Positions 1 through 52,537 of a stretch of 52,537 nt of DNA are shown piece after piece. The translations under genes were made by a program, and so were the position numbers. Origin of the DNA: an uncultured Enterobacteriaceae bacterium (lineage in GTDB: Bacteria > Pseudomonadota > Gammaproteobacteria > Burkholderiales > SG8-39); assembly GCA_964582155.1 (NCBI GenBank), contig CAZOSA010000002.1:1432-53968 (forward strand), given 5' to 3'. How positions within the stretch are numbered: the first letter of the stretch is position 1; every line of letters begins with the position of its first letter. Under the pieces are notes generated by a model. It worked only from the letters and a program-made list of their open reading frames with translations. It searched no databases and was not told the DNA's origin.

Positions 1-235
1 ATCATCCCGGCATTTGCGCAAACAATCCGTGCGCTCTCCCACATAACCGCTGCCGCGACTGATCGCGCTCAACCGGGGCGAAGGACGCTGCGAGCTGCCG
101 AGACCCGGCGCCGGCGGTGGAGAATCGGTTGCCTTATGTGGGTTAGCGTACCGTAGGCCGCGGTTGTGACGGCTATAAAGGCAATGTCAATGAAAACCCT
201 TACTGCCGGTTGGCCGTGAGCGCGAGGACGCGGCA

Positions 236-1228
236 ATGAGTGTCGCGACCCTCGAATGGGAAGTGGCGTCCCGTGCGCATCCTCGCGCGATGGCATTCGA
301 CGACAAATCCGCCAAACTGGCCGAGCGCTACTGGCAGACCCTCCAGGAGTACCTCGCTGACGGCAGCGAGGCGGCGCTGAGCCATGGATACGAGTTGGCG
401 CGACAGGCCCTGCTGGACGACTATGGCGTGCTCGAAATGGCCGAAATTCACGCTCTTGCGCTGCGACGCCTCTGGGCAACGGCGCGCCCGGAAGATCGAC
501 TGTTGAGGGCGGCAGGCGATTTTTTTGCACAATGTCTTTCGCCCTACGAGATGAGCCACCGCGGCGCTCAGGAAGGTGCTCGGGCGCTGCGCCACCTGAA
601 CGACGTTCTGGAAGGCGAATTAAGGCGCGTCGCGCATGTGTTGCACGATGAAGCCGGCCAGTTGCTCGCATTGGTGCATATCGCGGTTGCGGATGTCGCC
701 ACCGCGCTTCCGCCCAAGGCGCGCGTACGTTGCGAAAAGGTGCAGGGACTGCTGACGCAGGTCGAGGCCGAGTTGCGCAATTTGTCCCACGAATGGCGTC
801 CAACGGTGCTGGACAATCTGGGACTGTTGCCCGCTCTCCAATTTCTCGCCGAGAGGGTGGCAAAGCGAAGCAGGATCGATGTGTCCGTTGTCGGGGAAAC
901 AGACACCCGTCTGCCGCCTGCCGTGGAAACGGCGCTTTACCGGATCGTGCAGGAGGCGCTCAACAACGCCATCAAGCACGCGGCGGCCCGCTCCATCCGG
1001 ATCGAATTGCAATGCGGACCGCACAGCGTGACGTGCAGCGTTTGCGACGACGGCAAGGGCTTCGACACAATGCAGCAGCCGGAGGCCGAGGCGTTCGGGT
1101 TGATTGGAATGCGTGAGCGGGTCAATTCCCTCGGCGGATCATTGCGCATTGCCACCGCGCCGTTGAATGGAACGACGATTCAGGCTGAGATCCCTCTTGG
1201 AGACGGACATGCGGCTGCTTTTGGCTGA
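236..1228 (+). CDS. Soluble sensor histidine kinase (RsbU_N-like N-terminal domain + HisKA_3 + HATPase_c)
   Basis: 330-aa ORF with no obvious TM segment. The N-terminus (YWQTLQEYLADGSEAALSHGYELARQAL) resembles the RsbU N-terminal helical domain. H-box HDEAGQLLALV; ATPase boxes QEALNNAIKHA, DDGKGF, GLIGMRERV. The 3' end overlaps the next gene by 20 nt. Confidence 0.8.
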   Translation: MSVATLEWEVASRAHPRAMAFDDKSAKLAERYWQTLQEYLADGSEAALSHGYELARQALLDDYGVLEMAEIHALALRRLWATARPEDRLLRAAGDFFAQCLSPYEMSHRGAQEGARALRHLNDVLEGELRRVAHVLHDEAGQLLALVHIAVADVATALPPKARVRCEKVQGLLTQVEAELRNLSHEWRPTVLDNLGLLPALQFLAERVAKRSRIDVSVVGETDTRLPPAVETALYRIVQEALNNAIKHAAARSIRIELQCGPHSVTCSVCDDGKGFDTMQQPEAEAFGLIGMRERVNSLGGSLRIATAPLNGTTIQAEIPLGDGHAAAFG

Positions 1229-1835
1229 CGACCATACGATTTTCCGTCAGGGGTTGCGATTGCTCCTGGAACGCGCCGGCCACGAGGTCGCCGGCGAGGC
1301 CGCCGACGGCCATGAGGCGCGAAAACTCGCGCGGTCCCTGCGTCCCGATATTGCGGTGCTCGATCTGTCCATGCCAATGCTGAACGGAATAGACGTCGCC
1401 CGCGAGCTGCGCAGCCTCGCGCCGGAAATCAAGACCATCATGCTGACGATGTATCCGGACAAGGCCTACGTGCTGCAGGCTCTGAAGGCGGGCGCGAAGG
1501 GTTACGTCCTGAAAAACCAGGCGACCGAAGATCTGGATACCGCCATTCGCGAGGTGGCCCGTGGAGAGGTGTATCTCAGTCCGGGGGTCGCTGCGTCGGT
1601 CGTGGAAGGCTATCTGGGCAAGGATGGCGAGCTGAAGGATCCGCTGACCCCGCGTGAGCGGCAGGTGCTGCAACTCGTTGTCGAGGGCAATTCCACCAAG
1701 GAGACTGCAAAGCTTCTGGGTATCAGTTTCAAGACCGCCGAGTCACATCGCAACCGCGTCATGAAGAAGCTGGATATCCATGATGTCGTCGCGCTCATGC
1801 GCTATGCCATTAAAGCGGGGCTGGTGCGGATCTGA
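1209..1835 (+). CDS. NarL/FixJ-family response regulator (REC + LuxR-type HTH)
   Basis: Internal ATG at 1209 gives MRLLLADDH. Acceptor region IAVLDLSMPMLNG; C-terminal LTPRERQVLQLVVEGNSTKETAKLLGISFKTAESHRNRVMKKL. I prefer this start over the 1167 ORF start because it gives the typical receiver N-terminus. Confidence 0.85.
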   Translation: MRLLLADDHTIFRQGLRLLLERAGHEVAGEAADGHEARKLARSLRPDIAVLDLSMPMLNGIDVARELRSLAPEIKTIMLTMYPDKAYVLQALKAGAKGYVLKNQATEDLDTAIREVARGEVYLSPGVAASVVEGYLGKDGELKDPLTPRERQVLQLVVEGNSTKETAKLLGISFKTAESHRNRVMKKLDIHDVVALMRYAIKAGLVRI

Positions 1836-1898
1836 AGTCAGCCCCGGTTCCGTGGACGCTCGACGCACGGCGGGCCGCAGGCCCGTGCCGGATATCTG

Positions 1899-4169
1899 CT
1901 AGTCGCCAAGCCACACCCCCAGCACCGACAGCATTTGCTCCACATTGATCGGTTTGGCGATGTAGTCGGACGCTCCCGCTTTGATGCATTTCTCGCAGTC
2001 GCCTTTCATCGCCCTGGCAGTGACCGCGATGATCGGGACGGACCTGAACTGCTCCAGAGCTCGAATGAGGCCCATGGTTTGATACCCGTCCTGTCCCGGC
2101 ATCATCATGTCCATGAGGACGATGCTGATATCGGGATGTTTCTTGAGCATCGCGATGCCATCGGGACCGTTTGCCGCGCTTAACACCGTCATGTCCTGTC
2201 GTTCCAGAGCGCTGGCAAGCGCATATGAGCTGCGCACGTCGTCGTCCACGACCAGCACCGTCTTGCCCGCCAACGCCGGAACAGCGTGCCAGATGCCCGG
2301 GAGCGGCTGGCGCTGACCGGGTGGCATGGCGTGAATCGCCGCGTGCAGGCAGCGCGCTATTTCTTCCAGGACCGCCTCGGTGGACGCCAGGCGCTTGAGC
2401 ACCAGAATCTCGGCAAACTCATTCAATTCGCCATGATCGAGCCCGCCATTTTTGTCGGCGACCGTGTGCACGACGATGGAAACCTGCTCCATGCGCCCCG
2501 TCTTGAAAATGTCCCGGACAAACGCGAGCGGCGCCATGTCGGTGAGGCCCTGGACAATCATCGTGCAATCGCTGCGCTGCTTGCGCAGAACAGTGAGCGC
2601 GTTCTTGCCCGTGGCTGCGCTGATTGCGTGCCGTCCAATGGCCGCCATGTCATCAATGATTGCTTCCCGCTGGGCCGCGCTCTGGGCTGCGACCAGCAGG
2701 GTTTTGGACTCATGCTTGTTGAAACTGGCCAGCTTGCGCAAGGCATCGGTCAGAGTCTGCGCCCTGGAAGGCCCGCTCACAAAGCCGAGCGAGCCCACAC
2801 AAACAGGTGTCTGCTCCTGTTCGTCGATGCTGAACACGTTCACGGGAATTTGCCGGGTGACCGGATCCTCCCGCAGCAGGTTGACGATGGCCCAGCCGGA
2901 CATGTCCTGACGGTTGACGCCAACGGTGACGACGTTCGGCATATATTCGTACGCGAGTACGAGCGCCGTATGAACATTGGGGGCGATCAATCCCTTGAAT
3001 CCCAACGCCCGCACCTGGTTCAGAAGTCCTGCGCAATACTTCGCGTCGTCTACGGCGATCAGAACCACTCGGTCTCCGGGCCGGATGCTCTGGCGGTCGT
3101 CCTGCGGACCCGCTTCCCCGTTCTCCGCCAGCAGCGGGGGGGCTTCCTGGTCCTCTGATCGCGCCCCTGCAGCATCGCCGTCGCTGCTTTCCGGCTCACG
3201 GCCGAGGGGGAGATAGAGCGTAAACGTGCTGCCGATGCCAGGGGTGCTTCCAACCCGGATCTCGCCGCCGAGCAGATTCGCCAGTTCTGCACTGATCGTC
3301 AGTCCCAGGCCGGTGCCTTCAAACTTGCGCCCGGCGCTGGCGACAGCCCGCTGGAACGCTTCGAAAATGATCTGCTGCTTGTCCTTCGCGACGCCGATAC
3401 CGGTATCGACGACCGAGAACGCCACGACCTTTTCTGCATCGTCCAGATTGCTGTGCCCCCGCTTCCAGCCGCTTGCAGCCAGCGAGACCTCCAGCGTCAC
3501 CGTGCCCTTTGCGGTGAACTTGAATGCATTGGACAGCAGGTTCTGAAGAATCTGCCGCAGGCGCTTTACATCGGTCTGGATCGTGGCAGGCAGCCCTTTG
3601 TCCACCGATATCCTGAACTCGAGGCCCCTGGCCCGGGCGACTTCCAGGAACGCGCGTTGCAGGTAGACCTGCAGTTCAGCGATGTTCTCGCGGGTGATGT
3701 GCAGCATGGTCGTGCCGGATTCGACCTTGGACAGGTCAAGAATGTCATCGGTCAACATCAGGAGATCGTTGCCCGACATACGGATGGTCTGGGCGTACTC
3801 GACCTGTTTCGGTGTGAGATTGCCGGCCGCGTTGTCGGCCAGCAGCTGCGCCAGGATGAGCAGACTGTTCAACGGCGTCCTCAGCTCGTGGGACATGTTG
3901 GCAAGAAATTCCGACTTGTATTTCGAGTGCAGCGCCAACTGCGCCACTTTCTGTCCGAGCGCCACCCCGGCCGCCTTGCTTTTCGCGAATTCCGCTGCCA
4001 TGGCAGCATGCATTTCAACAATGTCGTTGAACACGGCCGCGATTTCACCGTCTGGTCCCTCAGGATCCATCGACAGGCGAACGGCAAAATCACCCTCCCT
4101 GAGCGCGCGTAGCGCCCTCAGAATTTCTCCGTAGTCGGATATCGGTCGCGAAATCTTCAAAACTGGCAA
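1899..4169 (-). CDS. Hybrid sensor histidine kinase/response regulator
   Basis: 756-aa ORF. HAMP-like GDFAVRL...GEIAAVFNDIV at the N-terminus; H-box FLANMSHELRTPLNS; ATPase boxes DTGIGV and GTGLGLTIS. Two receiver-like segments appear to lack the acceptor Asp by my alignment. Canonical C-terminal receiver (VLVVDDD ... IVLMDMMMPGQDG ... AKP). Confidence 0.85.
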   Translation of the reverse strand: MPVLKISRPISDYGEILRALRALREGDFAVRLSMDPEGPDGEIAAVFNDIVEMHAAMAAEFAKSKAAGVALGQKVAQLALHSKYKSEFLANMSHELRTPLNSLLILAQLLADNAAGNLTPKQVEYAQTIRMSGNDLLMLTDDILDLSKVESGTTMLHITRENIAELQVYLQRAFLEVARARGLEFRISVDKGLPATIQTDVKRLRQILQNLLSNAFKFTAKGTVTLEVSLAASGWKRGHSNLDDAEKVVAFSVVDTGIGVAKDKQQIIFEAFQRAVASAGRKFEGTGLGLTISAELANLLGGEIRVGSTPGIGSTFTLYLPLGREPESSDGDAAGARSEDQEAPPLLAENGEAGPQDDRQSIRPGDRVVLIAVDDAKYCAGLLNQVRALGFKGLIAPNVHTALVLAYEYMPNVVTVGVNRQDMSGWAIVNLLREDPVTRQIPVNVFSIDEQEQTPVCVGSLGFVSGPSRAQTLTDALRKLASFNKHESKTLLVAAQSAAQREAIIDDMAAIGRHAISAATGKNALTVLRKQRSDCTMIVQGLTDMAPLAFVRDIFKTGRMEQVSIVVHTVADKNGGLDHGELNEFAEILVLKRLASTEAVLEEIARCLHAAIHAMPPGQRQPLPGIWHAVPALAGKTVLVVDDDVRSSYALASALERQDMTVLSAANGPDGIAMLKKHPDISIVLMDMMMPGQDGYQTMGLIRALEQFRSVPIIAVTARAMKGDCEKCIKAGASDYIAKPINVEQMLSVLGVWLGD

Positions 4170-4243
4170 GGCCGCTTCCTTATACGACGATCGTTTCCAT
4201 CATCGGTTGGTGCCGGCGGCACATGAGCAGGACATCGCGTCAG

Positions 4244-4675
4244 TCAATGCTGCTGGCCGCGGGACTCCTGCATCAGATCCTTGAGGACCGTCAACACCTC
4301 TTCAATTTCGCTCGATTTGTCAAAAAAATAATCCGCACCCTGGCTGAGACATTTCTGCCGGTTTTCGGGTGTCGGAAAGTTCGTCAGCATGATGATCTTC
4401 GGGGGCTGCCGGGTCTTCTTCACGTCCTCGATCAGGTCCATCCCGCTTCGCCTGGGCATGCGTACATCGACGATCGCCACGTCGGGCTCCATTGCTTTTA
4501 CCAGATCGACCGCCTGGTCCGCGTTGTCCGCCTGCGCCACGATTTCAATGCCCTCGACTTCAGCGAGAAGCTCCGCGAGCCGCACCCGTATTATCGGCGA
4601 ATCATCTACGATCAGGACCTTCATGGTGGAGATACAGGCTACCCCTTTGCGCAGCCGCGTGCTGTCCGCAGGCAT
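4244..4675 (-). CDS. Single-domain CheY-like response regulator
   Basis: MKVLIVDDSPIIR ... VAIVDVRMPRRSG ... MLTN: receiver domain only. The 4675 start has GAGG about 10 nt upstream. An internal ATG at 4624 (MKVLIVDD) is an alternative start. Confidence 0.8.
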   Translation of the reverse strand: MPADSTRLRKGVACISTMKVLIVDDSPIIRVRLAELLAEVEGIEIVAQADNADQAVDLVKAMEPDVAIVDVRMPRRSGMDLIEDVKKTRQPPKIIMLTNFPTPENRQKCLSQGADYFFDKSSEIEEVLTVLKDLMQESRGQQH

Positions 4676-4772
4676 TGATATCGTGCCTCAGGGAACATTG
4701 AACCCGCAGTAGCTGAACCGCTACAGGGACGGGACGGAACGTAATGGCCGAACGGCAGTTGCAGCTACAGGT

Positions 4773-4813
4773 GAAAAGCCGCAGGGGAAGGGAGGTAGCG
4801 CGAGCCCTGGCGG
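4773..4813 (-). terminator. Candidate intrinsic terminator after the NarL-type RR gene
   Basis: On the minus strand CCGCCAGGG pairs with CCCTGCGG (one bulge) across a long loop and is followed by CTTTTC, starting 3 nt after the stop at 4816. The loop is long, so this is weak. Confidence 0.3.
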
Positions 4814-4815
4814 GG

Positions 4816-5448
4816 CTACTCCACCAGCCCGTGCTTGACGGCGTAACGAACGAGATCGGCGTTGTTCTCGATTTTGAGCTTCTTGAGGATCCGGATCCGG
4901 TAAGTACTGACCGTATTGGGGCTCAGGGACAACTCCTCGGCGATGTGCGTGATCGATTTGCCTGACGCAAGCAGCCACATGACCCGGTATTCGCGATCGG
5001 ACAGCGACTCGTGCGCAAGCCCTTCCGATCCCTCTTCGAGTTCCAGCGCCAGCTTTTCCGCAAGCGCTGCGCTGACGTACTTCTTGCCGCTGACGGCCTT
5101 CCTGATCGCGACCGTCAACTCCTCCGAAGCGGACTCCTTGCTGATGTAGCCCGCGGCCCCGGCGCGCAGCGCCGAGATCGCGATCGCCTCTTCCGGGTGC
5201 ATGCTGAGGACGAGAACCGGGCGCTTGGGGTGCGATTTCTGGATCTTCTTCAGAACCTGCAGACCGTTCCCGCCGGGCATCGAGTAATCCAGGATCAGCA
5301 CGTGCCAGTCGAGATCGTGCACGGCTTGCAGTGTCTCGCCGAAGTTCGCGGCTTCGCCGACCACCAGCATGTCGGTTTCCGCGGCAAGTATCTGCTTCAC
5401 TCCCTGGCGGACCACCGCGTGATCGTCCGCAATGATGATGTTCGTCAC
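4816..5448 (-). CDS. NarL/FixJ-family response regulator (REC + LuxR-type HTH)
   Basis: NIIIADDHAVVRQG ... VLILDYSMPGGNG ... LSDREYRVMWLLASGKSITHIAEELSLSPNTVSTYRIRILKKL. The start lies 1 nt downstream of the stop of the upstream kinase gene. Confidence 0.88.
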   Translation of the reverse strand: MTNIIIADDHAVVRQGVKQILAAETDMLVVGEAANFGETLQAVHDLDWHVLILDYSMPGGNGLQVLKKIQKSHPKRPVLVLSMHPEEAIAISALRAGAAGYISKESASEELTVAIRKAVSGKKYVSAALAEKLALELEEGSEGLAHESLSDREYRVMWLLASGKSITHIAEELSLSPNTVSTYRIRILKKLKIENNADLVRYAVKHGLVE

Positions 5449-5449
5449 A

Positions 5450-6664
5450 CTATATTTTCGCAGAGTTCATGGCCTGCAGTTGCAGCGGCAATGAAAGCCT
5501 GATGCTGGTTCCCCTGCCGTCGACCCCTTCAATCCCGACCTTGCCTCCCAGGAGAAGCGCGCGCTCACGCACGCCGAGCAGGCCGAGTGCTTTCGGACTG
5601 CGCAGGGCGGCCGGCGAGATTCCCAGGCCATTGTCGAGCACGCTCAGCAGGAGGTGCCCGGCATCCAGGCGCAGCTGGATGTCCACCCTGGTCGCCCTGG
5701 CATGGCGCGCGATGTTGGTCATGGCCTCCTGGAAGATCCGGAAAACGGCGGTCGAGCGTTCCTGGTCCATGACGAACTGCTCTTCGGGCAGGTCAACCTT
5801 GCAGCGGACGCCCGTGCGGGCCTGAAATTCCCGCGCCTGCCATTTGATGGCGCCCGGCAGCCCGACATCGTCCAGCACCTGGGGTCTGAGGTCCGAGGCG
5901 ATCCTGCGCACGGATTGAATCGTGTCGTCGATGAGCCGGAACATCGACCTGATCTTCCCGGCCGCCTCCGTGAGATCCCCGGGCAGTCGTTTCTCCAGCC
6001 ACGACAGATCCATTTTCAGGCCGGTCAAGGCCTGCCCCATCTGGTCGTGAATCTCGCGCGCGATGCTGGTTCTCTCCTCTTCGCGCACAGACTGGATGTG
6101 CGCGGCCAATGCGCGGAACTTTTGTTCGGAATTGCGCAGATCCTCCTCGATGGTCTTGCGCTCGGAGATTTCCCTGCCGAGTGCCGCGTTGTTTCTGTAC
6201 AGGTCGACGAAAACGGAGATCTTGGCGCTTAGGATTTCCGGCACCAGGGGCTTCGGGAGATAGTCCGCGACCCCCGCTTCGCAGCCTCGAAAGCCGGATG
6301 CCGTGTCCTCGTTGGTGCCGGTAAGAAATATGATCGGCGTGGCTCGCGATCGCTCGCATTGCCGGATCAGCCTTGCCGTGGCGAGGCCATCCAGATCCGG
6401 CATCCGCTCGCTCAGAAAAATGACGGCGTAATCCGTCTCCTGCACGCGTTTCAAGGCTGCCCTTGCGGTTGCCTCGGTCACGAAGTCCAGACCCTGGCTG
6501 GCGAGGATCTCCGCGAACGCCTGGAGCGTCCGGGCATCGTCCTCCACGACCAGGACGCTCGATTTCAGCGGGCTGACCACGATCCCCGATCGCTTCACTC
6601 CAGCGTCGGCGCTCGCAGTAACTACGTCACCCACAAAAGACATTTTCTCTGCTCCGGTGTGCAT
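5450..6664 (-). CDS. Receiver-domain histidine kinase (REC-like + coiled coil + HisKA_3 + HATPase_c)
   Basis: 404-aa ORF. The N-terminal receiver fold (VLVVEDD ... IFLSERMPDLDG) has Ser where the acceptor Asp is expected. H-box REIHDQMGQALTGL; ATPase boxes FQEAMTNIARHA, DNGLGI, GLLGVRERA. Paralogue of 48750-49880. Confidence 0.85.
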   Translation of the reverse strand: MHTGAEKMSFVGDVVTASADAGVKRSGIVVSPLKSSVLVVEDDARTLQAFAEILASQGLDFVTEATARAALKRVQETDYAVIFLSERMPDLDGLATARLIRQCERSRATPIIFLTGTNEDTASGFRGCEAGVADYLPKPLVPEILSAKISVFVDLYRNNAALGREISERKTIEEDLRNSEQKFRALAAHIQSVREEERTSIAREIHDQMGQALTGLKMDLSWLEKRLPGDLTEAAGKIRSMFRLIDDTIQSVRRIASDLRPQVLDDVGLPGAIKWQAREFQARTGVRCKVDLPEEQFVMDQERSTAVFRIFQEAMTNIARHARATRVDIQLRLDAGHLLLSVLDNGLGISPAALRSPKALGLLGVRERALLLGGKVGIEGVDGRGTSIRLSLPLQLQAMNSAKI

Positions 6665-6697
6665 AAAGTCACTTGTCGCTGATAAACGACATCACTT

Positions 6698-6797
6698 TAG
6701 TTGTATAACTACTTCTGTGTCAACGAGTATTGTGTTAAGGTCTGTCCTCTCAACTACAGCGCTGTAGTTCAATAGCTACATATTGAACGATAGCTAT
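6698..6797. promoter_or_regulatory. Cluster of inverted repeats (candidate operator) in the AT-rich divergent intergenic region
   Basis: TAGTT-N4-AACTA at 6698-6711. Perfect 18-bp palindrome AACTACAGCGCTGTAGTT at 6752-6769. ATAGCTA-N12-TAGCTAT at 6772-6797. All lie 30-130 bp upstream of the ATG at 6830. Confidence 0.45.
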
Positions 6798-6829
6798 CTG
6801 TTTGTGAACGCTTATTTGGAGGCCGACCC

Positions 6830-7771
6830 ATGTCCTCGACCATCGTTACCCCACTGACCCGGCTTGGCACGGATTCGGTCGTTCCCGCGCGCTTCGCCGG
6901 CGCGATTCGACCAACTGCGATTGCGGCGCTCCTGGCTGCGCTCTCCTTGATCGCCGCGTGCGGCGGTGGGGGCGGGGAGGGAGGAGGCGGGAGTACAGAT
7001 GGGAGTGTTTCTGCGCCATCCGATGGCACAGTATCGCGCACAGCCGCAATTCCTTCCGGCGCCGCATTTTCCTGTGACTTCGCGAACGGGTGGCAGAACT
7101 GCGAATTCTCGGAACAGGCGAAAGTGCCGGGCCGCGCGACGATGGTAAGTGTCGCGGGAGTGAATGCCGTTCGCCTGCATACCGAACCCGGCGACAACAA
7201 TGTTGTCGGAAGTGGCACAGCCGAGCGCAACGATCTCACCACCAGTCAGGCGACGACCGACGGCTACGAGGGCAAAACGCACTGGTGGGCGCACTCGGTG
7301 CTGTTCCCCGATGACTACGTCGATCCGCCCATCAGCGGCGCGACATGGAACTGGGGCCTTGTCGCCGATTTCCACAACACCACGAGCGGTGCCTGGCAGG
7401 CCAATTTCCAGGTGCAAGCAATGCCCACCGCAGCGATTTCTCCGGGCTATCCGACCGGGCTCAGCTTCAAGATCGCCTACGGCAACCAGACCAGCCCGAC
7501 GGAACAGGTCGTCCCCATCGGCCCGGTCGTGAGAAACGTGTGGTACAACTTCGTCTACCACGTGAAGTGGTCTTCGGGCCCGGACGGCTTCTTCAATGCG
7601 TGGGTCAATGGCGTGCAGATGATGGCTTACCGCGGTCCAACGCTGTACGCAGGCCAGGGTGTCTACTTGAAGCTCGCCAACTATCACACGGCGTTCGGGC
7701 AACCCTCGTCAGTCATTCACGCCCGCGTGATCCGAAGCAACACGCCGCTCGATATTTCCGCAGGACTATAA
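6830..7771 (+). CDS. Secreted lipoprotein with polysaccharide-lyase-like jelly-roll domain (PF14099-type pattern)
   Basis: 313-aa ORF with GGAGG 7 nt upstream. Lipobox LIAAC followed by a Gly-rich linker. Pattern HWWAHS..WNWG..DFH..WYNFVYHVKWSSGPDGFFNAWVNG..YLKLANYH. Paralogue of 24985-25803. Confidence 0.6.
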   Translation: MSSTIVTPLTRLGTDSVVPARFAGAIRPTAIAALLAALSLIAACGGGGGEGGGGSTDGSVSAPSDGTVSRTAAIPSGAAFSCDFANGWQNCEFSEQAKVPGRATMVSVAGVNAVRLHTEPGDNNVVGSGTAERNDLTTSQATTDGYEGKTHWWAHSVLFPDDYVDPPISGATWNWGLVADFHNTTSGAWQANFQVQAMPTAAISPGYPTGLSFKIAYGNQTSPTEQVVPIGPVVRNVWYNFVYHVKWSSGPDGFFNAWVNGVQMMAYRGPTLYAGQGVYLKLANYHTAFGQPSSVIHARVIRSNTPLDISAGL

Positions 7772-7780
7772 GGACTTCCC

Positions 7781-7924
7781 CTAAACGATACAGATCACGG
7801 GCTCTTGGCTGCAGTAGGGCCGCGCGTAGAGTTCCAGCACGTCGTACATCCGCTGACGGCATTTCTCGGTCTGGGTGCCGATACACCACATCAGTTTGTG
7901 CCAGGGCTTGAGTAGGTATTTATT
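7781..7924 (-). pseudogene. IS630-family transposase remnant (internal fragment only)
   Basis: The translation LKPWHKLMWCIGTQTEKCRQRMYDVLELYARPYCSQEPVIC matches the conserved LKPW..WCI....MEDVLDLY.RPYDP..PVVC block of IS630 transposases. No DDE region, no N-terminal HTH and no terminal repeats were seen. Confidence 0.55.
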
Positions 7925-7934
7925 AGCAGCCGGC

Positions 7935-8930
7935 CTAGGCTGTCCCACCCGAAACCACAGTCGGGCCAGACATCGTGGGGCGCGCCTGCGTAGTCTTTCG
8001 TGCCTGGATAAAAAGCTCACAGCAATTCAGATCGTCGTCAGAGAGTTTCTGCCAGCGTGCGGCCAACTGCGCACGGGAAATCCCGTCCCTTGCGTGCCTC
8101 TGGATTTGGCAGATGATTTCAAACCCGTTCCGAAGCATCATTTCTATATGGGCGGAACAAGGTTGACGATTGATGAAGAAGGCTCGTTTCCCCAGAGCAA
8201 TCTTCCAGAAGAGCTCGGAGTGAGTCCTATATCCATTCCACTTCTCCGCCAAGCCGTGTGCCGTAAAGTCGATCTGGTGTGACATCAGCCCGCCTGGTTT
8301 GAGCCAGGATGCGAGCGCTTCATACGTGGTCGGCAAGTCCTCGACGTGCTCCAGCACCGAATGCGATATGACTACATCAACGCTGCCGCTCTTGATCACG
8401 CTCGCATCCGACCACGGGACCATGTATTGAATGGATATAAGGTCGCTCTTCTGCCCAGGTGAAAGAATGGCATTTCGTATGGCAGCAACCCGTTTGGAGG
8501 AAAGAGATTTCTCCAGGAGATCGTTGGTGAGAATGTGGCTGGGGAAAAGACCGGCGCCCAGATACTGGTCAAGGTCCGGCCAACCCTTTACTGGCCTGGG
8601 CTGCCGTGCTTTGAAGAGCTCGACAAGCTCATCGAGAATCTGCACGTTCCGGGTCGGATTGGAGAATCGCAAAACATCCAGCGCATAGTACGTGTCGACA
8701 CCGGACAGTATTGCAGCCAACCCCGTACCGATTGAATCGCCTGGACCAAGTTCGGCGACAATGCTCGGAAGGCGTCCGAGGCCGTTCTCCCGCAACATGG
8801 CCAGATGCTTGAGCCAGACGCCATAGCAATAACCGGCGGAATCTGTTCCTCCAGTGCCGCGCTGAGGCATGAGCTTCAAGGCGCCCGGGATGTAACTTAG
8901 TGCGCCTTTGAGCACGGTTCTCGCTCTCAT
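7935..8930 (-). CDS. Class I SAM-dependent methyltransferase
   Basis: 331-aa ORF. SAM motif I VAELGPGDSIGTG, then YALDV and VDVVISHSVLEHV. GC content is visibly lower than in the neighbours (31/60 and 32/60 in two hand-counted lines). Confidence 0.7.
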   Translation of the reverse strand: MRARTVLKGALSYIPGALKLMPQRGTGGTDSAGYCYGVWLKHLAMLRENGLGRLPSIVAELGPGDSIGTGLAAILSGVDTYYALDVLRFSNPTRNVQILDELVELFKARQPRPVKGWPDLDQYLGAGLFPSHILTNDLLEKSLSSKRVAAIRNAILSPGQKSDLISIQYMVPWSDASVIKSGSVDVVISHSVLEHVEDLPTTYEALASWLKPGGLMSHQIDFTAHGLAEKWNGYRTHSELFWKIALGKRAFFINRQPCSAHIEMMLRNGFEIICQIQRHARDGISRAQLAARWQKLSDDDLNCCELFIQARKTTQARPTMSGPTVVSGGTA

Positions 8931-8958
8931 GACAATCCTTCAATCCGCAAGTGCGCCC

Positions 8959-10212
8959 TCAACGATCTGCGCCATTGTAATGAGCGGCGGCTGTCACCAA
9001 CCGCACAAATACCGCTTCATAAGCATCTGCGGCGCGATCGGCGGAATGATGCGCGGCGAAATAATCGCGACACGCGGAGCTGTGGCGTTGCCAGCGCGCT
9101 TCATTGCTCATCAGCGACCGCACGCACGCGACCATGTCGTCGGGCGAACTCACAACCTCGCCCACGATGTGCCCCTGCCAGCGCGCGCCCGGATCGAAGA
9201 AAGAAGCGGTAGGCATGCCGCGCGACCACGCCTGCAGGAAGGTGTTGGGAAAACCCTCCATGTCCGACGTATTGACCAGCAGGCTGCCTTCGTCGAAGTG
9301 TTTCTCCACATCCACGAATGGGACAAAACCGGTCATTTCAACATTGGGCACGGCCCGGGCTTCACTGCAAATGCGGTTGAACAGATGGCTTTCCTCGGGC
9401 ACGCCACCGCCGACAAGCCGGAACCGGTAGTCCGGACAGCGCCGTGCCAGTTCGAGGAACAGGTCCGGTCGTTTGATTTGTTTTATCGTGCCCACCCAGA
9501 TGATCGTGCCGCCGGATTGAGAACGTTTTCCGGCATGGCCATAGCAGCTCGGAACAACCGTTGCATCGCGTCCGTAGGAGCGAGCAAGCGCCTCGCGCTG
9601 ACGCTCGCTTTGCGCCACGATGCCGGAAACATGGCGCAGGCCCCAGCGGAACAGCGCCCGATCGCGTCCGAAGCGGACCAGCGGCACACGGGGGTCGAAA
9701 TCCGCATCGCTGGCGGCGGCGAACACGCTGAGACGTCGCTGCCAACGGGAAAACGCCGCGACGAAACCGGTAAGCGCGCCCGAGGTACGCTGATAGTAAA
9801 TGTCCGCGTCGACGCGACGCATGGCCGACCAGAGACTGGTGAGGCGGGGATGCAGGAAACGAACCAGCGGCAGACCCGCCTCCGGCGCATGCATGCGATG
9901 CACGGTGACGCTGTCCACGATGCAGCCGTCGGCCTGGCCGTAATCCATGCAGATGATCGACACCGGGTAGCGACGCCGGACGAACTCGCGGGCGAGGAAA
10001 CTTTGCTGCACCTCCGCGCCCCCGACCGATGCAATGCGCCGGTCGCCCGAAAAAACCGGCCACATGGCCGGAGCGACGAAACAAATATGCGGCCGGCGCG
10101 GCCTTTTGCTTTGCTGCCGCTCGCCGGCGGGTTCGCTGTCAGCGCCATTAGCGCCGCGGATCGGCAGAGGATTGTCGATGAACGTGACTTCAGAACTTGC
10201 AGCCTTGAACAT
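8959..10212 (-). CDS. GT4 (group 1) glycosyltransferase
   Basis: Start taken at the internal ATG (MFKAASS), which has AAGGAG just upstream. The EX7E-type motif EGFPNTFLQAWSRGMP is near the C-terminus. The longer 10359 start adds an Arg/Pro-rich leader and was not preferred. Confidence 0.75.
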   Translation of the reverse strand: MFKAASSEVTFIDNPLPIRGANGADSEPAGERQQSKRPRRPHICFVAPAMWPVFSGDRRIASVGGAEVQQSFLAREFVRRRYPVSIICMDYGQADGCIVDSVTVHRMHAPEAGLPLVRFLHPRLTSLWSAMRRVDADIYYQRTSGALTGFVAAFSRWQRRLSVFAAASDADFDPRVPLVRFGRDRALFRWGLRHVSGIVAQSERQREALARSYGRDATVVPSCYGHAGKRSQSGGTIIWVGTIKQIKRPDLFLELARRCPDYRFRLVGGGVPEESHLFNRICSEARAVPNVEMTGFVPFVDVEKHFDEGSLLVNTSDMEGFPNTFLQAWSRGMPTASFFDPGARWQGHIVGEVVSSPDDMVACVRSLMSNEARWQRHSSACRDYFAAHHSADRAADAYEAVFVRLVTAAAHYNGADR

Positions 10213-10469
10213 GGTGCTCCTTGTCGATGTTGTGAGGCTAACGACGCCGCATAAGAGCGGTTGGGGAGACGGCCCTCCCGCCGCTAGTCCATTCGGCCTA
10301 CGTTTCCGGCACGCGCTGCCCGGGCAAGCTTTCGGTGCTGCATTTGTAGAATGACTCAACGTTGAAGGATCCTCTTGGGGACGGCTTGAACATCTTGCGA
10401 CTCACCGATGCAGCAGGCTCGCTCGCATGCGGGTTCGATCTCGTTTTGCGGCACAAGGCGTAGCTCGAG

Positions 10470-12479
10470 ATGTGCGGCCTTTCGGGTTTTGTCGGCGACA
10501 ACGCTGCCCATGCTTTCGACCGGGCATCGCTATTGCGGCGCATGGGAGATTCCATCGCTCATCGCGGGCCGGACGATTCCGGCGTCTGGATGGATGCCGA
10601 TCTGGGAATCGGTCTTGTGCACCGGCGCTTGTCGATCGTGGATTTGTCGCCGGCGGGACATCAGCCAATGGTGTCGGCCAGCGGGCGGTTTGTGCTGGTG
10701 TTCAATGGAGAAATCTATAACCATCTGGAGTTGAGAAAAGCGCTGGCAGACGCAATTGCCTCGCCCCAACACTTCTCTGCGCAACCGGCAGGCGGCAAGT
10801 CGTGGCGCGGGCATTCGGATACTGAAACCCTGCTGGCCGGTTTCGAAGCCTGGGGTGTCGAAGCGACGCTGAAGCAAGCCGTGGGCATGTTTGCCATCGC
10901 GCTGTGGGATCGAGGCGGGCGCGCGCTCTACCTCGCGCGCGACAGGGTGGGCGAGAAACCGCTGTATTACGGCTGGCAGAACGGTGTTTTCCTGTTCGGT
11001 TCCGAATTGAAAGCGCTGAAAAGACATCCGTCATTTCAGGGCGAAATCGACCGGGACGCGCTCACGCTGCTGTTGCGGCATAGCTACATCCCGGCGCCTT
11101 ATTCGATTTATAAATCCATTCGCAAGCTGCCTCCCGGTACATTCCTCAAACTCGCCGTGGATAGCGGGCAGTTCGCAGCCGGTGGGCTGCCGAAGCCTAC
11201 GCCCTACTGGTCGCTGGCTGGCGCGGCGAGGACCGGGCGTGCAGAACCGTTTCGCGGCAGCGATGCCGAGGCGGTCAGCGCTCTGGAGGCGAGGCTCAAG
11301 GAATCCATCGGCCTGCAGATGATGGCCGATGTGCCGTTGGGAGCGTTTCTTTCCGGCGGCGTGGATTCGTCCACCGTCGTGGCACTGATGCAGGCGCAAT
11401 CCAGCCGCCCGGTGAAGACTTTCACCATCGGTTTTGAGGAAGAGGGATATAACGAAGCGGAGCACGCCAGCGCCGTTGCCCGGCATCTGGGGACCGACCA
11501 TACGGAGCTGTACGTCACCGCAGACGAAGCCCGCAACGTAATCCCGCGCTTGCCGACGCTCTACGACGAGCCGTTTTCGGATTCCTCGCAGATACCCACT
11601 TTTCTGGTTTCCCACATGGCGCGGCAGCATGTGACGGTTGCGCTTTCCGGAGATGGAGGGGACGAGTTGTTTGGTGGCTACGAGCGCTATTTTCAGACCA
11701 GCAGGATATGGCGTTACGTTCGCAAACTTCCACCGGGCATTCGCAATGCCGCCGCGCTGGCCATCCAGGCGCTGCCGCGCGATACCTGGACTCGCCTTTA
11801 TGGCCCCGTTGCCAAAGTGCTTCCGCGGCGCCTGCGCTCGGTTCAGTTGGGCTGCAAGGCGTACAGGCTTGCGGAAATCCTCGAGTGCAAGGATCCGGAA
11901 GAAATTTATTACGGCCTGCTTTCTCAGTGGAAGGATCCTGCGCAAGTGGTCATAGGCGCCAGCGAGCCCGATACCGTGCTGACCGATCGCCGCGATTGCA
12001 GCGGCATTCCCGGCATCGAGCAGTACATGATGTACGTGGATGCGGTCAGCTACTTGCCCGACGATATTCTCGTGAAGGTGGATCGCGCCGCTATGGGGGT
12101 CAGCCTGGAGACGCGCGTACCGTTTCTGGACCATCGCGTCATCGAGCTTGCCTGGCGCTTGCCGCTATCCATGAGGATGCGCAACGGGCAGGGCAAATGG
12201 ATTTTGCGGCAGGTACTCGACAAGCATGTGCCGAAAGCGTTGATCGACCGACCCAAGATGGGATTTGGCGTGCCGATCGATTCGTGGTTGCGCGGGCCCC
12301 TGCGCGACTGGGCGGAAGCGTTATTGGACGAAGGGCGGCTGCGGCGGGAGGGTTTCTTCAATCCCGAGCCGATTCGCCAGAAGTGGTCGCAGCACCTGGG
12401 CGGACAAAGGAACTGGCAACACCATTTGTGGAATGTGTTGATGTTTCAGGCGTGGCTGGAGAACGAGCGGGTACAGTAA
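10470..12479 (+). CDS. Asparagine synthase (glutamine-hydrolysing) family amidotransferase, EPS-locus type
   Basis: 669 aa. N-terminal nucleophile MCGLSGF, RGPDDSG, and the synthetase PP-loop motif AFLSGGVDSS. Same family as the exosortase-associated amidotransferases and WbpS-type uronamide-forming enzymes. Confidence 0.85.
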   Translation: MCGLSGFVGDNAAHAFDRASLLRRMGDSIAHRGPDDSGVWMDADLGIGLVHRRLSIVDLSPAGHQPMVSASGRFVLVFNGEIYNHLELRKALADAIASPQHFSAQPAGGKSWRGHSDTETLLAGFEAWGVEATLKQAVGMFAIALWDRGGRALYLARDRVGEKPLYYGWQNGVFLFGSELKALKRHPSFQGEIDRDALTLLLRHSYIPAPYSIYKSIRKLPPGTFLKLAVDSGQFAAGGLPKPTPYWSLAGAARTGRAEPFRGSDAEAVSALEARLKESIGLQMMADVPLGAFLSGGVDSSTVVALMQAQSSRPVKTFTIGFEEEGYNEAEHASAVARHLGTDHTELYVTADEARNVIPRLPTLYDEPFSDSSQIPTFLVSHMARQHVTVALSGDGGDELFGGYERYFQTSRIWRYVRKLPPGIRNAAALAIQALPRDTWTRLYGPVAKVLPRRLRSVQLGCKAYRLAEILECKDPEEIYYGLLSQWKDPAQVVIGASEPDTVLTDRRDCSGIPGIEQYMMYVDAVSYLPDDILVKVDRAAMGVSLETRVPFLDHRVIELAWRLPLSMRMRNGQGKWILRQVLDKHVPKALIDRPKMGFGVPIDSWLRGPLRDWAEALLDEGRLRREGFFNPEPIRQKWSQHLGGQRNWQHHLWNVLMFQAWLENERVQ

Positions 12480-12490
12480 CGCGAAGGAAC

Positions 12491-12510
12491 CGCTGCGCAC
12501 CTGCGCAGCG
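12491..12510 (+). terminator. GC-rich hairpin downstream of the amidotransferase gene
   Basis: CGCTGCGCA-CC-TGCGCAGCG has perfect 9-bp arms and lies 12 nt after the stop at 12479. There is no U-tract, so terminator function is uncertain. Confidence 0.35.
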
Positions 12511-12579
12511 CTGCGAATCAAGGATCACGTGACGGCCACCAGCCGTCAATCTCATTTGTAGAAGAACAGGGCAACTATC

Positions 12580-13605
12580 TTGGATATCAAGCCGACGGTT
12601 CTTGTTACCGGCGCAGCCGGTTTTATCGGTTCGAATGTTTGCAGCCGGCTGCTGGCGCGCGAACAGGAAGTAATCGGGCTGGACAACCTCAACGCCTACT
12701 ACGATGTGCGCCTGAAGGAAGCCCGGCTCGCGCGGCTCAGGCAGTCGAAGAAGTTTTCTTTTGTGGTCGCAGGCGTCGAAGATTCCGCGGCGCTGCAACG
12801 GGTTTTTGCTGAAGCCAGGCCGGTGCAGGTGGTGCATCTTGCCGCCCAGGCCGGCGTGCGCTATTCGATCGATCATCCGGAAGCGTACGTGTCCAGCAAT
12901 CTGGTGGGGTTCGCGAATATGCTGGAGGTCTGCCGGCACAACGGTGTCGAGCACCTTGTCTTCGCCTCGACCAGCTCTGTCTACGGCGCGAGCCGGATGA
13001 TTCCGTTTTCCGAACATGGAGTGACGGATCACCCGGTTTCGTTCTATGCGGCGACCAAGAAGGCCAACGAAGCTATGGCGCACAGCTACGCCTACCTGTA
13101 TCGGCTGCCATGCACGGGTTTGCGGTTCTTCACGGTGTACGGGCCGTGGGGCCGGCCGGACATGGCGCTGTTCAAGTTCACCGAAGCCATTCTTGCGGGA
13201 AGGCCGATCCAGGTCTTCAACGGCGGCAACATGGTGCGCGACTTCACCTATGTGGACGACGTCGTCGAAGGCATCCTGAAAGTGCTCGATCAGCCTGCCG
13301 CGCCGAATCCGGACTGGGACGGCAAGGCGCCCGATCCTGCCACCAGCAGCGCTCCCTACCGGATTTACAACATCGGCAACAACAGGCCGGAGAATCTTAT
13401 GCGCTACATCGAAGTGCTGGAACACAGTCTCGGCAGGAAAGCGGTCATGGACTTCCAGCCCATGCAGCCGGGCGACGTGCCCGAAACCTACGCCGACACG
13501 ACCGAACTGGAAAGGGCGGTCGGCTACAAGCCGGACACGCCGATCGAAGTCGGGGTGAAACGGTTCGTCGATTGGTATCTGGAATACAGCGGGAAGAAAA
13601 CATGA
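12580..13605 (+). CDS. NAD-dependent UDP-glucuronate / UDP-hexosaminuronate 4-epimerase (CapI/LpsL-like SDR)
   Basis: TTG start; [14 protein letters not shown] Rossmann motif; catalytic YAATKKANE. Full-length resemblance to the CapI/GlaKP-type epimerases. The stop overlaps the next start (ATGA at 13602-13605). Confidence 0.8.
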
Positions 13606-14894
13606 AGACAGCGACAGACAAGGTGGCCGTGGTGGGGTTGGGGTACGTGGGGTTGCCGCTCGCGGTCGCGTTCGGCGGAAAAATCGACACCATCGGCTTT
13701 GACATCAACGAGAAAAGGGTGGCGAGCATTCAGCGCTGCGTGGATCCGACGCGGGAGATGAGCAACGCCGAACTCAAGGCCGCCTCCGGACTTACCTGCA
13801 CCACGAACCCGGAAAAGCTGGGTGAAGCGCAAGTCATCATCATCGCCGTTCCCACGCCCATCGATACCGCGCATCAGCCCGATTTCGGACCCCTGGCCTC
13901 GGCCAGCAGGGTGGTCGGCAGGAACATGAAAAAGGGCGTCACGGTCGTGTACGAATCCACCGTCTACCCCGGCGCGACGGAAGAAGTGTGCGTGCCGATT
14001 CTGGAGCGGGAATCGGGGATGAAGTGGCGCACCGATTTTCATGTCGGCTACTCACCGGAGCGCATCAACCCCGGCGACAAGAGCCATCGGCTGGAGACCA
14101 TCGTCAAGATCGTGGCGGGAGACGATGCCGACACCACGGAACAGGTGGCGCGGCTCTACGAACTGGTGGTGCGGGCCGGCGTGCACGCGGCCTCGTCCAT
14201 CAGGGTCGCCGAAGCGGCCAAGGTGATCGAGAACACGCAGCGCGATTTGAATATTGCACTGATGAACGAACTGGCGATCATTTTCAACCGGCTCGGGCTC
14301 GATACGATCGAGGTGCTGGAGGCGGCGGGAACCAAGTGGAACTTCCTGCCCTTCCGTCCGGGGCTGGTGGGCGGACACTGCATCGGCGTGGATCCCTACT
14401 ACCTTACGCACAAGGCGGAAAAGATAGGCTACCACTCGCAGGTGATCCTGGCGGGGCGGCGTATCAACGACGGCATGGGAATCTATGTGGCCCAGCAGAC
14501 CGTGAAGCACATGATCGCGCAGGGCCGGCAGATCTCGGGGGCGAAAGTAAACCTGCTGGGTCTCACTTTCAAGGAAGACTGTCCGGACATTCGCAATACC
14601 CGAGTGGTGGATCTGATCCAGGAGTTGCAGAGCTACGGCATCGAGGTCGTGGTGCACGATCCGGTTGCGGACGCACCGGAGGCCCTGCGCGAGTACGGGA
14701 TCAAGTTAGTGTCGTGGCAGGATCTGCAGCCTGCGGATGCCCTGATTCTCGCCGTTGCCCATAAGGAATTTCTTGCCCTGCCGGGCGACGAGTTGTACGC
14801 GAAAATGACCAAACCGGCCTGCCTGGTCGACGTGAAATCGAAGCTGAACGTGAATGCGCTGAAGAAGGCGGGTGTGGCGGTGTGGAGGCTCTAG
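13602..14894 (+). CDS. Nucleotide-sugar 6-dehydrogenase, TviB/WbpO/CapL-like (UDP-N-acetylhexosamine dehydrogenase family)
   Basis: The true start is the ATG at 13602 ([24 protein letters not shown]). Catalytic region [15 protein letters not shown]. The 13110 ORF start is an out-of-context extension across the epimerase gene. Confidence 0.82.
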
Positions 14895-14943
14895 AGCCGA
14901 TCCACGCCGCAATGGAAGTTCGCGCCTACGCCGTGCCGGTTTC

Positions 14944-15072
14944 GCAGGCTGCGACCGTTGCCTGCAGGCGGCGTGGTCCGAACGGACCAGGAGCGGCGGG
15001 CCTGCGCCGCGCGGGCCCCAGGTAATCCGATTGGACCATGCGGCGGCAAGCCGCCGCAGGCAGGACTTGCCT
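14944..15072 (+). promoter_or_regulatory. Four consecutive GC-rich hairpins in the 200-bp spacer before the PPTase gene
   Basis: GCAGGC-N10-GCCTGC at 14944-14965. TGGTCCG-AA-CGGACCA at 14974-14989. GCGGCGGC-AA-GCCGCCGC at 15040-15057. AGGCA-N5-TGCCT at 15058-15072. Confidence 0.4.
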
Positions 15073-15096
15073 ACTGCGGCGCGTAAGTTCGTAGGC

Positions 15097-15765
15097 GTGG
15101 ATTCGCGAAACCCGCTCAAGCCTTCTCTGTCCGTCGAAGTCGTGGCATCCCGCCTGGACCTGGAACCGGGCGCGGTCGATGCGCTGGCCGGCTGGCTCCG
15201 GGACGATGAGCGCCGGCGTGCAGGCCGCTTTCGTCTCGCACGCGATCGCCGGCGCTACGTCGTAGCGCGCGGCCGCCTGCGCCAGCTGCTCGCGGCGCGC
15301 CTGGGTACGCACCCTCGATCGGTCGAACTGTCCTGCGGGGCGCACGGCAAGCCCTGCCTCGCGCCGGGATCCGCCGCCGTGGACTTGCGCTTCAACGTTT
15401 CACATTCCGGGGACTTCGCGCTGTTCGCATTCTGCCGCGGCCGCGAGGTCGGCGTCGATGTCGAGGCGGTCCAGCCGATGCAAGGCGCCGACGCCGTCGC
15501 GCGACATTTCTTCACGCGCGGCGAACTCCAGGCGTACCGGGCGCTCGCGCCGCGCGACCGGGAACTGGGATTCTTCACTTGCTGGACGCGCAAGGAGGCC
15601 TACCTCAAGGCGCTCGGCGGCGGCCTGCAATCTCCGTTGAGCGAATTCGACGTCCCGCCCGACCGCGAGGGCAACGGCACCGGGTGGAGCGTGCGAAGCT
15701 TCTCACCGGCGCCGGGTCATGCTGCCGCGCTTGCCGTCGAGCTCGGCGGCAATGCGCACCCATAG
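15097..15765 (+). CDS. Sfp-type 4'-phosphopantetheinyl transferase
   Basis: Motifs FNVSHSGDFALFAF, VGVDVE and FFTCWTRKEAYLKALG. A GTG at 15097 gives a typical length of about 222 aa. The start is uncertain (the ORF is open from 14872). Confidence 0.75.
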   Translation: MDSRNPLKPSLSVEVVASRLDLEPGAVDALAGWLRDDERRRAGRFRLARDRRRYVVARGRLRQLLAARLGTHPRSVELSCGAHGKPCLAPGSAAVDLRFNVSHSGDFALFAFCRGREVGVDVEAVQPMQGADAVARHFFTRGELQAYRALAPRDRELGFFTCWTRKEAYLKALGGGLQSPLSEFDVPPDREGNGTGWSVRSFSPAPGHAAALAVELGGNAHP

Positions 15766-15771
15766 ACAGCC

Positions 15772-16923
15772 ATGTCGTCCGCCACCTATCAATCTGCGTG
15801 GATCAACGCTGAAGCGCGCATGTTCCGCAACACGGCCCGCCTGTTCGTGCAGAAGGAGTTCGTGCCGCATCATGCCCGTTGGTGCGCGCAGCATTTCCCC
15901 GATGCCGAGGCATGGACGAAGGCGGGCGCAGTAGGCCTGCTCCTGCCTGACGTTCCGGAAGAGTACGGCGGCGGCGGTGGGACATTCGCCCATGAAGCCG
16001 TGGTCCTGGAGGAACTCGCCCAGGCAGGGGTCCACTTCGGCGCCGGCATTCAGAGCATCGTTGCGCACTACATCCTCGCTTACGGCAGCGAGGGGCACAA
16101 ACGCAATTGGCTCCCCCGCATGGCGCGCGGCGAACTGGTGGGCGCAATCGCCATGAGCGAGCCCGCCGCGGGCTCCGACCTGCAAGGCATCAAGACCAGC
16201 GCCCGCCGCGACGGCGAGCAATATGTCATCAATGGCTCGAAGACATTCGTCACCAACGGCTGGCACGCCGGACTTGTCTGCCTCGCCGTGAAAACCGACC
16301 CCCGGGCCACCGGCTGGAAGGGAATTTCCCTGGTCGTGGTCGAAGCGAAGGATCTTCCCGGCTACCGGGCCGGCCGCCCGCTCGAAAAAGTCGGCATGCA
16401 CGCTCAGGACACCTGCGAACTGTTCTTCGATGACCTGCGCGTCCCGGTCTCGAACCTTCTGGGCACCGCCGAAGGCAAGGGCTTCTCCCAGATGATGGAG
16501 CAACTGCCCTATGAGCGCCTGACGGTCGGCGTGAGCGCCGTGGCGACCACGGAGCGCGCAGTCGCCATCACCACCCGGTACGTGAAAGACAGGACTGCCT
16601 TCGGCAAGCCGCTCATCGATTTTCAGAATACGCGCTTCCAGCTGGCTCAATGCATGACCGAGGCGCAGGTCGGTCGCGTCTTCCTGGACCACTGCATCGA
16701 GCGCTTCATTGACGGCCAGCTCGACGACGCGACCGCCGCCATGGCGAAATACTGGCTCACCGACAGCGAATGCCGCGTCGTCGACGAGTGCGTCCAGTTG
16801 CACGGCGGCTACGGCTACATGATGGAGTACCCGATTGCCCGCATGTGGGCCGACAGCCGCGCGCAACGGATCTACGCCGGCACCAATGAAATCATGAAGG
16901 AGCTGATCGCTTGGTCAACATGA
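15772..16923 (+). CDS. Acyl-CoA dehydrogenase family flavoprotein (LCAD/IVD-like active-site layout)
   Basis: 383 aa. AMSEPAAGSDL, FVTNG, LHGGYGYMMEYP, YAGTNEIMKELI. Ala sits at the MCAD catalytic-Glu position, with a Glu in PYERLTV as in LCAD/IVD. The stop overlaps the next start (ATGA at 16920-16923). Confidence 0.85.
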   Translation: MSSATYQSAWINAEARMFRNTARLFVQKEFVPHHARWCAQHFPDAEAWTKAGAVGLLLPDVPEEYGGGGGTFAHEAVVLEELAQAGVHFGAGIQSIVAHYILAYGSEGHKRNWLPRMARGELVGAIAMSEPAAGSDLQGIKTSARRDGEQYVINGSKTFVTNGWHAGLVCLAVKTDPRATGWKGISLVVVEAKDLPGYRAGRPLEKVGMHAQDTCELFFDDLRVPVSNLLGTAEGKGFSQMMEQLPYERLTVGVSAVATTERAVAITTRYVKDRTAFGKPLIDFQNTRFQLAQCMTEAQVGRVFLDHCIERFIDGQLDDATAAMAKYWLTDSECRVVDECVQLHGGYGYMMEYPIARMWADSRAQRIYAGTNEIMKELIAWST

Positions 16924-19679
16924 GCGTTTCTCCAGCGCAGGCACGGCAGGACGCGGCGCTGACGTATCCCGGCGGGAATCTGCGTCTGCACGACCTGTTC
17001 GACCAACAGGCGGCGCGAACGCCCGATGACGTGGCCCTGGCATGCGAGCAGCAAAGCCTGACCTACCGCGAGCTGGCCCGGCGCGCCGACCGGCTCGCCC
17101 GGCACCTGAGGACCATGGGCGCCGGCCCGGACGTGCTCGTCGCACTGCTGGTCGAGCGCTCGCTGGACATGGTGGTGGGCATCCTGGGCATCCTGAAAGC
17201 AGGTGCGGCCTACCTGCCCATCGATCCGGCCTTCCCTCACGAGCGGATCGCGTTCATGCTCGCCGACGCCGGCACAGGGGTGCTCGTCACGCAAACCGGA
17301 TTCCTGCCGGGCCTGCCAACCGGCACCGTGCAGGCGGTATGCCTGGATGCGTTCGACTGGACCGGGCCGGAAGGCCCGGCGCAGGCCGGGGCTCACGTCC
17401 ATCCGGGCAACCTCGCGTACGTCATCTATACGAGCGGTTCGACGGGCCGCCCCAAGGGCGTGTGCATCGAACACCGCAATATCGTCAGCTACGTGCTGGG
17501 GGTGGCGCAACGGCTGCGCCTGGAGCCCGGCATGCATCACGCGACGGTGTCGACCATCGCCGCCGATCTGGGCAACACGGTGATTTTCCCGGCGCTGGCC
17601 ACCGGGGGCTGCCTGCATGTCATTTCGCAGGAGCGGATCGAGGACCAGGCCCTGCTGGCCGATTACTTCAGCCGCGAGAAAATCGACGTCCTGAAAATCG
17701 TTCCGTCGCACCTGGCCGCATTGCAGGCCGGCGGCAATCCCGAGCGCGTCATGCCCAGGCGGCGCCTGGTGCTCGGCGGCGAGGCCTCGCGGCTCGACTG
17801 GGTCGAGCGCCTGCGCGCGTTGGCACCGGATTGCGAGATCTACAACCACTACGGCCCCACGGAAGCCACCGTAGGGGTATTGACCTACCAGGTCGGCCCG
17901 CAGCTGCCCGGTACGCAGTCCGGCACGCTTCCCCTGGGCAAGCCCCTGCCGAATAGCCGCGTCTACCTGCTCGATGCGAACGGCAAGCCCGTGCCTGCCG
18001 GCGACCGGGGCGAACTGTGCATCGGCGGCAGCGGGGTGGCGCGGGGCTACCTGAATCGCCCCGACCTTGGTGTCGGGAAGTTCGTGCCGGATCCATTCAG
18101 CGCCGACCCCGGCGCACGGATGTACCACACCGGCGACCTGGCGCGGTGCCTCGCGGACGGGAACATCGAGTTCTGCGGGCGAATCGACGATCAGGTCAAG
18201 CTGAACGGCTACCGGGTCGAACCCGGTGAAATCGAAGCCGCGCTGCGCGAACAGGGCGGCATCCAGGATGCCGTGGTGCTGGCCCGTGAAGACGGTTCCG
18301 GCGCGAGACAGCTGGCGGCCTATGTGGTGCCCAGGCGCACCCATCAGGCGCTCTGGGTCTGCAATCAGGTCCATCTCCTGCCGGACGGCTCGCCGGTTGC
18401 GCACCTGAACAGGAACGAGACCGACTACATCTACAACGAAATCTTCGTCCTGCAGGCGTATCTGCGGCACGGCATCTCGATACGCGACGGCGACTGCATC
18501 ATCGATGCGGGCGCCAATATCGGGTTGTTCACCGTGTTCGCCAACAGGCTGGCGCGCGACCTCAGGATGGTTTGCTTCGAGCCGAACCCCGCCGCCTATG
18601 CGTGCCTGTCGGTCAATGCCGAAGCCTGGGGCGCGCAGGTGAAATGCCTGCCGATCGGATTGTCCCGGGAGGACCGATCGGCGGAACTGACATTTTTCCA
18701 GGGATTGTCGCTGCTCTCCGGGTTCTACGCCGACCCGGCGACCGAACGCGAGACGGTCAGAAACTATGTGCTGAACCAGCAACCGGGGCCGGCGCAAAAC
18801 GAGCTCCTGGACGGGGAAATCGGCGCGCTGCTCGATGAGCGGCTCCAGTCCAGGACCGTCACCGCCCGTCTGCGTCCCCTGTCCAGCGTCCTGGCGGAGG
18901 AAGGCATCGAGCGCATCGACCTGCTCAAGATCAATGTCGAAAAGAGCGAGCTGGACGTGTTGATGGGAATCGCCCCCGGGGACTGGCCCAGGATTCGCCA
19001 GCTGGTCATCGAGGTGGACCAACGGGGAAACCTCGCGCCCATCACTTCCCTGCTGGAACGGCACGGCTTCGATTACTGCGTCGAGCAGGATCCGCTGCTG
19101 AGAAATACCGAACTGTGTTACGTGTACGCGATCCGGCCTTCCGAGCGTGGTTGCCTCATACGGCAACAGTCCGCCGATGCCCACAGGCTGTCGCTGCCGG
19201 CCGCAGACGGCGCGCTGCTGACGCCCGCGCTCCTGCGCAAGCACCTGCAGGAGCGGCTGCCCCGGTACATGATTCCGTCGGCTTTCGTGCTGATGGAGAA
19301 ATTTCCGTTGAATTCGAACGGCAAGATCGATCGCCAGGCGTTTCCGGATTTCTCCCGGGAGAAGCTGTCTCCCGTGCGCATGCCGGTCAAGCCGCAAACC
19401 GATACCGAGAGGGAACTCGCGGCGATCTGGGCCGAGCTGCTGAATCTGGAAAGCGTCGGGGTCGACGAGGATTTCTTCGATCTCGGGGGGCATTCACTGC
19501 TCGCGATCCGGGCCGTGTCGCGCGTACGGGACAGGTTCGAAGTGAACGTGTCGCTGCGCAATCTGCTCGAGTCTCCCACGGTGGCGGGGCTGGCCCGGGT
19601 GATCGACGGCCTGTCGTGGCTGACGAAGTCGAAAGCGCCGGCGCAGGAAGCGGGCGATCGAGAGGAGATCGAATTGTGA
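16920..19679 (+). CDS. NRPS-like A-MT-PCP protein: adenylation domain interrupted by an FkbM-family methyltransferase, plus a C-terminal thiolation domain
   Basis: A-core motifs LAYVIYTSGSTGRPKGV, YNHYGPTEAT, YHTGDLAR, GRIDDQVKLNGYRVEPGEIE. An insert of about 290 aa carries IIDAGANIGLFT ... IDLLKINVEKSELDVL (FkbM-type). Then LPRYMIPS and NGKIDR. PCP motif FFDLGGHSLLA with the Ser codon at 19494-19496. No condensation domain. Confidence 0.85.
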   Translation: MSVSPAQARQDAALTYPGGNLRLHDLFDQQAARTPDDVALACEQQSLTYRELARRADRLARHLRTMGAGPDVLVALLVERSLDMVVGILGILKAGAAYLPIDPAFPHERIAFMLADAGTGVLVTQTGFLPGLPTGTVQAVCLDAFDWTGPEGPAQAGAHVHPGNLAYVIYTSGSTGRPKGVCIEHRNIVSYVLGVAQRLRLEPGMHHATVSTIAADLGNTVIFPALATGGCLHVISQERIEDQALLADYFSREKIDVLKIVPSHLAALQAGGNPERVMPRRRLVLGGEASRLDWVERLRALAPDCEIYNHYGPTEATVGVLTYQVGPQLPGTQSGTLPLGKPLPNSRVYLLDANGKPVPAGDRGELCIGGSGVARGYLNRPDLGVGKFVPDPFSADPGARMYHTGDLARCLADGNIEFCGRIDDQVKLNGYRVEPGEIEAALREQGGIQDAVVLAREDGSGARQLAAYVVPRRTHQALWVCNQVHLLPDGSPVAHLNRNETDYIYNEIFVLQAYLRHGISIRDGDCIIDAGANIGLFTVFANRLARDLRMVCFEPNPAAYACLSVNAEAWGAQVKCLPIGLSREDRSAELTFFQGLSLLSGFYADPATERETVRNYVLNQQPGPAQNELLDGEIGALLDERLQSRTVTARLRPLSSVLAEEGIERIDLLKINVEKSELDVLMGIAPGDWPRIRQLVIEVDQRGNLAPITSLLERHGFDYCVEQDPLLRNTELCYVYAIRPSERGCLIRQQSADAHRLSLPAADGALLTPALLRKHLQERLPRYMIPSAFVLMEKFPLNSNGKIDRQAFPDFSREKLSPVRMPVKPQTDTERELAAIWAELLNLESVGVDEDFFDLGGHSLLAIRAVSRVRDRFEVNVSLRNLLESPTVAGLARVIDGLSWLTKSKAPAQEAGDREEIEL

Positions 19680-20725
19680 ACCTGCAGCCCTTCCTTGCCG
19701 ACCTGCACGAGCGCAAGATTCAGCTCTGGGCCGACGGCGATCGTCTTCGGTGCAAGGCTCCGGCCGGCGTGCTCACCGCCGGGCTGCGCGACCAGTTGAT
19801 GCAGCGCAAGAGCGAGATCCTGGCGCTGCTGCGCTCGGCCGAGGCCGTTGCCCGGCAGCCGCGGGCCGTCGTTCCACTGCAGCCGCGCGGCAAGCGCACG
19901 CCGGTCTTCGCGGTCCCCGGCCACTACGGCGATGTCTTCGGCTACCGCGCCCTCGCGCTGCGCCTGGGAGAGGATCAGCCGTTCTTCGGTCTCGAGCCGC
20001 CGGGCCTGGACGGCGCCAGCGAGCCGCTGGCAAGGGTTGAGGATCTCGCGGCCTATTTTGCGGCGCAGATCCAGGCCATGCAGCCAGAAGGCCCGTACAT
20101 CATCGCCGGCCATTGCGCCGGCGGCGCCATCGCTTTCGAGCTGGCGCGGCAACTGCGGGAGCGTGGTGCGGACCTGCGCCTGCTTGCCCTGTTCGCCTGC
20201 CCCTATCCGACGTACTACCGCTTTGCGCCCCAACTGAATCAGGCTGTCGTGCAGCAAGTGCAACGCATCGGCAGGCATGTTCGCGCGCTGGCGACGCTCT
20301 CTTTTCCGCAGGCTCGCCAGTACATCGGCGGGCGGCTTCGCCGGCTCGAAGGACAGCGCGATGCCGGGCGCGCGGCGTCGGTGGATCCCGTTCTGGTGCG
20401 GCGCGCCGCGGTATCACGCGCCACGGTTGCGGCGATACGCCGCTACACGCCCGCCGGCTATGCCGGTCGTGTCAGCCTGATCCTGCCCAACAGGGCATGG
20501 TTGCACTCTGGGGCCGAACCTCTGCGGTGGCGATCGGTAGCGCCACAAGCCGAGCACTACTTCGGGCCGGATTGGTGTAACCCCGATCTCCTGCACATGG
20601 AGCCCGACGCATCTGCCATCGCGGATCTGTTCAGGCAGTGCCGGGATGCGAGCTCGAAGAAGGCCATCGCGACGATGGTTGAACCATCGGGTGCCGGCAT
20701 CCCACAGGGATTGATGACGCCATGA
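19676..20725 (+). CDS. Stand-alone thioesterase (alpha/beta hydrolase) with N-terminal TubC_N-type docking domain; Cys in the nucleophile position
   Basis: GTG start overlapping the upstream stop (GTGA at 19676-19679). The N-terminus LADLHERKIQLWADGDRLRCKAPAGVLTAGLRDQLMQRKSEILALL matches the TubC docking-domain pattern. The TE core PVFAVPGHYGDVFGY ... YIIAGHCAGGAIAFE has its Cys codon at 20114-20116, where GHSxG is expected. Confidence 0.75.
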   Translation: MNLQPFLADLHERKIQLWADGDRLRCKAPAGVLTAGLRDQLMQRKSEILALLRSAEAVARQPRAVVPLQPRGKRTPVFAVPGHYGDVFGYRALALRLGEDQPFFGLEPPGLDGASEPLARVEDLAAYFAAQIQAMQPEGPYIIAGHCAGGAIAFELARQLRERGADLRLLALFACPYPTYYRFAPQLNQAVVQQVQRIGRHVRALATLSFPQARQYIGGRLRRLEGQRDAGRAASVDPVLVRRAAVSRATVAAIRRYTPAGYAGRVSLILPNRAWLHSGAEPLRWRSVAPQAEHYFGPDWCNPDLLHMEPDASAIADLFRQCRDASSKKAIATMVEPSGAGIPQGLMTP

Positions 20726-20726
20726 A

Positions 20727-21530
20727 ATGGACGGTCCACCGATGATTCGCATCAAGGGCTCGGGCGCGATATACGGAGACGTGTGGTTCGACGAAGAACC
20801 TCCCCGGGATCCGGGAGTGGATATCGTGCGCTATCGCTGCAGGCATGCGCCGATCGCGGATACGCGCTGCGCCCCGTTTCTGTCAATGGTCACCGATCTT
20901 TGCGTTGCTGCGGACGCAATCGCCGGCCAGTTCGGCAAGGATTGCAGGTACAAAGTCAGGCGGGCCGATACCAAGGATGGATTGCTGACGGAATTCATCA
21001 TGCAGCCGCAGGACCGGCTGGACGAATTCGTCGCATTCTTCGACACATTTGCGCGGCAAAAGGCGTACGAGCGCTGTGACCAGCGATGGTTGCGTGCCGC
21101 CTGCGAGGCCGGTCAGCTTGTCCTCACGACGGCCTCCCGGCAAGGCGAGGCGCTGGTCTGGCATGCCTACGTCAACGCAGGGAACGCTGCGAGGCTGCAG
21201 TACACGTGCTCCTGTTTCCGAGAAAGGGAGAACGATTATCGCGCCCTCGTCGGCCGGGCCAATCGCTGGCTCCATTGGCAAGACATGCTGCAGTTCAAGC
21301 AACTGGGAATGGGACGCTACGATTGGGGAGGACTGTTCGAGGACGAATCCGCACCGGATCGCGCCGGAATCAACGAGTTCAAGAAAAGTTTCGGCGGACG
21401 GACCGAGCGTACGTACGATTGCACGGTCCCGGTGACCCTCAAAGGCCGGATTTATCTTCCCCTGCGAGACGCTTGGCGCAACCGAAGAACCGTTGTGCCC
21501 GCCGGCAAAGTAAGTTCCGCAAGTACCTGA
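20727..21530 (+). CDS. FemAB-like GNAT acyl/aminoacyl-transferase (Acetyltransf_6-type)
   Basis: 267 aa. CRYKVRRADTKDG ... ALVWHAYV ... GRYDWGGL ... GINEFKKSFGG fits the FemAB/BioF2-like GNAT pattern. The ATG is 1 nt after the TE stop. Confidence 0.6.
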   Translation: MDGPPMIRIKGSGAIYGDVWFDEEPPRDPGVDIVRYRCRHAPIADTRCAPFLSMVTDLCVAADAIAGQFGKDCRYKVRRADTKDGLLTEFIMQPQDRLDEFVAFFDTFARQKAYERCDQRWLRAACEAGQLVLTTASRQGEALVWHAYVNAGNAARLQYTCSCFRERENDYRALVGRANRWLHWQDMLQFKQLGMGRYDWGGLFEDESAPDRAGINEFKKSFGGRTERTYDCTVPVTLKGRIYLPLRDAWRNRRTVVPAGKVSSAST

Positions 21531-21531
21531 T

Positions 21532-22587
21532 TCAGGCGCGCGCCATGGCGTGGAATTCCCGCAGCGTCGCGCCGCGGCACCAGGCGGAAAGATCCTCAAA
21601 CAGAATCTCCAGGTACTCGTACAAGCGTTCAATATCCGACGCGTCGCGGAAAATCGGGCTGCCGCCCGGCATGAGCTCGGAGGAATGCAGCATGAACTCC
21701 ATGTAGCCCGCGCCTTCCGCCCGCGCATCGCGCGCCGTTGCCAACATTGCCTCGAGGTGACGACCCAATGGCGCGCGGATCGTAGGCTGCACCGGGCACA
21801 ACCACCCGAGACCGACGGACGCCCTGTTGGCGTACCGGCGCAGCAACGGGATGCGATACGCCCACGGCGCCCTCCGGTAGAGGCCGCTCGGGCGCACCGT
21901 CATCGGCACCTCGAGCAGCGTACCGGCGGTCGCCGGCCGCGAGATGTCGGACGGGTCGAGGAAGTAGGGCCGGTCGGGAAAGTCCGTATAGTCCGAGCCG
22001 CCGTTGCCGGCTGGATCGCCCGGAGATCCGCGCCAATCGGTGCCCGGAGTCACGGAACAGTCCACGCGATATCCTTCCTCGATCAGGAGGGCGGCATAGC
22101 GGCCATCGAAAGCCCAACGCCCTGCGCGATGGCTGATCATCTCCCGGTCGAACCGGTCTTCGAGGAGGCGGGTGAGGGTTCTGATCTTGTCCCTCATCAC
22201 CGACACGGGATATTCGATCAGGTAGGGATGAAAATGGAAATCGTCGCTGGTCAGCGGCTCGAGCGGCGGCGAGTTCCATGCGTGCAGGTGCATTCCAATC
22301 TCGCCGGCGCAGCGGGCAAGCACGTCGCGCGCGAATTCGACGAACACGCCGGACATCGCCATCTCGTAGTTCGTCAGGTAAACCGGCTTGAAGCGGAACC
22401 GCTCGCAGAGCGCCTGGAAACGAGGCAGGTACTCCGCGTTGCGGGTGGTGATCTCCCGCGGGTTGGCCCACAGATCGTCACCCTCGGTGTCGATCGTGAT
22501 GATGAAAGGTGTGTCAGGCACGGCGCGCCTTGCCCGACACGATCGTTCTGCGGCTGGACGTGCCCGTACCGTGCTGCGGTCCCGCAA
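21532..22587 (-). CDS. Polysaccharide-deacetylase-like protein (WalW-like, deacetylase/glycoside-hydrolase beta/alpha-barrel superfamily)
   Basis: 351 aa. N-terminal FIITIDTEGDDLWANP then HLHAWNSPP and EFMLHSSEL. Convergent with the GNAT gene (1-nt gap between stops). A GTG at 22521 is an alternative start. Confidence 0.5.
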   Translation of the reverse strand: MRDRSTVRARPAAERSCRARRAVPDTPFIITIDTEGDDLWANPREITTRNAEYLPRFQALCERFRFKPVYLTNYEMAMSGVFVEFARDVLARCAGEIGMHLHAWNSPPLEPLTSDDFHFHPYLIEYPVSVMRDKIRTLTRLLEDRFDREMISHRAGRWAFDGRYAALLIEEGYRVDCSVTPGTDWRGSPGDPAGNGGSDYTDFPDRPYFLDPSDISRPATAGTLLEVPMTVRPSGLYRRAPWAYRIPLLRRYANRASVGLGWLCPVQPTIRAPLGRHLEAMLATARDARAEGAGYMEFMLHSSELMPGGSPIFRDASDIERLYEYLEILFEDLSAWCRGATLREFHAMARA

Positions 22588-22887
22588 AGTCCGGCAAGCG
22601 TCTTTTCCTTGTTTTGGTCATCAGGAAGATTAAATGGCCAGCGTTAATCGACACCGGGGGAACGCCGCGGGCACCTAGTCCATATGGACCATGCACGGCG
22701 ACGCATTCGCGGTATGCGCTACGCCATGTGCAGAAGCCTGCGCCGCAGCGAATAGATACGGTCGGTCCAGGGATCGATGCGGGCGATTCCGTCGCCCGTC
22801 CGAGCCGAGATTACACTTACCGGACTGTCTAGATTCTTGGGGCCACTTCTGTCGCGCCGCCGGACAACTCATCGGCCCGCGGCACGC

Positions 22888-23553
22888 TCATGGTTCCGAC
22901 AATGTGTGCGTCCCCATTTGTCCGACAAGAAGCTGATGAGAGGTGCGCACGTAATAGCTGCACCAGCTTGCAATGCCCAACCACTTGGCCCCGTCTTCAA
23001 AAAAGTACTCCCAATGACCAAGTCGCCGCGACCATGGCTCAAGAATCGCGTCCATGGCAACAGAAGTCGCGAGGAATCCCAGCGCCAGCAACAAGACACC
23101 GAAATTCGTTCGCAATACAACCCGTCTGAACGCGATGAGATAAGCAGCTACGGCAATCCCCAAAGCCGCGTAGACGACTATCTGGTCCAGACCCAGATAC
23201 CGAAGAGCCAACTCGTCATGAAATAGAAAGAAATCATCAAACAGGAGATAAGCCGACAAGAGAGCGGAGCAAAGAAGAAACCAGAACGTATGTCCCGGCT
23301 TGACATTGCGAAGAGTCATCGCTGCGAAAGCACATATCGATGCAGCCGCACACCACAGGAGAATTCCGAGGCTTGAAAGAATGCCCGTAAGAGGGTGAAT
23401 ATTCGCAGTGGCTGTAACATCCCGGGTCATGACATCCATATTCACCTGAAAAAGTACGCCTGCCGCCGCCATTGCCACAAGAATGGATATGGATGGAATA
23501 AAGGTCATCAACAGCTGCCGTGCGGACACCGTCTTCATTGCAATACCTCGCAC
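22888..23553 (-). CDS. Hypothetical polytopic inner-membrane protein (about 6 TM helices)
   Basis: 221-aa ORF with repeated hydrophobic spans. I recognised no family signature. GC is markedly lower than the surroundings (23/60 and 34/60 in two hand-counted lines). The start is 1 nt after the ATP-grasp stop. Confidence 0.55.
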   Translation of the reverse strand: MRGIAMKTVSARQLLMTFIPSISILVAMAAAGVLFQVNMDVMTRDVTATANIHPLTGILSSLGILLWCAAASICAFAAMTLRNVKPGHTFWFLLCSALLSAYLLFDDFFLFHDELALRYLGLDQIVVYAALGIAVAAYLIAFRRVVLRTNFGVLLLALGFLATSVAMDAILEPWSRRLGHWEYFFEDGAKWLGIASWCSYYVRTSHQLLVGQMGTHTLSEP

Positions 23554-23554
23554 G

Positions 23555-24784
23555 TCAACGGGGGCGCGGCAACCGCGGCACGCGTCTCAGGGTCGGCGGC
23601 AGCCGCTTCAGGACGGCTTCAAGAAGTTTTCTCCAGTAGAGGTGCAGCGTCGGGATCGGGTCGCGCGCATCCCAGGTGAGATGGTGGTGGCTGGTGAGCG
23701 TGCTCCAGAGTATCTTGAGTGCCCAGTCAAGGAGCTCGGCGCCGCTTTGCCGTCCTTGCTTGCGGCAAGCGAGCCAGCCCAGCGCGTCGCCGTACAGCCA
23801 GTGGTAATGCTTGCCGGTGCGGTAAGCCGTGGTCAGCGGAGCCGGCGCATGGCGCGCGGCAATCTCCACCGCGATGCGCGGATAGTCGTACCCCAGGCGA
23901 TAAGGCAGCGCCGCGGTGCTGTCCATTCTCGGGTTGACTTCGAGGAAGGCGACGGTTCCGCTGTTCTCGTCGACCATGAACTGGATGCAGCCGATGCCGT
24001 GGTAGCCGAGGGCCTCGACCAGGCGCTCGCAGTAGGTGCGCAGTTCGGGCGAAATCGGCACCGAGACGCCTTCGACGCCGATGCCGGTACCGTCGAACTC
24101 ATCGGTGCGCAGCACCTTCTGCTGGAAGAACGCCACGATGCGGCCGCGATCGGCGGCGATGTGGCAGTTCTGGCGCTCGCCGGAGGCGAATTTCTGCAGC
24201 ACCAGCGACTCCGGATCGGGCTCGCTTTGCAGCTCGGCGAGAAAACTGTCGAACGCCGCGGGCGTGCGCAGAATGATGGCTTTCTTCTGCTTGATGGGCG
24301 CCGAGGAATCCTTGCGCTTGACCACCACCGGGAAGCCCATTTCGCGCGCGGCGCGCGACCAGTCTTCGCAATCGGTGTATTCGCGCCAGGGTGCGGTCGG
24401 GATGCCGAGCGTCGGGGTCAACGCGTAGAGCGCGCGCTTGTCGAAGCAGCGCAGCACCGTGGCCGGGTCGGGCATCACCCAGGTGGCGAGCGGCATGAAG
24501 CGTTCGGCGGCCCAGACTATGCGGCGCGCCTGGGTCTCGCCGACCGGGAATACGTAGTCGGGCTTCGCGTGCCTCAGGTAGGATTCGAGCTGGTCGAGGA
24601 AGCGGTCGCGGTTGGACTCCTCGAACACGCGCACGTCCGAGACGTAGCGCGAAAGCGCGGTCGAGCTGCGCCTTTCATCGGTGCCCAGGGCGATCCGGAA
24701 GCCGCCGCGCGCCAGGGACCGGACGATCGTCACCGTCTGCCGATAGTCCCCGAGGACGAGGACGCGTCCGCCTTTGCCTGACAT
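23555..24784 (-). CDS. ATP-grasp family carboxylate-amine ligase
   Basis: 409 aa. RVLVLGDYRQTVTIVRSLARGG, GFPVVVKRKDS, FLEVNPRMDST. A C-terminal extension of about 90 aa has unknown function. Confidence 0.7.
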   Translation of the reverse strand: MSGKGGRVLVLGDYRQTVTIVRSLARGGFRIALGTDERRSSTALSRYVSDVRVFEESNRDRFLDQLESYLRHAKPDYVFPVGETQARRIVWAAERFMPLATWVMPDPATVLRCFDKRALYALTPTLGIPTAPWREYTDCEDWSRAAREMGFPVVVKRKDSSAPIKQKKAIILRTPAAFDSFLAELQSEPDPESLVLQKFASGERQNCHIAADRGRIVAFFQQKVLRTDEFDGTGIGVEGVSVPISPELRTYCERLVEALGYHGIGCIQFMVDENSGTVAFLEVNPRMDSTAALPYRLGYDYPRIAVEIAARHAPAPLTTAYRTGKHYHWLYGDALGWLACRKQGRQSGAELLDWALKILWSTLTSHHHLTWDARDPIPTLHLYWRKLLEAVLKRLPPTLRRVPRLPRPR

Positions 24785-24984
24785 AGATCGCCATGCTGAA
24801 ACCCGCGTATTGCACGGCGTGCACCGCCAGACGACTCCGGGCCCTCCATTAGGACTAAGCGAGGTCGAAGCCCCGGGTAGCTATATGCAGATAGGCGGGA
24901 TGTGCAAGGGCCGTGAGGCCGGCCCCACAGCACCCGCGCGCATCGACGACGGCGACACTAAAGCGGGGCGAAGCCGCCTGGCGC

Positions 24985-25803
24985 TCACGGCAGGGCCCCT
25001 TGCAACGGTCCCGCGCTAACAGCGCGCGGCGTCACGCCGCGGATCACGCGGGCGTGAATGACCGATGAGGGTTTGCCAAACGCCGTGTGGTAGTTGGCGA
25101 GCTTGAAGTAGCAACCCTGGCCCGGATACAGCGTAGGCCCACGGTAAGCCATCTTCTGCACGCCATTGACCCATGCATCGAAGAAACCATCGGCTCCCGA
25201 AGACCACTGGACGTGGTAGACGAAGTTGTACCACTGGTTCCTCACGACCGGGCCTATGGGCGCGTTGTAAGTGGTCGGGCTGGTCTGGTTGCCATAGGCG
25301 ACCTGGAAACTGAGCCCGGTGGGGCGGTCGGGCGAAATCGCGGTGACGGGCATTGCGTTCACCTGGAAATTGGCCTGCCCGGCACCGGGCGCGGAGTTGT
25401 GGAAATCGGCGACCACGCCCCAGTTCCACGTCGTTGCCGTGCTTTCGGGCGGGGCAACATAGTCGTCGGGAAACAGGATCGAATGCGCCCACCAGTGTTC
25501 CCGGCCATCATGACAATCGCTCGCCCGACGCGACAATGCCAGATCGCTGCGCTCGGCCGTGCGGCTACCGTGAACGTGGCTGTCTCCGGGCCTGGTATGC
25601 AGGCGCACGCCGTTCAGGCCGGCGACATGCACGATGGAAGCGCGGCCCGCCCCTTTCGACTGCTCGGCGAATCCGCAATCCTGCGGCACGCCGGTAAACA
25701 AGCAGGAATACTCAACCCCGCGATCGAGCCGAACATCGGCGCGCGCTTTCGAAACGGCGGGCACGAGACACAGGCACAAGACTGCAGGGATCAACCTGTG
25801 CAT
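24985..25803 (-). CDS. Secreted polysaccharide-lyase-like jelly-roll protein (paralogue of 6830-7771)
   Basis: 272 aa. Sec-type signal MHRLIPAVLCLCLVPAVSKARA. Same HWWAHS..WNWG..DFH..WYNFVYHVQWSSGADGFFDAWVNG..YFKLANYH pattern. Only 30 nt downstream of the lipoprotein gene. Confidence 0.6.
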   Translation of the reverse strand: MHRLIPAVLCLCLVPAVSKARADVRLDRGVEYSCLFTGVPQDCGFAEQSKGAGRASIVHVAGLNGVRLHTRPGDSHVHGSRTAERSDLALSRRASDCHDGREHWWAHSILFPDDYVAPPESTATTWNWGVVADFHNSAPGAGQANFQVNAMPVTAISPDRPTGLSFQVAYGNQTSPTTYNAPIGPVVRNQWYNFVYHVQWSSGADGFFDAWVNGVQKMAYRGPTLYPGQGCYFKLANYHTAFGKPSSVIHARVIRGVTPRAVSAGPLQGALP

Positions 25804-25833
25804 GACTACGCCGTTGGCGCGACGCGTCCTTTG

Positions 25834-27522
25834 CTACCTGAGTATGCCCACGCCGATTGCGATCGCTTGCCCGCTCGTGGACGCCACGATGAACGTGCTG
25901 CCGCCGGCGAGAACATTCCCGGCGAGACCGCCACCCAGCGTCAGCGTCCCGTCCGCGGCGACGGCATAGGTTCCGTTTCCCGCTACCGGGCTCGAGACGC
26001 CGCCCCGGTTCCGGGTCCCCGACCACGTGTAGCTGCCCGCGCCGTTGAAGGTCATCGTGCGCAGTTCGCTGTTGAAGGCATACGCCGGGAAAGGCACATC
26101 GACAGTTGCGATAAACGGTGTTCTGCGCACATCGAAGGTGATCGTGTCCAGCGGCCCGGTCGTCGCGTCGACATAGTGGAACGCGACGGTGTAGGTGCCA
26201 CCGAGGCTGGCGTTGCTGAAGGTCCCGCCACGCTTCACGCCCGCGGCAATCTCGATGGGCACCCCGCTCGTCGAGGCCAGGACGAACGTGCTGCCGTCGG
26301 CGAGAACGCTGCCAGTCAGCCCGGTATCCAGCCTCATGGTTCCGTCCACGGCGACGGCGTAGGTTCCGCTGCCCGCGACCGCGCTCGAGACGCCGCCCCG
26401 GTTGCGGGTTCCCGACCAGGTGTAGCCGCCTGCGCCATCGAACTGCACCGTGCGCAGCTCGCTGTTGAAGGCGTATCCGGGGAACGGCACGGTGGCCGTG
26501 CCGTTGAACGGGAGATCATCGGGAACAACGATGTCGATCGTATCGAGCGGCCCAGCCCTGGCGTCGGAATAGTAGTGCGCCACACCGTAGCTGCCGCTGA
26601 GGCTGGCATTGCCATACGCTCCGCTGATTTTCACGCCCGCACCCGTCTCCACGACCTCGTCGCTGGTCGCCACGAGAATGAATGTGCTGCCGCCCGCCAG
26701 TACGCCGCCGACCGGCCCGATATCCAGCGCCAGGGTGCCGTCCGCGAAGACGTTGTAGGTGCCGCTGCCCCCGACCGCTTCCGCCTCGCCGCCGGCATTG
26801 CGGGTTCCCGACCACGAATAGTTGCCTGCGCCATCGAACGCGATCGTCCCGAGCTCGGTGCTGAACACGAAGCCGGGGAACGGCACGGTGGCCGTGCCGT
26901 TGAACGGCAGATCATCGGGAACAACGATGTCGATCGTGACCGGCGGCGAGACGCTGGGATGGACGATGCTGAAGTTGAAGACGTAGCTGCCGGAAAGCGA
27001 GGCCCTCGTAGGGCCCAGCACGGCGAAGCGGCCGGCGCGCGTGGCCTGCGCGGTCAGCGTGCTCTGCGCCGCATTCTGCGAAACCGTGCGCAGCGTATCG
27101 CCGGCCGCACCCGCAATCAGTGCGACGACCTTCAATGTCGCCGGATCGCCGATGCCATGGTTCGCGAGGTACTGCTGCGAATACTTGATGGTCACGGACA
27201 CGGGTTCCGAGAAGACCGTGCCCGCCGGGCCCAGCTCGACTACCAGGACATCGCCGGAGATGCCGCCTGCGCCGATGACCTGTGCGATCGTGATGGTCGT
27301 GGGGCCCGACAGCGCGCCCGCCGGGATCACGACCTGTGTACCGGAGATCGCAGAGGATCCATCCGTGATCGCGATGGTGCCTCCGCCCGAGTCGATGACC
27401 TGGCTCTTGACCACCAGTGCCTTCGTTTCCGCGGCACTCCCGCCGCCGCCGGTGCCGACGCCGCATCCGGCCAACACCGACAACGCAATGCATGAGGCCA
27501 GGAACCGGGTCAGGTTTTTGAT
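25834..27522 (-). CDS. Repeat-containing lipoprotein (N-terminal Ig/ZU5-like region + three 132-aa repeats)
   Basis: The lipoprotein signal KNLTRFLASCIALSVLAGC begins 20 nt after the upstream gene's stop (27543). There is no in-frame ATG/GTG/TTG between that stop and the signal peptide. The only candidates are ATC at 27522 (GAGGGG 6 nt upstream) or CTG at 27513. The 897-aa ORF-track version would overlap the whole upstream GT gene. Confidence 0.6.
   Translation of the reverse strand: MKNLTRFLASCIALSVLAGCGVGTGGGGSAAETKALVVKSQVIDSGGGTIAITDGSSAISGTQVVIPAGALSGPTTITIAQVIGAGGISGDVLVVELGPAGTVFSEPVSVTIKYSQQYLANHGIGDPATLKVVALIAGAAGDTLRTVSQNAAQSTLTAQATRAGRFAVLGPTRASLSGSYVFNFSIVHPSVSPPVTIDIVVPDDLPFNGTATVPFPGFVFSTELGTIAFDGAGNYSWSGTRNAGGEAEAVGGSGTYNVFADGTLALDIGPVGGVLAGGSTFILVATSDEVVETGAGVKISGAYGNASLSGSYGVAHYYSDARAGPLDTIDIVVPDDLPFNGTATVPFPGYAFNSELRTVQFDGAGGYTWSGTRNRGGVSSAVAGSGTYAVAVDGTMRLDTGLTGSVLADGSTFVLASTSGVPIEIAAGVKRGGTFSNASLGGTYTVAFHYVDATTGPLDTITFDVRRTPFIATVDVPFPAYAFNSELRTMTFNGAGSYTWSGTRNRGGVSSPVAGNGTYAVAADGTLTLGGGLAGNVLAGGSTFIVASTSGQAIAIGVGILR
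25837..27003 (-). repeat. Three in-frame tandem coding repeats, 396-bp period
   Basis: Units 26608-27003, 26212-26607 and 25837-26211, each starting ASL(S/G)G(S/T)Y. Units 1 and 2 are identical at about 80 of 132 residues by hand alignment. They share a near-identical stretch of about 60 nt (26479-26540 vs 26875-26937). Confidence 0.85.
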
Positions 27523-27542
27523 GGCATTCCCCTCTTGACTGA

Positions 27543-28805
27543 CTACAGCCGGAGCGACGGCAGCCCGGTGCGCTGACCCGAGTGCCGTTCCGCTTTCCTG
27601 CCGCTCCAGAGCCTGTCGTACGCCGACAGCAGCTTCGGCGCCTCGTGGCGCCACTCGAGCTCGTTCTCCACGCGCCCGCGTCCGTACGCTCCCATCCGGG
27701 CGCGTCGCTCCGGATCGTCGATCAGTTCGGCGATTTTCCCGGCCAGATCGGCGCTGTCGTTCTTCCTCGCGTAAAGCGACGCCGCCTGCGCCGTGTAGCG
27801 CCCCTCCGCGAGGTCGAACTGGACGATGGGCTTGCCCAGCGCCATGTACTCCATGATCTTGTTCATGGTCGACTTGTCGTTCATCTCGCTGGCGATGTCC
27901 GGGTTGACGCACACGTCGGCGGTGTTGAGCATCGCCAGCATTTCGTCGTCGGCAACGCGCCCCGCGAACGTCACGAAGTCGGCCACACCCAGCTCCGCGG
28001 CCAGCACCTTCATCGCCTCGAGCGACGTGCCGCCGCCCACCAGGCCGAAATGGATGTCGGTGCGGGCCAGACCGAACACCAGGTGGCGGACCGCGCGCAG
28101 CAGATAGTCGATGCCCTCCTGCCTGCCCATCACGCCGACGTAGCCCACCAGGTGAGCGCGCCCGCGCTTGAGGCGATCCTCCGGCGGGCCGATCTTCAGG
28201 CGCTCCAGGCTCGGACCGCTTCTCACCACGAACACGCGATCCGGCGCCATGCCGCCGCGCTCCAACGCGATGCGCCGGTAGGACTCGTTGGTGGCGATCG
28301 CGACATCGGCGGTGCGGAACGTCCAGCGCTCCAGCCTGAGCATCAGGCGGTAAAAAAAGTCCCGCCGCCCGAATTTGGCTTCGTAGAGCTCGGGGCTGAG
28401 GTCGTGATGGTCGAAGACGAACTTCTTGCCGAACAGCTTGAAGAACCGGCCGATGAGGAAGAACAGGTCGGGCGGATTGCAGGCGTGAACGACATCGAAG
28501 CCGCGCGTCAGCAGGACCCGCCAGCACAGGACGAAGGTCCGCAACAACGCCACCGAGTATTCCATTGCATAGCCGCGCGCGCCTTCGGCCTCCACCGGCA
28601 GGTCATAGCGCCAGATGGCGATGTCCTCGATCGTCTCGAACTTCTTCTCGCAGCCCTTGCCGGTCGGGCAGACGATCGAAACGACGTAGCCGGCGTCGCG
28701 CAGGGTCGTGGCTTCCTGCCAGACGCGGCGGTCGAACGGACTGGGCAGGTTCTCCACCAGCATCAGGACCCGTCTTGGGCGGCTCAGGTCGTCCTTGGTG
28801 GCCAT
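27543..28805 (-). CDS. GT4 glycosyltransferase (WbuB-like)
   Basis: 420 aa. RRVLMLVENLPSPFDRRVWQEATTLRDAGYVVSIVCP N-terminus and NDKSTMNKIMEYMALGKPIV C-terminal motif. Confidence 0.8.
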   Translation of the reverse strand: MATKDDLSRPRRVLMLVENLPSPFDRRVWQEATTLRDAGYVVSIVCPTGKGCEKKFETIEDIAIWRYDLPVEAEGARGYAMEYSVALLRTFVLCWRVLLTRGFDVVHACNPPDLFFLIGRFFKLFGKKFVFDHHDLSPELYEAKFGRRDFFYRLMLRLERWTFRTADVAIATNESYRRIALERGGMAPDRVFVVRSGPSLERLKIGPPEDRLKRGRAHLVGYVGVMGRQEGIDYLLRAVRHLVFGLARTDIHFGLVGGGTSLEAMKVLAAELGVADFVTFAGRVADDEMLAMLNTADVCVNPDIASEMNDKSTMNKIMEYMALGKPIVQFDLAEGRYTAQAASLYARKNDSADLAGKIAELIDDPERRARMGAYGRGRVENELEWRHEAPKLLSAYDRLWSGRKAERHSGQRTGLPSLRL

Positions 28806-28811
28806 GGCGCG

Positions 28812-30125
28812 TTACCAGCAAATCCCCTCGTAGACGCCGGCAACGCTGCGGGAATCCGTGATGCGCACCAGATCGATGACGCTTTGATTGCCGGTCAGGC
28901 GCCCGGGTATGTCGGCGAATTCCGGTGCGGCATTGCCGATGACGATGGTGTCGGCGTGACTCATCACCTCGTCGATGCTCGACACCATCAGGCGCGAGAT
29001 ATGCGGAATATGATCGAGGATGTAGTCGCGGTTTGCGCCGTGGATGCGCGCGAGGCTTACATTGCTGTCGTAGATCCTGAGGTCGAACCCCTTGCCGATC
29101 AGCCGCTCCGTCAACTCCACCACCGGGCTCTCGCGCAGATCGTCCGTGCCGGCCTTGAAGCTGAATCCGAGTACCCCGACTTTCCGGCTTCCCTTCTCGA
29201 CCACCGCTCGTACTCCGCGGTCAAGCTGTTGCTCGTTGCTCGGGAGAATCGCCGCCAGTATGGGCAGCGAGATGTCCAGCGATTTCGCCTTGTACAGAAG
29301 CGCGCGCAGATCCTTGGGCAGGCAGGAGCCGCCGAAGGCGAAGCCGGGCTTCAGGTAATACGGCGACAGGTTGAGCTTCGTGTCCTTGCAGAAGATGTCC
29401 ATGACCCGGTGCCCGTCCACGTCGAGCCCCTTGCAGACGTTGCCGATCTCGTTCGCGAATCCCACCTTCAATGCATGCCACGCGTTGTCGGCGTACTTGA
29501 CCATCTCCGCCGTGTCGATGTCGGTCCGCACCAGCGGCGCATCCAGGTGGCCGTAAAGGCTCGCGAGCAGGTCGCCGCTGGCCGGGTTGAGTTCCCCGAT
29601 CACCGTCTTGGGCGGATTGAAGTAGTCGTGCACCGCGCTGCCTTCGCGCAGGAACTCCGGGTTGATGCATACGCCGAACTCCACCCCGGCGCGCCTCCCC
29701 GAGGACGCTTCGAGCGCCGGAATGACCACCCCGCGCATCGTGCCGGGCAGCATCGTGCTGCGTATCACCACCGCGGGCGCGCCCGGGTGGCAGCGCATGG
29801 CCTCGCCGATCTGCTCGGATACGCGGCGTATGTACTTGAGGTCGATGTCGCCGTTGCCGCGGCTGGGCGTTCCCACGCAAACCAGAGCGAGATCGCTTCC
29901 CCGTACCGCGTCAATAACATCGATCGTTGCCGCAAGCCTGCCCGCCGCAACCTGGCGCTCGATGATCTTGCCGATGTCCTTTTCTATGATCGGGGACTTG
30001 CCGGCGTTGATGAGATCCACCTTGCGCGGCTCCGGATCGACACCGAGCACTTCGTGGCCTTGCTGTGCCAGGCAGCCCGCCGCTACCGTGCCGACGTACC
30101 CGAGCCCCAATACGCTTATTTTCAT
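28812..30125 (-). CDS. algD: GDP-mannose 6-dehydrogenase
   Basis: ATG at 30125 with AAGGAG upstream. MKISVLGLGYVGTVAAGCL ... GFAFGGSCLPKDLRAL ... FSFKAGTDDLRESP ... EGICW is collinear with Pseudomonas AlgD as I recall it, including the C-terminal GICW. Confidence 0.8.
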   Translation of the reverse strand: MKISVLGLGYVGTVAAGCLAQQGHEVLGVDPEPRKVDLINAGKSPIIEKDIGKIIERQVAAGRLAATIDVIDAVRGSDLALVCVGTPSRGNGDIDLKYIRRVSEQIGEAMRCHPGAPAVVIRSTMLPGTMRGVVIPALEASSGRRAGVEFGVCINPEFLREGSAVHDYFNPPKTVIGELNPASGDLLASLYGHLDAPLVRTDIDTAEMVKYADNAWHALKVGFANEIGNVCKGLDVDGHRVMDIFCKDTKLNLSPYYLKPGFAFGGSCLPKDLRALLYKAKSLDISLPILAAILPSNEQQLDRGVRAVVEKGSRKVGVLGFSFKAGTDDLRESPVVELTERLIGKGFDLRIYDSNVSLARIHGANRDYILDHIPHISRLMVSSIDEVMSHADTIVIGNAAPEFADIPGRLTGNQSVIDLVRITDSRSVAGVYEGICW

Positions 30126-30199
30126 GAATCTCCTTGGTTCCGGCACCAGCGTGACGGAGGCGTTTGACGCCCTTGCCGGGCGCGACTAGTCCGGACGGA

Positions 30200-32248
30200 T
30201 CAGCAGGCGATCTCGGTACGCAGGACGACCTCGCCCTTGAGCCGGCCCCGCCATACGATGGTCGGCGCCGGCAGCTTGTCGTCGTATCGTCGCGACACCC
30301 AGCCGAAGATGGGCGCGACGCTGCCGATGAGCACTTCCGAGCTTGCTGCCTCGACGCAGGGAAGCTTGAGCTGGAGCGTCTTCCCGCCCTGGCTCAACAC
30401 GTAGCCGCCGGGGGCCGCCTCGACCCGGCAGCGCTCGCTGCAATGGAAAAGCAGTTCGATATCGTGCCGTGCCGCCATGTGCAGCGAATCCTCGATGGTC
30501 AGCAGCCTCGACGCCTTGTGCAACGCAATGCGCCGGCGATGCATCACGGGGTCATCCAGCCGCCGGTAGCCGTCCTGCCAGCCCTCGAACAAATCCTCCT
30601 CGGACGTGCTTTTCCACAGGCTGCAGCCTGCCCGCGCCTTCCTCAGCCACATGAAATTGCCGCCGGACTCCGACTGGTCCCTTGCATCCACCCGCACGGT
30701 GTTGTGCGCGGCAGTTCCGCGAAAGTACCGTCGCCACGCGCCTTGCGTATGGTAGGCATAGGTCCCGGGGTCGATCAGGAACTCCAGGCCGTCGACTGAC
30801 AAGGTAAACGAAAGGGCATCCGCATGCCCGTGGGCGGCAATGGTCCGGTACCCCAACGGCCCCGCGTCGACCACGAGACGGACTTCGCTCTTCGTTTCAA
30901 AGTCGCAACCGAGGACGTAATAGCCTCCAACGGGAAAACTCTGGCGCGGCGGCGACCCGGTCGTTGATGCGCTCTGGGCCTCGAACAGAACGTCGGCTTG
31001 CCCGCCCAGCAGCCATCGCGTCTTGTCATCGAGCGAGCCGGCCTTGCGCTTGAACTCGCCGCTGCAAAATACGACCGCCCCCGTCGCGAGCAGGGATCGA
31101 TAGGAGGAAAAGTCGTCGCCCGGCGCCAGGCGCACGACCTGGCCGTCATCGGAATCGCCGAACATCGGTACATTGCCGCCCACGTCCATGGTCGACGCGA
31201 GGTACTCGAGCATGGCCTCGACCCGCGTCTCGTAGGTGACCGAGAACCATATGCCGTTCTCCTTTCCGGCAAGGAGGCAGATCAGCAGAAAGTCGAGCAC
31301 GAACTGCTGATACGACATCGCCTGCTCCCGGTGCACGCCATCGGGAGCGATCTGGCGCCGCGCCTCGGCCTCGAGAATGGCTTTTGCCGTCGATAGCCAG
31401 TGCCTGGCCTGTGGCCAATGCGGCCACGTCAGGGCCGCGATGAACAGGCCGGCCGCTTCGCCGATGAGATGGTTGTTGGCGGACGAGTGGCGCGAAAAGT
31501 AACCGCGCACGAACCGCGCATGCTGATAGACCGATTCAAGCCAGCGCTGCCGCAGACGGGCGCCTTCGGCATCGTCGAACAGCGCCGAGCCGACTCCCCC
31601 GACGAGTTGCCAGGTGACGGACCAGTTGATCAGCCGGATCGCCACCTCGAGCGCGCTCGACCAGTTCGGGCCCATGCGGAAGGGACAGGAGGTAAACCAT
31701 GAATCCAGGTGCTTGCGGATAGCCTGCAGGTACCCGGGATCGCGACTGAGCGCATAGGCCTGCGCCAGCGTTACGAGGTGAAGGTGCCGGTTGGGTTCCC
31801 AGAGATACTTGATGTCTCCGACCAGCCGCGGGTTGCGGTAGTCGAGGTGCTTGCCGAAACTGAGCGGCGCCACGATTCTGGACTTCGGATCCTGATTCCA
31901 GCGCGGCGGCGAGCCGAGGTCGGCATTGCGCAGGGCAAAAACGTCCAGCGTGCCTTCGGCCACGCGGTTGGCGGCGGCCGTGTACAGTGCGGCATCCACT
32001 CTTGCAGTGTCGTGAATCCAGGGCCTCGACCTGACGGCAAGATCCGGGACCGGCACGGACTGCGGCCCGAAGAACAAGCCGATGCTCTGCGCATCGGCGG
32101 ATAGTGCGCGCATCAATCGATGGGCGATCTCCGCCGGTGTCATGCAGCGCAGGCGGTTGATGCGCCACCTGAACCATTCGCGGATTTGCGCTACCGTGGC
32201 GCCCGACTCCAGCCGGCCGCCCGGTTCTGCGAGATCATGTCTGGGCAT
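30200..32248 (-). CDS. Heparinase II/III-family protein (alginate-lyase-like N-terminal toroid + Hepar_II_III C-terminal domain)
   Basis: 682 aa. PPRWNQDP ... YLWEPNRHLHLVTLAQAY ... SSANNHLIGEA ... AAHGHADALSF are typical of the family. Confidence 0.7.
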   Translation of the reverse strand: MPRHDLAEPGGRLESGATVAQIREWFRWRINRLRCMTPAEIAHRLMRALSADAQSIGLFFGPQSVPVPDLAVRSRPWIHDTARVDAALYTAAANRVAEGTLDVFALRNADLGSPPRWNQDPKSRIVAPLSFGKHLDYRNPRLVGDIKYLWEPNRHLHLVTLAQAYALSRDPGYLQAIRKHLDSWFTSCPFRMGPNWSSALEVAIRLINWSVTWQLVGGVGSALFDDAEGARLRQRWLESVYQHARFVRGYFSRHSSANNHLIGEAAGLFIAALTWPHWPQARHWLSTAKAILEAEARRQIAPDGVHREQAMSYQQFVLDFLLICLLAGKENGIWFSVTYETRVEAMLEYLASTMDVGGNVPMFGDSDDGQVVRLAPGDDFSSYRSLLATGAVVFCSGEFKRKAGSLDDKTRWLLGGQADVLFEAQSASTTGSPPRQSFPVGGYYVLGCDFETKSEVRLVVDAGPLGYRTIAAHGHADALSFTLSVDGLEFLIDPGTYAYHTQGAWRRYFRGTAAHNTVRVDARDQSESGGNFMWLRKARAGCSLWKSTSEEDLFEGWQDGYRRLDDPVMHRRRIALHKASRLLTIEDSLHMAARHDIELLFHCSERCRVEAAPGGYVLSQGGKTLQLKLPCVEAASSEVLIGSVAPIFGWVSRRYDDKLPAPTIVWRGRLKGEVVLRTEIAC

Positions 32249-32257
32249 AGTGTCGGT
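32190..32257 (-). repeat. Copy A of a duplicated gene-start module
   Basis: Shares GCTACCGT ... CATG(T/C)CTGGGCATAGTGTCGGT with 33402-33463, with a 17-bp exact core at 32241-32257. Encodes MPRHDLAEPG at the start of the heparinase-family gene. Confidence 0.7.
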
Positions 32258-32263
32258 CGTACT

Positions 32264-33454
32264 TCACGCGAGGCAGCCCTGGTATAGCTTGCGGAAATCG
32301 TTTGCGAGGCGGTCCACCGTGTAGTGCTCCTGCGCCCGCCGCCGGGCTGCCTCGGCCATGCGAAACAAGCCTGTGCGGTCGTCATCGAGAACGGCTACGG
32401 CCGTGGCGAGCGCCAGAGCGTCGTTCGCCGGCACGAACAGGCCGTGTTCCCGGTCCCGCATCACATCGGGAATCGCAGCCACGGGTGTGGTTACGGGAAC
32501 GCAGCCCGCTGCCATCGCCTCCAGCAGGGAATACGGAAGGCCCTCCCTGTGGTACGTCGGAAAGACAAACACGTCTGAATCAAGCCAGAGACGCCATTTT
32601 TCCGCGGCGAATACGCTGCCGAGAAACCGGATGCGATCTCCCAGACCTGCCCTTTGCGAAGCGGCCATCAATGCGGCCTGATCCTGACCTTCGCCGGCTA
32701 TGCAAAGACTGACGTCGCGTCCGGTGCGCTGCAGTTCCGTCATTGCCTCGACAACTTCGAATAGCCCCTTGGTGCGTACCAACCGCCCGACATAGACCAG
32801 CCGCAGCGGCCTGGCTGTGTTGCAGGAGCGCGTCCGGCCGGCGAGATCCGACGGATCGATGGCATTGGGGACCAGATGGACTCTGATTCGTGGATCAAAT
32901 TTCCGGTAAGCCGCCAGTTCCGCGCTGGAGAGCACCGATACCGCGTCGCTCGACACGAGAAAGCGCCGCAGGACCCAGGTCAGGAGCGCATTGCCTCGAA
33001 AAAAAGCCTCGGGCATCGCCCCACCATGGATCTGACTCACCACACGCCGCCCCAGCATTCTGGCAACGATCAAGTAGACAAGGTCCCGCCAAAAGGCTTT
33101 CGGCTCAAGAGAAGTGTTGAGGTGCACGACCTCGGCCCTGGTACGCAGCAAGAGCAGCGCCAGTTGGACAGGGCTGAGGGCAAACCGCATCAACTTCTGC
33201 AGCACCGTCTCCCGGCGCCCCTCACTGCCAACCTCAAAATGCAGAAACTCGTAGTCCTGCGCGAGTTTGGATGCGAAAAGTATCCGCACGTGGGTCGACA
33301 CGCCGCTCACGGCGTCGAGGCATGGGCTGAGCAGAACAATCTTGAGTTTGTCTGCGGCAGCTTGCGCGCGGGCGCAGTCCGACTTCGCCTTGGCGACGGC
33401 GGCTACCGTCACCGGATCGAGCTGTCCGGGTCCTGCGAATTCATGCCTGGGCAT
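32264..33454 (-). CDS. GT4 (group 1) glycosyltransferase
   Basis: 396 aa. REGLPYSLLEAMAAGCVPVTTP motif. A 40-aa N-terminal leader beginning MPRHEFAGPG precedes the usual KIVLLS start of the fold. The start overlaps the upstream AsnB-type gene by 14 nt. Confidence 0.78.
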   Translation of the reverse strand: MPRHEFAGPGQLDPVTVAAVAKAKSDCARAQAAADKLKIVLLSPCLDAVSGVSTHVRILFASKLAQDYEFLHFEVGSEGRRETVLQKLMRFALSPVQLALLLLRTRAEVVHLNTSLEPKAFWRDLVYLIVARMLGRRVVSQIHGGAMPEAFFRGNALLTWVLRRFLVSSDAVSVLSSAELAAYRKFDPRIRVHLVPNAIDPSDLAGRTRSCNTARPLRLVYVGRLVRTKGLFEVVEAMTELQRTGRDVSLCIAGEGQDQAALMAASQRAGLGDRIRFLGSVFAAEKWRLWLDSDVFVFPTYHREGLPYSLLEAMAAGCVPVTTPVAAIPDVMRDREHGLFVPANDALALATAVAVLDDDRTGLFRMAEAARRRAQEHYTVDRLANDFRKLYQGCLA

Positions 33455-33463
33455 AGTGTCGGT
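33402..33463 (-). repeat. Copy B of a duplicated gene-start module
   Basis: 17-bp exact core at 33447-33463. Encodes MPRHEFAGPG at the start of the GT4 gene and, in another frame, the C-terminus of the AsnB-type gene. Confidence 0.7.
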
Positions 33464-35315
33464 GCCAGATCTCGAGGTTGAGGAGCGTCCACAGGACTTT
33501 CTCTCTGTTCTGCTTGCCGCTCAGGTGATCGGCGAGCATTCCGTCCAGGACCTTGGCGTCGTAATAGGCCCTGGTCATCGAGGCAGCGCCTTGCAGGTGA
33601 CCCAGCAGGAAATCGCGCATCGGTCCGCGAAACCATTTGTTCACCGGTACCCTGAAGCCCACCTTCGGCCGGGTCAGGATGCGTTCAGGAAGCAGATGCC
33701 GTGCCGCCGACCTGAGGATCCATTTGGTGTGCCAGCCACGGATGCGAAAGCGGTCTGGCAGCGAGGAAACGAACGCGGCCAGTTCGTGATCCAGAAACGG
33801 AACCCGCGCCTCGATCGAAGCCGCCATGGTCATCCGGTCTGCGCGCTCGAGCAGATTGTCGGGCAACCAGCTCGCTTGATCGAAGTAGAGCATGCGCCGC
33901 AGGGAACTGTTGCGCGGATCGGCGTCGAAAGGCGCCGTATCGGTTGGCGCGGCCTGGGGAGCACGCAGCACCGACAGCCGGTCGCGCTCGGCGCCGCTGA
34001 GCGCGCCAAACCAGCGCACGTAACGCTCGCGCCAGTCTTCGATGTTCAGATTGGCCACCGCCGTCTTGATCCGGCGGAAGCCGTAGGGCAGCGCCTGCGC
34101 CAGCGGTTCGACCAGGCGGTGGCGGATGCTGCCTGGCAGCCACTGGTAAGGGCGGACCAAGCGCTCGGCCACGTGCTTCGGATAGCCGCCGAGTAGCTCG
34201 TCGCTGCCTTCGCCGGTCAGTACCATCTTCACGCTGCGGGCAGCTTCGCACGCCAGCAAATGGATCGGAATGTCGGAGGGCTCAGTGACCGGGGCATCGC
34301 GGAACGCAACCAGTGCCGGGAGCCGGTCGATGAGGTCGCGGTCCGTGACCGTGATCTCATGGTGGGCGGTGCCGAAGTGCCGCGCCACCTGTGCGGCATA
34401 GCCCAGTTCGCTGTAGCCGGCGTCGCCGAAGCCGACCGAAAAGGTGTTGACCTTCGAGTTGTGACGACTCATGAGCGCCACGATGGTCGAGGAGTCGAGC
34501 CCGCCTGACAGGAACGCGCCGAACGGCACGTCGCTCACCATCTGCAGTCTGACCGACTCGTCGAGGCGCGACAGGAACGCATCGACCACATCGGCCTGCG
34601 GTTGCCGGAACTCGAGAGCGCTGCGATCCGGCGCCGACCAGTAGCGCGCCTCGGTAAGCCTGCCGTGCTCCCAGACGGCCGTCGTCCCGGGCAACAGTTT
34701 CCGGATGCCGCTGAACAGCGTCGTCGGGCCCGGCACATAGCGATACGCGAGATAATCTCCGACGGCTTGCAGATTCACGGCGGCCTTGACGCCGGGAACG
34801 CGCAGCAGCGCCTTGATCTCCGAGGCGAAGTAAAGGCCGTGCGCGTTCTCGTGCAGGAACAGCGGCTTCTCGCCGAAGCGGTCCCGCGCCAGAAACAGCC
34901 GCTCCCGTCGGGCATCCCAGATCGCAAATGCGAACATGCCGCGCAGGTGGTGGACCACATCGCACTGCCAGTGCTGGTAGGCACGCAGCAGCACTTCGGT
35001 ATCGGAATCGCGCACGAAGCTGTAACCGAGGCCGCTCAACTGCTGCCGCAATTCGCGGAAGTTGTAGATTTCCCCGTTGAAGGTCACCGCCAGGCCGGCG
35101 CCGTCATCGCACATGGGCTGTCGCGCCCCATCGGGGTCGATGATCGCCAGGCGCCGGTGCCCGAGAAACACGTCGTGACCGGTGCCAAGGCAGCGAAACT
35201 GCCGGATGCCCTCGTCGTCCGGTCCGCGATGGGCGATCGCGCGCAGCATCGCCTTCAGCGTGTCCTCGCCGAGGACACCTTCCGGTCTCGCGATCCATCC
35301 TGCAATTCCACACAT
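33441..35315 (-). CDS. Asparagine synthase (glutamine-hydrolysing) family amidotransferase, second copy
   Basis: The true start is the ATG at 35315 (MCGIAGWIARPEG). RGPDDEG; PP-loop AFLSGGLDSS. The 35654 ORF start adds 113 non-homologous residues. Confidence 0.85.
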   Translation of the reverse strand: MCGIAGWIARPEGVLGEDTLKAMLRAIAHRGPDDEGIRQFRCLGTGHDVFLGHRRLAIIDPDGARQPMCDDGAGLAVTFNGEIYNFRELRQQLSGLGYSFVRDSDTEVLLRAYQHWQCDVVHHLRGMFAFAIWDARRERLFLARDRFGEKPLFLHENAHGLYFASEIKALLRVPGVKAAVNLQAVGDYLAYRYVPGPTTLFSGIRKLLPGTTAVWEHGRLTEARYWSAPDRSALEFRQPQADVVDAFLSRLDESVRLQMVSDVPFGAFLSGGLDSSTIVALMSRHNSKVNTFSVGFGDAGYSELGYAAQVARHFGTAHHEITVTDRDLIDRLPALVAFRDAPVTEPSDIPIHLLACEAARSVKMVLTGEGSDELLGGYPKHVAERLVRPYQWLPGSIRHRLVEPLAQALPYGFRRIKTAVANLNIEDWRERYVRWFGALSGAERDRLSVLRAPQAAPTDTAPFDADPRNSSLRRMLYFDQASWLPDNLLERADRMTMAASIEARVPFLDHELAAFVSSLPDRFRIRGWHTKWILRSAARHLLPERILTRPKVGFRVPVNKWFRGPMRDFLLGHLQGAASMTRAYYDAKVLDGMLADHLSGKQNREKVLWTLLNLEIWHRHYAQA

Positions 35316-35622
35316 GCGGGCCCCTGCCGGTACGCGCCGCCGGCAGCATCTCGTCGTCCGGCATCCTCGAATGGTGCAATACCGCTGTGTAGCGCCTGCC
35401 TGTGCGCCATGGTCCGTATGGACCGGTGTCAGCCGGCGGCCACCGTCTCCCTCGGCCGTAGCGGCCTTGCGCACGGCGCCAGGAGCACCTTTTCGTATCG
35501 GTCCACCATGGTTGCCACCGAGAACCGGGTCTTCAGGCGAGTGCACCGGGGGTGGTACGATCGGCTCATGTGGCGCGAGAAGTGGATGCGCGCGCCGCAA
35601 CGCCCACCGCAAGAGGCCCGCC

Positions 35623-36777
35623 ATGCGCGTGCTGTTCATCATCAGTGAGCTCACGCTGGGCGGCGCCCAGAAGCAGGTGGTCGAGCTCGGCCGCCAGCTG
35701 GTCCGCCACGGCCACGACGCGGCGATCTACACGCTCAATCGGGACGTGCCGCGTGCGAGCGAGCTCGAAGGCTCGGGCGTCGAGCTCGTCGTCGACCAGA
35801 AGCGCCTCAAGCTCGATCCTGCGGTCTTGTGGCGGCTGCGCCGCTTCATCGCGCGGTGGCGGCCCGACGTGGCGCACGGCTTTCTCTTCGACGGCGACAT
35901 CTATGCGCGCCTCGCGGCGTTCGGCACGGGCGTCCCGGTGCTCAATTCCGAGCGCAGCGACAACTACCGGATCTCGACGGCGCAGCGCGTCGCCCATTGG
36001 CTCACCAAGCCGCTCGTCGATGGCGTCGTCGCCAACAGCCACTCGGGAAGCGCGTTCGCCGAGCGCCTCTACGGCTACGACCCCGCGCGGATGCACGTCG
36101 TCTGGAACGGCATGCGCATCGAGGATGTCGAGCGCGAGGCCGTGAGCGCCGCCGACTATCGCTCGATCTTCTTCGGGCCGGGAAAGCACAAGATCGCGTG
36201 CCTCATCGGCGCGATCAAGCCCGCCAAGGATTATCACCTCGCGATCGATACGGCCGAGCGCCTCGTGAAAGGCGCGCCCGAGTGGCGCGTGCTCTTCCTC
36301 GGCGACCAGCTCTCGAAGAGCGTCGATTACGGCGCTGGCAAGGATTCCGATTCCGGCGATTACAAGAGCGAGGTGATGCGCCATTTCAACGGCCTCGAGG
36401 TCGGCGACAGGGTGAGATTCGCCGGCGCACGCGCCGACGCGCCCGCGATCCTCGCGCAGAGCGACGTGCTTTTCATCACCTCGTGCCGCGAAGGCTTTCC
36501 CAATTGTGTCCTCGAAGCGATGGCGCTGGGCGTGCCCGTGACAAGCACCGATTACTCGGACATCCGCCACATCCTGCCGCCGCGGCAGGTCGTCGTCGAG
36601 CGCTCGCCCGATGCGCTTGCCCAGGCAATCGTCGCGGCTTTCGATGACCACGATGCGATCGCGGCGGAGCAGAAGCTTTGGGTGCGCACGCACGCGAGTA
36701 TCGAGCACGCCACCCGCAACCTCGAGCGTGTCTACCAGCGCTATATCCGCCGCCCTGTTCTCGAGCATCCCGCTTGA
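35623..36777 (+). CDS. GT4 (group 1) glycosyltransferase
   Basis: ATG at 35623 (MRVLFIISELTLGGAQKQVVEL); REGFPNCVLEAMALGVPVTSTD. Confidence 0.8.
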   Translation: MRVLFIISELTLGGAQKQVVELGRQLVRHGHDAAIYTLNRDVPRASELEGSGVELVVDQKRLKLDPAVLWRLRRFIARWRPDVAHGFLFDGDIYARLAAFGTGVPVLNSERSDNYRISTAQRVAHWLTKPLVDGVVANSHSGSAFAERLYGYDPARMHVVWNGMRIEDVEREAVSAADYRSIFFGPGKHKIACLIGAIKPAKDYHLAIDTAERLVKGAPEWRVLFLGDQLSKSVDYGAGKDSDSGDYKSEVMRHFNGLEVGDRVRFAGARADAPAILAQSDVLFITSCREGFPNCVLEAMALGVPVTSTDYSDIRHILPPRQVVVERSPDALAQAIVAAFDDHDAIAAEQKLWVRTHASIEHATRNLERVYQRYIRRPVLEHPA

Positions 36778-36825
36778 TGAAGGCGCCGCCGTGGCATGGC
36801 GAACCGGTGACGAACATCAGGCGCG

Positions 36826-38427
36826 TCATGGTGCTGCCGCAGATTCCACATGGTGCTGACTTCGCAAGGTGGCGAACCAGGCCCTGCATGTAGCGGAGGA
36901 TGCGGCAATCCCGACATAGGCTGAGGTCAGGGTCGCCCCGCCGACCAGCAGGCGCGTCAGCAGCCCGCTCGCGGGGAAGTAAAGCGCCACCATGCCCCAG
37001 GCGAGAGCAGCCGCGACGGTGGCGAACAGCCCGAGCAGTGCAATCATTCTCCAGTTCTGCAGCCGCCGGATCGGGACGCCCGTAAGCAGCGAGATTCGCC
37101 GCAGGGTGGCAAAACGGTCCAGATAGATCACGATCACGCTGCCCACCGCCGCTCCCGTGAGGCCGATCTGGACGGCCGCATACCAGTTGAGTGCAACGGC
37201 AAGGATCAGGGCCGCGGCATTCACCGCCATCACGAATACGGCCTGACGAAGCAGCATTGTGATGATCGACAGCTCGACTGCGAAGGCCACGATGCCGACA
37301 ATGTAGACCCGCATCACCGCGGCGGCATCCAGATAGGTGGCGGTGTAAACCAGCGTAACCAGCTCTTCGGCAAAGACGAAGACAAAGGCGAACAGCGGAA
37401 AGGCGAGCGCACCGACCATGATGTTGCCGCGGCTGTTGAGCGCGAGCATGCCGGTGACGTCGCCCGTGGCCTGGCGGCGGCTCATGGTCGGCAGAAAGGC
37501 GATGTTGACCGACTGGCGGCACAGATACATCAGCGCTCCGAGCACCGCGGCGATCGAGAACGACGCGAACATGCCCAGCGGAAAGAGCGCCGCCACCACC
37601 CATTGATCCGCCTGCGTGCGCAATCCGTACAGCGCCCCCGCCGCCCCGAGCGGCGCGGCATACCGCAGTTGATCCGCCAGTACGCTCCATCGCAGGACCG
37701 GGCCGCGCAAGCCGTGAAACCTGGCAACGTAACCCAGCAGCAATGCGACCTTGAACGCCACGAAGGCAAGCAGGACCAGCAGCACCGGCCCCAGTTCGCG
37801 CGTCAGGATGGCAACCGCCGACAGCGATACGGCACGCAGCACGGCAAGACTGACTGTCGCCTTGGCCTGCCATTTCACCCGCTCCTCGGCCGCGGGCAGC
37901 AGATCGAGCAGCGCCGAGACAACCCACAGCAGGATGAACGCGGGCACGACGGCTTCGTGCTGTGCCAGGCCGCGCAGCTTCCCGGGCAGCCAGGGATTCC
38001 AGGCGCTCACGGCCCATGCCGATACCAGGCCGGCGACAACGAGAAATACCAGCGTCTGGTTCACGTACAGGCGTTTCGTCTCGGCCTCCGACCGCGGCAG
38101 GTAATAGTAGAGGCTGTGCGGCATTGCCATGGTCGCGACGGCCAGGACCGTCCCCGCCGCGAGCCACAGCAGCCGGTACTCTCCGAACGAGGCGGCATCG
38201 AGGTATCGCACGAGCACCACCGGGAGCAGGAACTGGATTGCGAACTCGATTGCGTTTGCGGCGCCCAGTGTCAGGGCGCGCTGCCCGAGCCGCGGTGCAG
38301 CCGACGACGCCGACCCTGCTGCACCGGACAAATCCGGGCGGCCGGCGGACTGGACGAGACTGGCCAGAAGGTTCAATGCGCCGGCCGCTTGCTCTGCTGA
38401 CCGTACATCATGCCGATCGCAAGCCAC
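36826..38427 (-). CDS. Wzx-type oligosaccharide flippase (MOP/polysaccharide biosynthesis protein family)
   Basis: 533-aa ORF, highly hydrophobic with 12 or more predicted helices, in the position expected after a Wzy-like gene. The GTG start overlaps the upstream gene by 55 nt, so the start is uncertain. Confidence 0.7.
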   Translation of the reverse strand: MACDRHDVRSAEQAAGALNLLASLVQSAGRPDLSGAAGSASSAAPRLGQRALTLGAANAIEFAIQFLLPVVLVRYLDAASFGEYRLLWLAAGTVLAVATMAMPHSLYYYLPRSEAETKRLYVNQTLVFLVVAGLVSAWAVSAWNPWLPGKLRGLAQHEAVVPAFILLWVVSALLDLLPAAEERVKWQAKATVSLAVLRAVSLSAVAILTRELGPVLLVLLAFVAFKVALLLGYVARFHGLRGPVLRWSVLADQLRYAAPLGAAGALYGLRTQADQWVVAALFPLGMFASFSIAAVLGALMYLCRQSVNIAFLPTMSRRQATGDVTGMLALNSRGNIMVGALAFPLFAFVFVFAEELVTLVYTATYLDAAAVMRVYIVGIVAFAVELSIITMLLRQAVFVMAVNAAALILAVALNWYAAVQIGLTGAAVGSVIVIYLDRFATLRRISLLTGVPIRRLQNWRMIALLGLFATVAAALAWGMVALYFPASGLLTRLLVGGATLTSAYVGIAASSATCRAWFATLRSQHHVESAAAP

Positions 38428-39896
38428 AGGAATACCTGCTCTGGCCGCGGCAGGAGGCTGCCGTCAGTGACGCTGGAAGCAAGCAGGCCGAATAAACCGG
38501 CTGCCGCACCCTGATAGAGTCCGCGCAGGGAGGGACTCAAGGCCGGATCGAGGCTCAATGTCCTGAATCCCCTCCAGACGTGGATGAAGTAGGCGCACAG
38601 CAGGATCAGCCCGACCGCTCCCATGTCCAGAAGCGCCTGCAGGTACGCGTTGTGAGGGTGCGTGGTCAGCAGGATGTTCGTGCCCCCCCCCACGCGCATC
38701 GGCTCCGACCACATGATCGAACCGATGCCGCTGCCGTAGATCGGGCTGCGCATCACCTCGGGGAGCAGCGGCAGCCAGAGACTGTCGATGCGACCGGTGC
38801 TGATGGCGTTAATCCCTTCGCCCTCCCCGATGGCCACGCGCTCGTAGACCGCATCCGGGAGCGCGAACAGCGCGATCGAGGCCACGAGCCCGAAGAAGAC
38901 CAGGGACTTCACGCTTCGGCGCCAGAGCAGGAACAGCACGTTGACCAGGATGAACCCGACGAAGGCGCCGCGCGAGAATGTCAGCACCAGCACCGTCACC
39001 ACCAGCCCCATGGATGCCAGAAGCGCGAGCCTGGGTCCGAGCTGCTTCGATTCGGCCCAGGTAAAAAGCAGCAGCGCGTAGGCGACCGTATACAACCGGC
39101 CCTGCTCGTTGGCGTGCAGGCCGAGTGTCGACAGGAACGCGCGCGAATCGCTGCTCGCGAGCTGGCTGAGCGCGACTCCGGACTGGGCGACGAACGCTAC
39201 GACGATCAAGCCTATCGCCCAGATCGAGATCACCGCCGGGATGAGAAATTTTTCCGGCTTCCCGGACCTCGACACCGCCGCGCCGACCAGCAGCGCGAAC
39301 ACCACCATGAGCAGCGGCTTGGCCACCATATCGCGGAGATATCCGGTTGCGTCCTTGATGTCGATCACGTCGGGAAACAGGCGGAATGCCGGTGCGATTT
39401 CGCCGACATGCTGCGCGCCGATGCCGCCGGCGACCAGAATGGGCAGCAGGTATAGCCAGAGTAGGGGGCGCGGCAGAAATTGACGCAGACTCCCGTCGGA
39501 CAGCCCGCGCAGCAGGCAAGAGCCGAGCGTGCCGATCAGCAACAGGTTCAACGGATTGAGACCCGAAATCCCGAACATCGCATGCGGAAATACCTGGCTG
39601 GTCGACATCGGCAGCAACAGGATCAGCAGCACGACTCCGATGCGGAAATCGAACAGGATGAATGCGCAACCGATCAGCGAAACGCACAAGTACAGGGCGT
39701 TGAGTCCCGCGACCGCGACGACGGCGCCCCAGAACACCCCGAACAGTGCAATGCACGCCAGAATGGCGGTCCTGTCCGGGCGTTGTTGCCCGGGCTGGGA
39801 TGCCTCCGCGGCGCTTTCGCCGCGCAAGGCCGCCGTGCTGCGCCGCCAAAGAGCCGCCAGCCCGGGAACGATGTGTCGGGCCTGAGCCGTGGACAT
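38373..39896 (-). CDS. O-antigen ligase/polymerase-like (Wzy_C) membrane protein
   Basis: 507 aa, polytopic. TFSRGAFVGF and HPHNAYLQALLDMGAVGL are typical Wzy_C/O-antigen-ligase signatures. Confidence 0.72.
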   Translation of the reverse strand: MSTAQARHIVPGLAALWRRSTAALRGESAAEASQPGQQRPDRTAILACIALFGVFWGAVVAVAGLNALYLCVSLIGCAFILFDFRIGVVLLILLLPMSTSQVFPHAMFGISGLNPLNLLLIGTLGSCLLRGLSDGSLRQFLPRPLLWLYLLPILVAGGIGAQHVGEIAPAFRLFPDVIDIKDATGYLRDMVAKPLLMVVFALLVGAAVSRSGKPEKFLIPAVISIWAIGLIVVAFVAQSGVALSQLASSDSRAFLSTLGLHANEQGRLYTVAYALLLFTWAESKQLGPRLALLASMGLVVTVLVLTFSRGAFVGFILVNVLFLLWRRSVKSLVFFGLVASIALFALPDAVYERVAIGEGEGINAISTGRIDSLWLPLLPEVMRSPIYGSGIGSIMWSEPMRVGGGTNILLTTHPHNAYLQALLDMGAVGLILLCAYFIHVWRGFRTLSLDPALSPSLRGLYQGAAAGLFGLLASSVTDGSLLPRPEQVFLWLAIGMMYGQQSKRPAH

Positions 39897-39915
39897 TCTG
39901 CTCAGCCCGGTTAAT

Positions 39916-40812
39916 TCAAATCGAATTGAACACTGTGCCGACGACGCGGGTGCCCGTATCGCTCAATACCCGGATCGTGCTGGCGGTAGCGGCAATGCCG
40001 GTGTGGTCCTTGCGCGCCAGGACGATGGCACTGCCGGCCCGGAAAGCGAGGCTCTGTGCATCCGCGTAGGGGATTGCCGGTGGCGTATCGAAAAGGATGA
40101 CGTCGAATTCGTTGCGCAATTCTTCCAGCAGGGTGGTCAGTACCGGGCGCAACAGCAATTCCTGCGGATTGGGCGGACACGCGCCCGCCGGCAACAGCGA
40201 CAGGGTGCCGAACCGCGGAAGCGGCACCACTGCGCCCCGATCGGCGCGGCCCGAGAGGACCGCAGAAAGGCCGACCCGGTCGGGAACATCGAAGATCCGA
40301 TGCTGCCGCGGCCTGCGCAGATCGGCGTCGATCAGAAGCGTACGCTGGCCGAGTTGGGAAAATACCACGGCAAGGTTGGCCGCCACGTAGCTGCGCCCTT
40401 CGCCGGAGCCCGGGCTGACGACAGCCAGCATCCGGTGCCTGACCCTGGCATTGGCCCATCGAATCAGCAGTTGCGTGCGCAACGCCCTCAGTTCCTCGGC
40501 GCGGGGATGAAACGGTTCATACGCCGCGACGAGTTCCCTGCTGATGCTTTCGTTGCCGGGAAGCAGATGAAGAAGCCCGTATTGCTTGGCGATCGCGCCA
40601 CGCAGGTCGTCAGCCGTGATAAGGCGCAGGCGGATTGCCGCTTCGCCGAATCTGATTCCCCGGGCGCGCTGGATCTCGAGTATCGGCTCTACGTCGCGTG
40701 AACTGATCTTTCCATCCTCGACGAGGATGTTGCCCAGCCTGCCATCCTGACGTGCAACCAGGCGCCCGAAACCTTCAATCGGAAGCACATTGTCGGTGGT
40801 GCTCATCGACAC
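39916..40812 (-). CDS. epsG: EpsG-type chain-length-determinant ATPase (BY-kinase-like) with MshEN-like N-terminus
   Basis: 298 aa. Walker A-like SPGSGEGRSY (Arg where Lys is expected), A' LLIDADLRRP, Walker B DVILFDTPP, and no C-terminal Tyr cluster. Residues 25-77 fit the tandem RLGxx[LIV][LIV]xxG..Q motif. Confidence 0.7.
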   Translation of the reverse strand: MSMSTTDNVLPIEGFGRLVARQDGRLGNILVEDGKISSRDVEPILEIQRARGIRFGEAAIRLRLITADDLRGAIAKQYGLLHLLPGNESISRELVAAYEPFHPRAEELRALRTQLLIRWANARVRHRMLAVVSPGSGEGRSYVAANLAVVFSQLGQRTLLIDADLRRPRQHRIFDVPDRVGLSAVLSGRADRGAVVPLPRFGTLSLLPAGACPPNPQELLLRPVLTTLLEELRNEFDVILFDTPPAIPYADAQSLAFRAGSAIVLARKDHTGIAATASTIRVLSDTGTRVVGTVFNSI

Positions 40813-40815
40813 TCC

Positions 40816-42246
40816 TCAAGGAGAGCCAGGCAATGCACGATTGTTCCTTCCTGACCAGGCGAGCAGGCGGGTTGCGGGCCGCCATGGCTTCAACTCGCCG
40901 AGCATCGGCACATTCCATGCATTCTCGAGGTCGTCGAGAGAACGCACCCGGCGGTCGGTGATCTCCAGAAGCATCACAATGCCCAGACCGAGCATGGCGC
41001 CAACCACCAGCGACAAAGCGATGTTGAGAGCGACTTTCGGGCTGGAGGGCTTGCTCGGCACGATTGCCGGGCTGAGCACGGCGACAGTGGTCTGGTTTGC
41101 ACGGCTTTCCACCTGGCTCGTCACTGAGCGCTGCATGGCGGTGTCGTAGGCCCGTTCCGCCGATTCCACATTGCGCCTGAGCACCGTGAGCTCATTGCGG
41201 GTCTGCTTGAGGCCGAGCAGGCGTGTGCGCTGCGCCGCCATCGCCTGCGCCAGCGCCGCCTCCCGCTGACGGCTCTGGAGCGCGGAGGTCCCAATTCCGG
41301 CCACTACTTTCGTCATTTCGGCGTCGAGTTTCTCGCGCAGGCTCGCGTTCTCGGAAACCTGCCGCTGGAACTGCGGATGATTTCGTCCGTACTGCGTTGC
41401 CAGCTGCCGAAGCCTGGATTCCCCCTGCAGGAGCTCGCCCTTCAGCTTCTGAATGAACGCATTGTCGAGCACGTCCGGCAGTCTGTCCGGCGATGCGCCT
41501 CCTTTGGTGGCCTGGCGGGCCTGCTGCTCGCGGCTGCTCCATTGAAACGCCTGCTCCTGCGCCTTTACTGCTTCGTCCGACAAGGCGCCCAGCCGGGTAT
41601 GCTCGACATCGAGGCGCTCGTCTGGCGAGACAATCTGCCGCAGTTGATAGTTATCGGTGAGTTTGGTCTGGGCCTGTTCGAGATTGGCGCGCAGGCTCTT
41701 CAACTGATCGTCGAACCAGGTCGCCGCCTCCCGGGCAGGTTCCACGCTCAGCTCGAGCATCGTGTCGATATGGGCCCTGGCGAAGGCATTGGCGACCAGC
41801 GCGGCGAAACCGGGGTCGGACGACGAGAAGGTCGCCTGGACGACGTTGCTCTGCGAGGTCTCCACCTTGAGCTCCTTCAGCAGGATGCCGACCAGGCGAT
41901 CCTCGTTCGAGGCGCCGCCCCCATCGTCGTCCTTGAGGATCGCGCGCGCCGTAGCATCTTCCGCGAGCTTCAGATCCTGCACCACTTTGCGCGCCACTTT
42001 CTTGCTGGTGAGGATGTCCTTCTGCGTCTCCAGAAAGCTCGCCCTCTCGTGTGGTTGCAGGGGCGGGCGCTGGGTATTGCTGATGGACTGCTCGTTTCTG
42101 GTGTCCATCAGCAGCGAAACCGTCGACTTGTAGGTTTTGGGCAGAATCAGGCTCACGGCCGCGGCGGCCAGCACGGTGGCAGCCACAACCAGGACGAACA
42201 CCCCGAAGCGTGCGCGCAATGCGTGCAGAAGCTGCTGCAGGCTCAC
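40816..42246 (-). CDS. epsF: EpsF-type polysaccharide chain-length determinant (Wzz/PCP family)
   Basis: 476 aa. N-terminal TM plus the Wzz motif LILPKTYKSTVSLLMD, a long coiled-coil periplasmic region, and a C-terminal TM. Confidence 0.72.
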   Translation of the reverse strand: MSLQQLLHALRARFGVFVLVVAATVLAAAAVSLILPKTYKSTVSLLMDTRNEQSISNTQRPPLQPHERASFLETQKDILTSKKVARKVVQDLKLAEDATARAILKDDDGGGASNEDRLVGILLKELKVETSQSNVVQATFSSSDPGFAALVANAFARAHIDTMLELSVEPAREAATWFDDQLKSLRANLEQAQTKLTDNYQLRQIVSPDERLDVEHTRLGALSDEAVKAQEQAFQWSSREQQARQATKGGASPDRLPDVLDNAFIQKLKGELLQGESRLRQLATQYGRNHPQFQRQVSENASLREKLDAEMTKVVAGIGTSALQSRQREAALAQAMAAQRTRLLGLKQTRNELTVLRRNVESAERAYDTAMQRSVTSQVESRANQTTVAVLSPAIVPSKPSSPKVALNIALSLVVGAMLGLGIVMLLEITDRRVRSLDDLENAWNVPMLGELKPWRPATRLLAWSGRNNRALPGSP

Positions 42247-42293
42247 GCTGGTTGCCGGTTGGAAGGGTTGCTCATACAGTCTGGCATCGCCCG

Positions 42294-43160
42294 CTAGAAC
42301 AGGCTCTCGCGCACGAAAACAATGTCGTCCGTCTGGATCGGATCCGTGAGCTTGGCATCGAGTTTCTTGAATTTGCCGTTCGGCAGGCGCCGATGAACGC
42401 CGATGCCGCGCTCGGTAGCGCGCAAGGTCAGGCCCCCTCCAAGCGCCAGGGCCTGCATCACGATCATGTTCGGCTCCAGTCGATAGGCGCCGGCGCGCTG
42501 CACCTCCCCGTAGATGTAGAACACCGGGGCACGTTCCACGAAAATGGTGTCCCCGCTCTCGATCTGGATGTTGGCCGACGCGTCGCCGCCGCGGAAAATC
42601 GCCGGCACGTCGATTTCCCGTGTTTCCGGCTTGCCGCCGCGGTTCGTCAATAACGTCACCTTGTCGGCTCCGATGGGGCTGATGCCGCCCGCCAGCGTCA
42701 GGATGTCGGTCAGGCGCGTGCTGGAATCCTCGAGCACATAGTTGCCGGGCCGCAATAGTTGCCCGAGCACGTGCACCTGCCGGCTGCGCAGCTGGACCAG
42801 CGCAACCACGACCTGCGGCCTGACGATGAAGTTGCCGCGACGCAGGCGATCGGCGATCCGGGCTCCTGCCTCGGCCGGCGTCAACCCGCCCAGTTCGACT
42901 TCGCCGATCAGCGGAAACACGATGCTGCCAGTTTGGGAAATGCGGGTTTCAGTGGTCAGGTCCGGGCTCTGGAACACCGTAATGCGTATGGTGTCGCCCG
43001 CCCCGAGGTCTTCGCGCGTCTGGGGCGCATTGCGTGCCTGCGAATGGGAAGGCACTGGCGCCGCGAGCATTGCGGCTGCGAACAGGGCCCACGCCAGGCT
43101 GCGCCATGCATGGCTCATCGTGAAGCGGTATTTCGGCATGGTTGTCATGGCAGATCTCAT
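42294..43160 (-). CDS. epsE: EpsE/Wza-type polysaccharide export protein (Poly_export + SLBB)
   Basis: 288 aa with a signal peptide. LGAGDTIRITVFQSPDLT ... GSIVFPLIGEVELGGLTPAEA ... VHVLGQLLRPGNY are typical of Wza/OPX exporters. Confidence 0.75.
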   Translation of the reverse strand: MRSAMTTMPKYRFTMSHAWRSLAWALFAAAMLAAPVPSHSQARNAPQTREDLGAGDTIRITVFQSPDLTTETRISQTGSIVFPLIGEVELGGLTPAEAGARIADRLRRGNFIVRPQVVVALVQLRSRQVHVLGQLLRPGNYVLEDSSTRLTDILTLAGGISPIGADKVTLLTNRGGKPETREIDVPAIFRGGDASANIQIESGDTIFVERAPVFYIYGEVQRAGAYRLEPNMIVMQALALGGGLTLRATERGIGVHRRLPNGKFKKLDAKLTDPIQTDDIVFVRESLF

Positions 43161-43292
43161 CTCTGGATGCGCGACAGGTTAGCCCCGGAACATTGAACTG
43201 GAAGTTGCAGGCTTGATCCGGACGGACTATCCGGCAGTACAGATTGTCCCGCCGCGACCGGATTGCCCCGGCGCGACAAGACATTGCGCCTC

Positions 43293-44582
43293 CTAGAATG
43301 CCAGGCGCGCGCTCAGGCTGGCGATGTCGGCCTCGTAGTCGCCGAAGGCTGCCGTCGAGGAGCGGGTTTCGTGCCGCAGCCCCAGAAACACCCGCACGGC
43401 CCGAATGGGCTGATAGGCAATCGCCAGGCCCGCCGTGCGCACCCGGTCGCTGCGAGGCGGCACCGTGCCCAGGACCAAGCCGGGATCGCCGAGGTATTCC
43501 CAATCGCTGTAATCAAGCAGGCCCGACACGCTGACCTTGTCGGTCATCCGGTACGCCGGGCGCAGCGCGATGCCCGTCACGAGCACGAAGCCGATGTTGA
43601 CGCCTGCGTTGATTTCGTCGGGCGCAGCGATGTCTTTTTGCGCGGTGGCGACGAACGTGAGCTTGCCGGTAGGCTGCCACTCGTAAGTGGCATTGAAAAT
43701 CCCGGTCAGCGTAAAGTCACGCTCCGGCAACTGCGCGAAGCTGCGCTCGACCCAGCCGGTGTTCGCGCGCAGCCGTGAGCGTGCGGAAAAGGTCCAGTCG
43801 GCGACCACGGAGACCCGGTTCTGCCGGTAGGAGTTGTCGACCAGGATGCCGTTGACCGGTTGCTGGTTGGGAAGCGTGACGTCCTGCGTCTTCAGGCCGA
43901 GGCCGATCTGGTTCCTGGCTGGCGTGACGTAGCTCAAGGTAAGACCGGCGCCCTCGCTCCTGATGTCGTTCACCTTTCGCTCCGCGACCTCGTTCGACTG
44001 CTCCAGCCTGTTCGCTTCGCCGCGCAAGCGCCAGCGTGGCGTCAGCAGGTACGCGGCATTCAAGAATGTTTTTTGCGTCTCCAGGGCGTTGGGCGTGCCG
44101 AGCGGGGATCCACCCTGAACGTTGGCCAGCGATGCCAAAGCGCGGTCGGTGGTGTGTCCCAGTTCACCGCTGAAGTCGCTGCCCGCCGCCCACTGCCAGA
44201 TTGCCCGCCCGTGGCGCTCGGTGTAATCGAGAATGGTGAACCGGCGGTAGCGGTTGTCGTTGAATGACAGGCCGCCCAGAATGCGCTGCCGGCCCACCGG
44301 CACGTCAAGGTTCAGTCCGACGGAGGTAGTGAGGTAAGTATCCCCTGTCGGATCAAGCTGCCCGGAAAGGCGGAACACGTTATCGTCATGAACAAGGGTT
44401 TGCGCGACGAACGGCTCGACCTGGCCGTCGGCCAATGCGTGGGAATCGTTCACCCAGGCCATGGGCCCGGCCGCAAGTGCCATCGTTGCCAGCCCGCGCA
44501 GGCACAAGCCGCCGCGGCGCCCCGATCGACTGCCGGAGGCCGGGCTGGCGCATTTGTCGCCGATGCCTGTGGGCGCAAACAA
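43293..44582 (-). CDS. epsL: EpsL-like outer-membrane beta-barrel protein of PEP-CTERM/Eps loci
   Basis: 429 aa. Alternating beta-strand pattern and a terminal aromatic residue (...SARLAF). Position between the PEP-CTERM protein gene and epsE. Confidence 0.55.
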   Translation of the reverse strand: MFAPTGIGDKCASPASGSRSGRRGGLCLRGLATMALAAGPMAWVNDSHALADGQVEPFVAQTLVHDDNVFRLSGQLDPTGDTYLTTSVGLNLDVPVGRQRILGGLSFNDNRYRRFTILDYTERHGRAIWQWAAGSDFSGELGHTTDRALASLANVQGGSPLGTPNALETQKTFLNAAYLLTPRWRLRGEANRLEQSNEVAERKVNDIRSEGAGLTLSYVTPARNQIGLGLKTQDVTLPNQQPVNGILVDNSYRQNRVSVVADWTFSARSRLRANTGWVERSFAQLPERDFTLTGIFNATYEWQPTGKLTFVATAQKDIAAPDEINAGVNIGFVLVTGIALRPAYRMTDKVSVSGLLDYSDWEYLGDPGLVLGTVPPRSDRVRTAGLAIAYQPIRAVRVFLGLRHETRSSTAAFGDYEADIASLSARLAF

Positions 44583-44754
44583 GTTTCAGTCCCCGATGCT
44601 CTGATCAATGATAACGACAATCGTGCGGCGGCGCGCCGGCCAGGCGCATGATCGCGGCGTCGTTGCTTGAGGTGTCGCGACTCCAGTACCGAAAACCAGG
44701 ATCACCACCCGGCTTCGCCACATTGCCGTGCCCGCCCTGCGGGCCGTGCAGTTC

Positions 44755-45396
44755 TCAGGATATCAAGAACCGTCGCCTTGCTACTGCGCACATGCCGAGG
44801 AACCCCGCGATCAGCACGACCCAGATGCCTGGCTCCGCAATAGAGCTGTCGGAGGCCCACATCCATTGCTCTGCTGGCCTGTCGTTGCCGGCCTGCGGTG
44901 TGCCCGGAAGGCGGACAGGGGTGCTTTGGATCAGAGAAAGCTCCATGACCGGCCGGGCGTCCCTGGCGCCGCCCGACGGACTGCGACCCGTCAAGCCGTC
45001 CGTTGTCCTGTCCGAAGTGTCGAGAACAATCGGCATGCTTTCGCCCTTGCCCGTGCCCGCCGTCGCCCCGGCTGAATGATAGCGAGGCGTGCCGGAATCT
45101 GCGACCACCAACTTCATTTTGTCCCGGGAGCGCCGGAATTCCATGTCTCCCTGGTCCGTGCCCGGACGACCCGGCTGGTGCTGCACGCCATCGATCTTCA
45201 AGGCCAGGTCGTCGCAACCCACTTGCAGGGACGAACTCTGATCGCGGCGCACGCTCGGCATGCGGTAATCCATGTAACCGCCGGCCTCGCAAAAGCCGCG
45301 TGCAATGGCGTTGCGGTAATCCAGGGCCAGGACCGGCATGGACCAGATCGACGCAGCCACGATCAACGTGAGATGTAAACCAGCAATCCTGTGCAC
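44755..45396 (-). CDS. PEP-CTERM sorting-domain protein
   Basis: 213 aa. Signal peptide MHRIAGLHLTLIVAASIWSMPVLA, a low-complexity G/S/T/P/D/R-rich middle, and a C-terminus IAEPGIWVVLIAGFLGMCAVARRRFLIS (motif + TM helix + Arg cluster). Confidence 0.65.
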   Translation of the reverse strand: MHRIAGLHLTLIVAASIWSMPVLALDYRNAIARGFCEAGGYMDYRMPSVRRDQSSSLQVGCDDLALKIDGVQHQPGRPGTDQGDMEFRRSRDKMKLVVADSGTPRYHSAGATAGTGKGESMPIVLDTSDRTTDGLTGRSPSGGARDARPVMELSLIQSTPVRLPGTPQAGNDRPAEQWMWASDSSIAEPGIWVVLIAGFLGMCAVARRRFLIS

Positions 45397-45432
45397 GGCT
45401 CAACGCCTTTCAATTCAGTCACTTATCCCGCA

Positions 45433-46311
45433 TCAGGGTTTGAGGATGCGCAGTTCCAGGGCCTTGCCGACGGCTTGTGCGCGATTGACCACGTCCAGCT
45501 TGCGCAGAATCTTCTGTACGTGGTTCTTCACGGTCAGCGGGCTTATGCCGAGGATGGCTCCGATCTCGAAGTTGCTCTTTCCAAGAGAAACCCATCTCAG
45601 AATTTCCTGTTCCCGCGTCGTTATCTTTCCTGTTTCTTCGGATTTCACGCCGTCATTGCATTTCGTGCGCCCATTGACTTCGGTACGCACCCATGCGGCG
45701 TGCACGAACGGCGTCACCAGTCGCGCGAGGTACGCGTGTCTCGGGGCGAGCGTTCCCGGAACACAGACAAACGCATAAAAGCCGCTTGCCTGCCCTTGCG
45801 CGTCGTGGGTTCCGTGCGCCAGGATCTGCGTGGCACTGACGCGCTCGAGTTCCTGCGCGAACAGGCCCCTGGAAAACGTGCTGTCTCCCGCATTGCATAT
45901 CAGCGGCCGGAATTCCCGCTCTTCCCAGAGCTTGATCAGGTTCAGCGCCACGGAGGTATCCCGCAGGAACATCTCGCCGAAGATTGCCTGTTCCGGGGCA
46001 ACCATCGAGAAGCTGTCGGCGCGCATTGTCAGCGGATCGCCGCTGCGCAATGCGCAGATCAGCACTTCATGCTTGATCAGGCTTTGCAGCAGTCCCTGTG
46101 TCCAGGCGAAGAAATGCGCACGCTGGTACACCCTGAGGGATGCGTCCAGATTGAGCATCAGCGTTTCGACGTCAAGATCATTCAGGGGCTCTGGAGTGCC
46201 GTTGACGGCGACCATCTCCCCTGCAAGACCTGAATAGTCAGCCGCGAGCTCCGGAAACCCAACCGGTCGAACCCTGATGCTGGGAGGAACTTCTGCTAAG
46301 CTGGCTTGCAC
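45433..46311 (-). CDS. epsA: EpsA-type LuxR-family transcriptional regulator of PEP-CTERM/EPS loci
   Basis: 292 aa. The C-terminal HTH is ITTREQEILRWVSLGKSNFEIGAILGISPLTVKNHVQKILRKL. The N-terminal domain of about 200 aa has no receiver motifs. Divergent from the priming transferase. Confidence 0.7.
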   Translation of the reverse strand: MQASLAEVPPSIRVRPVGFPELAADYSGLAGEMVAVNGTPEPLNDLDVETLMLNLDASLRVYQRAHFFAWTQGLLQSLIKHEVLICALRSGDPLTMRADSFSMVAPEQAIFGEMFLRDTSVALNLIKLWEEREFRPLICNAGDSTFSRGLFAQELERVSATQILAHGTHDAQGQASGFYAFVCVPGTLAPRHAYLARLVTPFVHAAWVRTEVNGRTKCNDGVKSEETGKITTREQEILRWVSLGKSNFEIGAILGISPLTVKNHVQKILRKLDVVNRAQAVGKALELRILKP

Positions 46312-46513
46312 GGCAATTCTCTCAAGTCATTAACCGAACCCGCCATTTGCACCTGTGGGGCCCGGCCGGAACCCAGAGTAGCTTGACGGGGGGCCGCGGT
46401 ATGTACGCTATCGCACGCAGCTGAAGCGAGGGTTCACGGTAGTCCGATGGGGCTATCGTAACGGGCCTGCGGCCACATCATCGCTGCATCGCGCCTGAAC
46501 TACTTTCTCGATC

Positions 46514-47911
46514 GTGCTCCAGTTCCTGAATAGCCAGCCACGACTGCTCCCCAGCCAGCCAAGCGCTGCGGTCCTGCTTCGCGCCGCAGTCGATCCGGCG
46601 GTGGCTGTCGGCTCCCTTGTGGCCTGCGCCCTGTGGTTCGACGGACGTTTCGGCGGGGCCTATCTGATACTCGCCCTGCTCGTGTTCTCGATGACCTTTC
46701 CGGGCAATCTCGCGCGGGCCACTGCGAGCCTGGGTGATCTGATCCGGGGCATCGTCACTGAATGGCTGGCGATTCTCGCGCTTTTGCTGTTGCTTGGCTG
46801 GGCGTCGGGAACTCTGAGGAACTTCGATCCGCGCGCAATTCTTGCATGGGTCATTGCGACACCGCTGGCCCTGTTCGCGGCGCACCGTCTGATTCCACTG
46901 GTCCTGCCGTGGTTGCTGGCTGCGGAAGGCCTGCAAAGGACTGCCGTCATCGCCGGGGCGAATGGGCTCGGCCGCGACCTCGGCGCGCATCTTCGCGCCC
47001 GACCATTCCTCGGCATCCGCTTTGCGGGCTACTTTGACGACCGCGGCACGCCCCGGGACGGGGATCTTGAGCAGGGGGAAAATCTCGGAGACCTGAGCCG
47101 CCTGGCGGAGTACGTCAAGAAGCAGCACATCGACATGATCTACATCACGCTGCCCATGACATCGCAGCCGCGCGTCCGCGCGCTGCTGGAGGGCCTGCAC
47201 GACACGACGGCATCCGTCTATTTCGCACCGGACATCTCCCTGTACGACCTGATCCAGGCACGCGTGGAGACGATAGGAGGGCTCCCGGTGCTTGCCGTGT
47301 GCGAATCGCCATTCTACGGAGTCGACGGACTGATCAAGCGCGTCAGCGATATTGTTGTTGCGTCGACGATACTGGCTCTGATTTCGCCCCTGATGCTGGC
47401 CATCTCGATCGCGGTGAAGCTGAGCTCGCCGGGAGCAGTGCTGTTCAAACAGCGCCGCTACGGACTGGACGGCAAGGAAATCGTTGTCTACAAATTCCGG
47501 TCCATGACCACCCTCGAGGACGGTAACGTGGTCACCCAGGCCAAACGAGGCGATCGGCGGGTCACCCCGGTGGGCGCCTTCCTGCGACAGTATTCGCTCG
47601 ACGAGTTACCGCAATTCATCAATGTTCTGCAGGGCCGCATGAGCGTGGTCGGTCCAAGGCCCCACGCCATCGTCCACAACGAGATGTACCGCAAGCTCAT
47701 CCGCAGCTACATGATCCGGCATAAGGTCCGCCCCGGCATCACAGGTCTGGCGCAGGTCAACGGTCTGCGCGGGGAGACCGATACGCTGGAAAAAATGAGC
47801 GCCCGGATCGAGTGCGACCTCGCCTACCTGCGCAATTGGTCGCTGCTGCTCGATTTGAAGATCGTGCTCATGACCATCGTCGTCGTGCTGAAAAAACAGA
47901 ATGCCTATTGA
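46514..47911 (+). CDS. Undecaprenyl-phosphate hexose-1-phosphate transferase (WcaJ/EpsB-type priming enzyme)
   Basis: 465 aa with a GTG start and N-terminal TM helices. KRVSDIVVAS..., LFKQRRYGLDGKEIVVYKFRSM, DELPQFINVLQGRMSVVGPRPH. Confidence 0.85.
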   Translation: MLQFLNSQPRLLPSQPSAAVLLRAAVDPAVAVGSLVACALWFDGRFGGAYLILALLVFSMTFPGNLARATASLGDLIRGIVTEWLAILALLLLLGWASGTLRNFDPRAILAWVIATPLALFAAHRLIPLVLPWLLAAEGLQRTAVIAGANGLGRDLGAHLRARPFLGIRFAGYFDDRGTPRDGDLEQGENLGDLSRLAEYVKKQHIDMIYITLPMTSQPRVRALLEGLHDTTASVYFAPDISLYDLIQARVETIGGLPVLAVCESPFYGVDGLIKRVSDIVVASTILALISPLMLAISIAVKLSSPGAVLFKQRRYGLDGKEIVVYKFRSMTTLEDGNVVTQAKRGDRRVTPVGAFLRQYSLDELPQFINVLQGRMSVVGPRPHAIVHNEMYRKLIRSYMIRHKVRPGITGLAQVNGLRGETDTLEKMSARIECDLAYLRNWSLLLDLKIVLMTIVVVLKKQNAY

Positions 47912-47939
47912 ACAACCCGCAAGGCGCCGACCCGGCGCG

Positions 47940-48641
47940 TCAGGTCCGCTCGTCCCGAAAGCGATAGCCAAGCCCGCGCACTGTCTCGATGGGTGCGTCC
48001 AGGCCAGACGGCGCCAGCCCCTGACGGAGCCTGCGAATGTGGACATCCACGGTGCGCTCTTCGACATATGAATCGTGGCCCCAGACCTCGTCGAGAAGCC
48101 TGGCACGGCTGAAAATCCTGCCGGGATGTGTCATGAAGAAATGCAGCAAGCGGAATTCGGTGGTCCACAACTCGATTTCGAGGTCTCCAGCGCTTACGCG
48201 GTGCGCCGCGGGGTCCAGTTGAAGTCCCGCGATCTCGATCACGTCATCGGAAAGTTGGGGCGTGCGCCGGCGCATGACCGCCTTGATGCGCGCGAGCAGC
48301 TCGCGGCCGGAATACGGCTTGGTGAGGTAGTCATCCGCCCCTCCCTCCAGCGCGGCGACCTTGTCCTGCTCCGCCGCCCGGTCGCTGATCAGCACGATCG
48401 AGATGTCTTTGGTGCGCCGGTCGCTGCGCAGCCGCCGTGCGAACGGCAGCCCGGGAATTCCCGGAAGAATCCAGTTGAGTACCACCAGATCGGGCCGGAA
48501 CTGGCGCATCAGCGCCTCGGCTTGAGGAATGTCGCCCGCGCAATGAACCTTGTATCCGGCATTCTGGAGATTGCCGGCAAGCAACTGCCGGGCCGGTTCT
48601 TCGTCGTCGACTACCAGGACCGCGCCTTCCATGTGCCTCAC
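47940..48641 (-). CDS. OmpR/PhoB-family response regulator (strongly PhoB-like)
   Basis: LVVLNWILPGIPG receiver. The winged helix EFRLLHFFMTHPGRIFSRARLLDEVWGHDSYVEERTVDVHIRRLRQGL closely parallels E. coli PhoB as recalled. There is no phoR or pst context, so no symbol was assigned. Confidence 0.85.
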   Translation of the reverse strand: MRHMEGAVLVVDDEEPARQLLAGNLQNAGYKVHCAGDIPQAEALMRQFRPDLVVLNWILPGIPGLPFARRLRSDRRTKDISIVLISDRAAEQDKVAALEGGADDYLTKPYSGRELLARIKAVMRRRTPQLSDDVIEIAGLQLDPAAHRVSAGDLEIELWTTEFRLLHFFMTHPGRIFSRARLLDEVWGHDSYVEERTVDVHIRRLRQGLAPSGLDAPIETVRGLGYRFRDERT

Positions 48642-48749
48642 CCGTTGTAGGGGACGTACTGCATGTCAGGAAATGCAGTCCGCATGCCGGCAGATTGCGT
48701 GTTTGCCCGCATCTCATCTGTTCGCTGTCGCACACAGCTTGCCCAGGGC

Positions 48750-49880
48750 TTACAAGGCAGGCCCTGCACGGTCCCGCGGTTGCGACACCGGAATGGAAAC
48801 TGACACCGTGGTGCCCCGGCCCGGAATTCCGCGGATGCTTACCGCGCCGCCGAAGAGCTGTGCCCGCTCCTGCATTCCAACCAGCCCGAGCGACTCCCGG
48901 GCGTGCACTGCGCTGTCGGCGATTCCGGCACCGTCATCCGCAACCGCGAGGGTGAGCCGTTCTTTGGAGATATCCAGTTGCACGCTGACGCTGCTGGCCC
49001 TGGCGTGGCGCGCAATGTTTGTCAGGATCTCCTGGAAGATCCGGAACACCGCTGTCGAAAGCGCGCTTCCAAGATCGGGGCCCTGTGCCGGCAGCTCGAT
49101 CCGGCAACGTATTCCCATCCGCTTCTGGAATTCCCTCGCCTGCCATCCAATCGCCGCCACGAGGCCCATGTCGTCGAGAATCTCCGGCCTCATGCCGGTT
49201 GCAATCCTGCGAACGACCTGCATCGTGGAGTCGATCAATTGGCGCATGATCTCGGCCTTCTCCAGGAGCGGCTTCTGGTCTTTGGAAAAGTGCTTGATCA
49301 GCCACATCACGTCCATCTTCAGGCCGGTCAGGACTTGCCCCAGCTCATCGTGTATTTCGCGCGCGATCCGGGTTCGCTCCTCCTCGCGGATGGAAATCAG
49401 GCGCGCCGCAAGCGCGCGCAGTTGCACCTCCGACTCCCGCAACCGCTGCTCCGCGCTTTTCCTCTCGGTGATCTCATTGGCGAGCGCCGCATTCTTTCTG
49501 TGCAGTTCGACAAAAACGGACACCTTCGAGCGCAGCACCTCCGGCACTACGGGCTTGATCAGATAGTCCACCGCCCCGGCTTCGTAGCCGCGAAATGCCG
49601 ATTCCATTTCCCTGGACACGCCGGTGAGAAAGATGATCGGGATGTGTTTGGACCGCTCGCGGCCCCGGATCAGCCGCGCGGTTTCAAAGCCGTCCATTCC
49701 CGGCATGCGCACGTCGAGAACGATCACCGCGGGATTGTGATTGAGCACCAGACGCAATGCGTCCTCCCCGGATCGCACGCTGAGCAGGTTCTGTCCCAGC
49801 GGTTCAAGCAGCGCTTCCAGAGCCAGCAGATTCTTGGGATCGTCATCAACCAGGAGAACGTCCGCCTTCCAATCGTCCAT
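48750..49880 (-). CDS. Receiver-domain histidine kinase (REC + coiled coil + HisKA_3 + HATPase_c)
   Basis: 376 aa. VLLVDDD ... VIVLDVRMPGMDG (acceptor Asp present). H-box REIHDELGQVLTGL; FQEILTNIARHA, DDGAGI, GLVGMQERA. Paralogue of 5450-6664. Confidence 0.85.
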   Translation of the reverse strand: MDDWKADVLLVDDDPKNLLALEALLEPLGQNLLSVRSGEDALRLVLNHNPAVIVLDVRMPGMDGFETARLIRGRERSKHIPIIFLTGVSREMESAFRGYEAGAVDYLIKPVVPEVLRSKVSVFVELHRKNAALANEITERKSAEQRLRESEVQLRALAARLISIREEERTRIAREIHDELGQVLTGLKMDVMWLIKHFSKDQKPLLEKAEIMRQLIDSTMQVVRRIATGMRPEILDDMGLVAAIGWQAREFQKRMGIRCRIELPAQGPDLGSALSTAVFRIFQEILTNIARHARASSVSVQLDISKERLTLAVADDGAGIADSAVHARESLGLVGMQERAQLFGGAVSIRGIPGRGTTVSVSIPVSQPRDRAGPAL

Positions 49881-50043
49881 TCGAGATCCCGCTTTCGGTT
49901 TGGTCGCTCCCGATGCTTTCGAGCCCTGTCTGCGTCCATAGTGCCCACGGCACGCGACCCGTCAAGCCGTCGAACAGCGCAATCTGCATGAGCCGATCGG
50001 ACCTCCACCCCCTCCAACTCGCGGAATTGATTCCGGTATATCG

Positions 50044-51231
50044 TTGCCCGGCGGCTGCCCCATGCTAGCCGGCACTCGGGGGTTTACCTGGGGGTTTACC
50101 TGCATGCCAGTATCTTTGGTCGACGCTGAGGACCTTACGGGCGGCCAACGCCCCGGCAACATCATCCACCGCGAGGAATTTGATCGTCTGCGAGCGGTCC
50201 GGCGCTATGAGCTCCTGGATGCACCAGCGGATGAAACCTTCGATCGCATTACCGCCCTGGTGGCGCGACTGTTGCAGGTCCCGATCGTGCTCATCAGCAT
50301 CGTCGATTCCGACCGGGTCTGGTTCATGTCTCGCCATGGCCTCGAAATACACGAGGTTCCTCGCGAAGCGGGGGCGGGTGCCTCGGTCTTCCTGCACTCA
50401 ACGCCCTGGAGCGTAAACGACGCGAGGCTCGATCCGCGTACCCGTTCCAATCCCCTGGTCACCGGCGGGTTCAACCTGCGTTTCTATGCCGCCGCACCGT
50501 TGATGACGAACGACGGCTATAACCTGGGAGCGCTGTCTGTCATCGACCTGCAACCTCGCCAGATCAGCGAATCGCACCTCGCCGTTCTCCAGGACCTGGC
50601 CGCGCTGGTCATGCAACAGATAGAGTTGCGCCTCGAGATGCGCTGCGCATTGAAAATGGACGACACGCTTCTGCAGCGAACACGGATGGACAAGCGGCGC
50701 GCCGAATACCTGGCCAAGCACGATGTCCTCACCGGACTTGGAAACCGGCGCAAGCTGGACGAAATCTTCTCCGTGGAGATCAATCGCCTGCGACGCCATG
50801 GCGGCAGCTTATGCCTCCTGATGGCCGACATCGATCATTTCAAGAAGATCAACGATAGTTGCGGCCATGCCTTCGGCGATGAAGTGCTCGCAAAGTTCGG
50901 CGAATTGCTTCACCTGCAAATACGTCCGACCGATAGCGCCGCCAGGATCGGCGGAGAGGAATTCGTGGTACTGATGCCCCACACGGAAATCTGCGCAGCG
51001 CGGGCCACTGCAGAACGCCTCCGGGCTGCCGTGGTGGAGCACACCTTCGGCACATTGAAGGAGTCCATCACCGTCAGTATCGGTGTTGCTGAACTGCAAC
51101 ATGGCGAGGAACGCGACTCCTTGCTGCGACGCGCCGATCATGCCCTGTATCGTGCAAAACACGCCGGGCGCAATCAGGTCGTCGCGGCGGACTCTGCATT
51201 GACCGGGACTGCCGAAACCCGGCCTGCTTGA
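50044..51231 (+). CDS. GAF-GGDEF diguanylate cyclase
   Basis: GAF-like RAVRRYELLD...FDRITALVARLLQVPIVLISIVD. The GGDEF domain has an intact active site RIGGEEF and I-site RPTD five residues upstream. The start may be the ATG at 50104 instead. Confidence 0.82.
   Translation: MPGGCPMLAGTRGFTWGFTCMPVSLVDAEDLTGGQRPGNIIHREEFDRLRAVRRYELLDAPADETFDRITALVARLLQVPIVLISIVDSDRVWFMSRHGLEIHEVPREAGAGASVFLHSTPWSVNDARLDPRTRSNPLVTGGFNLRFYAAAPLMTNDGYNLGALSVIDLQPRQISESHLAVLQDLAALVMQQIELRLEMRCALKMDDTLLQRTRMDKRRAEYLAKHDVLTGLGNRRKLDEIFSVEINRLRRHGGSLCLLMADIDHFKKINDSCGHAFGDEVLAKFGELLHLQIRPTDSAARIGGEEFVVLMPHTEICAARATAERLRAAVVEHTFGTLKESITVSIGVAELQHGEERDSLLRRADHALYRAKHAGRNQVVAADSALTGTAETRPA
50079..50102. repeat. Perfect 12-bp tandem duplication GGGGTTTACCTG x2
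   Basis: Units at 50079-50090 and 50091-50102, ending 1 nt before the in-frame ATG at 50104. CGGAAT-N2-ATTCCG lies at 50022-50035 just upstream. Confidence 0.8.
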
Positions 51232-51484
51232 TCGGGTCTTTCAGCATTGAGCAGTCTGTCGTGGCAGCAGATTGCCGTCCCATGCGTGCCAGCGAACAGA
51301 CCAGGTCCCGGGAGAAAGCGAGCATTGCCGCACTGAAGGAGCGATCCGGCATCCATTGCGTATATGGCTGCCGTGGGGGCGCTCCACAGTCTGCGCTGTT
51401 CAGCGCACGCAATCAGGTAACGCTGTGCGGCGCGGCCGGGGTTACGACCGGTTCCGATCGTCAATCAACCATAAGGAAGCTGCA

Positions 51485-51685
51485 ATGAACTGGGAACGCA
51501 TTGAAGGTAACTGGAAGCAATTCAAGGGCAACGTCAAGCAACAGTGGGGCAAGCTTACGGATGATCAGCTGGACGTGATTGCAGGCAAGCGCGATCACCT
51601 CGCCGGCAAGATTCAGGAAGCGTACGGCGTCTCGAAGGACGAAGCGGAGAAGCAACTTGCCAACTGGCAGGGCCGGCAGAAATAG
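51485..51685 (+). CDS. CsbD-family stress-response protein
   Basis: 66 aa: MNWERIEGNWKQFKGNVKQQWGKLTDDQLDVIAGKRDHLAGKIQEAYG. AAGGAA RBS upstream. Confidence 0.85.
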   Translation: MNWERIEGNWKQFKGNVKQQWGKLTDDQLDVIAGKRDHLAGKIQEAYGVSKDEAEKQLANWQGRQK

Positions 51686-51792
51686 GTCAGGCGACCGGTG
51701 TGATGACGCGGCGGGGCGCGACGCGTTCCCGCCAGCGCATCACTGCGTCATTCACCAACATCGCCACTATCGCTGCGATCACCGATAAAGGA

Positions 51793-52446
51793 ATGACGAT
51801 GCACAAGCTCAACATCGCTGCGGGCGCGATTGCGATCGGTCTCGCGTTCAGCGCCGGCGCCATGGCGCAAGGCATGTCGAAAGACGAATACAAAGTCCAG
51901 CAGGACGCTATCGCGGCCGAGTACAAGACCGCCAGGGCGAATTGCGACGGGGCCGCGGCCAATGCGAAGGACAAATGCGTGGCCGAAGCCAGGGGCAACG
52001 AAAAAGTCGCGAAGGCCGGGCTCGAGGCCCGCTACAAGCCTGCCGAGAAGTCCGAATTCCAGGCGCGCATCGCCAGGGCGGACGCCGATTACGCGGTGGC
52101 CAGGGAAAAATGCGATGACAATGCCGGCAACGCGAAGAATGTCTGCTTGAAGGAAGCGAAAGCCGCGCAGACCGCCGCCAGGGCCGACGCGAAGGCGCAG
52201 ATGAAGATCGCGCATTCGAGCAGAATTGCCGGCGAGAAAATCGCCGACGCACGCGTGAAGGCGAAGGCAGAATCAAGCGACGCGCAGATGAAGGCGAAGG
52301 CAGAATCGGCCGAGGCGCGCAAAGACGCGGCGCAAGAAAAGCGCGACGCCGAATACACGGTGGCGAAGGAAAAGTGCAACGACTTTGCGAGCGATGCCAG
52401 GGACCGCTGCATGGCCGAAGCGAAGGCGCAGTTCGGCAAGTCCTGA
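51793..52446 (+). CDS. Secreted Lys/Ala-rich protein with three CX10C repeat modules
   Basis: Signal peptide MTMHKLNIAAGAIAIGLAFSAGAMA. The repeats are EYKTARANCDGAAANAKDKCVAEA, DYAVAREKCDDNAGNAKNVCLKEA and EYTVAKEKCNDFASDARDRCMAEA. The start is 51793 or 51799. Confidence 0.6.
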   Translation: MTMHKLNIAAGAIAIGLAFSAGAMAQGMSKDEYKVQQDAIAAEYKTARANCDGAAANAKDKCVAEARGNEKVAKAGLEARYKPAEKSEFQARIARADADYAVAREKCDDNAGNAKNVCLKEAKAAQTAARADAKAQMKIAHSSRIAGEKIADARVKAKAESSDAQMKAKAESAEARKDAAQEKRDAEYTVAKEKCNDFASDARDRCMAEAKAQFGKS

Positions 52447-52537
52447 GCCGCAGTCCGCGCCGGCCCGCTCATGGCGGGTTGATCGCGGCGCGAACTCCGG
52501 ATCAGCACGCCGCCCACTGTTCAACGGTGGATCGAAC

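Follow-up and report, generated by a model that had tools for sequence, protein, structure and literature searches.

Within the window (the whole 52,537-nucleotide stretch of DNA that was analysed), we found five co-directional genes with overlapping junctions on the plus strand between 15097 and 21530, adjoined by an oppositely oriented gene, X. The label AMTP denotes an A domain into which an FkbM-type methyltransferase (MT) is inserted, followed by a PCP.

15097..15765, plus: Sfp/HetI-type 4'-phosphopantetheinyl transferase (PPTase), 222 aa (PF01648 63 bits, PF22624 47 bits, both above cutoff)
15772..16923, plus: acyl-CoA dehydrogenase (ACAD) family flavoenzyme, LCAD/IVD type, 383 aa (three of three ACAD Pfam domains)
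16920..19679, plus: AMTP, stand-alone NRPS module with predicted Asp-specific A domain, MT, PCP and C-terminal docking tail, 919 aa
19676..20725, plus: TubC_N docking domain and thioesterase (TE)-like alpha/beta-hydrolase with Cys-only active site, 349 aa (PF18563, PF00975)
20727..21530, plus: Fem-like GNAT aminoacyl transferase, 267 aa as called
21532..22521, minus: X, CE4-fold (polysaccharide deacetylase/ArnD-like) protein, 329 aa (ORF opens at 22587)

The sequence-only reading had described a co-directional five-gene cassette, and its ORFs are real: third-position GC is 0.71-0.83 across all five, and Pfam and NCBIfam searches confirmed their domains. The three junctions it had named were read back from the sequence in place, with ATGA at 16920-16923 (ACAD/AMTP), GTGA at 19676-19679 (AMTP/TE) and TGA-A-ATG at 20723-20729 (TE/Fem). 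PPTase, ACAD, A, MT, PCP and TE domains were all matched, but FemAB scored 22 bits, below its cutoff of 24. The nearest NCBIfam model to the PPTase is HetI (133 bits, below the HetI cutoff), and its GTG start at 15097 is backed by ortholog alignment. No curated family or paper on the cassette was found.

AMTP matched AMP-binding (285.6 bits), TIGR01733 (429 bits, cutoff 317), Methyltransf_21 and PP-binding, upholding the proposed A-(MT)-PCP architecture; TTG at 16911 may be an alternative start. The FkbM Methyltransf_21 domain occupies residues 529-719, inserted within the A C-terminal subdomain between a8 and a9, and PP-binding spans residues 832-895, with GGHSL as its PCP motif at residue 856. 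The SAM motif DAGANIG at residue 529 fits the type II O-MT motif DxGx(N/H)xG, and the MT is 38% identical to one from a Kutzneria locus. The extracted A-domain code, DLTKVGHVGK, is of a type tied to Asp/OH-Asp (PMC10391617, PMC12283262), and comparison with known codes points to Asp as the substrate. More than 100 AMTP homologs are 65-95% identical, DLT K(V/I) GHVGK is kept in 146 of 149 homologs, and the C-terminal docking tail is retained even in multi-module relatives.

In the PDB the ACAD best matches 2pg0 (E 1.8e-110) and human LCAD. Its PYERL Glu aligns with the PQERL Glu of LCAD, which we take to be the LCAD-type catalytic base, and an Ala (IYAGTNE) stands at what is presumably the position of the MCAD-type base Glu. 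A prolyl-PCP-dehydrogenase type was rejected for this LCAD-type enzyme. Orthologs share 66-92% identity across phyla, and the gene adjoins the AMTP module in 22 of 28 loci.

The call of a docking-domain thioesterase held for the domains (TubC_N 70 bits, Thioesterase 88.5 bits) and failed for an intact catalytic triad. GxCAGG is invariant, with Cys at the nucleophile position, whereas the triad Asp position reads LFACP and the triad His region GPDWCNPDLL, placements limited by low-confidence alignment of the C-terminal half to solved TEs. Throughout the close TE clade (150 cluster representatives compared) both the triad Asp and His are lacking, in contrast to distant canonical TEs from the same search, which keep them. 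As only the Cys of the triad is present, the protein appears, from its sequence, to shuttle acyl groups and not to act as a hydrolase.

The sub-cutoff FemAB-like GNAT call was rescued by its orthologs, which carry PF13480/PF02388, by a family profile match to 9wqy (Sba18) and FemX with the GINxFKxxFGG motif aligned, and by fold. Its AF2 model (moderate, pLDDT 71) gave Sba18/Sbb17 (E 9e-13), FemX and MprF as top Foldseek matches. The true start is probably ATG 20742, giving 262 aa, because orthologs open with MIRxKG and the gene call in one relative (L080) agrees. The protein thus resembles the aa-tRNA-dependent amino-sugar aminoacyl transferases Sba18/Sbb17 and FemX. Sba18/Sbb17 were crystallised with the amino sugar streptothrisamine, which Orf11, of the FemABX family, glycylates with Gly-tRNA as donor. 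The AF2 model of X (moderate, pLDDT 69; pTM 0.74) matched 3rxz, 8t0j (ArnD) and 3qbu with E values of 2e-6 to 2e-5, and its invariant residues include D33, E35, D37, H100 and H102.

Synteny of the cassette block extends over dozens of contigs, which exceeds chance. Among relatives near and far, the TE gene overlaps a GT4 gene or directly adjoins it, and the genes for the CE4-fold protein and the Fem-like protein come next, in that order; TE/GT4/X/Fem junctions overlap or are 4 nt in four loci (L081, L086, L087, L088), and six others (L001-L004, L018, L021) gave tblastn matches to the operon genes in identical order. The ancestral unit, as read from these sequences, is a seven-gene operon, PPT-ACAD-AMTP-TE-GT4-X-Fem. 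Thus, the five ORFs are real but the five-gene form is not by design: the window lacks the operonic GT4, and X, co-directional between GT4 and Fem in relatives, is inverted.

The neighbourhood of the cassette comprises the following features.

6830..7771, plus: polysaccharide lyase-like lipoprotein, left copy of an inverted paralog pair (paralog of 24985-25803)
7935..14894, mixed strands: strain-specific insert between lyase and PPTase
7935-8930, minus: methyltransferase (insert)
8959-10359, minus: GT4 (insert)
10470-12479, plus: AsnB-like amidotransferase (insert)
12580-13605, plus: TviC-like epimerase (insert)
13602-14894, plus: TviB-like UDP-GlcNAc 6-dehydrogenase (insert)
22888-23553, minus: multi-TM protein, convergent neighbour
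23555-24784, minus: ATP-grasp ligase, convergent neighbour
24985-25803, minus: right lyase paralog, convergent neighbour
about 25834-27420, minus: lipoprotein with three internal repeats, conserved downstream block
27543-28805, minus: GT4, conserved downstream block
28812-30146, minus: UDP-glucose 6-dehydrogenase (UGDH), conserved downstream block
38373..47911: EPS assembly/export core with Wzy_C protein and the NCBIfam equivalogs EpsG, EpsF, EpsE and EpsL
44755-45396: PEP-CTERM-like protein in the EPS core, tail ...IAEPGIWVVLIAGFLGMCAVARRRFLIS
46514-47911: WcaJ-type priming transferase in the EPS core

The lyase paralogs bracket the cassette as inverted repeats that are 75-84% complementary, and a lyase homolog in relatives carries PF14099. 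The cassette had been placed directly downstream of UDP-uronic-acid genes, which is true here but strain-specific: it adjoins the TviB/TviC-like genes because of an insertion. L001 (an 88%-identical relative), L086 and L087 all lack the 7.3-kb insert, and in them the lyase lies directly 5' of the PPTase. The order of the downstream block (lipoprotein, GT4, UGDH) is shared with nine relatives (L001-L004, L018, L021, L081, L086, L088), and L087 carries a matching pair of ATP-grasp and small-protein genes. EpsE, EpsF, EpsG and EpsL equivalogs scored above their NCBIfam cutoffs, and the window also encodes Wzy_C, WcaJ, GT4s, UDP-Glc dehydrogenase and AsnB-like amidotransferases. The description of a Wzx/Wzy, PEP-CTERM-type EPS island stands for the Eps proteins, Wzy_C and the PEP-CTERM-like protein; no HMM match to Wzx was found in the window.

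We favour, with evenly balanced confidence, a glycan-tailoring system that has a single NRPS starter module at its centre, and, judging from the sequences, we would put about as much weight for as against the transfer of a modified aspartyl unit to an amino sugar that has been deacetylated within a glycan precursor. We infer the methylation site, ACAD substrate, step order, acceptor and polymer as follows. The PPTase would prime the PCP, and the A domain would adenylate L-Asp and load it onto its own PCP, where the embedded KtzH/FkbM-type methyltransferase would methylate the tethered residue, most plausibly at the side-chain carboxylate to give a beta-methyl ester. The LCAD-type ACAD would then strip alpha and beta hydrogens from the thioester, yielding a dehydro-aspartyl (aminofumaryl) methyl ester. 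The TE-like protein would dock the PCP C-terminal tail through TubC_N, accept the acyl group on its invariant Cys and, because it lacks the hydrolytic-triad Asp and His, hand it to an amine, not to water. Co-operonic partners may make the acceptor, with GT4 adding an N-acetyl-hexosamine and the CE4-fold X deacetylating it, and the Fem-like transferase may add an aminoacyl-tRNA-derived amino acid or itself handle the carrier-bound acyl group. Signal peptides are absent from all proteins of the proposed pathway, suggesting that these reactions are cytoplasmic and act on a nucleotide- or undecaprenyl-linked EPS precursor, one that the enclosing EpsE/F/G/L, Wzy and WcaJ locus would build.

Gene context lends partial support to the proposal of the sequence-only reading that the carrier-tethered acyl group would go to a glycan and not leave as a peptide. 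Polysaccharide or exosortase loci in several lineages also contain the cassette, and differently built versions of the module lie beside an exosortase and UGDH in L083 and beside Bac_transf, GT2s, AsnB and a deacetylase in L084. The X-Fem pair adjoins a different NRPS (L089) or a DltA/DltC-like pair with Wzx (L090), and so also stands beside unrelated A-domain/carrier systems of polysaccharide loci. Counting against glycan tailoring are the window's missing operonic GT4 and opposite-strand X, and the use of A-MT-PCP elsewhere as a true NRPS starter, beginning a multi-module line without sugar genes in L082 and Asp*-Gly-Thr lines in Gemmatimonadota. The ACAD substrate might also be an unrelated acyl chain, its closest kin being fatty-acyl-CoA dehydrogenases, and the flanks of non-betaproteobacterial loci are annotated only in part.

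The seven-gene unit could instead make a soluble low-molecular-weight glycoconjugate and decorate no polymer, which we consider unlikely. By a mycothiol/bacillithiol-like logic, GT4 would form a HexNAc-aglycone, the deacetylase free its amine, the PCP-borne Asp be ligated and the GNAT finish the product; GT4, deacetylase-fold and GNAT-fold proteins beside an amino-acid activating enzyme parallel the order of MshA/B/C/D, the mycothiol pathway. The enzymes are all cytoplasmic, the compact, repeat-bracketed unit resembles a self-contained module, and operonic GT4s weakly match BshA (L089, E 2e-10) and SenB (L088). However, BshA and MshA scores fall far below cutoff, and the deacetylase fold is CE4, whereas MshB/BshB are LmbE-type. 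The unit also lies within EPS loci, flanked by polysaccharide lyase paralogs, UGDH, GT4, Wzy and Eps export genes, and loss of the dedicated GT4 with retention of the rest is easier to account for if the acceptor comes from other GTs in the locus.

It seems to us rather improbable that the genes form a minimal NRPS cluster whose free product, a modified amino acid or a keto acid, diffuses away as a metabolite or signal, with sugar genes merely co-located or co-regulated; such a product might be a dehydro-Asp methyl ester (a tautomer of oxaloacetate 4-methyl ester). The case for this reading rests on the starter role in other phyla, where Gly- and Thr-type modules follow and the same TE is used, on flanking two-component regulators, and on the nearest solved relative of the TE, that of A. 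baumannii AB3403, presumably from a small NRPS operon with ACAD and PPTase linked to biofilm and motility. Against it, the TE lacks the residues needed for efficient hydrolysis, many contigs show translational coupling of TE-GT4-X-Fem, the cassette has no dedicated exporter, and in unrelated architectures the module again lies beside exosortase, priming transferases and GTs. We consider it very improbable that the cassette modifies a lipid or protein in connection with PEP-CTERM/exosortase sorting, by making either a membrane lipid that carries an aminoacyl group or an anchor to which exosortase would attach PEP-CTERM proteins. The Fem model's match to MprF aminoacyl-phosphatidylglycerol synthase domains, the PEP-CTERM-like protein, the L083 cassette directly adjoining exosortase and a TIGR03019-like FemAB protein, and the ligase, ACP and hydrolase set of XrtA loci (reflected only in NCBIfam model names) speak for it. 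Yet the window yielded no exosortase, its Fem protein has no TIGR03019 match, the A domain scored 224 bits, far below the TIGR03098 cutoff of 592, and the GT4 and CE4 partners indicate a sugar acceptor.

The cassette is highly conserved in many uncultured soil bacteria and is accompanied by sugar-modifying enzymes. As it travels with these enzymes, it is more likely to serve sugar decoration than to make a free peptide.

As a conserved genetic unit the cassette has good support; the chemistry proposed for it is hypothetical. The co-directional block called in the sequence-only reading is confirmed, with five plus-strand genes between 15.1 and 21.5 kb, and Pfam/NCBIfam profile scans bear out its PPTase, adenylation (A), PCP and thioesterase (TE) domain calls. 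The genes are as follows:

15097-15765, plus strand: PPTase of the Sfp/HetI type, from Pfam/NCBIfam
15772-16923, plus strand: three-domain ACAD, from Pfam/NCBIfam
16920-19679, plus strand: AMTP, an NRPS A domain split by an FkbM-type methyltransferase (MT) and followed by a PCP, from Pfam/NCBIfam
19676-20725, plus strand: TubC_N docking domain joined to a domain of the thioesterase family, from Pfam/NCBIfam
20727-21530, plus strand: Fem-like protein of 267 aa, with a FemAB match below threshold

The coupled junctions proposed earlier are all found in the sequence (ATGA at 16920-16923, GTGA at 19676-19679 and TGA-A-ATG at 20723-20729). The GTG start of the PPTase at 15097 is backed by ortholog alignment, and we moved the Fem start to the ATG at 20742 because orthologs begin with MIRxKG. 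The window has a GC content of 60-67%, and true genes are marked by high third-position GC. Scans of the whole window returned no Rfam families or tRNAs, and promoter and terminator signals over 12.3-23.7 kb were no more numerous than expected from shuffling. No NCBIfam model specifically names any cassette protein, and signal peptides are absent from the cassette proteins and their operonic partners.

The best 120 AMTP matches are 67-100% identical over their full length. One scan of species-representative genomes recovered 28 orthologous AMTP loci, distributed across Betaproteobacteria, Gemmatimonadota, Acidobacteriota, Nitrospirota, Armatimonadota, Eisenbacteria and other groups, and all from uncultured material (27 MAGs and one uncultured-bacterium assembly). 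Georgfuchsia toluolica is a named, cultured carrier (protein P0088, without contig placement). When all window proteins were searched against the 28 loci by tblastn, TE, ACAD and PPTase genes were adjacent to AMTP in 23, 22 and 20 of them, respectively. Thus, we define the core unit as PPT-ACAD-AMTP-TE. Precomputed annotation of flanking genes was used for 11 contigs and covers the non-betaproteobacterial flanks in part. On metagenome contigs the order is a plus-strand lyase gene, PPT-ACAD-AMTP-TE-GT4-X-Fem and a minus-strand lyase gene, mostly followed by lipoprotein, GT4 and UGDH genes, where X is a protein of predicted CE4 fold. Junctions within this unit overlap or are 4 nt apart, as in the related locus L086, where TE ends at 13692, GT4 occupies 13697-14851, X occupies 14844-15860 and Fem starts at 15857.

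The window departs from this arrangement. Relative to L001, an 88%-identical locus, it carries a 7.3-kb insert between the lyase and PPTase genes (7780-14894) with methyltransferase, GT4, AsnB, TviC-like and TviB-like genes. The left part of the insert (methyltransferase at 7935-8930 and GT4 at 8959-10359, both on the minus strand) has a GC fraction of 0.58-0.59 compared with 0.65-0.67 in the cassette, which suggests recent acquisition. Additionally, the operonic GT4 has been lost, X is inverted, and an ATP-grasp gene has been gained, one of which is also present in the related locus L087. On the minus strand after the cassette, X (21532-22521) is followed by genes for a small membrane protein, the ATP-grasp ligase and a polysaccharide-lyase-like protein. 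Upstream of the PPTase lie genes for a TviC-like epimerase and a TviB-like UDP-GlcNAc 6-dehydrogenase. The cassette had been described as following directly on UDP-uronic-acid genes, which holds for the window; as the insert carrying the TviC- and TviB-like genes is absent from L001, this adjacency is not conserved, and what is conserved is residence in an EPS locus. As a clue to the sugar, the operonic GT4 gave only weak, sub-threshold matches, to GPMC GT4, BshA and SenB.

The lyase-like paralogs at 6830-7771 (plus) and 24985-25803 (minus) form inverted repeats of about 700 bp with 75-84% identity, and the repeats, at 7093-7766 and 25008-25684, flank a 17-kb segment holding the cassette. The same bracket of oppositely oriented lyase genes is found in L001, L086 and L087. 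These repeats could promote rearrangements such as the inversion of X and the loss of GT4 in the window. In many betaproteobacterial contigs (L004, L018, L021, L023, L085 and L088) a T2SS/MSHA-like set occupies the 6-8 kb upstream of the cassette and consists of a T2SSE ATPase, a TPR-secretin lipoprotein and two or three prepilin-type pseudopilins; the window has two-component regulators in its place.

The EPS setting proposed for the cassette is upheld by EpsE/F/G/L equivalogs above cutoff, a Wzy_C protein and a WcaJ-type priming transferase. The equivalogs, at 39.9-44.6 kb, score 321.2 (EpsE, cutoff 262.65), 425 (EpsF, 422.75), 338.5 (EpsG, 313.8) and 278.2 (EpsL, 275), in agreement with a Methylobacillus-type, XrtB/PEP-CTERM-associated Eps locus. 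The window also encodes three GT4s, two AsnB-like amidotransferases, a UDP-glucose dehydrogenase, a heparinase-like protein and two-component regulators. Of the more specific description as a Wzx/Wzy, PEP-CTERM-type island, the Wzy_C and PEP-CTERM-like proteins are present, and neither a Wzx HMM match nor an exosortase was found. No model match to an exosortase (XrtB/EpsH) was seen among the scanned window proteins, a set that covers part of the ORFs of a locus that may extend beyond the window. Three further genes are of interest:

25834-27420, minus strand: lipoprotein with signal ...VLAGCG and three repeats of about 150 aa, matching no family apart from a spurious ZU5 fragment
36826-38427, minus strand: multi-TM protein of 533 aa between the AsnB-like and Wzy_C genes, without a Pfam/NCBIfam match
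44755-45396, minus strand: PEP-CTERM-like protein of 213 aa beside EpsL, with tail ...IAEPGIWVVLIAGFLGMCAVARRRFLIS

The multi-TM protein is a candidate Wzx-type flippase, and the tail IAEPGIWVVLIAGFLGMCAVARRRFLIS is a PEP-CTERM-like sorting signal in which AEP replaces PEP. The repeat lipoprotein is conserved downstream of the cassette in betaproteobacterial relatives.

The A domain of AMTP scores above cutoff (TIGR01733, 429.4 bits against 317.4; PF00501, 285.6 bits) and retains the A3, A5 and A10 Lys core motifs (YTSGSTGRPKG, NHYGPTE and NGKIDR). We read its specificity code by hand at the A4 motif, from an alignment to a GrsA reference fragment that we take to be correct. The code in the window is DLTKVGHVGK; among 149 homologs, 109 have DLTKIGHVGK and 37 have DLTKVGHVGK. 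The latter has a predicted specificity for Asp, and the residue that goes with it in tistrellabactin is L-erythro-OH-Asp (PMC10391617); a signature survey (PMC12283262) places it chiefly in Asp domains, with some Asn domains as well.

The embedded MT (residues 529-719) splits the C-terminal subdomain of the A domain; the AMP-binding_C match covers only residues 437-474, and the a10 Lys is residue 802. In architecture and motif the protein agrees with family 2a of interrupted A domains (A8-M(O,Ser/Thr)-A9, prototype KtzH): the MT lies between a8 and a9, is 38% identical to an MT from a Kutzneria locus, and has a SAM motif, DAGANIG, that fits the DxGx(N/H)xG defined for KtzH-type domains (PMC8341866). 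It differs from family 2a, whose MTs act on Ser/Thr hydroxyl groups, in that its code specifies Asp rather than Ser/Thr and in being a stand-alone starter module accompanied by an ACAD. As the code is for Asp, the methyl acceptor cannot be a Ser/Thr hydroxyl, and because the beta-carboxylate is the available oxygen nucleophile on Asp, we infer that the MT would produce the beta-carboxylate methyl ester.

The PPTase has both Sfp-type domains above cutoff (PF22624, AASDHPPT_N, 47 bits; PF01648, ACPS, 63 bits), and the ACAD has its N-terminal, middle and C-terminal domains above cutoff (PF02771, PF02770 and PF00441). The best solved relatives of the ACAD are a Geobacillus ACAD (2pg0, E 1.8e-110) listed together with human LCAD. 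Trans-acting ACADs are familiar from carrier-bound residues, with RedW, PigA and AnaB acting on prolyl-PCP and CaeB1 and ColB1 on Cys-PCP. The cassette ACAD resembles these in that its gene lies beside an A-PCP gene, in that it would be expected to oxidize the tethered residue, and in that homology to AnaB and to a prolyl-PCP dehydrogenase can be detected. It is nevertheless much nearer LCAD and 2pg0 (373 and 333 bits) than the latter two, AnaB reaching 158 bits and the prolyl-PCP dehydrogenase 116 bits, and its putative substrate is an Asp methyl ester. We rejected assignment to the prolyl-PCP-dehydrogenase type both on this greater closeness to LCAD-type enzymes and on model scores (NF045652, RedW, 198 against a cutoff of 650; NF053553, PigA, 174 against 500). 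The Glu of its QLPYERL motif aligns with that of ELPQERL in LCAD, which we take to be the LCAD-type catalytic base, and the position that we take to hold the MCAD-type base is Ala. It thus appears to be a functional alpha,beta-dehydrogenase taken over from fatty-acid metabolism.

On chemical reasoning, methyl esterification of Asp would cancel its charge and make the residue more acyl-like for the ACAD, and the resulting aminofumarate ester would be a conjugation-stabilized enamine. We found no precedent for an ACAD acting on an Asp methyl ester. A dehydro-beta-alanine route is described for bolagladin, in which beta-carboxyl loading is followed by a decarboxylase and then an ACAD (PMC7756342). 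We rejected a route of this type for the cassette, which lacks a VinN-type ligase, a free ACP and a PLP decarboxylase.

The TE-like protein scores above cutoff against PF00975 (88.5 bits, cutoff 26.4) over profile positions 2-131 of 226 only. As a type I TE it has the profile match and the GxS/CxG elbow and is missing the catalytic Asp and His, its C-terminal half being aligned at low confidence. The nucleophile is the Cys of GHCAGG, invariant as GxCAGG in 13 orthologs, the triad Asp position reads LFACP, and the canonical PGxH region is replaced by GPDWCNPDLL (GPDxCxxDxxLxEP across the family). C301 and D304 are invariant among orthologs, and in the family-profile alignment, which is of low confidence here, D304 stands opposite a His of the C-terminal HPHMM stretch of the 7crn TE, presumably the catalytic His. 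An exhaustive search yielded 302 clusters at E <= 1e-30, and among 150 aligned representatives the whole close clade, stand-alone or fused, has Cys without Asp and without His. Distant NRPS TEs in the same alignment retain Ser or Cys together with LxDT and PGxH. As the triad Asp and His are missing while distant TEs keep them, efficient hydrolysis by this protein is unlikely, and a role as a Cys acyl shuttle or transacylase fits it better.

Known Cys-active-site NRPS TEs (ObiF, SulM and AB3403) share the GxCxG elbow, those of ObiF and SulM being lactone- and lactam-forming. AB3403 (4zxh) is the best single-sequence PDB match, with GWCFGG in its elbow; it differs in having an Asp at the triad position (MIDT), and the alignment stops short of its C-terminal His region. 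The cassette clade is set apart from these enzymes by LFGxP in place of the Asp, by GPDGCxxD in place of PGxH, and by being free-standing with a TubC_N docking domain. Seven further proteins (P0478, P0480, P0487, P0488, P0500, P0508 and P0510) make up a second group, of NRPS-fused Cys TE domains, which have an acidic residue at the triad Asp position and DSG replacing the catalytic His motif. Thus, TE domains without the His may be commoner than a single clade.

Two proteins could link the module to sugars. X has 6,100 matches at E <= 1e-5, and the top 120 are all at least 73% identical to it. The named homologs are all annotated 'hypothetical protein', a Pfam domain is recorded in none of the 120 homologs listed, and X itself matched no Pfam or NCBIfam model, PF01522 included, at E <= 0.01. 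An AF2 model (pLDDT 69, pTM 0.74) has matches among CE4-fold structures with E values from 2e-6 to 2e-5 and TM 0.45-0.6, to be read with that model confidence; they are 3rxz, ArnD (8t0j) and HP0310, and include a mycobacterial polysaccharide deacetylase. The invariant TxDTEGD and HxH (H100 and H102) of X are candidate catalytic and metal-binding motifs.

The Fem-like protein scores 22 bits against Pfam FemAB (cutoff 24), and many orthologs at 65-85% identity carry PF13480 or PF02388. In Foldseek searches its AF2 model (pLDDT 71) matched best to Sba18/Sbb17 (9wqy, E 8.8e-13), then to FemX (1e-10), then to MprF. Sba18 and Sbb17 are aminoacyl-tRNA-dependent peptide synthases that were crystallized with the amino sugar streptothrisamine, and the Fem family profile matches Sba18 and FemX by sequence as well. 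The profile segment aGinkFKkdFgG aligns with AGINRFKLGFGG of Sba18 and YVFKHVF of FemX; a GINxFKxxFGG motif is common to Fem and Sba18, and the Fem Lys aligns with that of FKHVF in FemX. This Lys, K219, is invariant, and we infer that it is equivalent to Lys305 of FemX. In the BD-12 pathway the FemABX-family protein Orf11 glycylates streptothrisamine from Gly-tRNA (PMC12945691).

The module and the X-Fem pair also occur in other contexts. In L083, an A-MT-PCP-TE fusion follows genes for a TIGR03019-like FemAB protein, an exosortase, UGDH and an ACAD; in L084, a C-A-MT-PCP-TE protein, with PPTase and ACAD, lies between a Bac_transf priming enzyme and a NusG-deacetylase-GT2-AsnB-GT2 run. The X-Fem pair occurs beside a different NRPS and PPTase in L089, a locus rich in GTs and flippases, and in L090 beside a DltA-like adenylating enzyme, a free DltC-like carrier, AsnB, GT4 and Wzx. 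Other relatives, in contrast, resemble conventional NRPS lines: in L082, AMTP is the first module of a three-protein NRPS, with sugar genes absent nearby.

AMTP is fused to one or two extra modules in Gemmatimonadota and Eisenbacteria loci, and fused NRPS genes are present in L005, L008, L014, L022 and L027, from Gemmatimonadota, Armatimonadota, Eisenbacteria and Terriglobia MAGs. Four of these five lines (all except L027) share a C-terminal docking tail, and a TubC_N-TE gene follows in all four. Where readable, in L005, L014, L022 and L027, the second and third A domains have the codes DILQLGMIW and DFWNIGMVH, which we take to be Gly-type and Thr-type, respectively. Speculatively, Fem may in the single-module version supply a tRNA-derived residue equivalent to the Gly or Thr of the multi-module NRPSs. 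The final module of L008 and of L089 is a C-PCP pair that lacks an A domain. Additionally, a protein of about 240 aa that resembles, by eye, class IV aminotransferases or PabC (cluster C15) is encoded just upstream of the PPTase in three loci, two from Gemmatimonadota and one from Armatimonadota (L005, in the 955-1725 region; L014, 7247-7963; and L022), and could re-aminate an oxidized Asp unit.

Set against known systems, the cassette appears to work like Dlt/AlmEFG and streptothricin-family aminoacylations while being a member of none of them. Dlt places D-Ala on teichoic acids and AlmEFG places Gly on Vibrio lipid A. As in those systems, an A-domain enzyme loads a phosphopantetheinyl carrier, and the predicted end is an amino acid on a surface glycoconjugate and not a peptide; L090 even joins X-Fem to a DltA/DltC-like couple. 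The cassette differs in its substrate, Asp, in the predicted methylation and dehydrogenation of the tethered residue, in the fusion of the carrier to the A domain, and in transfer enzymes (Cys-only TE-like, CE4 and Fem) unrelated to DltB/D or AlmG. Streptothricin itself is made with stand-alone NRPS A and PCP-C proteins, and NRPS and Fem-type parts both occur in that antibiotic family. In the streptothricin and BD-12 family a FemABX-fold enzyme amide-links an amino acid to the free amine of an amino sugar, as Fem would here, Sba18/Sbb17 being the best matches of the Fem model. The differences are that those are small actinomycete antibiotics rather than products of a Gram-negative EPS locus, that the NRPS module of the cassette contains an MT and is accompanied by an ACAD and by a TE without the triad, and that identity is about 20%.

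The XrtA/PEP-CTERM set likewise combines an adenylating enzyme, a carrier, alpha/beta-hydrolases and a FemAB-like protein within PEP-CTERM-type EPS loci, and in L083 a TIGR03019-like protein and an exosortase lie beside the cassette. The cassette differs in that its A domain is genuinely of the NRPS type, with an embedded MT and the PCP on the same chain, in lacking a decarboxylase, and in a window Fem without a TIGR03019 match. We rejected membership in the XrtA ligase/FemAB set and in Dlt on scores below cutoff (TIGR03098, 224.5 bits against 592.35; DltA TIGR01734, 295 bits against 560). We know of no characterization of the XrtA ligase/ACP/decarboxylase/hydrolase/FemAB set itself. Additionally, we found no published account of the cassette in literature on its enzyme combination, exosortase-linked NRPS or specificity codes.

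The reading that we consider about evenly poised between right and wrong is that a carrier-loaded, modified Asp decorates a sugar of an EPS precursor. The glycosyltransferase would add a HexNAc, the CE4-fold enzyme would deacetylate it to a free sugar amine, and the Fem-type transferase and/or the Cys-only TE-like protein would acylate that amine with a modified aspartyl thioester provided by the A-MT-PCP/ACAD pair. The substrates would be cytoplasmic nucleotide- or lipid-linked intermediates of the surrounding EPS pathway, the chemistry being placed in the cytoplasm because all the proteins lack signal peptides. In its fuller form, in which an Asp starter module, by way of its built-in O-methyltransferase and the LCAD-type dehydrogenase, yields a dehydro-aspartyl methyl ester on the PCP that the Cys-only TE shuttles to a deacetylated EPS amino sugar, with the CE4-fold and Fem proteins as obligate partners, the scheme is possible and on balance doubtful. 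The Fem-like enzyme might take a carrier-protein donor instead of a tRNA.

A GT4, a deacetylase, amino-acid ligation and a GNAT are also the enzyme logic of mycothiol and bacillithiol biosynthesis, and the unit could by this analogy make a soluble glycoconjugate. We regard this as unlikely, since the unit sits inside EPS loci and the dedicated GT4 is lost in the window. A free diffusible Asp-derived metabolite is a poor prospect too: the module serves elsewhere as an NRPS starter and the TE resembles that of A. baumannii AB3403, whose operon is biofilm-linked, but the hydrolytic triad is missing and the genes are translationally coupled to GT4-X-Fem. Modification of a lipid or a PEP-CTERM anchor, to which the MprF-like fold matches of Fem and the exosortase neighbour in L083 could point, seems very improbable given partner genes that are sugar-directed.

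Decoration of EPS precursors would matter because the physical and immunological behaviour of bacterial polysaccharides depends largely on their non-sugar substituents. To our knowledge, few of the enzymes that install amino-acid-derived groups on polysaccharides have been identified. The cassette is abundant in soil metagenomes, with hundreds of homologs at 65-95% identity in several phyla and no curated family, and genome-mining tools will label such loci "NRPS" clusters though peptides may not be made. Its cultured carrier, Georgfuchsia toluolica, makes the function experimentally testable. If EPS tailoring is true, it would give a function to a large family of CE4-fold 'hypothetical proteins' (>6,000 matches) and to a clade of TE-like proteins that are unlikely to act as ordinary hydrolases, and it would join assembly-line enzymology to polysaccharide production of the Wzy type. 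The fuller scheme, if right, would be the first in which tailoring chemistry of an NRPS supplies a Wzy-type EPS pathway, and would represent a new chemical class of polysaccharide decoration.
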